Shown here: piece by piece, positions 1 through 32,000 of the stretch
Layout: the number at the start of each line of letters is the position of its first letter
Numbering within the stretch: the first letter of the stretch is position 1
Assembly: GCF_003323735.1 (NCBI RefSeq)
Contig: NZ_QOIM01000039.1
Location: 39,349 to 71,348, forward strand
Direction of reading: 5' to 3'
DNA: 32,000 nucleotides
DNA from: Streptomyces reniochalinae
GTDB lineage: Bacteria; Actinomycetota; Actinomycetes; Streptomycetales; Streptomycetaceae
Notes under the pieces: generated by a model
The model's database searches: none
What the model was told of the DNA's origin: nothing
What the model saw: the letters and a program-made list of their open reading frames with translations, nothing else
Program-made: the position numbers and the translations under genes

Positions 1-762
1 ATGACTCTCACCAATATCGAGACAGAGCTTTGGCTGCGCCGATTCCACCCGGCCCCCGACGCCTCCACGCGTCTCGTCTGTTTTCCGCACGCCGGTGGTT
101 CAGCCTCCTTCTACTTCCCGGTGTCGAAGACTCTGTCGCCGGATGTGGACGTGCTGGCGGTCCAGTACCCCGGCCGCCAGGATCGGCGTAACGAGCCGGC
201 CGTCGAGAGCATCGGCGAGCTCGCCGACCTGATCGCCCCGATGCTGCGCCCGCTGACGGACCGGCCCGTGGCGTTCTTCGGGCACAGCATGGGCGCCGTG
301 ATCGCCTTCGAGGTGGCGCAGCGGCTGGAGCGCGACGGTGTGACGCCGTTCCTCCTCTTCGCGTCCGGCAGGCGCGCCCCGTCCGCCGTGCGCAGCGAGA
401 GCGTGCACCGGGAGAGCGACGACACACTCATCGCCGAACTCCAGCGGCTCAGCGGCACGGACGCCCGCATGCTCGGCGACGAGGAGGTGCTGCGCATGAT
501 CCTTCCGTCGCTGCGCAGCGACTACAAGGCGATCGAAACCTATCGGTGCACGCCGGGCGCCCGGGTCAGCTGCCCCATCGACGTACTCATCGGCGACAGC
601 GACCCGCACGCGAGTCTCGACGAGGCGGGAGCGTGGTCCGAGCACACCACGGGACCGTGCGACGTCGAGGTCTTCGACGGCGGTCACTTCTACCTCAACG
701 ACCACGCCGTGGCCGTGACGGACCGGGTGGCCCGGCGCATCTCCGCGCTGCGGGCGCCCTGA
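1..762 (+). CDS. Type II (discrete, editing-type) thioesterase, alpha/beta-hydrolase
   Basis: 253-aa ORF. Carries the RLVCFPHAGGSASFY N-terminal motif, the nucleophile elbow GHSMG (Ser codon 286-288) and the C-terminal GGHFYL His motif. Length and N-terminus are typical of a full-length PKS/NRPS-associated TEII. The ATG is at window position 1, so the upstream context is unseen. Confidence 0.9.
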   Translation: MTLTNIETELWLRRFHPAPDASTRLVCFPHAGGSASFYFPVSKTLSPDVDVLAVQYPGRQDRRNEPAVESIGELADLIAPMLRPLTDRPVAFFGHSMGAVIAFEVAQRLERDGVTPFLLFASGRRAPSAVRSESVHRESDDTLIAELQRLSGTDARMLGDEEVLRMILPSLRSDYKAIETYRCTPGARVSCPIDVLIGDSDPHASLDEAGAWSEHTTGPCDVEVFDGGHFYLNDHAVAVTDRVARRISALRAP

Positions 763-816
763 CGGCACCGGCGTTCGACCCGCATCCCTGACACTCGCGA
801 GGAGCACGAGGCGGAC

Positions 817-1008
817 ATGGCAGCGAGCGATTTCCCACCGGCCGAGGCTCCGCGTGTCGCCCTGAGGGAGGCCGAAGATCTCCGGGGCCGCGCCCTGTCG
901 TCCTCCAGCGCGTCGCGTGAGCAGGGCGGGTCGGTGAGTGACGGCGGGTTGTCCGTCTGCGGCGGTAACGAACTCCCGGATTCGGGCGACAAGGGGTTGG
1001 CATCCTGA
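817..1008 (+). CDS. Hypothetical 63-codon upstream ORF, possibly translationally coupled to PKS-1 (may be non-coding leader)
   Basis: ATG at 817 is preceded by GAGG with 5-nt spacing. Its TGA (1006-1008) overlaps the PKS-1 ATG (1008-1010) as TGATG. GC3 is about 79 % by hand count, lower than the flanking genes (above 90 %). The Ser/Gly/Asp-rich product has no motif I recognise. Confidence 0.2.
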
Positions 1009-4000
1009 TGGCTGACGAGAACAGGCTCCGGGACTACTTGAAGCGTGTCTCGGGCGAACTGCACGACACACGCGAACAGTTGCGGCGGATCGAGGGGCGG
1101 GATCACGAGCCGGTCGCGATCGTCGGTATGGCCTGCCGCTACCCGGGCGGCGTCGGGTCGCCGGAGGACCTGTGGCAGCTGGTCGACGACGGTGTCGACG
1201 CGATCTCCGCGTTCCCGACGGACCGCGGCTGGGGCGAGGAGCTGTACCACCCGGACCCGGAGCACCCCGAGACGTCGTACACCCGAAGCGGTGGTTTCCT
1301 CTACGACGCGGGCGACTTCGACCCGGGGTTCTTCTCCATGTCCCCGCGTGAGGCGCTGGGCAGCGATCCGCAGCAGCGCCTGTTCCTGGAGACGTCGTGG
1401 GAGGCGTTCGAGCGGGCCGGCATCGATCCGGTGTCCATGCGGGGCAGCCGTACGGGTGTGTTCGTGGGCGTCATGTACCACGACTACGTACGCAGCGAGG
1501 CGCTCGGCAGCGTCGTCTCGGGCCGGGTCGCCTACACGCTGGACCTCAACGGGCCCGCCGTCTCCATCGACACCGCTTGCTCGTCGTCGCTGGTCGCGCT
1601 GCACCTGGCGGCGAACTCGCTGCGGCGCGGCGAGTGCTCGACCGCGTTGGCCGGTGGCGTGACGGTGATGGCGTCGCCTGGCACGTTCGTCGAGTTCAGC
1701 AGGCAGCGCGGGCTCTCGGCCGATGGCAGGTGCAAGTCGTTCGGCGCGGAGGCGGACGGTACGGGCTGGGCCGAGGGTGCCGGCGTGCTCGTGCTGGAGC
1801 GGCTCTCGGACGCGCGCCGCAACGGCCACCGGGTGCTGGCGGTGCTGCGCGGGAGCGCGGCGACCCAGGACGGCGCCAGCAACGGGCTGTCCGCCCCCAA
1901 CGGCCCGTCGCAGATGCGCGTGATCCGCCAGGCGCTCGCCGACGCCGGACTGTCGGCCTCCCAGGTCGATGTGGTCGAGGCGCACGGCACCGGCACCGTG
2001 CTCGGCGACCCGATCGAGGCGCAGGCGCTGCTGGCGACGTACGGCCAGGACCGTCCCGCGGGCCGCCCGCTGTGGTTGGGCTCGCTCAAGTCCAACATCG
2101 GCCACACGCAGGCGGCAGCCGGGGTGGGCGGCGTGATCAAGGCGGTCATGGCGATGCGCCGGGGGGTGCTGCCCCGCACGCTGCACGCGGCTCGGCCGTC
2201 CCCGCACGTGGACTGGTCGGCGGGCGAGGTGGAACTGCTCACCGAACCGAGGGAGTGGACCCGTGGCGACGGTCCGCGGCGGGCGGGCGTCTCCTCGTTC
2301 GGGTTCAGCGGGACCAACGCACACGTCATCATCGAGGAGGCGCCCCAGGAGGAGGTGCCCCAGGCGGAGCCGGAAGCGGAGGGCGGCGCGGCGGCTCCGC
2401 CCGTCGTGCCGTGGCTGCTGTCGGCGCGGACCTCGGACGCGCTGCCCGCCCAGGCCGACCGGCTGCTGAGCCGGCTGTCGGAACAGGACGCACCGGCCGA
2501 GGTGGTGGGCGCGGCACTCGCGACGACCCGCGCGGTCCTCGACCACCGTGCGGTGATATCGGGCGCGGACCGGGAGGAGTTGCTGGCCGGGCTGCGGGCG
2601 CTCGCGGCCGGCGACCGTCCCGCCAACGTGCTCACCGGTGGCGGGACGGCCGGAAAGCAGGCTTTCCTGTTCAGCGGCCAGGGGAGTCAGCGGCTGGGCA
2701 TGGGGCGCGGGCTCGCGGAGACGTTCCCCGCCTTCGCCGAGGCCCTGGACGAGGTGTGCCGCGCGCTCGACCCCCAGCTGCCGCACCCCGTACGCGCGGT
2801 GATGTGCGCCGAGCCGGGCTCCGAACGCGCCGCGGCGCTCGACGCAACCGGCATGACCCAGCCCGCGCTGTTCGCCTTCGAGGTGGCACTCTTCCGGCTG
2901 GCGACCGCGTTCGGGCTCGCCCCGGACATGCTGGCCGGTCACTCGATCGGCGAGATCGCGGCCGCGCATGTCGCCGGGGTGCTCTCGCTCGACGACGCGT
3001 GCACCCTGGTCGCCGCGCGCGCCCGCCTGATGCAGGAACTCCCCGGGGGCGGCGCGATGCTCGCGGTGGCCGCTGCCGAAGCGGACGTGCTGCCCCTGCT
3101 CGACGGCCGCGCCGGGGTCGGTGTGGCCGCGGTCAACGGGCCGGCCGCCGTGGTCCTGTCAGGGGCCGAGGGGGAGCTCGGCCGGATCGCGGCGCTGCTG
3201 GCCGAACGGTCCGTCAGGACCAGGGAACTCAAGGTCTCGCACGCGTTCCACTCGCCCCTGATGGACCCGATGCTGGACGCTTTCCGGCAGGTCGCGCAGT
3301 CCCTGACCTACCAGCAGCCGACCATCCCGATCATGTCCACAGCCGCCGAGCCGGTCACCGATCCCGAGTACTGGGTCGCCCACGTCCGCCGAACCGTCCG
3401 GTTCGCCGACATGGTGACCGCCGCGCGTACCGCGGGTGCCACGGTGTTCGTCGAGATCGGTCCTGACGGCGTGCTGACCGGCCTCGCCGAGCAGGTCTTC
3501 GATCACGCCGGGGACGACGCGGCGGTAGCCGTCCCGCTCGTGCGCAAGGACCGCGACGAGGCCACGTTCCTGATCGACGCGCTCGGCAGGCTCCACACCC
3601 ACGGCGTCCGCGTCGACTGGAAGACCTACTTCTCAGGCGTGTCCCTGGGCGACTTCGAACTGCCCACCTACGCGTTCCGGCGTCAGCGGTTCTGGCTCAC
3701 GCCTGACGCCGTACAGGCGTCCTCCTCACCCACCGAGGCGGACGACTCCGGCTTCTGGGCCGCTGTGGAGCGTGAGGACGCCGACGCGCTCGCCGCAACG
3801 CTGGGCATCGAGGACGGGTCACCGCTTCTCGGGGTGCTGCCGATGCTGTCCTCCTGGCGCCGCCGCCGGCAGGAACAGTCCGTCCTCGACACCTGGCGAT
3901 ACCGGGTCACGTGGAAGCCGCTCGCCCTCACCACGGCGGCCCCGAAGCTGACGGGTACGTGGTGGCTCGTGGCCGTCGCCGACGACGCGTTGGTGTCCGC

Positions 4001-7000
4001 CGCGACGACCGCGCTCACCGAACACGGCGCCGACGTGCGACTCCTCGAACTCGGTGACGAACTCGACCGCGACCAGGTCGCGCAGACCGTACGGCGCCAC
4101 GCCCTCGCGGCAGCGCCGACGGGCGTGCTGTCGCTCCTCGCCACGTCCGAGCGGGGGCCGGCCCGGACGCTTGCGCTGCTCCAGGCGCTCGGCGACGAGG
4201 AGGTCACCGCACCGGTGTGGCTGGCCACCCAAGGGGCGGAGTCGGTCGGTGGGAGCGATCCGCTGACGGCTCCCGCGCAGAGCGCGGTCGGCGGGCTGGG
4301 CCGGGTCTTCGCCCTGGAGCACGCCGACCGCTGGGGCGGGCTGGTGGATCTGCCGGAGACGGTCGACACCCGCGCCCGCACCCGCCTTGCCGCCGCACTG
4401 GCCGGAATCGACGACGAGGACCAGATCGCCGTCCGCGCGTCGGGGCTCTTCGCCCGCCGTCTGACGCGTGCGCCCCGCACGCCGCGCGGCACGGGCACAT
4501 GGCGCGCGCGCGACACCGCGCTGATCACCGGCGGTACCGGCGGTCTCGGCGCGCACGTGGCGCGCTGGCTCGCCGAGAGCGGCGCCGGACACCTCGTGCT
4601 GGCCGGCCGGCGCGGCGCCGGCGCACCGGGCGCGGCCGACCTCGCCGCCGAACTGGAGCGCACCGGTGTACGGGTGACCGTCGCGGCCTGCGACGTGGCC
4701 GACGCCGACGCGGTCTCCGCGCTGGTCCGCGAGATCGAGGCCGCCGGTGACGTGATCCGCTCGGTGTTCCACACGGCCGGCATACCGCACAGGAAGCGGC
4801 TCGACCTGCTAGGACCCGACGAGCTCGCGTTCGCCACCGCGGCCAAGCTCACTGGCGCCGCCGTGCTCGACGAGGTGTTCGCCGAGCGGGCGCTCGACGC
4901 ATTCGTGCTGTTCTCCTCGGGCGCGGGCGTGTGGGGGAGCGGCGACCAGGGCGCGTATGCCGCGGGCAACGCGTTCCTCGACGCGCTCGCCGCCAACCGC
5001 CGTGCCCGTCAGCTCCCCGGCACGGCCGTCGCCTGGGGCTTTTGGGCGGGATCCGGCATGACGACGTTCCTCGACGAGGACGAAGCGCGCCGCGGCGGCA
5101 TGCCGTTCATGGCACCGGACCGCGCCCTCCAGGGCCTGGCACAGGCACTGGCCGACGACGAGACGCACCTCGTCGTCGCCGACGTCGACTGGGACCGCTT
5201 CCACCCGCTGTTCACCTCCGCGCGGAACCGGCCGCTGATGGCCGACATCGACGAGGTGGCACGCGTCGTCACGGCGGCGTCCGCCACCGCGGCGGAGGAG
5301 GCCACGGCCCCGCTGCGCGCCCGGCTCCTCCCCCTGGGCGACCGCGACCGCGACCGGCTGCTCACCGACCTGGTCCGCGAGCAGGTCGCCACCGTGCTCG
5401 GCCACAGCGACCCCGCCGACGTCGAGGTGGACCGGGCCTTCCGGGACCTGGGCTTCGACTCGGTGTCGGCCGTCGAACTGCGCACCAGGCTCCAGGCCGC
5501 CACCGGAGCACGGGTGCCCACGACGGTCATCTTCGACCATCCGAACGTCAAGGCCGTCACCGCGCTGCTGGCCGGGCAGCTCCTCGGCGAGCGGGAGACG
5601 GCGGGCGACACCGGCCCTGAGACGACGCCGGCCGCCACAGATCCGATCGTCATCGTCGGCATGAGCTGCCGCACCCCCGGTGGGGTGCGCACCCCGGACG
5701 ACCTGTGGCGGCTGGTCGCGGACGGTACCGACGCGATCTCGCCCCTGCCCGAGGACCGCGGCTGGGACGTCGAGGGCGCCTACGACCCGGACCTTACGCG
5801 ACCGCAGACCACGTACGTGCGGGAGGGCGGTTTCGTCGGCGCGGCGGGCGACTTCGACGCGGGCTTCTTCGGGATCTCACCCCGCGAGGCGCTGGCGATG
5901 GACCCGCAGCAGCGGCTGCTGCTGGAGACCGCGTGGGAGGCGGTCGAAGCCGCGCGCATCGACCCGGGCTCGTTGCGCGGCAGCGATACCGGTGTGTTCG
6001 TCGGTACGGCCTACGAGCACTACGGGCGCGGCTCCGAACAGCTCTCCGAGGAGTCGATCGGCCACCTCATGACCGGGACGCTCGGCAGCGTCGTGTCCGG
6101 GCGCACGGCCTACGCGCTCGGCCTGGAGGGGCCGACGCTGACGGTGGACACGGCGTGCTCGTCCTCGCTGGTCGCGCTGCACCTGGCGGCCAACGCGCTG
6201 CGGCGCGGGGAGTGTTCGCTCGCGCTGGCGGGTGGCGTCACGGTCATGTCCACCATGCTCGGTTTCGTCGGGTTCAGCCGCCAGGGCGCGCTCTCCCGCG
6301 ACGGACGGTGCAAGTCCTTCGCCGCGGCGGCGGACGGGTTCGGGCTGTCGGAGGGCGTCGGCATGGTGGCGCTCGAACGGCTGTCGGACGCCCGGCGCAA
6401 CGGCCACCCCGTGCTGGCGGTGGTGCGCGGCTCCGCGGTCAACCAGGACGGTGCTTCGAACGGTCTGACCGCGCCGAACGGCCCCTCGCAGCAGCGGGTG
6501 ATCAGGGCCGCGCTCGCCGACGCCGGCCTGTCCACCTCGGACGTGGACACGGTGGAGGCGCACGGGACGGGAACGGCGCTCGGCGACCCGATCGAGGCCC
6601 AGGCCCTGCTCGCCACCTACGGCCAGGACCGCCCCGCGGACCGCCCGCTGTGGCTGGGGTCGGTCAAGTCCAACATCGGCCACTTGCAGTCCGCCGCGGG
6701 CATCGCGGGTGTGATCAAGATGGTGATGGCGATGCGGCACGGGGTGCTGCCCCCGACGCTGCACGTGGACGCGCCGTCACCGCACGTGGACTGGTCCCAG
6801 GGCGCCGTCGAGCTGCTCACCGAGGCCAGAGCGTGGGAGGACCACGGGAGGGCCCGCCGGGCGGCCGTGTCCTCCTTCGGTGTCTCCGGTACGAACGCGC
6901 ACATCATCCTCGAACAGGCGCCACCGGCCGCCGACGACGCCGACCCCCTCGACGTTCCGGTGGTGCCGTGGCTGATCAGCGCGGGAACCGCCGACGGAGT

Positions 7001-10000
7001 GTCAGGGCAGGCGGCGAAACTGCTGTCGCACCTGGACGGCGGCCTCGACGTGGCGGCCGTGGGCGCCGCGCTGGCGGCGACGCGCGGGGCGCTGGAACAC
7101 CGCGCCGCCGTGGTCGGTCGTGACCGCGCCGAGCTGGTCGCGGGGCTCGAAGTGCTCTCGGCGGGGCAGACGGCCCCCGGTGTCGTGCGGGGCACCGCGG
7201 CGGCGGACCGCAGGGTGGCGATGCTCTTCGCCGGGCAGGGAAGCCAGCTGCCGGGCATGGGCCGTGCCCTGTCCGCCGCGTTCCCGGTGTTCGCGGACGC
7301 GCTGGAGGAGGTCTGCGAGGCTCTGGACCCGCTACTGCCCCGGCCGGTGCGGGAGGTGATGTTCGGCGACGGCGCCGCTCTCGACGAGACGGGCATGACC
7401 CAACCGGCCCTGTTCGCGTACGAGGTCGCGCTCTACCGGCTGCTGACCTCGTTCGGTGTGGTCCCCGACGTGCTGGTGGGGCACTCGATAGGTGAGATCG
7501 CCGCCGCGCACGTGGCGGGCGTGTTCCCGCTGGAGAGCGCGTGCGCCCTGGTTGCCGCGAGGGCGCGGCTGATGCAGGCGTTGCCCGCCGACGGGGCGAT
7601 GCTGGCTGTCGCCGTGTCCGAGGCGGAGGTGACTCCGCTGCTGGACGAGCGGGTCGGCATCGCGGCGGTCAACGGCCCGGACGCGGTGGTGGTCTCGGGC
7701 GCCGGGGACGCGGTGGACGCGATCGCCGCGGTGCTGGCCGAGCGCGGTGTGCGGACCAAACGGCTGCGGGTCTCTCACGCCTTCCACTCGCCGCTGATGG
7801 AGCCGATGGCCGACGAGTTCCGGTTGGTCGCCAAGGGGCTCACCTACCACGAGCCGTCGATTCCGCTGGTGTCGAACGTGACAGGGCGCCCGGCCACCGA
7901 GGGCCTGCTCACTGACCCCGAGTACTGGGTCACGCACGTGCGCCAGGCGGTGCGGTTCGCCGACGGCGTCACAGCGGCCGACGCCTCCGTCCTCGTCGAG
8001 GTCGGCCCCGACGGAGCCCTGACCGGTCTCGCTCAGCACAGCCTGGATCCGACCGCGGTGACCGTCCCCGCCGCGCGCAAGGACCGCGACGAGGACCAGG
8101 CGTTCGTCGAGGCGCTCGCCACTCTCCACACGAGCGGTGTCCCCATCGACTGGGCCGGCTACTTCGGACAGCCGGCCCACCACGTGGACCTGCCCACGTA
8201 CGCCTTCGCGCACCAGCGGTACTGGCTGCCCAGCCCTGGCCGTTCGGCGGGCGACGTGGCCACGGTCGGCCTGGAGACCCCGGCCCACCCGCTGCTCGGC
8301 GCCACCGTCACCCTCGCCGACGGCGGTGTCGTACTGACCGGCAGGCTCTCCCGGGGCACGCACGCGTGGCTGGCCGAGCACGAGATCGGTGGGCAGGTGC
8401 TGGTGCCGGGCACCGCGTTCGTCGAACTGGCCGTGCGCGCCGGTGACGAGGTGGGCTGCGCCACCGTCGAAGAGCTGACGATCGAGTCGCCGCTCGTGCT
8501 GCCCGAACGCGGCAGCGTGCAGGTGCAGGTGGCCGTCGAAGCGCCCGTCGAGGGCAGGCGGGCACTCGGCGTCCACTCACGGGGAGGCGACACCGAGCCG
8601 TGGACGCGGCACGCCACCGGGTCGCTCGTGGCGGACACCCCTGCCCCGGTGCCGGACGACCGCCGCTGGCCGCCGGAGGGCGCGGAGCGGGTGGACGTCA
8701 CGGGCGTCTACGACTGGTTCGGCGGTATCGGGATGCGTTACGGGCCGACGTTCCAGGGGCTCACAGCGGCCTGGCGGCACGACGGGTGCCTCTACGCCGA
8801 GGTCGCTTTGAGCGAGGGCACCGAAGGCACCGACAGGTTCGGCCTGCACCCCGCCCTGCTGGACGCCGCACTGCACGTGATCGCGCTGGACACGGCGGGC
8901 GACACCGGACCACGTGTGCCGTTCAGCTGGACGGGGGTGCGGCTGCACGCCACGGGCGCGACGTCCCTCCGCGTGCGGCTGGCCGACGCCGGAAACGGCG
9001 CGTACGCGGTCACGGTCACCGATCCCGCCGGAACGCCCGTCGCGGACGTCGAGTCACTCGTGATGCGCCCGCTGCCGGTGCGCCCGAGCGCTGCGGCCAC
9101 CGGCACGGACTCGATGTACGCCCTGCGGTGGGAGCCGGTCCACGTCGCGGACGAGGACGCCGCCGAGCCGGTGTGCGTCGAGCCCGACGGCCTGGCCGCG
9201 CTCGCCGAGAACGAGGACGTTCCCGCGCTGGTCGCCGTCGAACTGGTCGCGCCGCACGAGGTGACCGATCTCGCCGGCGCGGTCGGTGAGGCCACCTGCC
9301 GGGTGCTGGAGCTGGTGCGCACCTGGCTGGCCGAGACCCGGTTCGCCTCCTGTCGCCTCGCCCTCGTCACGCGCGGCGCCGTCGCGGTCGGTGGCGCGCA
9401 GGACGACCTGGTCAACGCGGCCGCCTGGGGGCTGGTCAGGTCGGCGCAGGCGGAGAACCCCGACCGCCTGGTCCTCGTCGACATCGACGACGAGCCCGCT
9501 TCCCGTGCCGTGCTCCCCGCGGCACTGGCCACCGGTCGGGAACAGCTGGCCGTGCGGGCGGGCACCGTGCACGTGCCACGACTGGCCGGATTCGGCACGG
9601 GACGGGACGACGGGCTGCTGCCGCCCGCCGGCGCGGAGAACTGGCGGCTGGACGTCAGCAGCCGCGGCACCGTGGACAACCTGGTCCTGGCGCCGGCCGA
9701 GGACGGCGGGCCGTTGGAGCCAGGCGAGGTCAGGGTCGAGGTGCGCGCCGTCGGTCTGAACTTCCGTGACGTGCTGGTCGCGCTGGACATGTACCCCGGT
9801 GACACCCCGATGGGCGGCGAGGGCGCCGGCGTCGTCGTTCAGGTGGCTGAGGACGTGGCCCACCTCGCGCCCGGCGACCGGGTCATGGGCATCTTCCTCA
9901 GCGGGTCGGCCAAGACCTCGGTGACCAGCGCCGACCGGCTGGTGCGCATCCCGGACGCCTGGTCGTTCACCGACGCGGCCTCCGTGCCGATGGCCTTCGC

Positions 10001-11918
10001 CACCGCGTACCACGCCCTGGTCGACCTGGCCGGGCTCACCGCGGGGGAGTCGGTGCTCGTGCACGCCGCCGCCGGCGGTGTCGGCATGGCCGCCGTGCAG
10101 ATCGCCGCGCACCTCGGGGCCGAGGTCTACGGCACCGCGAGCCAGGGCAAGCAGGACGTGCTGCGCGGCAACGGCCTCGCGGACCGGCGGATCGCGTCCT
10201 CGCGCACGCTCGACTTCGCGGACACCTTCGACGCCGCGTCCGGCGGCCGGGGCGTCGACGTGGTGCTCAACTCGCTCGCCGGAGACTTCATCGACGCCTC
10301 CCTGCGCCTGATGCCACGCGGCGGACGTTTCATCGAGATGGGCAAGGCCGACGTGCGCGACCCCGATGCCGTGGCACGAGCACAGCCCGGTGTCGAGTAC
10401 CAGAGCTTCGACCTGGCCGCGCTGCCCGGACAGCGGGTGGGGGAGATCCTCGGCGAGATCGTGTCCCTGTTCGACGAGGGGGCGTTGACGCTGCTGCCCG
10501 TCGAGACCTGGGACGTGCGCAGGGCGCGGGACGCCTTCCGGCACATCGCTCAGGCGCAGCACATCGGCAAGGTCGTGCTGACCATGCCGCGTGCGCTCGA
10601 CCCGGAAGGAACCGTGCTCGTCACCGGCGGCACCGGCGCCCTCGGCGCGCTGGCCGCGCGCCACCTCGTGACGGAACACGGTGTGCGTCACCTCGTGCTG
10701 ACGAGTCGCCGCGGCCCTGCCGGCGAGGGCGCCGCCGCGCTACGGGAGGAGCTGACCGCGCTCGGCGCCTCGGTCCGGGTCCTGGCCTGCGACGCGGCCG
10801 ACCGGGCCGCACTCGCCGGCGTGCTCTCGGACATCCCCAGCGAGCACCCGCTCACCGGCGTCGTGCACACCGCGGGGGTGCTGGCCGACGGCGTCGTCGC
10901 TGCGATGACCCCCGAACAGGTCGCACGCGTGCTGCGGCCGAAGGTGGACGCGGCGGTCAATCTGCACGAGCTGACCCGGGACACGGACCTCGCCGCGTTC
11001 GTCCTCTACTCAGGAGCGGCCGGCGTGCTGGGCAACGCCGGACAGGGCAACTACGCCGCCGCCAACACCTTCCTCGACGCCCTCGCCCGCCACCGGCACG
11101 CCGCGGGGCGCGCCGCCACCTCGCTGGCGTGGGGCCTGTGGGAGCAGGCACCCGGCACCGGCATCACCGGACACCTCGACGAGACGGACCTGCGCAGGCT
11201 GCGGCGGGGTGGCTTCGGCGCCCTGTCCGCGGAAGCGGGTCTGGCGCTGCTCGACGTCGCGCTCTCGTCCGACGAGGCGGCTCTCGTACCGATCCGGCTC
11301 GACCTCGCGGCCATGGGAGCGGCGGGGGTTCCCCCGCTGTTCAGCGGGCTCGTACGTACGCCCTCGCGGCGGGTGCTGAACTCCGGCGCGAGGGCGGCCG
11401 AGTCCCTCGCCGAACGGCTCGCCGCACTCCCGGAAGCCGAGCTGCAACCCGCCGTACTGGACCTGGTCCGCGGGCATGTGGCCGCCGTGCTCGGCTTCCC
11501 GGGCCCGGAATCCGTCGATCCGGGCCACGCCTTCAACGAGATCGGCTTCGACTCGCTGACCTCCGTGGAGTTCCGCAACCGGCTCATGGCCGCCACCGGG
11601 CTCCGGCTGCCCGCGACGCTCGTCTTCGACCATCCGACCCCCGAGGTGCTGGCCGCCCACCTGCTCGCCGAGATCGCGCCACCCACACGCACCCCCGAGG
11701 AGCGGCTGCTCGCCGAACTCGACCGGATCGAGGCGGCGCTCGCCGCCGCGGCGGCCGACGGCGGAAGCCCCGACCGGGTCACGGCGCGGTTGCAGCAGTT
11801 GTCGTCCAGCTGGCGCAAGCAGACGCGGGCCGCGGAGTCCGACGTCTCCGGGCAGTTGGAGAACGCCAGCGCGGACGAGGTACTCACGTTCATCGACAGC
11901 GAGCTCGGCCTCGCCTGA
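1008..11918 (+). CDS. Modular type I polyketide synthase, two extension modules (KS-AT-KR-ACP, KS-AT-DH-ER-KR-ACP)
   Basis: 3636-aa ORF with very high GC3. It has an N-terminal coiled-coil docking helix (residues 1-33, [19 protein letters not shown]), two complete modules (see module features) and a C-terminal docking tail ([15 protein letters not shown]). The KS is Cys-type, not KSQ, and there is no loading didomain. Confidence 0.97.
1107..5585 (+). other. PKS-1 module A: KS-AT(malonyl-type)-KR-ACP
   Basis: KS approx 1107-2340 (DTACSSS with Cys codon 1578-1580; EAHGTGT; [12 protein letters not shown]). AT approx 2660-3630 (GHSIGE with Ser codon 2943-2945; HAFH 3240-3251; [15 protein letters not shown]). 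KR approx 3890-5215 (TGGTGGLG 4527-4550; the K, S and Y signatures AAKLTG, FSSGAG and [13 protein letters not shown] are present). ACP approx 5355-5585 (LGFDS, Ser codon 5460-5462). Domain borders are approximate and were set by eye. Confidence 0.9.
5640..11680 (+). other. PKS-1 module B: KS-AT(malonyl-type)-DH-ER-KR-ACP (full reduction)
   Basis: KS approx 5640-6920 (Cys codon 6156-6158). AT approx 7220-8160 (GHSIGE with Ser codon 7485-7487; HAFH 7776-7787). DH approx 8285-9090 ([10 protein letters not shown] with His codon 8379-8381; GMRYGPTF; VPFSW; [10 protein letters not shown]). ER approx 9640-10590 (LNFRDVL; HAAAGGVG approx 10062-10085). KR catalytic part approx 10600-11150 (TGGTGALG; LAD 10881-10889 at the LDD position; [13 protein letters not shown]). 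ACP approx 11455-11680 (IGFDS, Ser codon 11553-11555). Confidence 0.9.
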
Positions 11919-11942
11919 CCGTAGGAGAAGGGGTAGCCGCAG

Positions 11943-14900
11943 ATGGCGACCGAGGAGCAGTTGGTCGAGTACCTCAAGCGCGTGACCACGGAGCTGCACG
12001 ACACCCGCGCGCGTCTGGAGCAGGCCGAGGACAAGGACCACGAACCGATCGCGATCATCGGAATGGCCTGCCGGTTCCCCGGCGGGATCGCCTCGCCCGA
12101 GGACCTGTGGCGCCTCGTCGCCGAGGGCACCGACGCGATGACGGGATTCCCCGAGGACCGCGGCTGGGACGTCGAGTCGCTCTACGACCCCGACCCCGAC
12201 CGCGTCGGCACGTCGTACGTGCGAGAGGGCGGGTTCATCGACGGTGCCACCGAGTTCGACCCCGCGTTCTTCCAGGTCAGCCCGCGCGAGGCCGCCGGCA
12301 TGGACCCCCAGCAGCGGCTCGCCCTGGAGACCGCGTGGGAGGCGATCGAACGCGCCGGGATCGACCCGACGACGCTGCGCGGCAGCCGTACCGGGGTGTT
12401 CGTGGGCGCGAACAGCGGCGAGTTCATGACGCTCATGACGCAGGCTGAACCCGAGTTGCAGGGCTACCTGATGACAGGTGTGTCCCCCAGCGTGGTGTCC
12501 GGGCGCATCTCCTACACGTTCGGGCTGGAGGGCCCCGCGGCGACCGTCGACACCGCGTGCTCCTCCTCGCTGACCGCGCTGCACCTCGCGGTGCGCGCAC
12601 TGCGCGACGGCGACTGCACGATGGCGGTCACCGGCGCGGTCACGGTGTTGTCCACCCCGGGCACGTTCATCGGGTTCAGCCGGCAGCGCGCGCTGGCGAA
12701 GGACGGCCGGTGCAAGGCGTTCTCCGCCGCAGCGGACGGCATGGCGGCCGCGGAGGGCGTCGGCATGTTCCTCGTCGAGCGGCTGTCCGACGCCGTGCGG
12801 CTGGGACACCCGGTGTGGGCGGTCGTGCGGGGCTCCGCGGTCAACCAGGACGGCGCCTCGAACGGCCTGACGGCGCCGAACGGTCCCTCGCAGCAGCGGG
12901 TGATCCAGCAGGCGCTCGCCAACGCGAAACTGTCGGCACGCCAGGTCGACGTCGTCGAGGCACACGGCACCGGCACGCCACTGGGTGACCCGCTCGAGGC
13001 GCAGGCGCTCATGGCCACCTACGGCCAGGACCGCCCGGACGGCCGGCCCCTGTGGATCGGCTCGGTCAAGTCCAACATCGGACACGCGCAGGCGGCGGCC
13101 GGCGCGGCCGGCATCGTCAAGGCCGTGATGGCCCTGCACCACGGCGTCATGCCCAAGACGCTGCACGCGCAGGAACGGTCACCGCACATCGACTGGGCCG
13201 AGGGCGACGTCGAACTGCTCACCGAGGCGCGCGCGTGGCACAGCGACGGCGAACCACGCCGGGCCGGTGTGTCGTCGTTCGGGTTCAGCGGCACCAACGG
13301 GCACGTCATCCTGGAGGAGTTCGAGGCACCGCCGGTGGACGACGCCGAGACAGGGGACCTGCCCTCGGTGCCGTGGGTGCTCTCGGCGCGCGGCGCCGAC
13401 GCGGTGCGCGGCCAGGCCCGCGCACTCCTGGCGCACCCCGCCGCCGACGCGGACCCGGCCGCCGTGGCCGCTTCGCTCGTCCGTGGCCGTTCCGCCTTCG
13501 AGCACCGCGCCGTCGTGGTGGGCGCCGACCGTGCGGAACTGGTCGCGGGGCTGCGGGCGCTGGGCGAGGGCGTGGACGCGGCGGGCGTGGTGGAGGGCGT
13601 CGCGGGGCCGCTGGGGAAGTCGGCGTTCGTGTTCCCCGGACAGGGCGGGCAGTGGGTGGGCATGGGCCTGGCGCTGGCCGGTTCGAACCCGGTGTTCGGG
13701 GAACGGCTGGCGGAGTGCGAACAGGCGCTGGCACCGTTCCTGGACTGGTCGCTGTCCGCGGTGCTGCGCGGCGACGACGACGCGCCGGGACTGGACCGCA
13801 TCGACGTGCTCCAACCCGTTTTGTGGTCGATGATGGTCTCGCTGGCGCAGGTGTGGCGCTCGTGCGGGGTGGAGCCCGCAGCGGTGGTGGGACACTCCCA
13901 GGGCGAGGTCGCGGCGGCCGTCGTCGCCGGCGCGCTGTCCCTGGAGGACGGTGCGCGGATCGTGGCGCTGCGCTCCCAGCTGCTGCTGGAGATCACCGGA
14001 CTCGGTGGCATGGCATGGGTACCGTCACCCGCCGACGAGGTCGGCGAGCGGCTCACGCGGTGGGCCGGGCGGCTGTGCGTCGCCGCCGTGAACGGGCCGT
14101 CCGCCACCGTCGTCTCCGGGGATCTCGACGCGCTGGAGGAACTGGTGGCCGCCTACGCGGCCGAGGGCGTACGGGTCCGCAAGGTCGGTTCGTCCTGCGC
14201 GGGCCACTCGGCGCAGGTGGAGGTGGTGGAGGAGCGGCTCGCTCAGATGCTGCGCCCCATCGAGCCGCGCGAGTGCGCCATCCCGTGGTACTCGACGGTC
14301 CGCGGCCGCTGGCTCACCGGAACCGAGGCCGACGCCGGGTACTGGTACGAGAACCTGCGTGAGCTCGTCGGGTTCGGCCCGGCCATCGAGGCGCTCGCCG
14401 CCGAGGGTTTCCGGCTCTTCGTCGAGTCCAGCGTCCACCCCACACTGAAGATCGACACGGAGGACAACCTGGAGAACGCCGGGGTGTCGGACGCGCTCGT
14501 GGTCGGCTCGCTGCGCCGCGACGACGGCGGCCCCGACCGCCTGACGGCCTCGCTGGCCGAGGCGTGGGTGCGTGGCGCGGACATCGACTGGGCGGGCCTG
14601 ATCGGTCCCCGGCCGCGGGTCGACCTGCCGACCTACGCGTTCCAGCGTCAGGCCTACTGGCCGAAGACCACGTCGCGGACGGTCGACGCCTCCGGACTCG
14701 GACTCGGCGCCCCCGCCCACCCGTTGCTCGGCGCCACCGTCTCACTCGCCGACGGCCAGGGGGTGATGCTCACCGGCAGGCTGTCCGTGAAGACGCACCC
14801 CTGGCTGGCCGACCACACGGTCGGCGGCCACGTGCTGCTGCCGGGCACCGCGTTCGTGGAGCTCGCCCTCCGCGCGGGCGACGAGGTCGGCTGCCGCCTC

Positions 14901-17900
14901 GTCGACGAGCTGACCCTGGAGGCCCCGCTGGTCCTGCCCGAGCGCGGTGGCGTGCAACTCCAACTGGCCGTGCACACCGCCGAGGACGGACGGCGCCCGT
15001 TCACCGTTCACTCCCGCGGCGACGACGCCGCACCGGACGAGCCGTGGACGAGGCACGCCACGGGTCTCCTCGCCGCCGACGCGCCCGCGGCACACTTCGG
15101 CCAGGACGTCTGGCCGCCGGCAGACGCGACCGCACTGGCCCCCGAGACGATCTACGACAAGGTGGCCGCGGTGGGCGTCGGGTACGGGCCCGCGTTCCGC
15201 GGACTGCGCGCACTGTGGCGGCGGAACGACGAGATCCTCGCCGAAGTCGCCCTGCCCCAGGACACCGCCGACAGCGACGGCTTCGGGCTGCACCCCGCGT
15301 TGCTCGACGCCGCGCTGCACCCGCTCGCCCTCAGCGGTGTCCTCGGCGACCGGGGGAGCGACGAGGGGCCGCTGCTGCCGTTCGCGTGGTCCGGCGTGCG
15401 GCTCCAGGCCACCGGCGCCACCGCACTGCGGGTCCGGCTGTCGCCCGCCGGTGGCAGCGCGGTCCGGGTGGACGTGGCGGACACCGCCGGTGTGCCGGTG
15501 GCGTCTGTCGACTCACTCGCCGTCAGGCCGCTGCCCGCCGAAGCCCTCAACCGCTCCGCGGATCCGCTGCGCGGCGGGCTGTTCCAGCTGGACTGGGTGC
15601 CCGCGCCGGCGCGCTGGGAGCCCGCTCTCGACGGTGCGACGTGCGTCCTTGTCGGCGAGTCGGACGAACTGCGGTCCGCGCTGGAAGCGGCGGGCGCCCG
15701 GATCGAGGACGCCTCCGTCCGTACACCGGACATGGGGTTCCTGGTGGTCGGCCGGCCCGCCGCGCCGGATCTGCCGGAGGCCGTGCGGGAGGCCACAGGG
15801 CAGGTGCTGGCCGCGGCCCAGGAGTGGCTGGCGGAGGACCGCAACGCCGGTGTGCCGCTCGTGGTGCTGACCCAGGGGGCGGTCGCGGTGGCCGAGGAGG
15901 CGCCCGCGGACCTGGCACAGTCGGCGGTCTGGGGGCTCGTCCGCTCGGCGCAGTCGGAGAACCCCGGCGGATTCGTGCTCGTCGACACGGACCTGACCCA
16001 TGCGTCGTGGGAGGCACTCGCCGCGTCGCTGGCCTCCGGAGAGCCGCAGATCGCGCTGCGCGAGGGCGTGGCCCACGTGCCCAGGCTCGCCCGGCACCCC
16101 GAGCCCGAGGAGCCCGCCGACCCGTGGGCCCGCGCCGGCACGGTGCTGATCACCGGTGGCACCGGCACGCTGGGCGCACTCGTCGCCCGCCACCTCGTCG
16201 TCGAACACGGCGTGCGCCGTCTGCTGCTGACCAGCAGGAGCGGCCCCGCCACCGAGCGGGCGGCGCGGCTGCGGGAGGAGCTCACCGAGCTGGGTGCCGC
16301 GGTGTCCGTCGTCGCCTGCGACGTGGCCGACCGCGAGGCCCTGGCGCAGGTGCTGGCCGCTGTCCCCGCCGAGCACCCGCTGACCGGTGTCGTGCACGCC
16401 GCGGGCGCGCTCGACGACGGTGTCCTCGCCTCGCTCACCCCCCAGCGGGTCGATGCCGTGCTGCGCCCCAAGGTGGAGGGCGCGCTGAACCTGGACGAGC
16501 TCACCCGAGACCTGCCGCTGTCCGCGTTCGTGCTGTTCAGCTCCGCCGCCGGTGTGTTCGGCGGTCCCGGCCAGGCCAACTACGCCGCGGCCAACGCGTT
16601 CCTCGACGCGCTCGCGCGGCGCAGGCGCGCCCAGCACCTCCCGGCCATGTCGCTGGCCTGGGGGCTGTGGGAAGAGGCCAGCGGACTGACCGGCGTGCTG
16701 GACGAAACCGACCGCGCGCGCCTGAGCCGGATCGGTGTGGGGCCGCTGTCCACCCCGGAGGGGCTGGCGCTGTTCGACGCGGCGTGCGCGGCCGACGCGC
16801 ACACGCTCGTCCCGGTCCGGCTGGAGTTCACGGCGCTGCGCGCGGCGGCCAGGGTCGGTGCCGTGCAGTCGATCCTGTGGGGCCTGGTGCCCTCCCCGGC
16901 GCGCCGGGTCGTCGGCGAGGGCGCGGCGGCGGCGTCCCAGCTGCGGGACCGGCTGGCCCGCATGCCGGAGTCGGAGTACATGCGCACGCTGCTGGAGGTG
17001 GTACGCACCCAGGCGGCGGTGGTGCTCGGGCTGCCGAACGCCGACGCCGTCGACGACCAGCGGGCGTTCCGGGAGGCCGGGTTCGACTCGCTGACCGCCG
17101 TCGAGTTCCGCAACCGGATGAACGCCACGACCGGGCTGCGGCTGCCCGCGACGCTCGTCTTCGACCATCCGACGCCGCACGCGCTCGCCGAGTACCTGCT
17201 CGCCGAGCTGCTCGACGCGGGGACCGGCGCGAGCGCACCCGCCACAAGGCAGGTGGGGGACGACGAGCCGATCGCCATCGTCGGCATGAGCTGCCGGCTG
17301 CCCGGTGGCGTGAGTTCGCCCGAGGACCTGTGGCAGCTCGTCGCCGACGGCGGTGACGTCATCTCGACGTTCCCGGCCGACCGCAACTGGAACCTCGACC
17401 AGCTCTACGACCCGGACCCCGAACACCGTGGCACCAGCTACACCCGGCACGGCGGGTTCATCTACGACGCGACCATGTTCGACGCGGCGTTCTTCGGCAT
17501 CTCACCGCGCGAGGCACTGACCATGGACCCGCAGCAGCGACTGCTGCTGGAGGGCGCCTGGGAGGCGCTGGAGCACGCGGGCATCGACCCTGCCGCGGTC
17601 CGCGGCAGCAGCACGGGCGTCTTCGTCGGGCTGACCTACCACGACTACGGCGCGCAGTTGCAGAACCTGCCCAGCGAACTGGAGGGCTTCGTCGGCACCG
17701 GGGTGTCCGCGGCGGTCGCCGCGGGCCGGGTGTCCTACACGTTCGGCTTCGAGGGGCCGTCGATGACCGTCGACACCGCGTGCTCCTCCTCGCTGGTGGC
17801 CCTGCACCAGGCGGCCCAGTCGCTGCGCCGCGGCGAGTGCTCGCTCGCGCTGTCCGGAGGCGTGACCGTGCTGTCCACGCCGGGAGTCTTCGTCGACTTC

Positions 17901-20900
17901 AGCCGCCAGCGCGGGCTGGCTCCGGACGGCCGGTGCAAGTCGTTCGCGTCCGCCGCCGACGGCACGGGCTGGAGCGAGGGCATGGGCGTGCTCGTGCTGG
18001 AGCGGCTGTCCGACGCGCGGCGCAACGGCCATCCGGTGCTCGCGGTGGTGCGCGGCAGCGCGGTGAACCAGGACGGGGCGAGCAACGGGCTGACCGCGCC
18101 GAACGGCCCCTCCCAGCAACGCGTGATCCGCCAGGCGCTCGCCGGCGCGGGACTGTCCGCCCCGGACGTCGACGCGGTCGAGGGACACGGCACCGGCACC
18201 ACGCTGGGCGACCCGATCGAGGCACAGGCGCTGTTGGCCACCTACGGCCAGGACCGGCCGGCGGACCGGCCGCTGTGGCTGGGCTCGGTGAAGTCCAACA
18301 TGGGGCACACGCAGGCCGCCGCCGGCATGGCCGGCGTGATCAAGATGGTGATGGCGCTGCGCAACGGCGTGCTGCCCGCGACGTTGCACGTGGACGAGCC
18401 GTCCGCGCACGTGGACTGGTCCACCGGCGCCGTCAGGCTGCTGACCGAGCCGCAGGACTGGCCGGTGGCACAGCGGCCGCGCCGCGCAGGTGTGTCCGCC
18501 TTCGGCATCGGCGGCACCAACGCGCACACCATCATCGAGGAGGCACCCGCCCGCCCTGTGGAGCAGGCCGCCGTGGAGACCGCGCGCCCACCGCTGGTGG
18601 GCTGGCCGCTGTCGGCGAAGAGCGCCCAGGCGCTGGCCGGACAGGCACGGCGGCTCCACGCCCACCTGGCGCGCCACCCCGAGCTGTCAGGCAACGACCT
18701 CGCGCACTCGCTCGCCACGACCAGGTCGGCGTTCCGGCACCGCGCGGTGGTCACCGGCGCGGGCCGAGACGAGCTCGTCGCGGGCCTGGAGGCGCTGATC
18801 GCGGGCGCGCCGGCGGCCAACCTGACCACCGGGACCACGCGCTCGGGCAAGGTGGCGTTCCTGTTCACGGGGCAGGGCAGCCAGCGACTGCGGATGGGGG
18901 AGGCCCTGTACGCGGCCTACCCGGTCTACGCGGCCGCGTTCGACGAGGTCTGCGCACAGCTGGACAAGCACCTGGACGGTCAACTGCGCGACGTGGTCCT
19001 CTCAGACGCCGAGTTGCTCAAGCGGACCGACTACACGCAGGCCGCGCTGTTCGCGGTCGAGGCCGCCCTCTACCGCCTGCTGCGCCACTGGGGCGTCAGG
19101 CCCGACTTCCTCGCGGGCCACTCGATCGGTGAGCTCGTCGCCGCCTACGTGGCCGGTGTCTTCTCGCTGGAGGACGCCGCCGCGCTGGTCGCGGCGCGCG
19201 GCCGCCTGATGCAGGCGCAGCCGCCCGCGGGCGCCATGGTGTCGGTGCGAGCACCGGAGGAGGCCGTCCGTCAGCTGCTCGACGGGAGGACCGACGAGGT
19301 CGGCATCGCCGCGGTCAACGGGCCGGCCTCCGTCGTGATCTCCGGAGTGACCGCGGCGGTCGAGGAGATCGCGGGGCTGCTCGCCGAGTCGGGGCACAAG
19401 ACCAGGAAGCTCGTCGTCAGCCACGCCTTCCACTCGCCACTGATGGACCCGGTACTCGCGGAGTTCACCGCCGTCGCCGAGGGCGTGGCCTTCCAGCCGC
19501 CCCGCATACCCGTCATCTCGGGCGTGACCGGAGCGCAAGCCACCGACGAGGAGCTGACCTCGCCCGCGTACTGGGCCAGGCACCTGCGCGACACGGTCAG
19601 GTTCCACGACGGCGTCGCCACCCTGCGGGACGCGGGCGTCACCACCTTCCTCGAACTCGGCCCCGACGCGGTGCTCTCCGCGATGGTCCAGGAGTGCGTC
19701 ACCGACGGCGATGTCGCCGTGGCCGCCGTGCTGCGGCGCGACCGCGACGAGGCCGCCGCCCTCCTCGACGCGCTCGCGCTGGCCCACACCGGGGGCGTCG
19801 ACGTGGACTGGGGGGCCGCCGCCGGGCCCGCCGACGTGGTGCCGCTGCCGACGTACGCCTTCCAGCGCACGTGGTTTTGGCCGGACGCGGCGCCGCCCAG
19901 GACCCCGGTCGAGGACCCGCTGTGGGCGGCGGTCGACAGCGAGGACCCGGACGCACTGGTGCGGCTGCTCGGGCCGGCCGCCGAGCACCGGGCCGAGGAC
20001 CTGCTGGCCGCGCTGGCGGCACTGCGCGACGGTTCCCCCGACCGCCTGCCCCGGTACCGGATCGAATGGACGCCGAGGGCCCAGACGCCCGAGGCCGCGC
20101 TGACCGGCACCTGGCTGCTGGTCGCCGGGCCGGGGGCGGACGATCCGCGGGTGCGCGATGTCGCCGCCGCGCTGACCTCGGCCGGCGCGGAGGTCAGCGC
20201 GGCGACCGCCGACGACCTCGGGGACGCGGGCGCGCCCGCCTACGCGGGGGTGGTCTGCCTGGTCCCGGCCGACGACGACACCGGATGGTTCGCCGATGCC
20301 GTGCTGTCGTCGGCGGCCGCCGACGGCGGGACCTCACCGGTGTGGCTGCTGACCTCGGGTGCGACGGCGCTGTCCGAGGACGGACCGGCCGCGGCGCGTG
20401 GGCACCTGCGGGCATGGGGGCTGGGGCGCGCCGCGGGAGCTGCACATCCGCAGCCCCGGGTCGGGCTCGTCGACCTGCCGCCGCGCCTGGACGGGCTGGC
20501 GCGCACCAGGTTGTGCGCCGTTTTGTCCGGGCGCACGGGTGAGGACGAGATCGCCCTCAGGCAGCCGGGCGCCTTCGTCCCCCGGCTGCGGCGGGTGCCA
20601 TCGCGGCGGGGCGGGCTGTGGCAGCCGGAGGGCACCGTCGTGGTCGCCGGAACGCTGGACGCGGCCGCGATCGCGTTCGCGCGCTGGGCCGCGGGCAACG
20701 GCGCGGACCGGGTCGTGGTGACCGCTCCCTGCATCGAGCTGGAGGGGGAGCCGGGGATCGTCGTCGACCAGGCAGACCCCGCGCAGGGCGGGCCGGCGGG
20801 GGACGCGCCGGCCGCCGTCTTGTACCGGGGAGAGGACGAGCACGTCGCCGAAGCCCTGCACGGGCTGGCCGCGTCGGGGGCGCTGGTGACCCTTCTCCCC

Positions 20901-21485
20901 GCCGAAGCGGTGTGGGGCGCTGCCGGGCCGAGCGCCTGCGCGGCGCTGGTCGGCTTCGATGCGCTGGCCCGTCGGCGGGCGGCGGCGGGGATGGCCTCGT
21001 TGTCCGCGGCCATCAGCGTCCGTGAACCGGCGGACGCCGTCACGGCGATCCGGCAGGCGCTCGCGGCAGGCGAGACGACCCTGGTCGTCACCGCCGACGG
21101 GCTGCCCTCGGACGGTGGGCGCTCGTCCCTGCTCGGTGGTGCCTCCGACCGCGGTGCGGCTTCTCAGTCCGGTGAGGAGCCCGCAGCCGGGGTGATCGAC
21201 AGCGCGGCGGAGTTCGGCCGGCGGTTCGCGGCGGTCGAGCCGGACGAGCGGGGCGCGTTCGTGCTGGAGCTCGTGCGTGCGCAGGTGGCCGCGCTGCTGA
21301 ACTTCGCGTCCGCCGAGGAGATCGACCCGGGCGTGGAGTTCTTCGAGTTCGGCATGTCCTCGATGGCCGCCATCGAACTGCGTGCCCGGATCGCCGCGCT
21401 GACCGACGTCCAGCTTGCCCCCGACGTGGTCTACGAGTACCCGAGCGCGGTCACGCTCGCCGAGTACCTGCTCACCGCTCTGTGA
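11943..21485 (+). CDS. Modular type I polyketide synthase, two extension modules (KS-AT-DH-KR-ACP, KS-AT-KR0-ACP), no release domain
   Basis: 3180-aa ORF starting 24 nt after the PKS-1 stop, with GGAGAAGGGG upstream of its ATG. Its N-terminal docking helix ([19 protein letters not shown]) is paralogous to that of PKS-1. The protein ends 40 residues after the last carrier-domain serine, and a hairpin follows the stop. Confidence 0.97.
12042..17215 (+). other. PKS-2 module C: KS-AT(branched-extender clade, CAGH motif)-DH-KR(B-type)-ACP
   Basis: KS approx 12042-13320 (Cys codon 12558-12560). AT approx 13625-14600 (GHSQGE with Ser codon 13896-13898; CAGH 14196-14207 in place of YASH; [10 protein letters not shown]). 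DH approx 14717-15530 ([10 protein letters not shown] with His codon 14814-14816; GVGYGPAF; LPFAW; [10 protein letters not shown]). KR approx 15590-16690 (TGGTGTLG from approx 16150; LDD 16410-16418; [13 protein letters not shown]). ACP approx 16990-17215 (AGFDS, Ser codon 17088-17090). Confidence 0.9.
17265..21482 (+). other. PKS-2 module D: KS-AT(malonyl-type)-degenerate KR (KR0)-atypical carrier domain
   Basis: KS approx 17265-18545 (Cys codon 17781-17783). AT approx 18856-19830 (GHSIGE with Ser codon 19122-19124; HAFH 19422-19433). The KR structural subdomain is recognisable at approx 20050-20600. The catalytic subdomain (approx 20620-21080) reads [13 protein letters not shown] (20631-20669) instead of TGGTGxLG, and has Cys (20937-20939) where the catalytic Tyr sits. 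Carrier core is [14 protein letters not shown] (Ser codon 21360-21362). Confidence 0.85.
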
Positions 21486-21488
21486 ACG

Positions 21489-21533
21489 CCCGCGGCGGCT
21501 GCCGGACACGCGGTGTCCGGCAGCCGCCGCGGG
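21489..21533 (+). terminator. Perfect 21-bp stem / 3-nt loop hairpin, 4 nt after the PKS-2 stop (intrinsic terminator candidate without a U-tract)
   Basis: CCCGCGGCGGCTGCCGGACAC (21489-21509), loop GCG, GTGTCCGGCAGCCGCCGCGGG (21513-21533). The arms are exact reverse complements, checked base by base. No T-run follows the stem. Confidence 0.7.
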
Positions 21534-21597
21534 AGCTGTGTCAGCCACTCCACGATCGGCATGTCATGAATCCGACAATCCCGGGGGGTATTGCGAG

Positions 21598-22767
21598 ATG
21601 ACAGCCATCCAGAGCACGCCCACGGAAGGGGCCCGTTCGTCACCCCTGCCGTCTCTGACCGGCCTGCGGTTCGTCGCCGCGATGGCGGTCTTCTTCTGGC
21701 ACGTCGGCAACCTTGGGGTCTTCGCCGACAAGGACGCCGGCTCCGCCTACATGACCGTCTTCTACCAGGGCGGCTGGACGGCGGTGAACTTCTACTTCGT
21801 CCTCAGCGGCTTCATCCTCACCTGGTCGGCGAGGCCGGCCGACACGGCGCGCGTGTTCTGGCGGCGGCGGTTCTTCCGGATCTACCCCAACTACCTCGTC
21901 TCCCTCGCGGCCGCCGTGCTCGTCGGCGACCTGGTGCTCCTCTTCTACCGGGACACCGGCATGAGGCTCTTCTCCGGGTTCCTCAACGTGTTCATGCTCC
22001 AGGCGTGGTTCCCCGACGAGCGCATCGAGTTCGGCATCAACAGCATCGCGTGGTCCATGTCGGTGGAGGCGTTCTTCTACCTGTGCTTCCCGTTGCTGGT
22101 GAAGTACGTGCGCAGGATCCCCGCGAAACGGCTGTGGTTCACCGCGATGGGACTGATGGCCGCTGTGTGGATGGTGCCGCTCGTCGCCCAGCTTCTGCCC
22201 GACCAGCCGCGGACCTTCCTCGGCCCGGTGTCCAGAACGCAGTACTGGTTCGTCTACGTGTTCCCGCTGACGCGCCTGTTCGAGTTCGTGCTGGGCATGG
22301 TGATGGCGCGGATCGTGATGGCGGGTCGCTGGGTGCGCCTCGGCGCGCTTCCGGTGGCGCTGATCGTCCTGGCCGGATACGTGCTGCCCGACGTCCTGAC
22401 CTTCCTGCCGTGGTCCTTCCGCCAGACGGCCTGCTCGGTGATCCCCATGGCACTGCTGATCCCCACCGTGGCGACGTGCGACCTGGCGGGGCGGTGGACG
22501 CCCTTCCGCGGCCAGGTCATGGTGTGGCTCGGCGGCGTCTCCTACGCCTTCTTCCTGTTGCACGCCCGGGTGATCTCCGCCGCGCACCAATGGCTCGGCA
22601 GCGAGACATGGGAGACACCGATGGCGGTCGCCGTGATCGTGTTCATGTTCGTCGCCACACTGACCGCTGCCGGGTTGCTGTTCACCCTCGTGGAGCGGCC
22701 GGTCATGAAGCGGTGGAGGTCGCCCCGGCGCAGGTCAGCGCCGCACATCGAGCCCAGCGCCCCGTGA
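21598..22767 (+). CDS. Integral-membrane acyltransferase, acyltransferase-3 (OafA/MdmB-like) family
   Basis: 389 aa counted from the ATG at 21598, which has a G-rich RBS-like GGGGGG 8 nt upstream. The track ORF start at 21415 would read through the terminator hairpin. The N-terminal LTGLRFVAAMAVFFWH matches the family signature (conserved Arg and His around the first TM helix). The protein is hydrophobic with multiple predicted TM segments throughout. Confidence 0.85.
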   Translation: MTAIQSTPTEGARSSPLPSLTGLRFVAAMAVFFWHVGNLGVFADKDAGSAYMTVFYQGGWTAVNFYFVLSGFILTWSARPADTARVFWRRRFFRIYPNYLVSLAAAVLVGDLVLLFYRDTGMRLFSGFLNVFMLQAWFPDERIEFGINSIAWSMSVEAFFYLCFPLLVKYVRRIPAKRLWFTAMGLMAAVWMVPLVAQLLPDQPRTFLGPVSRTQYWFVYVFPLTRLFEFVLGMVMARIVMAGRWVRLGALPVALIVLAGYVLPDVLTFLPWSFRQTACSVIPMALLIPTVATCDLAGRWTPFRGQVMVWLGGVSYAFFLLHARVISAAHQWLGSETWETPMAVAVIVFMFVATLTAAGLLFTLVERPVMKRWRSPRRRSAPHIEPSAP

Positions 22768-22849
22768 CGGGACAAGGCTCGCTCGACAGCCGCCACTCGG
22801 CAGCGTGCGTCATGACCGCTCAGCTTCGCTCAACGAGAAAGGGGCCTAC

Positions 22850-24055
22850 ATGTCCACCAACAACCCCGTGAACCTGCGGGACAGGCGGCTGCTCACCGAC
22901 CCGCACACCGCCTACAGCGAGTTGCGCGAGGCGGGCCCACTCGTGCGGGCCACCGCGCTGGACGGCAGCCAGGTCTGGCTGGTCACCCGCCAGGAGGACG
23001 TTCAGCCTCTGCTCGCCGACCGCCGCCTGTTCACCGACCCCGAGGCGGCGGGCAGCTCGACGGTGAACGTCCGCAGCCGGATGCTGGAGAAGATGGGCGT
23101 TCCCGCCGAGGTGCTGCCCCACCTGACCGAGACGCTCCTCGACCTCGACGGTGCCGACCACACCCGCATCCGCAAGCTGGTCTCGCGGACCTTCACCGCA
23201 CGCCGGGTCGGAGCGCTGCTCCCACGCGTCGAGGAGATCACCTCGAATCTCCTCGACCGGCTCACGGGAGCCGACCTGGTGCAGGAGCTCGGCTATCCGC
23301 TCCCGATCACGGTGATCTGCGAGTTGGTCGGGGTGCCGGAGGCCGACAGGGCCGACTGGCGCCGGTGGTCGGACGCGTTCATGAGGATGGATCGCCAGAT
23401 GCCCGCGGCGTTGCGGGAGATGGTCGAGTACTGCCACGACCTCACCGCGAGCAGGCGGGCGTATCCGCGTCAGGACCTGCTCTCCGGCATGGTCGCGGAG
23501 GTCGACGAGCACGGTGAGGCGCTCACCGACGGGGAGATCGTCACGATGCTGATCTTCCTCGTCTTCGCCGGCCACGAGACGACCGCGCACCTGATCACCA
23601 ATGGCGCGCACGCCCTGATGACCCATCCCGAACAGCTCACGCTGCTGCGCGACGACCCCTCGCTGTGGCCGTCGGCGGTCAACGAGTTGATGCGGTTCTG
23701 TAGCCCGGTGCTGTCGGCCAGGGTCCGCTACCTCGCGGAGGACGTGGAGATCGGCGGCGTCATGGTCCCGGCGGGGGAGGCGGTCATGCCGGTCGTCGTC
23801 TCGGCCAACTACGACCCGCGTGTGTACCAGGACCCCGAGCGGCTCGACGTCACACGCAAGGCGGCCGGGCACCTCGGTTTCGGCGCCGGCCCGCACTACT
23901 GCCTGGGCGCGGCTCTGGCCCGCCAGGAGGGTGAGGTCGCCCTGCGCGGCCTGTTCGAGCGCTACCCCGGCATCCGCTTCTGCGGACCGGAGCCACAGTG
24001 GTCGGACCGGCCGGGAATGTACCGGCTGCTGAGTCTCCCGGTCACGCTCGGCTGA
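22850..24055 (+). CDS. Cytochrome P450 monooxygenase
   Basis: 401 aa counted from the ATG at 22850 (RBS AAAGGGG, 5-nt spacing). I-helix FAGHETT, K-helix ELMRF (ExxR) and heme-thiolate loop FGAGPHYCLGAALAR are present. Confidence 0.92.
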   Translation: MSTNNPVNLRDRRLLTDPHTAYSELREAGPLVRATALDGSQVWLVTRQEDVQPLLADRRLFTDPEAAGSSTVNVRSRMLEKMGVPAEVLPHLTETLLDLDGADHTRIRKLVSRTFTARRVGALLPRVEEITSNLLDRLTGADLVQELGYPLPITVICELVGVPEADRADWRRWSDAFMRMDRQMPAALREMVEYCHDLTASRRAYPRQDLLSGMVAEVDEHGEALTDGEIVTMLIFLVFAGHETTAHLITNGAHALMTHPEQLTLLRDDPSLWPSAVNELMRFCSPVLSARVRYLAEDVEIGGVMVPAGEAVMPVVVSANYDPRVYQDPERLDVTRKAAGHLGFGAGPHYCLGAALARQEGEVALRGLFERYPGIRFCGPEPQWSDRPGMYRLLSLPVTLG

Positions 24056-24057
24056 GC

Positions 24058-24112
24058 CTCCTGACGCAGTCCACGGATCGCCGGGACGCCGATCCGTGGA
24101 CTGCGTCAGGAG
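24058..24112. terminator. Perfect 23-bp stem / 9-nt loop hairpin between convergent genes (bidirectional terminator candidate)
   Basis: Left arm 24058-24080 (CTCCTGACGCAGTCCACGGATCG), loop CCGGGACGC, right arm 24090-24112 (CGATCCGTGGACTGCGTCAGGAG). It starts 3 nt after the P450 stop and lies about 150 nt beyond the stop of the minus-strand FG-GAP gene. There is no T-tract on either side. Confidence 0.75.
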
Positions 24113-24261
24113 ACCCACCCAAGGCGCACAGCGCCCGGGCGGGACCGCTCGGCGTCCAGGCGCCACCCGCCGCCGGGGGCGGCCCGTGCGCTGCCCCCGG
24201 GAGGCGGTGCAGGACACCGCCGGCCGGAGCGCGGGGCGCGCGGCCGCTTGCCCGCGACGGC

Positions 24262-25185
24262 TCAGCTGATCGTGTCGTACCGGTCGAAGCCCGTACCGAC
24301 CGTGACGGGCTCGGAGAAGAGGCTTTCCGGGTTGTCGGGGTCGAACCTTCCGGAGTGGACGAACGCGGACAGCGTCCCGTCCGGGCGCAGTGCCAGCAGG
24401 TCCGGCTTGCCGTCGAGGTCCACGTCGGTGAGTGTCATGTACTTCATGTCCTGCCAGCCGCGGGCGACCGTGTACCAGGTGCCGCTCGCAGGGTCGGCGT
24501 ACTCGACGCCCGGCTTGCCGGGGAACTCGAACAGGGCGATGTCGCCGTCTGGGCGGCGCACCAGCAGGTCCAGGTTGCCGTTCCCGGTGAAGTCGGCCAT
24601 GGCGAACGGGAAGTCGTCGGGGTTGATCGTCGTCAGCGGCAGGGGTTCCCTGTCGTAGGTGTCGTCCGCTATCACCCCGGCGTTCAGGTGCGGGAAGCAG
24701 TCGAAATTGCCGGCGCCCAGACCGCGGGAGAAGATGTCGTCGTTGCCGCTGCCGGTGATGTCGGCGAACCCGAACGTGGACCAGTACCGGTCGTCCTCGC
24801 GTTTGCCCGAGATGCGCGTCGGTTCACCGAACGGGCCGATCTCGCCGGGCCCACCGAGATTCTGGAGCAGGAAGAAGCCGAAGACGCCGTTCTCACCGGT
24901 GTTGATCTTCCGGACCTCGCCGTTGACGGTGACCTCTTTTACGCTGAACGCACACAGCTCGGCGCGCCCGTTACCGGTGACGTCGCACGCCTGAATGAAG
25001 CAGAAGCGCTCTCTGCCGAAGTTGTCGCCGATCTTGACCGGGTCCTCGTACGTCTGCGTGCCGTTGAGCTTTCCGCTGTGCGGGTAGACCCAGAGCGCGC
25101 CGGTCTCGGCTGAGCGCACAAGCAGGTCCAGCTTGCCGTCACCGCGGAAGGAACGGCATGCGCCGTTGTTGAATGCGAACGCCAC
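24262..25185 (-). CDS. FG-GAP / VCBS repeat beta-propeller protein (function unknown)
   Basis: At least five repeats contain the Ca-binding-like loop D-x-(T/D)-G-(N/S/D)-G-x-x-(D/E)-L: FRGDGKLDLLV, DVTGNGRAEL, DITGSGNDDI, DFTGNGNLDLLV, DVDLDGKPDLLA. The start is ambiguous. I prefer the GTG at 25185, which has GGAG 8 nt upstream and is preceded by 16 codons with GC3 of only about 31 %. In-frame alternatives are ATGs at 25275, 25311 (would give a weak signal-peptide-like N-terminus, MPSGRVNTAQGVMFWGYLGLGVA/QS) and 25356 (the track ORF). Confidence 0.75.
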   Translation of the reverse strand: MAFAFNNGACRSFRGDGKLDLLVRSAETGALWVYPHSGKLNGTQTYEDPVKIGDNFGRERFCFIQACDVTGNGRAELCAFSVKEVTVNGEVRKINTGENGVFGFFLLQNLGGPGEIGPFGEPTRISGKREDDRYWSTFGFADITGSGNDDIFSRGLGAGNFDCFPHLNAGVIADDTYDREPLPLTTINPDDFPFAMADFTGNGNLDLLVRRPDGDIALFEFPGKPGVEYADPASGTWYTVARGWQDMKYMTLTDVDLDGKPDLLALRPDGTLSAFVHSGRFDPDNPESLFSEPVTVGTGFDRYDTIS

Positions 25186-25197
25186 GCGAAATTCTCC

Positions 25198-25226
25198 ATT
25201 CTGAAATACCGCAGGTACGGCGTCAA
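25198..25226 (-). promoter_or_regulatory. Candidate sigma-70 (HrdB)-type promoter for the FG-GAP gene
   Basis: The minus strand reads TTGACG (25226-25221), 17 nt, then CAGAAT (25203-25198). This lies 12 nt upstream of the GTG at 25185, in a locally AT-rich stretch, and would give a very short or absent leader. The call is by eye only. Confidence 0.3.
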
Positions 25227-25401
25227 TTGTTTCCGACGACTGTGCGACGCCCAACCCCAGATACCCCCAGAACATCACCCCCTGCGCGGTGTTCACGCGC
25301 CCCGACGGCATGCGACCGGTCCCGGCACGATGTCCCGGCGTCCGCACCGGAGGCATCGCCGGGAGTGCTGCCCGGTAAACCCCGGGAGCCGGGGCGACGC
25401 G

Positions 25402-25424
25402 CGCCTGTCGGCGGCCGACAGGCG
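25402..25424. repeat. 23-bp perfect palindrome (11-bp arms around a central G) in the FG-GAP / ALDH divergent region; candidate operator
   Basis: CGCCTGTCGGC G GCCGACAGGCG, with every arm position checked as complementary. It lies 107 bp upstream of the ALDH ATG. My rough estimate is that a palindrome of this arm length arises by chance about 0.06-0.6 times in 32 kb at this GC content, so it is only modestly significant. Confidence 0.4.
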
Positions 25425-25530
25425 GCAGGTGCCCCCTAGACCGCCCCTGACAGCCGCCCCAGAACGACGCTTCGCCGCACCGCCACCGCTAGCTTCGACC
25501 GTCCGCCCGGTAGATTCCGAAGGGGAGCCC

Positions 25531-26946
25531 ATGCGGCAGTACTCCATGACCATCGGTGGCGAGAGCGTAGCCGGGAACGCGACGTTCGATGTCGTCAACC
25601 CCGCCACGGCCGAGGTGCACGCGGCGGCTCCCGAATGCGAGGCGGAGCAGCTCGACGCCGCTTTCGCGGCCGCACACCAGGCGTACGGAACGTGGCGGAA
25701 GAACGAGCGCGCACGCCGCCGGGCGCTGCACGCCGCGGCGGACCTGCTGATGCGCCGGACGGACCAGCTGGCGCCCGTGCTCACCGCGGAACAGGGCAAG
25801 CCGCTCAAGGACGCCGCTTTCGAGATCGCCGGCGCCGGATGGTGGCTGAAGCACTTCGCCGACATGCCCCTCCCGCACGAGGTCATCCGCGACGACGCCG
25901 AGGCCCGTGTCGAGGTGGTGCGCCGCCCGATGGGCGTGGTCGCGGCGATCACCCCGTGGAACTTCCCGCTCATGCTGGCCTGCTGGAAGCTCGGCCCCGC
26001 TCTGCTGGCCGGCAACACGGTGGTGCTCAAGCCCTCCCCTTACACCCCGCTGACGACGCTGGCGCTCGGTGAGCTGCTGCGCGAGGTGCTCCCTCCGGGG
26101 GTGGTGAACGTGGTGAGCGGGTCGGACCCGCTCGGAGCGCGGATGACCGCGCACCCGGTGCCGCGCAAGATCAGCTTCACCGGCAGTGTCGCGACGGGAA
26201 AGGAAGTGGCCGCGGTCGCCGCCGGCGACCTCAAGCGGGTCACCCTCGAACTCGGCGGCAACGACCCCGCGATCGTGCTCGACGACGCGGACCCGCGCGC
26301 CGTCGCCCCGCACCTGTTCCAGCACGCTTTCGAGAACAACGGCCAGCTCTGCTCCGCGATCAAACGCGTGTACGTGTCCGAACGCCGGCACGACGACCTC
26401 GTCGAGGTGATGGCGAAGCTCGCCCGTGAGGCGAAGGTCGGCAACGGGTTCGACGACGGCGTCCGGTTCGGCCCGATCAACAACGAGCCGCAGTTCGAGC
26501 GGATCGTCGAGCTGGTGGAGGACGCCCGAGGCCGGGGCGCGACGGTCGCGGCGGGTGGCGGGCCGCTCGAGGGGCCCGGCTACTTCTACCGGCCGACCGT
26601 CTTGGCCGATGTCGACGACAGCGTCCGCGTCGTCCATGAGGAGCAGTTCGGGCCTGTCTTGCCGATCGTGCGCTACACGTCGCTCGACGAGGTGATCGCC
26701 CGCGCCAACGAGAGCCACTTCGGTCTGGACGGTTCGGTCTGGGGCACGGACACCGACCGCGCGGCCGAGGTCGCCGCCGCCCTCGAGTGCGGCACGACCT
26801 GGGTCAACACGCACTTCTCCGTGCACCCGGGCCAGCCGTTCGGCGGGCACAAGTGGAGCGGTGTGGGCGTGGAGAACGGACGCCTGGGGCTCGAAGCCTT
26901 CACCGAGGTCCAGGTGCGCAGCCGGCACAAGGGGAATGTTGCCTAG
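25531..26946 (+). CDS. NAD(P)+-dependent aldehyde dehydrogenase
   Basis: 471 aa counted from the ATG at 25531 (RBS GAAGGGGAG). Motifs present: ITPWNFP, KPSPYTP, FTGSVATG, the catalytic Glu in LELGGNDP, the catalytic Cys in FENNGQLCSAIKR, and EEQFGPV. Confidence 0.92.
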   Translation: MRQYSMTIGGESVAGNATFDVVNPATAEVHAAAPECEAEQLDAAFAAAHQAYGTWRKNERARRRALHAAADLLMRRTDQLAPVLTAEQGKPLKDAAFEIAGAGWWLKHFADMPLPHEVIRDDAEARVEVVRRPMGVVAAITPWNFPLMLACWKLGPALLAGNTVVLKPSPYTPLTTLALGELLREVLPPGVVNVVSGSDPLGARMTAHPVPRKISFTGSVATGKEVAAVAAGDLKRVTLELGGNDPAIVLDDADPRAVAPHLFQHAFENNGQLCSAIKRVYVSERRHDDLVEVMAKLAREAKVGNGFDDGVRFGPINNEPQFERIVELVEDARGRGATVAAGGGPLEGPGYFYRPTVLADVDDSVRVVHEEQFGPVLPIVRYTSLDEVIARANESHFGLDGSVWGTDTDRAAEVAAALECGTTWVNTHFSVHPGQPFGGHKWSGVGVENGRLGLEAFTEVQVRSRHKGNVA

Positions 26947-26966
26947 TGGGCAAGGATGCCCAATCA

Positions 26967-27000
26967 GCAAATTTGCCGAGTGAGCATTTTCTGGTACCTT
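26967..27000 (+). promoter_or_regulatory. Candidate tetR promoter with overlapping 10-bp palindrome (possible autoregulatory operator)
   Basis: The 60-bp gap between ALDH and tetR is locally AT-rich. It contains the perfect palindrome GCAAATTTGC (26967-26976), a -35-like TTGCCG (26973-26978), 16 nt, then a -10-like TACCTT (26995-27000). The -10 ends 6 nt before the ATG at 27007, which suggests a leaderless transcript. The call is by eye only. Confidence 0.3.
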
Positions 27001-27006
27001 GGCTGC

Positions 27007-27621
27007 ATGTCCGATGAGCCAGTGCTGGGCCTGCGCGAGCGCAAGAAGATAGACACACGCAAGGCGCTGAGCGACGCCGCCGTGGAGTTGATGTACGAGC
27101 GCGGTCTGAAGAACCTCGTCCGGGAGGAGATCGCGGCCCGCGTCGGCGTGTCACCGCGCACCTTCGGCAACTACTTCGCCAGCAAGTACGAAGCCTTGGC
27201 CTACCGGCTGGGCGACCGGATCCGCCGCAGTGCCGAGCTGCTGCGGGCCCGCCCCGCCCAGGAGCCGCTGTGGACGGCGATCGCCGAGGCCATGGTCGAG
27301 CCGCTGTGGGCGGACGGAGCGCCGTTCGGACGGCCGACGCGGGAGCAGCTCGTCGAGTTGCGCAAGCTGAGCCTGGTCCCGGAGATGCAGGAGGCCATGG
27401 CGCGGGCGTCCATCGACGACCTCGTCGACGCGATCGCCGCGCGCACGGGCACCGACGCGCGCAACGACCTGTATCCGCGGCTCGTCGCGCGCATCACCGT
27501 CACCGCGGTGAACGCCGTGATGGACCGCTATGTGCACACGGACGAGCCGGTGAAGATCCCCGACCTGCTCCGCGAGGTGATCACCAGTATTTCGGAAGGA
27601 CTGCCGCCGCCCGAGCGGTGA
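27007..27621 (+). CDS. TetR/AcrR-family transcriptional regulator
   Basis: 204 aa counted from the ATG at 27007. The N-terminal HTH region (LRERKKIDTRKALSDAAVELMYERGLKNLVREEIAARVGVSPRTFGNYFASKYEAL) is typical of the TetR_N domain. The C-terminal ligand domain is divergent. Confidence 0.9.
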   Translation: MSDEPVLGLRERKKIDTRKALSDAAVELMYERGLKNLVREEIAARVGVSPRTFGNYFASKYEALAYRLGDRIRRSAELLRARPAQEPLWTAIAEAMVEPLWADGAPFGRPTREQLVELRKLSLVPEMQEAMARASIDDLVDAIAARTGTDARNDLYPRLVARITVTAVNAVMDRYVHTDEPVKIPDLLREVITSISEGLPPPER

Positions 27622-27689
27622 CCGCGGCGGCGGCCGGTGAGGCCGGCCGGCGCCGGGGGTACCGACGAAGCAGGCAGCGTGGGCGATTC

Positions 27690-27720
27690 CGAGCCCGTCA
27701 GGGACATCGAGCCCGTCAGG
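27690..27720 (+). repeat. Two exact copies of a 13-bp direct repeat (CGAGCCCGTCAGG), 18-bp period, abutting the MFS ribosome-binding site
   Basis: Copy 1 is at 27690-27702 and copy 2 at 27708-27720. Copy 2 runs into AGGAAGGAA, the RBS for the ATG at 27735. Confidence 0.5.
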
Positions 27721-27734
27721 AAGGAACAGAACGC

Positions 27735-29291
27735 ATGTCAGACACGACTGCCGACGGCAAGGCCGCGCCGACGGTGTCCGCAGCGGGCAACGACCGCTAC
27801 ATCAAGCTAGGCATCGGCGGCCTCCTGCTCGGCATGTTCCTCGGCATGATGGACAACTTCATCGTGAGCACCGCACTGCCGAAGATCGTCGAGGATCTGG
27901 GCGGACTGAAGTCCCTGGCCTGGGTGATCACGGCGTATTCGCTGGCCATCGCGGCGTCCACGCAGGTCTGGGGCAAGCTGAGCGACCTGTACGACCGCAA
28001 GATGATCTATCTGCTGTCGGTGGTGCTCTTCCTTGCCGGGTCGATGCTGTGCGGCCTGGCGCAGGACATGACCCAGCTGATCGTGTTCCGCACCCTGCAA
28101 GGGTTCGGAGCCGGCGGGCTGGTGGTCGGCGCCCTGTCGATCACCAGCGTGATGCTGACCCCGCAGGAGTCGGCGAAGGTCGGGTCGTGGACCGGGCTGC
28201 TGATGGGGGTCTCACTCGTCGGCGGGCCGTTGATCGGTGGCCTCGTCACCGACGCGTGGAGCTGGCACTGGATCTTCTACATCAACGTGCCCTTCGGCAT
28301 CGTCTGCGTCCTCGCGACGATCGTCGGCGTCCGGCTGCCCGCCGCGCCGAAGAAGAAGGTGCGGATCGACTACCTCGGCATGATCCTGCTGACCGCGGGG
28401 GTCGTCTGCCTCACGCTCGTGACGACCTGGGCGGGAAACAGCTACGCGTGGGGGTCCACGCGGATCATCGGCCTCATCACCGCCGGAGTGATCGCGCTCG
28501 CCGCGCTGGTGTGGGTGCAGCAGCGCGTGGCCGAACCCATCCTGCCGCTGCGGCTGTTCCGGCACCACAACTTCACCCTCGCCCAGATCCTGGGCTTCAT
28601 CTTCGGCGTGGCCATGGTCGTGCCGGTCACCTTCCTGCCGCTGTACGCCCAGAACGCCAAGGGCATCAGCTCGATCAGCAGCGGCCTCCTGCTGCTCCCG
28701 ATGATGGTCGGGATGGTGCTGATGATGAGGAGGGGGTCGGCGTGGATCCGCCGCACCGGACGCTTCCGCATCCTCCCGATCATCGGCAGCGCCGCCATCA
28801 CGGTCGGCATGGTCCTGCTGCTCCTGTTCAGCCCCGGGACGAACACACTGCTCGGCGCCCTGTACATGGTGCCGATCGGTGTCGGGCTCGGCTGTCTCAT
28901 CCAGAACACGGTGCTGATCACCCGCACGTCCGTCGAACCGCGCGACATGGGCGCTGCCATGGGGGTGGGTTCGCTGACCCGGACGCTCGGCACGGGCATG
29001 GGGGTGGCGCTCTTCGGCGCGCTGTACGCAGGCCGGTTGAGCAGCAGTCTGAGCGACAAGATCGGTTCGCGGGACGCGTCCGCACTGGTCTCGTCGGGCA
29101 GTGAGGACCAGTCGGACCTGGTCAGTCAGATGCCGGCGCGGGTCCAGGAAGCATGGGCGAGCGCGGTCACCGACGGCCTGCACGTGGTGGCGATCGCCGG
29201 TGTGGTCGCCGGGGTCATCGCGCTGGTGTCCGCGGTACTCGTCCGTGAGGTTCCGCTCGGCCCCCCGCCGGCGCCTCCCCAGAGTTCCTGA
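27735..29291 (+). CDS. MFS transporter, DHA2 (EmrB/QacA-like, 14-TMS type) drug:H+ antiporter
   Basis: 518 aa counted from the ATG at 27735 (RBS AGGAAGGA). The track ORF start at 27270 overlaps tetR out of frame. Evidence includes MDNFIVSTALPKIVEDLGG, the motif-A-like GKLSDLYDRKMIYL, and many hydrophobic segments consistent with about 14 TM helices. Confidence 0.9.
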   Translation: MSDTTADGKAAPTVSAAGNDRYIKLGIGGLLLGMFLGMMDNFIVSTALPKIVEDLGGLKSLAWVITAYSLAIAASTQVWGKLSDLYDRKMIYLLSVVLFLAGSMLCGLAQDMTQLIVFRTLQGFGAGGLVVGALSITSVMLTPQESAKVGSWTGLLMGVSLVGGPLIGGLVTDAWSWHWIFYINVPFGIVCVLATIVGVRLPAAPKKKVRIDYLGMILLTAGVVCLTLVTTWAGNSYAWGSTRIIGLITAGVIALAALVWVQQRVAEPILPLRLFRHHNFTLAQILGFIFGVAMVVPVTFLPLYAQNAKGISSISSGLLLLPMMVGMVLMMRRGSAWIRRTGRFRILPIIGSAAITVGMVLLLLFSPGTNTLLGALYMVPIGVGLGCLIQNTVLITRTSVEPRDMGAAMGVGSLTRTLGTGMGVALFGALYAGRLSSSLSDKIGSRDASALVSSGSEDQSDLVSQMPARVQEAWASAVTDGLHVVAIAGVVAGVIALVSAVLVREVPLGPPPAPPQSS

Positions 29292-29310
29292 CCATCCGCC
29301 GCCCCCCCAC

Positions 29311-29351
29311 AGCGTGCCGTGCGCGGGCACTTCGCCCGCGCACGGCACGCT
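29311..29351 (+). terminator. Perfect 18-bp stem / 5-nt loop hairpin 20 nt after the MFS stop
   Basis: AGCGTGCCGTGCGCGGGC (29311-29328), loop ACTTC, GCCCGCGCACGGCACGCT (29334-29351). The arms are exact reverse complements. There is no U-tract. Confidence 0.7.
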
Positions 29352-29604
29352 CCGCGGCCTGTTCCAGCTCTCCCGAAAAGTGATTCGGTAATTTTCGCCG
29401 TATCACTCCACCGGAATCCAAATGCGCGATACATTCAGTGGTCGGCGCTGAGATGTGTCCGGCCTCGCGCCTCCTCCACGAGAATGCGCGGTCACGGGAG
29501 ACCGACCGATCCCACAGGCGCATCTGACGCCGGATAATCCCTCTCCCTCCCCGTTCACTTGCCCAAGAAATCGTGCAACCGGACTGTGGAAAGGCCTGAT
29601 CGAG

Positions 29605-30804
29605 TTGACAGACGTCGAGAACAAGGACCTGCTGACAGCACTGCCGATGGAAAGGGACGACAAATGCCCTTTCGACCCGCCCCCCGGGTTGCGGGAGGGG
29701 CGGCCGTTGCGCCGCATGGTGTACCCGGACGGCCACGTCGGCTGGCTGGCCACCGGACACGCGGTGGTGCGCGCGGTGCTCTCCGACTCCCGCTTCAGCT
29801 CCCGGCACGAGCTGATCCACGAGCCGATCGCTGGCATGGAGGGCCCGGGCGGGGAACGTGACGCCGCGCCGATCGGCGACATGACCGGCATCGACCCGCC
29901 CGAGCACACCCGCTTCCGCCAGCTGCTGGTGGGCAAGTTCACCGTGCGCCGGATGCGGCTGCTCACCCAGCGCATGGAGGAGATAGCCCGCGACCAGCTG
30001 GACGTGATGGCCGAACACGGCGCGCCCGCCGACCTGTGGACCCTGTTCGCGCAGCCGGTTCCCGCGCTGATGCTGTGCGAACTGCTCGGCGTACCGCTGG
30101 ACGACCTCGACACCTTCCAGCGCCACACCCAGACGGCACTCACCCAGGACGGCAGGCCGGAGGAGGTGGGCATGGCCTTCCGGTCGCTGTACGGGTACAT
30201 GCGCAAGCTGGTGGCCGCCAAGCGGGCGGAGCCGACGGACGACCTGCTGTCCGACCTGACCGAGACGGACCTGACCGACGCCGAACTGGCCGGTATCAGC
30301 GTATTGCTGCTGGTCGCCGGGTTGGACACCACGGCGAGCGTGATCGGACTCGGCACGTTCGCGCTGCTGCGCAACCCGGACCAGCTGGCCGCCGTGCGCG
30401 ACGACCCGAGCCGGATCGACGACGTGGTGGAGGAGCTGCTCCGCTACACGTCCGTCGCTCCCAGGGCGGTGCGAGCGGCGCTGGAGGACGTTGAACTGGA
30501 CGGCCAGGTGATCAAGGCCGGCGAGTCGGTCACGGTGTCCATCGAGGCCGCCGACCGCGACCCCGAGCGGTTCCCCGACCCCAACAAGATCGACGTGTTC
30601 CGGCAGGCGAGCGGGCACCTGGCGTTCGGGCACGGCATCCACCAGTGCCTCGGCTCGCAGTTGGCCAGGATGGAACTGCGCGCGGCTTTCCCGGCGCTGC
30701 TGGAGCGGTTCCCGTCGCTGCGGCTCGCCGTGCCGGCGGAGGAGGTGCCGCTGCGCGCCAACATGAGCGTGTTCGGCGTGCGCGAGTTGCCCGTCGTCTG
30801 GTGA
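29605..30804 (+). CDS. Cytochrome P450 monooxygenase (macrolide-hydroxylase-like N-terminus)
   Basis: A probable TTG start at 29605 (GGAAAGG 10 nt upstream) gives MTDVENKDLLTALPMERDDKCPFDPPPGL, a typical actinomycete P450 N-terminus of 399 aa. Alternative starts are the ATG at 29647 and the track start at 29455, which lies in low-GC, non-coding-looking sequence. Motifs: I-helix VAGLDTT, ExxR ELLRY, heme loop FGHGIHQCLGSQLAR. Confidence 0.9.
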   Translation: MTDVENKDLLTALPMERDDKCPFDPPPGLREGRPLRRMVYPDGHVGWLATGHAVVRAVLSDSRFSSRHELIHEPIAGMEGPGGERDAAPIGDMTGIDPPEHTRFRQLLVGKFTVRRMRLLTQRMEEIARDQLDVMAEHGAPADLWTLFAQPVPALMLCELLGVPLDDLDTFQRHTQTALTQDGRPEEVGMAFRSLYGYMRKLVAAKRAEPTDDLLSDLTETDLTDAELAGISVLLLVAGLDTTASVIGLGTFALLRNPDQLAAVRDDPSRIDDVVEELLRYTSVAPRAVRAALEDVELDGQVIKAGESVTVSIEAADRDPERFPDPNKIDVFRQASGHLAFGHGIHQCLGSQLARMELRAAFPALLERFPSLRLAVPAEEVPLRANMSVFGVRELPVVW

Positions 30805-31006
30805 GCCGACGGCGCCGTACTCTGCGTTCGTCCTGGGGTGGGTAGGGGCAGAAATCTGGGGTGTGAACGAGGCGAGCATCCGGCCACAATCTGAAGCAGG
30901 CTCTTGGGTGCTGCCGCGCGATTCGTGGGTCGTGCACGGAAGAACTGATGCGGCGACCGAGCCACGATTTGCCCGCGTGCGCGTATTCACACTACGGAAG
31001 GTCACT

Positions 31007-32000
31007 GTGTCTCAGGAAACCTCAGCCGACTTCACCAAGGCCTACCGCGAAGAAATGAACCACATGCACGTGACCCGCCTGGTCGGGAGCGGTTGGTTCT
31101 CCCGGGCTCTGGCGGCCGCGGCCCGGCTCGGCATCGCGGACCTGGTGGCCGACCAGCCGCTGTCCGACGACGAGATCGCGGACAAGACGGACTCGGACCC
31201 CCGGGTGATGCGCCGGCTCATGCAGATGCTCACGTTCTGGGGCGTGTTCGTCCGGGACGAGGCGGGCCGGTACGTCCTGTCGGAGAACTTCGCACCGCTG
31301 CGCGACGACCACCCCTGGTCGATGCGGAACTACTGCATCCTGATGGCCGAGACCTACGACGACGCCTTCGGTGGCATCCTCGAGACGGTCCGGACCGGCA
31401 AGTCCGGCTTCCGGGCCGTCTTCGGCACCTCGCTGTACGAGTGGCTCGAACGTGAGGAGAACGCCGAGACGGCTGCGATCTTCGATCGGGCGATGGCGGA
31501 ACTCTCCCGTCCCGTGGCGGCTGTCCTGGCTCGGCAGCGCGACTTCTCCGACGTGAGGACGGTTGTCGACGTCGGCGGCGGCGGGGCGGGCATGGTCTCG
31601 GGCCTCGTCGCGGCGCACCCCCACCTCAAGGGTGTCTGCGCCGACCGCGCCTCGGTGTGCGAACGGGGCCCGGCGCAGCTCGAGAAGACGCTGAACGCCG
31701 ACGTCGCCGCGCGTGTCAGCTTCCAGCCCACGGACATCTTCGAGAGCGTTCCCGACGGCGGCGATCTCTACCTGCTCAAGAACGTCTTGCACGACTGGAC
31801 TCCGAAGAGCGGACTGCGGATCCTGACAGCGATCCACGCGGCGATGCGCCGTACCGCCGAGGCCGAGGGCAAATCCCCTCGTCTCCTGGTGATGGAGCCG
31901 CTGGTCGAGCAGGATGCCGACGCGGTGCGTGGCATGTTCCAGCTGGTGGTGTGCGAGGAGGGCACCCTGGGTTTGGACCAGGACGGCATCAGGGAGATCA
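31007..32000 (+). CDS. Class I SAM-dependent O-methyltransferase (Methyltransf_2 / COMT-like), 3' end outside the window
   Basis: This ORF is not in the supplied track because it has no stop in the window; I translated it by hand. From the GTG at 31007 (GGAAGG 5 nt upstream; alternative ATG at 31055) it reads VSQETSADFTKAYREEMNHMHVTRLVGSGWFSRALAAAARLGIADLV... It has an N-terminal dimerisation-type region, the SAM-binding VVDVGGGGAG, and the LLKNVLHDW motif. It remains open to position 32000. The 271-aa minus-strand track ORF at 31022-31837 is its shadow. Confidence 0.85.
   Translation, partial: MSQETSADFTKAYREEMNHMHVTRLVGSGWFSRALAAAARLGIADLVADQPLSDDEIADKTDSDPRVMRRLMQMLTFWGVFVRDEAGRYVLSENFAPLRDDHPWSMRNYCILMAETYDDAFGGILETVRTGKSGFRAVFGTSLYEWLEREENAETAAIFDRAMAELSRPVAAVLARQRDFSDVRTVVDVGGGGAGMVSGLVAAHPHLKGVCADRASVCERGPAQLEKTLNADVAARVSFQPTDIFESVPDGGDLYLLKNVLHDWTPKSGLRILTAIHAAMRRTAEAEGKSPRLLVMEPLVEQDADAVRGMFQLVVCEEGTLGLDQDGIREI

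Follow-up and report, generated by a model that had tools for sequence, protein, structure and literature searches.

The question raised by this locus is which extender unit is loaded by AT3, an acyltransferase (AT) domain of a type I PKS in which the substrate-pocket tetrad reads CAGH. The window, that is, the whole 32,000-nt stretch of DNA analyzed here, corresponds to positions 39349–71348 of contig C19 in a 70-contig assembly. Its two PKS genes are co-directional, of type I, and encode four modules in total, as judged from domain motifs. Since the chain of about 30 carbons would receive its sole side branch through AT3, the product prediction of this orphan cluster hinges on this domain. 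We infer that AT3 most likely loads ethylmalonyl-CoA from the cluster's own crotonyl-CoA carboxylase/reductase (CCR), which would result in a single ethyl branch beside the 3-oxoacyl end. The features of the window that bear on this assignment are as follows.

1–762, plus strand: type II thioesterase, directly upstream of the PKS genes (Pfam PF00975, 210 bits)
1008–11918, plus strand: preceding PKS gene (3636 aa), KS-AT-KR-ACP followed by KS-AT-DH-ER-KR-ACP, both ATs (AT1 and AT2) with GHSIGE and VSHAFHS
11943–21485, plus strand: second PKS gene (3180 aa), KS-AT3-DH-KR-ACP followed by KS-AT(malonyl)-dead KR-ACP
13608–14522, plus strand: AT3, acyltransferase domain of the third module in the window (residues ~556–860 of the 3180-aa PKS)
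13797–13856, plus strand: AT3 motif with RIDVLQP (residues 619–638), in which Ile follows Arg, the variant paired with a non-Tyr tetrad
13890–13907, plus strand: AT3 nucleophile elbow GHSQGE (residues 650–655), with the Ser652 codon at 13896–13898
14187–14207, plus strand: AT3 GSS-CAGH replacing the usual (P)VD-YASH, with the substrate-pocket tetrad at 14196–14207 (residues 752–755)
18846–19811, plus strand: AT4, a malonyl-type domain with GHSIGE and VSHAFHS, in contrast to AT3
30863–31999: O-methyltransferase gene, Methyltransf_2 type with a dimerization domain

The remaining genes of the window encode a membrane acyltransferase-3, two P450s, an FG-GAP protein, an aldehyde dehydrogenase, a TetR regulator, and an MFS pump. 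FkbG-type methyltransferases are small class I enzymes and do not belong to the Methyltransf_2 type.

AT3 matched the solved structure of salinomycin AT8 (6IYR) with 359 bits, as well as other solved cis-ATs. Its translation keeps the Ser-His dyad and the carboxylate-binding Arg (VALRS), and with these residues present the domain looks active. The elbow GHSQGE, the motif RxDVxQPxxxxxxVSLAxxW, and nearest relatives that are non-malonyl ATs place AT3 in the branched-extender (methylmalonyl-type) cis-AT clade. Within this clade, the signature specific for methylmalonyl-CoA, YASH with RVDVVQP, is replaced in AT3 by CAGH with RIDVLQP, and AT3 shows the marks of ethylmalonyl/alkylmalonyl cis-ATs, namely a small residue for Tyr and Gly for Ser in the tetrad. 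Translation and motif location confirmed what the first-pass annotation had read here, namely GHSQGE with its Ser codon at 13896–13898, CAGH at 14196–14207, and GHSIGE with HAFH in AT1, AT2, and AT4. Its residues and motif coordinates for AT3 stand, and only the start that it gave to the domain, position 13625, needs correction, as it lies one base out of the frame of 11943 in which AT3 is encoded.

AT3 was compared with 725 YASH-type ATs, and the positions with at least 85% conservation were counted. AT3 departs from the YASH consensus at 13 such positions. At four of them, in or just before the tetrad, Val and Asp have each given way to Ser, Tyr to Cys, and Ser to Gly; the YASH-type ATs are 95–100% conserved at these sites, with Tyr and Ser at 100%. 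Among the other departures, two Val residues of RVDVVQP are replaced by Ile and Leu, WAVMVSLA has Ser for Ala and Met for Val, and the Ile following GHSQGE is Val. The Val of RVDV is present in 91% of the 725 YASH-type ATs. Once duplicates were removed, Val followed the Arg in 445 of 498 YASH ATs, whereas 11 of 12 xAGH ATs and 30 of 32 [VIACGT]ASH ATs had Ile or Leu there. AT3 has Ile at this site, and its homologues in G260, another species of the genus, have Val together with YASH. The change of RVDV to RIDV in AT3 therefore co-varies with the loss of the tetrad Tyr.

The CAGH tetrad is rare. Among ~1190 AT domains cut from the 370 PKS proteins returned by two large protein searches, YASH occurred 729 times, HAFH 213 times, and CAGH three times, AT3 included. 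The two further CAGH domains belong to a partial PKS of Streptomyces sp. NPDC053086 and to a 5328-aa protein, neither of which is characterized, and the names of the other xAGH or CAGH proteins that we checked pointed to no characterized protein either. We found no paper mentioning a CAGH AT in the literature searched, and the first-pass annotation named no characterized domain of this kind. The nearest relatives of AT3 by overall similarity are all YASH ATs, and protein and genome searches yielded no characterized close relative. Across 400 genomes from the genus and 40 relatives, the closest AT was that of G260 with 63% identity, and a whole-genome search of the same set found no CAGH orthologue of AT3. 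Identity to the matches listed in protein collections, in lists ranked by the summed scores of multi-AT proteins, was at most 59%. The sole mate in the 90%-identity cluster is an identical protein from a complete genome, apparently of the same species. Scanning genome contigs for a back-translated pattern with the C-terminal region returned only distant relatives with at most 37% identity. The conclusions drawn here do not depend on the unpublished genome G130.

Annotation and a profile search showed no CCR gene in the window, as stated in the first-pass annotation, although the cluster extends beyond the window and does include one. On C19, the left side of the window is followed by genes for an LAL-type regulator and a 5-aminolevulinate synthase and then by housekeeping genes. 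On the right side are genes for an AMP-dependent ligase and a carboxyltransferase, together with a third PKS gene that is cut off by the end of the contig. C59, a 670-nt fragment of a malonyl AT, begins with the same 121 nt with which C19 ends. This fragment is used three times, with entries from C19 (forward), C36 (reverse), and C41 (reverse) and exits to C36 (reverse), C43 (forward), and C37 (reverse). Each of C36, C43, C41, and C37 carries in-frame PKS segments that fit between copies of the C59 AT. The end of C37 recurs as 121 nt within C15 (21697 down to 21577), and C15 repeats its own first 107 nt at 20649 down to 20543, so that an exact AT copy links C37 with the beginning of C15. This makes the third PKS a seven-module protein ending at C15:8132, and C19 is joined to C15 by the assembly graph, through exact overlaps across collapsed repeats and not by closed sequence. 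Independent support for this join comes from G260, in which homologues of both parts lie side by side. The genes found on C15 are, in order, as follows.

C15:8606–12106: C-A-PCP NRPS, convergent
After the NRPS gene: 376-aa gene
After the 376-aa gene: 6025-aa PKS, beginning with a KSQ loading module (VDSAQSA)
After the 6025-aa PKS gene: RPE65-like gene, divergent
C15:32755–34227: CCR (588 bits to TIGR01751)
Starting 4 nt after the CCR gene: two-domain 3-hydroxyacyl-CoA dehydrogenase (3HCDH), forming with CCR the operon C15:32755–35982

The CCR-3HCDH pair is divergent from the first PKS gene and lies at the cluster edge. A search of the flanking genome for ccr genes, proposed in the first-pass annotation, thus led to this operon, and the cluster has a CCR of its own, as expected for an alkylmalonyl AT, with contiguity taken from the assembly graph rather than from closed sequence. 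A cluster-borne CCR together with a hydroxyacyl-CoA dehydrogenase is the usual ethylmalonyl-CoA supply. The profile search gave three CCR hits in the genome, on C15, C33, and C18. The CCR on C15 scored 749 bits against the K. setae CCR (6OWE), compared with 516 and 235 bits against the octenoyl-CoA enzyme CinF and AntE, respectively, and by these scores it is classed as canonical crotonyl-CoA type. It shares 71% identity with the copy on C33, which adjoins malyl-CoA-lyase-like and acyl-CoA dehydrogenase genes and presumably serves the ethylmalonyl-CoA pathway as its housekeeping enzyme. The CCR-like gene on C18 reaches only 36% identity and stands in another context.

To find the AT that could use the CCR product, we examined the whole genome by tblastn with AT3. 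All 15 AT copies on C19, C59, and C15, repeats counted, carry GHS[IV]GE and SHAFHS, except AT3. Other GHSQGE ATs of the genome are located on C30, C33, and C52; the overlap graph connects C30 and C52 to other contigs, and the pair on C33 lies mid-contig, ~310 kb in. With no other non-malonyl AT among the 15 of the cluster, AT3 is left as the sole plausible user of the CCR product.

The cluster of G260 offered a close comparison. It contains collinear homologues of both window PKS genes (62.4% and 63.1% identity), each aligned in a single end-to-end alignment; the value of 62.4% applies to the second PKS (11943–21485), whose G260 counterpart has 3293 aa. Alongside are homologues of the C15 NRPS (61%), the 376-aa gene (61%), and the tail of the 6025-aa PKS (56%). 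The G260 AT at the position of AT3 has GHSQGE, RVDVVQP, and YASH, and the only CCR of G260 is located 5.4 Mb away from the collinear cluster. In the lydicamycin line (Streptomyces lydicamycinicus TP-A0598; PMC4572681) and in G260, the last two PKS proteins share sizes and domain order with those of the present cluster, and a small gene and a C-A-PCP NRPS follow the PKS proteins in all of them (PMC4572681). AT3 is the positional homologue of a YASH AT in a lydicamycin-type line. Unlike the lydicamycin-type lines, the present cluster starts from a KSQ loading module of the acetate type, uses malonate at 14 of its 15 ATs, and contains the CCR operon, the carboxyltransferase, and the 5-aminolevulinate synthase, and its identity to the G260 homologues is only ~62%.

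The phylogenetic position of AT3 was analyzed with IQ-TREE in a tree of 55 ATs, none of which has an experimentally verified specificity. AT3 grouped with YASH ATs, namely those of the G260 cluster plus two others like them (SH-aLRT 93), and not with the putative alkylmalonyl ATs. Its terminal branch is long, 0.57 compared with 0.02–0.18 for its neighbors, to which it is 61–64% identical. Most xAGH and VASH ATs fall elsewhere in the tree, and so do both other CAGH domains, indicating that CAGH evolved repeatedly. AT3 has the look of a methylmalonyl-type AT changed in place rather than that of an imported ethylmalonyl AT. According to the first-pass annotation, tight clustering with methylmalonyl-specific ATs, together with exclusive loading of methylmalonyl-CoA, would speak against a non-methyl branch; the clustering holds in part, as AT3 branches with YASH-type ATs, yet on a long branch and at the low identity given above.

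This nested position among YASH-type ATs makes some methylmalonyl use possible, and it is the main argument for the view that AT3 has kept methylmalonyl-CoA as its substrate, either exclusively or in a mixture with ethylmalonyl-CoA, with CAGH as a tolerated variant and CCR raising the precursor supply or serving neighboring metabolism. The YASH tetrad of the positional homologue in G260 points in the same direction. Lydicamycin, the known member of the family, uses methylmalonate, with relaxed AT choice in one module (PMC4572681). Moreover, some VASH pockets load methylmalonate and VASH ATs can be methylmalonyl-specific (PMC7327777), so that a small first tetrad residue alone does not exclude methyl. 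In AT3, however, neither of the two residues that restrict the pocket, Tyr and Ser, is retained, and RVDV has undergone its covarying change to RIDV. In addition, the CCR-plus-3HCDH operon stands at the edge of a cluster that would otherwise need only malonyl-CoA, while the YASH homologue in G260 has no CCR nearby. Continued methylmalonyl loading is therefore unlikely in our assessment.

Comparison with other ATs suggests how far the pocket of AT3 may have opened. The AT of tylactone synthase module 5 (PDB 8JPU, TAGH), which we take to be the classical ethylmalonyl-CoA-specific cis-AT, relies on a CCR-derived extender. It has the GHSQGE elbow and the xAGHSAQV tetrad context in common with AT3 and was among the best solved matches to the 67-aa specificity segment of AT3 (55 bits). 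It differs in having Thr at the first tetrad position and VD before the tetrad, where AT3 has Cys and SS. AT3 lies outside the tylactone-type AT clade of the tree, which does not include the Tyl AT itself. The salinomycin ATs with GST-VASH (6IYT, SalAT14, presumably ethylmalonyl-specific; 7VRS and 7VT1, module 9) have the unusual G-S-[ST] before the tetrad in common with AT3 (comparison: KVIGSTVASHSAQV). They also resemble AT3 in having RIEILQP, compared with RIDVLQP, but their tetrad is VASH and not CAGH, and their overall match to AT3 was 345–347 bits, compared with 359 bits for the methylmalonyl SalAT8. When the 67-aa segment was compared with solved structures, the salinomycin GST-VASH ATs and tylactone AT5 scored 54–56 bits and methylmalonyl ATs at most 47 bits; this likeness to ethylmalonyl ATs is non-discriminating, because YASH ATs of the genus scored higher, at 60–69 bits.

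Among ATs described in the literature, TAGH is assigned to ethylmalonyl and CPTH to allylmalonyl (PMC7327777). AT13 of thailandin has AAGH, with butylmalonyl-CoA as the proposed extender (PMC6273641). SPGH (ossamycin AT7) and VASH are assigned to isobutyrylmalonyl, and small tetrad residues in general go with larger extenders (PMC6490886). Thailandin AT13 and ossamycin AT7 resemble AT3 in having small residues for Tyr and Ser and an in-cluster CCR (PMC6273641, PMC6490886), but their CCRs and partner genes indicate longer chains, whereas the CCR of the present cluster is assigned to the canonical crotonyl type.

These examples raise the prospect of a larger or different CCR-derived extender for AT3, such as propyl-, butyl-, allyl-, or haloethyl-malonyl-CoA. 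Cys and Gly leave more room than TAGH or VASH, AAGH and CPTH pair with butylmalonyl and allylmalonyl, respectively, as noted above, and AT3 is without a characterized close relative. On the supply side, however, the cluster CCR is much nearer to genuine crotonyl-CoA enzymes than to CinF or AntE, and the annotated stretches of the cluster contain no FabH-like or medium-chain acyl-CoA supply genes. The carboxyltransferase encoded beside the third PKS also argues against medium chains. An MccB-type carboxyltransferase has Gly at 161 and Ala at 423 and works with a medium-chain acyl-CoA ligase, and Phe marks short-chain enzymes (PMC5187497). The cluster enzyme keeps Phe at the MccB Gly161 position (YGGIFQRN) and has Ile at the PccB Asp422 position (GGAYIVMDS), and its best solved match was an acetyl-CoA carboxylase beta chain (7W5U). 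There is accordingly little chance that the extender is larger than ethylmalonyl-CoA or of another CCR-derived kind.

It is very improbable that AT3 takes an ACP-linked extender (methoxymalonyl- or hydroxymalonyl-ACP): xAGH tetrads (FAGH and HAGH) do occur in methoxymalonyl ATs (PMC7327777) and an O-methyltransferase gene lies in the window, but the latter is of the Methyltransf_2 type with a dimerization domain, the cluster lacks FkbGHIJK-type genes, and the only FkbH of the genome is on C27, in a separate assembly-graph component with other PKS contigs.

Ethylmalonyl-CoA loading thus appears to be the best explanation, and the biosynthetic steps may be outlined as follows. The pocket of a branched-extender cis-AT would have been opened by the replacement of Tyr with Cys, Ser with Gly, VD with SS before the tetrad, and RVDV with RIDV. 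The dedicated 3HCDH and the canonical CCR would make (2S)-ethylmalonyl-CoA within the cluster from acetoacetyl/crotonyl-CoA, and AT3 would load it. Module 3 (KS-AT-DH-KR-ACP) is then predicted to give a 2-ethyl-2-enoyl intermediate. The last module, with its dead KR, would add one malonate, so that the sole alkyl branch would adjoin the 3-oxo group, and this group would be used by the separately encoded NRPS module, suggesting a tetramate ending of the product. From the substrate that we infer for AT3, the product probably has one ethyl side branch. The proposal of the first-pass annotation that this module (module C) installs a non-methyl alpha-branch, ethyl or larger, gains support, mostly from beyond the window, through the CCR and 3HCDH on the graph-joined contig and through AT3 being the sole non-malonyl AT of 15. 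The YASH homologue of G260 without a nearby CCR and the RIDV that co-varies with the Tyr loss strengthen it further.

A broader reading, which we put forward tentatively, is that this locus records a natural specificity switch. A methylmalonyl AT of a lydicamycin-family line may have become an ethyl- (or larger) malonyl AT in situ through a few substitutions (Y to C, S to G, VD to SS, RVDV to RIDV, plus some nine more at conserved positions), accompanied by the recruitment of a duplicated housekeeping CCR-3HCDH pair. If so, the differences between AT3 and its YASH homologue would represent a short list of changes sufficient to re-aim an AT, a goal with which engineers have struggled when swapping the motif alone. 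The homologue pair and the RVDV/RIDV covariation offer concrete residues for AT engineering. CAGH is missing from the usual motif tables, and automated predictors would probably call AT3 methylmalonyl or 'unknown', while its pairing with the cluster CCR allows a reasoned extender call. An unusual AT plus a CCR is a familiar arrangement, and in this respect the cluster is a fairly ordinary variation on a known theme, with added value as a natural AT-switch pair.

The role of the carboxyltransferase and the adjacent acyl-CoA ligase was also considered. A CCR-independent, MccB-like medium-chain route formed by the two enzymes was rejected on the basis of the Phe/Ile short-chain signature and the likeness to the acetyl-CoA carboxylase beta chain. 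The carboxyltransferase more likely boosts malonyl-CoA for the 14 malonate units, although carboxylation of butyryl-CoA by this enzyme is conceivable, and the acyl-CoA ligase may pair with the 5-aminolevulinate synthase instead.

Among the AT domains of the retrieved PKS proteins, the residue following the Arg of the RVDVVQP motif was Val in domains with YASH, and Ile or Leu in those with a small first tetrad residue. Judged from these sequences, this residue is a second, nearly binary marker besides the tetrad, and it could aid AT prediction. An AT close to AT3, the CAGH acyltransferase of the window PKS, with 57% identity, was found at residues 540–877 of P0111, a PKS protein of Lentzea sp. 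NPDC058450. It carried GGSQGE, in which the elbow His is lost, and the tetrad YPSH.

The dead-KR tail of the window PKS was also matched by related Lentzea and Umezawaea loci. When the window PKS was compared with its homologue in the collinear cluster of another Streptomyces species, the dead KR and last ACP (window positions 19890–21485) showed the lowest conservation among the compared regions, at 43–48%, versus 79–81% for the KS domains.

The third PKS gene was split by near-identical module repeats across seven contigs (C19, C59, C36, C43, C41, C37, and C15), and more than one order is possible for its inner pieces. C59, a 670-nt AT piece, is used three times within the gene, and one of the gene's ATs is an exact copy of C15:20543-21697. 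Two further features were located on C15:

C15:12605-30679, minus strand, 6025-aa PKS beginning with a KSQ-AT-ACP loading module (VDSAQSA)
C15:31039-32490, RPE65/carotenoid-oxygenase-like gene (PF03055, 387 bits)

The presence of this loading module indicates that the starter is acetate derived from malonate, whereas a guanidinobutyryl starter has been proposed for lydicamycin. The RPE65/carotenoid-oxygenase-like gene is the first gene of the operon containing the crotonyl-CoA carboxylase/reductase (CCR) and 3-hydroxyacyl-CoA dehydrogenase genes. A third, divergent CCR-like gene was found on another contig:

C18:84407-85582, CCR-like gene (TIGR01751, 495 bits)

Its product had 36% identity to the other two CCRs of the genome, and the gene adjoins those for enoyl-CoA hydratase, an MFS transporter, and FAD monooxygenases.

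Two genes lie outside the window on C19:

C19:36245-37603 (L010:17245-18603), 5-aminolevulinate synthase exceeding the TIGR01821 cut-off with 532 bits, located approximately 1.7 kb to the left of the window
C19:73537-75252 (L012:2538-4253), carboxyltransferase beta subunit (859 bits against acetyl-CoA carboxylase beta chain 7W5U), located 2.2 kb to the right of the window

5-Aminolevulinate synthase genes in Streptomyces clusters lead to the C5N (2-amino-3-hydroxycyclopentenone) unit. The gene on C19 is located between those for the LAL regulator and the thioesterase, and its partner may be an AMP-dependent ligase encoded at C19:71567-73420. An amide synthetase was not identified. In the carboxyltransferase, the positions of PccB Asp422 and MccB Gly161 are occupied by Ile and Phe, respectively, and the enzyme probably supplies malonyl-CoA for the cluster, which requires 14 malonate units.

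Follow-up and report, generated by a model that had tools for sequence, protein, structure and literature searches.

A Streptomyces reniochalinae polyketide synthase that ends in a dead ketoreductase and an unusual acyl carrier protein, probably the last PKS of a tetramate-type assembly line

Results

The window analyzed here, a stretch of 32,000 nucleotides from Streptomyces reniochalinae (contig NZ_QOIM01000039.1, positions 39,349 to 71,348), encodes two modular polyketide synthases, PKS-1 and PKS-2, flanked by genes for a type II thioesterase (TEII) and a membrane acyltransferase. The features that matter for the last module of PKS-2 are as follows.

1..762, plus strand: type II thioesterase, presumably an editing enzyme (Pfam Thioesterase, E 7e-62)
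1008..11918, plus strand: PKS-1, 3636 aa, N-dock, KS-AT-KR-ACP, KS-AT-DH-ER-KR-ACP, C-dock; feeds PKS-2 (domains, motifs)
11943..21485, plus strand: PKS-2, 3180 aa, N-dock, KS-AT-DH-KR-ACP, KS-AT-DE-KR0-ACP, stop (ORF, translation, Pfam domains)
17265..18545, plus strand: KS of the last module, with Cys (DTACSSS, aa 1944) and both His motifs intact (Pfam ketoacyl-synt aa 1775-2025, motif reading)
18840..19805, plus strand: AT of the last module, malonyl type, GHSIG at aa 2392, HAFH (motifs kept in orthologues)
19911..20045, plus strand: dimerization element, DE (Pfam PKS_DE aa 2657-2701, E 3e-4, under the curated cut-off)
20049..20612, plus strand: structural subdomain of the dead ketoreductase (KR0), from RYRIEWTP onward
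20613..21137, plus strand: remnant of the KR0 catalytic subdomain
21228..21482, plus strand: terminal ACP, with the presumed phosphopantetheine serine, Ser3140, at codon 21360-21362 in a 12-residue core (Pfam PP-binding, E 6e-13)
21489..21533, plus strand: hairpin after the PKS-2 stop, perfect 21-bp stem with arms at 21489-21509 and 21513-21533, 3-nt loop, no T-run
21598..22767, plus strand: membrane acyltransferase (Acyl_transf_3), probably a tailoring O-acyltransferase (Pfam E 2e-29)
31007..32000, plus strand: O-methyltransferase (OMT), running past the window end (tblastn with the Micromonospora OMT, 77% identity over 320 aa)

The window further encodes two P450s and an ALDH. The OMT is the orthologue of the one that follows the acyltransferase in related clusters. 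A minus-strand ORF of 271 aa at 31022-31837 was considered as a cyclase and rejected, as the plus strand there encodes the OMT, and a plus-strand ORF at 23998-25113 without a Pfam match is probably spurious, its minus strand encoding an FG-GAP protein.

The last module of PKS-2 has the parts of an extension module of cis-AT modular type I PKSs, namely a Cys-His-His KS (DTACSSS, HGTGT, GHT), a GHSxG AT, and a carrier with its serine. From this set of domains, the module is expected to extend the chain by one malonate unit. DEs precede KRs in modules that lack a DH, and the DE is still present in a Micromonospora orthologue without a KR, which is 77% identical across PKS-2 residues 2-2660. The stop codon (21483-21485) lies 40 residues beyond Ser3140. 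The Pfam models Thioesterase, NAD_binding_4, and Condensation had no match in PKS-2, and the C-terminal docking tail, which extends ~70 residues beyond the ACP in PKS-1, is absent. A preliminary description of this DNA, whose coordinates and motifs for the last module all proved accurate, had rightly stated that PKS-2 has no cis release or docking function and depends on a discrete partner, which we place outside the window. It had also correctly reported the hairpin (21/21 pairs, dG -54.4 kcal/mol, z -7.8) and the 112-bp gap between the PKS-2 stop and the next ATG at 21598. The orthologues lack the hairpin, and their next gene either overlaps the stop or begins within 28 bp of it.

The structural subdomain of KR0, which opens with RYRIEWTP at 20052-20075, aligns with those of solved PKS ketoreductases and is modeled with moderate confidence. 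The catalytic subdomain is reduced to a remnant, as judged by Pfam, motifs, and alignments. In the alignment with the three sibling KRs, the NADPH motif TGGTGxLG is replaced by AGTLDAAA, read as VAGTLDAAA, within a stretch of 13 residues (20631-20669), and the serine stretch FSSAAG by LLPAEA within 12 residues (20892-20927). In the 12-residue tyrosine region (20934-20969), the catalytic Tyr is a Cys (codon 20937-20939), and two deletions of ~45 and ~30 residues, together ~75, include the region of the catalytic Lys. While the Pfam KR model matches a sibling module with an E value of 7e-63, only its first 35 of 180 positions match the last module (E 0.2-0.9), and PDB ketoreductases align with KR0 only in the structural subdomain and, in the catalytic half, as far as its first strand. 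Thus, KR0 has neither the TGGTGxLG motif nor the Lys/Ser/Tyr set of active PKS ketoreductases of the SDR type, and careful alignment recovered no intact NADPH site or catalytic triad. The same lesions are found in orthologues from a soil metagenome (L085), Streptomyces sp. NBC_00370 (L088), and Embleya hyalina (L090), and the entire KR is missing in Micromonospora (L081). The tyrosine position is occupied by Cys, Thr, or Ser in the orthologues.

The terminal carrier reads GMSSM at the core of a 16-residue stretch (21333-21380). Among ~470 ACP cores from the 150 best-scoring PKS representatives, 96% of which have Asp before the Ser, no G(M/F)SSM was found; these counts of core motifs come from a whole-library HMMER search that ranks multi-ACP megasynthases by summed score and defines no ACP clade. 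The carrier had previously been called PCP-like, a reading that we abandon: its best whole-library matches are ACPs of modular PKSs, it shares 34-41% identity with the sibling ACPs versus 21-25% with the pathway's PCPs, its core is GMSSM and not GG(H/D)S(L/I), and the 'FF' of the core is not kept in the closest orthologues (FIEF, FVEF). The G(M/F)SSM core is kept in all five lineages, and in the helix-III stretch LxxDVVY(E/D)xP replaces LPATL(V/I)FDHP.

The window acyltransferase matches MGY1434188.1 (P0043) of S. reniochalinae at 100% identity. On the same 7.8-Mb chromosome, 13 accession numbers away from it, lies the gene for a 276-aa cyclase, MGY1434175.1 (P0167), which matches NcmC (PDB 6e6t) with an E value of 4e-48 and aligns at Cys88 (GFCxGS, here GFCVGS), Asp115 (FDPE), and His (DEDHAELL). 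Directly after the cyclase gene, 12 accession numbers before the acyltransferase, follows the gene for a stand-alone C-A-PCP protein of 1035 aa, whose C domain carries the motif HHANFDG and which ends just past the PCP, without a TE. The best PDB match of its A-PCP region is LgrA residues 1207-1793 (E 4e-156; next match 4e-113), which is the glycine module, and the specificity code of the A domain as read by hand, DMLSIGLVWK, resembles a Gly code. By these sequence features, the module looks glycine specific.

Two further PKSs of 6006 and 12174 aa lie beside the NRPS, and in both a C-terminal docking tail follows the last ACP, so that PKS-2 is the only one of the four PKSs without such a tail. 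The 6006-aa PKS is encoded directly upstream of the cyclase and ends in DH-KR-ACP and a PKS-type C-dock; because the KR of its last module is intact, it cannot supply a 3-oxo chain. The distance from PKS-2 to the cyclase-NRPS pair, as estimated from consecutive accession numbers, is at least ~50 kb, with a 36.5-kb PKS gene in between, and the order in which the PKS and NRPS subunits would act is likewise a predicted one. No docking element was identified between ACP4 and the C domain.

Each of the four other lineages has a terminal PKS that lacks a docking tail and ends in DE-(KR0)-ACP, with G(M/F)SSM as the core of the ACP, and in all four the cyclase-NRPS pair lies within 10 kb of it; this synteny suggests that the C-A-PCP belongs to the same cluster as PKS-2. 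The PKS-2 orthologue is only 6-9 kb from the pair in Micromonospora and the soil metagenome, the two closest lineages, in which orthologues of the window acyltransferase (60-62%) also adjoin it.

Discussion

KR0 is a non-catalytic relic, in agreement with the dead ketoreductase of the preliminary description. As KR0 does not catalyze reduction and the last module should add malonate, we infer that the module leaves a 3-oxoacyl-S-ACP, and the earlier reading was right in this respect too. Under what appears to be relaxed constraint, KR0 is probably kept as a folded spacer, and it would be dispensable, because one orthologue has lost the KR completely. It is improbable that KR0 is more than a relic, with a non-reductive catalytic role such as C2-type epimerization or as an essential scaffold for chain hand-off. 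Conservation of the reading frame in four lineages and dN/dS values below neutrality (0.46 for the structural subdomain and 0.55 for the remnant, compared to 0.14-0.33 for active domains) are consistent with such a role, and so is an AlphaFold model, in which two subdomains are folded as in a KR and match solved KRs, among them the C2-type PikKR3. However, the alignment behind this model is made up of active KRs, so that the model is biased in favor of a KR fold, and the Micromonospora orthologue has dispensed with the whole KR while retaining DE, ACP, and partners. Naturally inactive C1/C2-type KRs, such as PikKR3 (PDB 3qp9), likewise provide a two-subdomain scaffold without NADPH-dependent reduction. 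KR0 is far more degraded than these: it lacks ~75 residues and has kept none of Lys, Ser, and Tyr. A function as a C2-type epimerase is excluded, since KR0 has lost the Tyr and Ser that epimerizing KRs use and the malonyl-type AT provides no alpha-substituent to epimerize.

We consider it probable that PKS-2 serves as the final PKS in a hybrid PKS-NRPS tetramate line (lydicamycin/TrdC type) and hands its 3-oxoacyl chain to the NRPS. Most likely, it is the last PKS, yet not the last synthetase of the line. The preliminary description, which had treated PKS-2 as terminal, is to be revised accordingly, since the stand-alone C-A-PCP NRPS and a trans cyclase of the NcmC/TrdC type encoded on the same chromosome probably act after it; tetramate-type condensing enzymes had been among the release options it named. 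In the proposed mechanism, the C domain of the C-A-PCP protein would take the chain directly from the G(M/F)SSM ACP, without docking domains, and N-(3-oxoacyl)-glycyl-S-PCP would be formed. The Cys-Asp-His cyclase would then perform a Dieckmann condensation and release a 3-acyl tetramic acid, a step that needs the 3-oxo group because the acidic C2 methylene sits between the 3-oxo and amide carbonyls. The preceding modules are predicted to produce 9-hydroxy, 6,7-saturated, and 4-substituted 4,5-enoyl units, which would correspond to tether and dienophile in a precursor that forms a decalin/octalin, as for lydicamycin.

In the lydicamycin cluster of S. lydicamycinicus TP-A0598, a KS/AT/KR/ACP-KS/AT/DH/ER/KR/ACP protein of 3662 aa and a KS/AT/DH/KR/ACP-KS/AT/KR/ACP protein of 3265 aa occur together with a 270-aa unknown protein, a 1031-aa C/A/T NRPS that adds glycine, and a 253-aa TEII (PMC4572681 Table 5; PMC7143880 Table 3). 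Judged by domain strings and protein sizes, and not by sequence identity, our locus resembles the stretch TPA0598_03_00790, _00800, _00810, and _00820: PKS-1, with the string of TPA0598_03_00790 (PMC7143880 Table 3), and PKS-2 have identical domain strings at 3636 and 3180 aa versus 3662 and 3265 aa, the final KS/AT/KR/ACP must leave a keto group in both systems, and a ~270-aa protein, a ~1030-aa glycine C/A/T NRPS, and a TEII are common to them. Lydicamycin is made by seventeen PKS modules in eight proteins, with genes for a 4-guanidinobutyryl starter (amine oxidase, transacylase). The cluster studied here is not the lydicamycin cluster itself, because its upstream PKSs have different sizes (12174 and 6006 aa here versus six proteins with ~23,600 aa in total). 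Moreover, the gene for its terminal PKS lies apart from the cyclase-NRPS pair, and the window adds the Acyl_transf_3 protein, the OMT, the two P450s, and the ALDH. It probably directs synthesis of a lydicamycin-like decalin-tetramic acid with extra tailoring, such as O-acylation, O-methylation, and P450 reactions.

The lines with TrdC/NcmC-type off-loading (tirandamycin, streptolydigin, nocamycin, and alchivemycin with AvmQ) also have no active last KR and no cis TE, and pass the chain to a stand-alone C-A-PCP protein, specific for glycine in nocamycin, and then to a discrete Cys-Asp-His Dieckmann cyclase (PMC5466765, PMC9349299). The present line conforms to this type in that its last module should leave a 3-oxo group without a cis TE, reductase, or C domain and in that a C-A-PCP without a TE and the discrete cyclase are probably encoded in its cluster. 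The polyketide parts are unrelated in size. In nocamycin, where NcmB (Gly) and NcmC release the tetramate, the last module simply lacks a KR (PMC5466765); the line described here still has one, though a decayed one. The enzymology is known, TrdC-type tetramate lines ending in this way as a rule, and there is nothing unusual in the arrangement; the cluster itself appears to be undescribed. Alchivemycin (avm) was set aside because its reported gene set, with ribosomal proteins and RNA polymerase genes and no OMT or acyltransferase, did not match.

The same strain, LHW50302, has a further PKS-NRPS tetramate line, bripiodionen (bpd), with the TrdC-type cyclase BpdE and a KS-AT-ACP last module. According to the outline and the first part of the Results of the bpd paper (PMC10956176), this is a different locus, with BpdA of 2212 aa, BpdB of 2629 aa, BpdE of 267 aa, and a split NRPS for Asn, and bpd was rejected as the identity of our cluster on protein sizes and domain strings. 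The window belongs to a second tetramate-type cluster of the strain, one that these parts of that paper do not mention.

Contiguity of the genes for the 6006-aa PKS, the cyclase, and the NRPS on one strand, at least ~50 kb away from PKS-2, might suggest that the NRPS and cyclase serve another PKS, such as the 6006-aa protein, and that PKS-1 and PKS-2 form a separate adjacent pathway with another release enzyme. We regard this as very improbable. The 6006-aa PKS, ending in an intact KR and a PKS-type C-dock, would leave no 3-oxo group and expects a PKS partner, and both PKS-1 and PKS-2 carry N-docks. In addition, the short distance between the PKS-2 orthologue and the NRPS-cyclase pair in Micromonospora and the metagenome, and the colinear lydicamycin cluster with the same domain strings (PMC4572681, PMC7143880), argue for a single line.

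It is highly improbable that PKS-2 is the true end of the line, with release in trans by the TEII, giving a 3-oxo acid and, by decarboxylation, a methyl ketone, or by the membrane acyltransferase onto an acceptor. Both enzymes had been named as release candidates in the preliminary description, and their genes (1-762 and 21598-22767) flank the PKS genes; furthermore, in the two closest lineages the acyltransferase gene comes directly after the PKS-2 orthologue, whose stop codon it overlaps in Micromonospora. However, TEIIs of this family are editing enzymes, and several Acyl_transf_3 relatives are named sugar or peptidoglycan O-acyltransferases. A TEII likewise accompanies the NRPS in the lydicamycin cluster (PMC4572681). 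The better candidate is the C-A-PCP and Dieckmann cyclase pair, which accompanies the PKS-2 orthologue in each of the five lineages and would lack a 3-oxoacyl donor if PKS-2 did not serve it. Finally, release of the tetronate type, in which a glyceryl-ACP (FkbH) and a FabH-like enzyme would condense with the 3-oxoacyl-S-ACP, would suit a terminal 3-oxo module without a TE, as is typical of tetronate lines too, yet is extremely improbable, since an NcmC-type cyclase and an NRPS module were found instead and no FkbH- or FabH-like gene occurs in the window, in the related loci read, or in the part of the S. reniochalinae cluster covered here, all but ~3-7 of its genes.

Assignment of PKS-2 to the tetramate line explains an apparent orphan PKS without release function as part of a second tetramate-type cluster. 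The strain is sponge-derived and genetically tractable and has been studied before for bripiodionen. Testable hints emerge as well: the series of KR remnants bears on the extent of a dead domain that a module requires, and the unusual but conserved ACP core on how an ACP finds a C domain in trans. A bolder idea, which we consider rather unlikely, is that the G(M/F)SSM core and the altered helix III form a dedicated recognition code by which a docking-free ACP delivers its chain to a trans C domain encoded tens of kb away, KR0 being a dispensable spacer seen at three stages of loss (long remnant, short remnant, and clean deletion). If so, this type of ACP could be used as a portable connector between PKS and NRPS, and TrdC-type tetramate lines could be mined from genomes by searching for it.

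No plasmid matched 19800-24100 by megablast, and a search for homologues of KR0-ACP yielded nothing but fragments of at most 38% identity. A scan of genome contigs with the TEII returned one related locus (L001). Instead of starter genes like those of lydicamycin, the Micromonospora relative carries PigA/RedW-like and amino acid-ACP ligase genes.

Results and Discussion

Gene layout around PKS-2

The DNA of the window is of the high-GC, actinomycete type. PKS-2, the polyketide synthase studied here, is encoded between PKS-1 and a membrane acyltransferase.

Features of the window
1-762, plus strand: type II thioesterase (TEII)
1008-11918, plus strand: PKS-1 (N-dock, KS-AT-KR-ACP, KS-AT-DH-ER-KR-ACP, C-dock)
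11943-21485, plus strand: PKS-2 (N-dock, KS-AT-DH-KR-ACP, KS-AT-DE-KR0-ACP; DE, dimerisation element; KR0, decayed ketoreductase)
21598-22767, plus strand: Acyl_transf_3 membrane acyltransferase
22805-24055, plus strand: P450
24262-25356, minus strand: FG-GAP protein
25330-26946, plus strand: aldehyde dehydrogenase
26956-27621, plus strand: TetR regulator
within 27270-29291, plus strand: MFS transporter
29455-30804, plus strand: second P450
31007 onward, plus strand: O-methyltransferase (OMT), continuing past the window end

Two ORFs overlap at 23998-25113 (plus strand, 371 aa) and 24262-25356 (minus strand); family matches (FG-GAP repeats) fall on the minus-strand ORF only, and the plus-strand ORF has no match in Pfam or NCBIfam. 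A minus-strand ORF at 31022-31837 (271 aa, no Pfam match) is probably spurious, the plus strand at 31007-32000 encoding the OMT.

The last ketoreductase of PKS-2 is decayed

The preliminary description had called the ketoreductase of the last module dead, and its motifs and coordinates all proved correct when the sequence was re-read. The Pfam KR profile matches the sibling KR of PKS-2 with an E value of 7e-63, whereas in KR0 the match is limited to positions 1-35 of the 180-position profile (E 0.2-0.9). Alignment with the three intact KRs of the window revealed that the glycine-rich NADPH motif of KR0 is replaced, that LLPAEA stands in place of FSSAAG and Cys in place of the catalytic Tyr, and that about 45 residues are missing in one block and about 30 in another, the catalytic Lys stretch among them. 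The fragmentary profile match and the loss of the NADPH motif, Lys region, FSS and Tyr thus uphold the loss of function. At the sequence level, solved KR structures can be aligned with KR0 over its structural subdomain and, in the catalytic half, over no more than the first strand. Modelled with AlphaFold (mean pLDDT 73.7), KR0 retains the two-subdomain outline of a KR, interrupted by disordered gaps, and the model matches solved PKS KRs; because the input alignment was composed of active KRs, the model only makes a reduced KR fold plausible.

The terminal carrier is an ACP with a rare core

A Pfam domain search of the C-terminal part of PKS-2 found no TE, reductase, C domain or docking tail, in agreement with the preliminary description. 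The terminal carrier is a genuine PP-binding domain (Pfam, E 6e-13). It had been considered PCP-like but is closer to its sibling ACPs (34-41% identity) than to the PCPs of the pathway (21-25%). Its GMSSM core is rare: G(M/F)SSM occurred in 0 of about 470 ACP cores taken from the 150 best-scoring PKS representatives, and Asp precedes the Ser in 96% of these cores.

The perfect 21-bp hairpin reported after the PKS-2 stop is present at 21489-21533 (dG -54.4 kcal/mol, z -7.8) and is without a T-run. It is specific to S. reniochalinae in comparison with the Micromonospora and metagenome loci; the PKS stop and the acyltransferase start overlap in Micromonospora, and the two genes are 28 bp apart in the metagenome.

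An NRPS and a Dieckmann cyclase are the probable partners of PKS-2

The window acyltransferase is 100% identical to an S. reniochalinae protein (MGY1434188), and its nearest relative with readable context is encoded in Micromonospora sp. NPDC049275, directly after a 2780-aa PKS with 77% identity to PKS-2. There, the order PKS, acyltransferase, OMT is followed by convergent genes for an MFS transporter, a TetR regulator, a flavin monooxygenase, a C-A-PCP NRPS, a 276-aa protein and a 6016-aa PKS. The 276-aa protein has no Pfam match and matches the solved Dieckmann cyclase NcmC. A homology search identified a 276-aa S. reniochalinae homologue (MGY1434175, 68% identity), encoded on the same 7.8-Mb chromosome as MGY1434188. 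It matches NcmC with an E value of 4e-48, with Cys, Asp and His aligned, and its gene lies between those of a 6006-aa PKS and a 1035-aa C-A-PCP NRPS, with a convergent gene for a 12174-aa PKS. From accession order we infer the distance and orientation of the window relative to the NRPS gene; as a 36.5-kb gene intervenes, the distance is about 50 kb or more.

The C domain of the 1035-aa NRPS carries an HHANFDG motif. Its A-PCP region by far best matches LgrA residues 1207-1793 (4e-156; next match 4e-113), which we take to be the glycine module of LgrA, and its specificity code, read by hand as DMLSIGLVWK, is similar to that for glycine. These features suggest that the NRPS would be specific for glycine. 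The pocket of nocamycin NcmB is given as DILQLGVI (PMC5466765).

A C-terminal docking tail follows the ACP in the 6006-aa PKS, the 12174-aa PKS and PKS-1, and is absent from PKS-2 alone. The last KR of the 6006-aa PKS is intact, and this PKS therefore cannot give the 3-oxo chain needed for Dieckmann closure. The NRPS has its C domain almost at the N-terminus and ends just after the PCP. We infer the subunit order of the line and its product: the terminal ACP of PKS-2 would pass the 3-oxoacyl chain to the C domain of the NRPS, and the trans Dieckmann cyclase would close the chain after the NRPS. The earlier expectation of a 3-oxoacyl-S-ACP requiring a discrete partner was right; the TEII and acyltransferase of the window, which had been put forward as candidates, are unlikely release enzymes. 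Most probably the chain goes to one more synthetase module acting with a trans cyclase, both encoded at another site in the cluster, and PKS-2 is therefore the final PKS and not the end of the line.

The gene association is kept in other lineages

The association of PKS-2, cyclase and NRPS is kept in four other lineages. In a soil metagenome, Streptomyces sp. NBC_00370 and Embleya hyalina, the terminal PKS (3158-3276 aa) has the C-terminal string DE-KR0-ACP, and its gene is less than 10 kb away from the cyclase-NRPS pair. The KR0 lesions are alike (glycine motif absent, FSS lost, Tyr changed to Cys, Thr or Ser), and the terminal ACPs have a G(M/F)SSMAA(I/M)EL core and lack a docking tail. In the Micromonospora orthologue the whole KR is gone and the DE is joined to the ACP linker, with the ACP core and all partners kept. 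When the window was compared with the metagenome orthologue, dN/dS was 0.46-0.55 in the two halves of KR0 against 0.14-0.33 in active domains, dS being only a rough yardstick in such GC-rich genes; these ratios indicate that constraint on KR0 is relaxed, not absent.

A second metagenome assembly (L084, 5737-9972) is 99% identical to the first (L085, 496-9972) from within the last KS onward, and the upstream parts differ; one of the two encodes a 1411-aa PKS of one module, whose N-dock differs, beside ABC transporter genes. The divergence reflects either a chimeric assembly joined at a KS repeat or genuine recombination.

Comparison with known tetramate systems

The lydicamycin cluster encodes a 3662-aa PKS (KS/AT/KR/ACP-KS/AT/DH/ER/KR/ACP) and a 3265-aa PKS (KS/AT/DH/KR/ACP-KS/AT/KR/ACP), a 270-aa unknown protein, a 253-aa TEII and a 1031-aa C/A/T NRPS that adds glycine, followed by tetramic acid formation (PMC4572681 Table 5; PMC7143880 Table 3). 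The domain strings of the two PKSs are exactly those of PKS-1 and PKS-2, and the sizes are nearly equal. The abbreviation list of the 2015 lydicamycin paper includes "kr: inactive KR." Read colinearly, the four window modules would yield a 9-hydroxy, 6,7-saturated, 4-substituted 4,5-enoyl, 3-oxo chain end, which would fit the tether and dienophile of an octalin-forming precursor on a tetramate. The release logic proposed here is that of nocamycin and alchivemycin (PMC5466765, PMC9349299).

The cluster is not that of lydicamycin itself, as the upstream PKSs differ (12174 and 6006 aa here). Protein sizes also rule out the bripiodionen cluster (BpdA, 2212 aa; BpdB, 2629 aa; BpdE, 267 aa; PMC10956176), which is found in the same strain, S. 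reniochalinae LHW50302; genetic methods are established in this strain (PMC10956176). The cluster is apparently an undescribed case of a well-known pathway type; of modest interest are the dead KR, which is lost stepwise among the orthologues, and the rare ACP core, which is conserved where the PKS meets the NRPS without docking domains.

Two Dieckmann cyclases of the TrdC type are encoded in S. reniochalinae: BpdE of the bripiodionen pathway (267 aa) and the 276-aa protein (L083, the DNA around the cyclase-NRPS pair, 10001-10831). BpdE alone of the two appears in the portion consulted of the bripiodionen account, which includes a TrdC BLAST of the genome (PMC10956176).

Tailoring genes and further observations

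The window OMT is 77% identical to the OMT downstream of the acyltransferase in Micromonospora. The second P450 (29455-30804) has 81% DNA identity to a P450 gene directly upstream of TEII in the locus of Micromonospora sp. NPDC049274 (L001, 8593-9783); it is placed differently in the two clusters, and tailoring genes have therefore been rearranged between them. Also upstream of TEII, L001 460-8570 encodes an AMP ligase, a SerRS-like amino acid-ACP ligase, a 3-hydroxybutyryl-CoA dehydrogenase, an odd AT-KS-ACP protein and a PigA/RedW-like prolyl-carrier-protein dehydrogenase (E 1e-122), which hint that a pyrrole-2-carboxyl or other unusual unit may be used in this related cluster.

The intergenic region between the NRPS and 12174-aa PKS genes (L083, 13942-14408) contains tandem arrays of about four copies of CCGGTGCGCCTCCGTC and about six copies of GGCCGACT.

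In the first module of PKS-2 the AT carries GHSQG (13890-13904), but CAGH (14196-14207) where methylmalonyl ATs have YASH. This motif is kept in the Micromonospora and metagenome orthologues, and it suggests that the module may accept an unusual extender unit.
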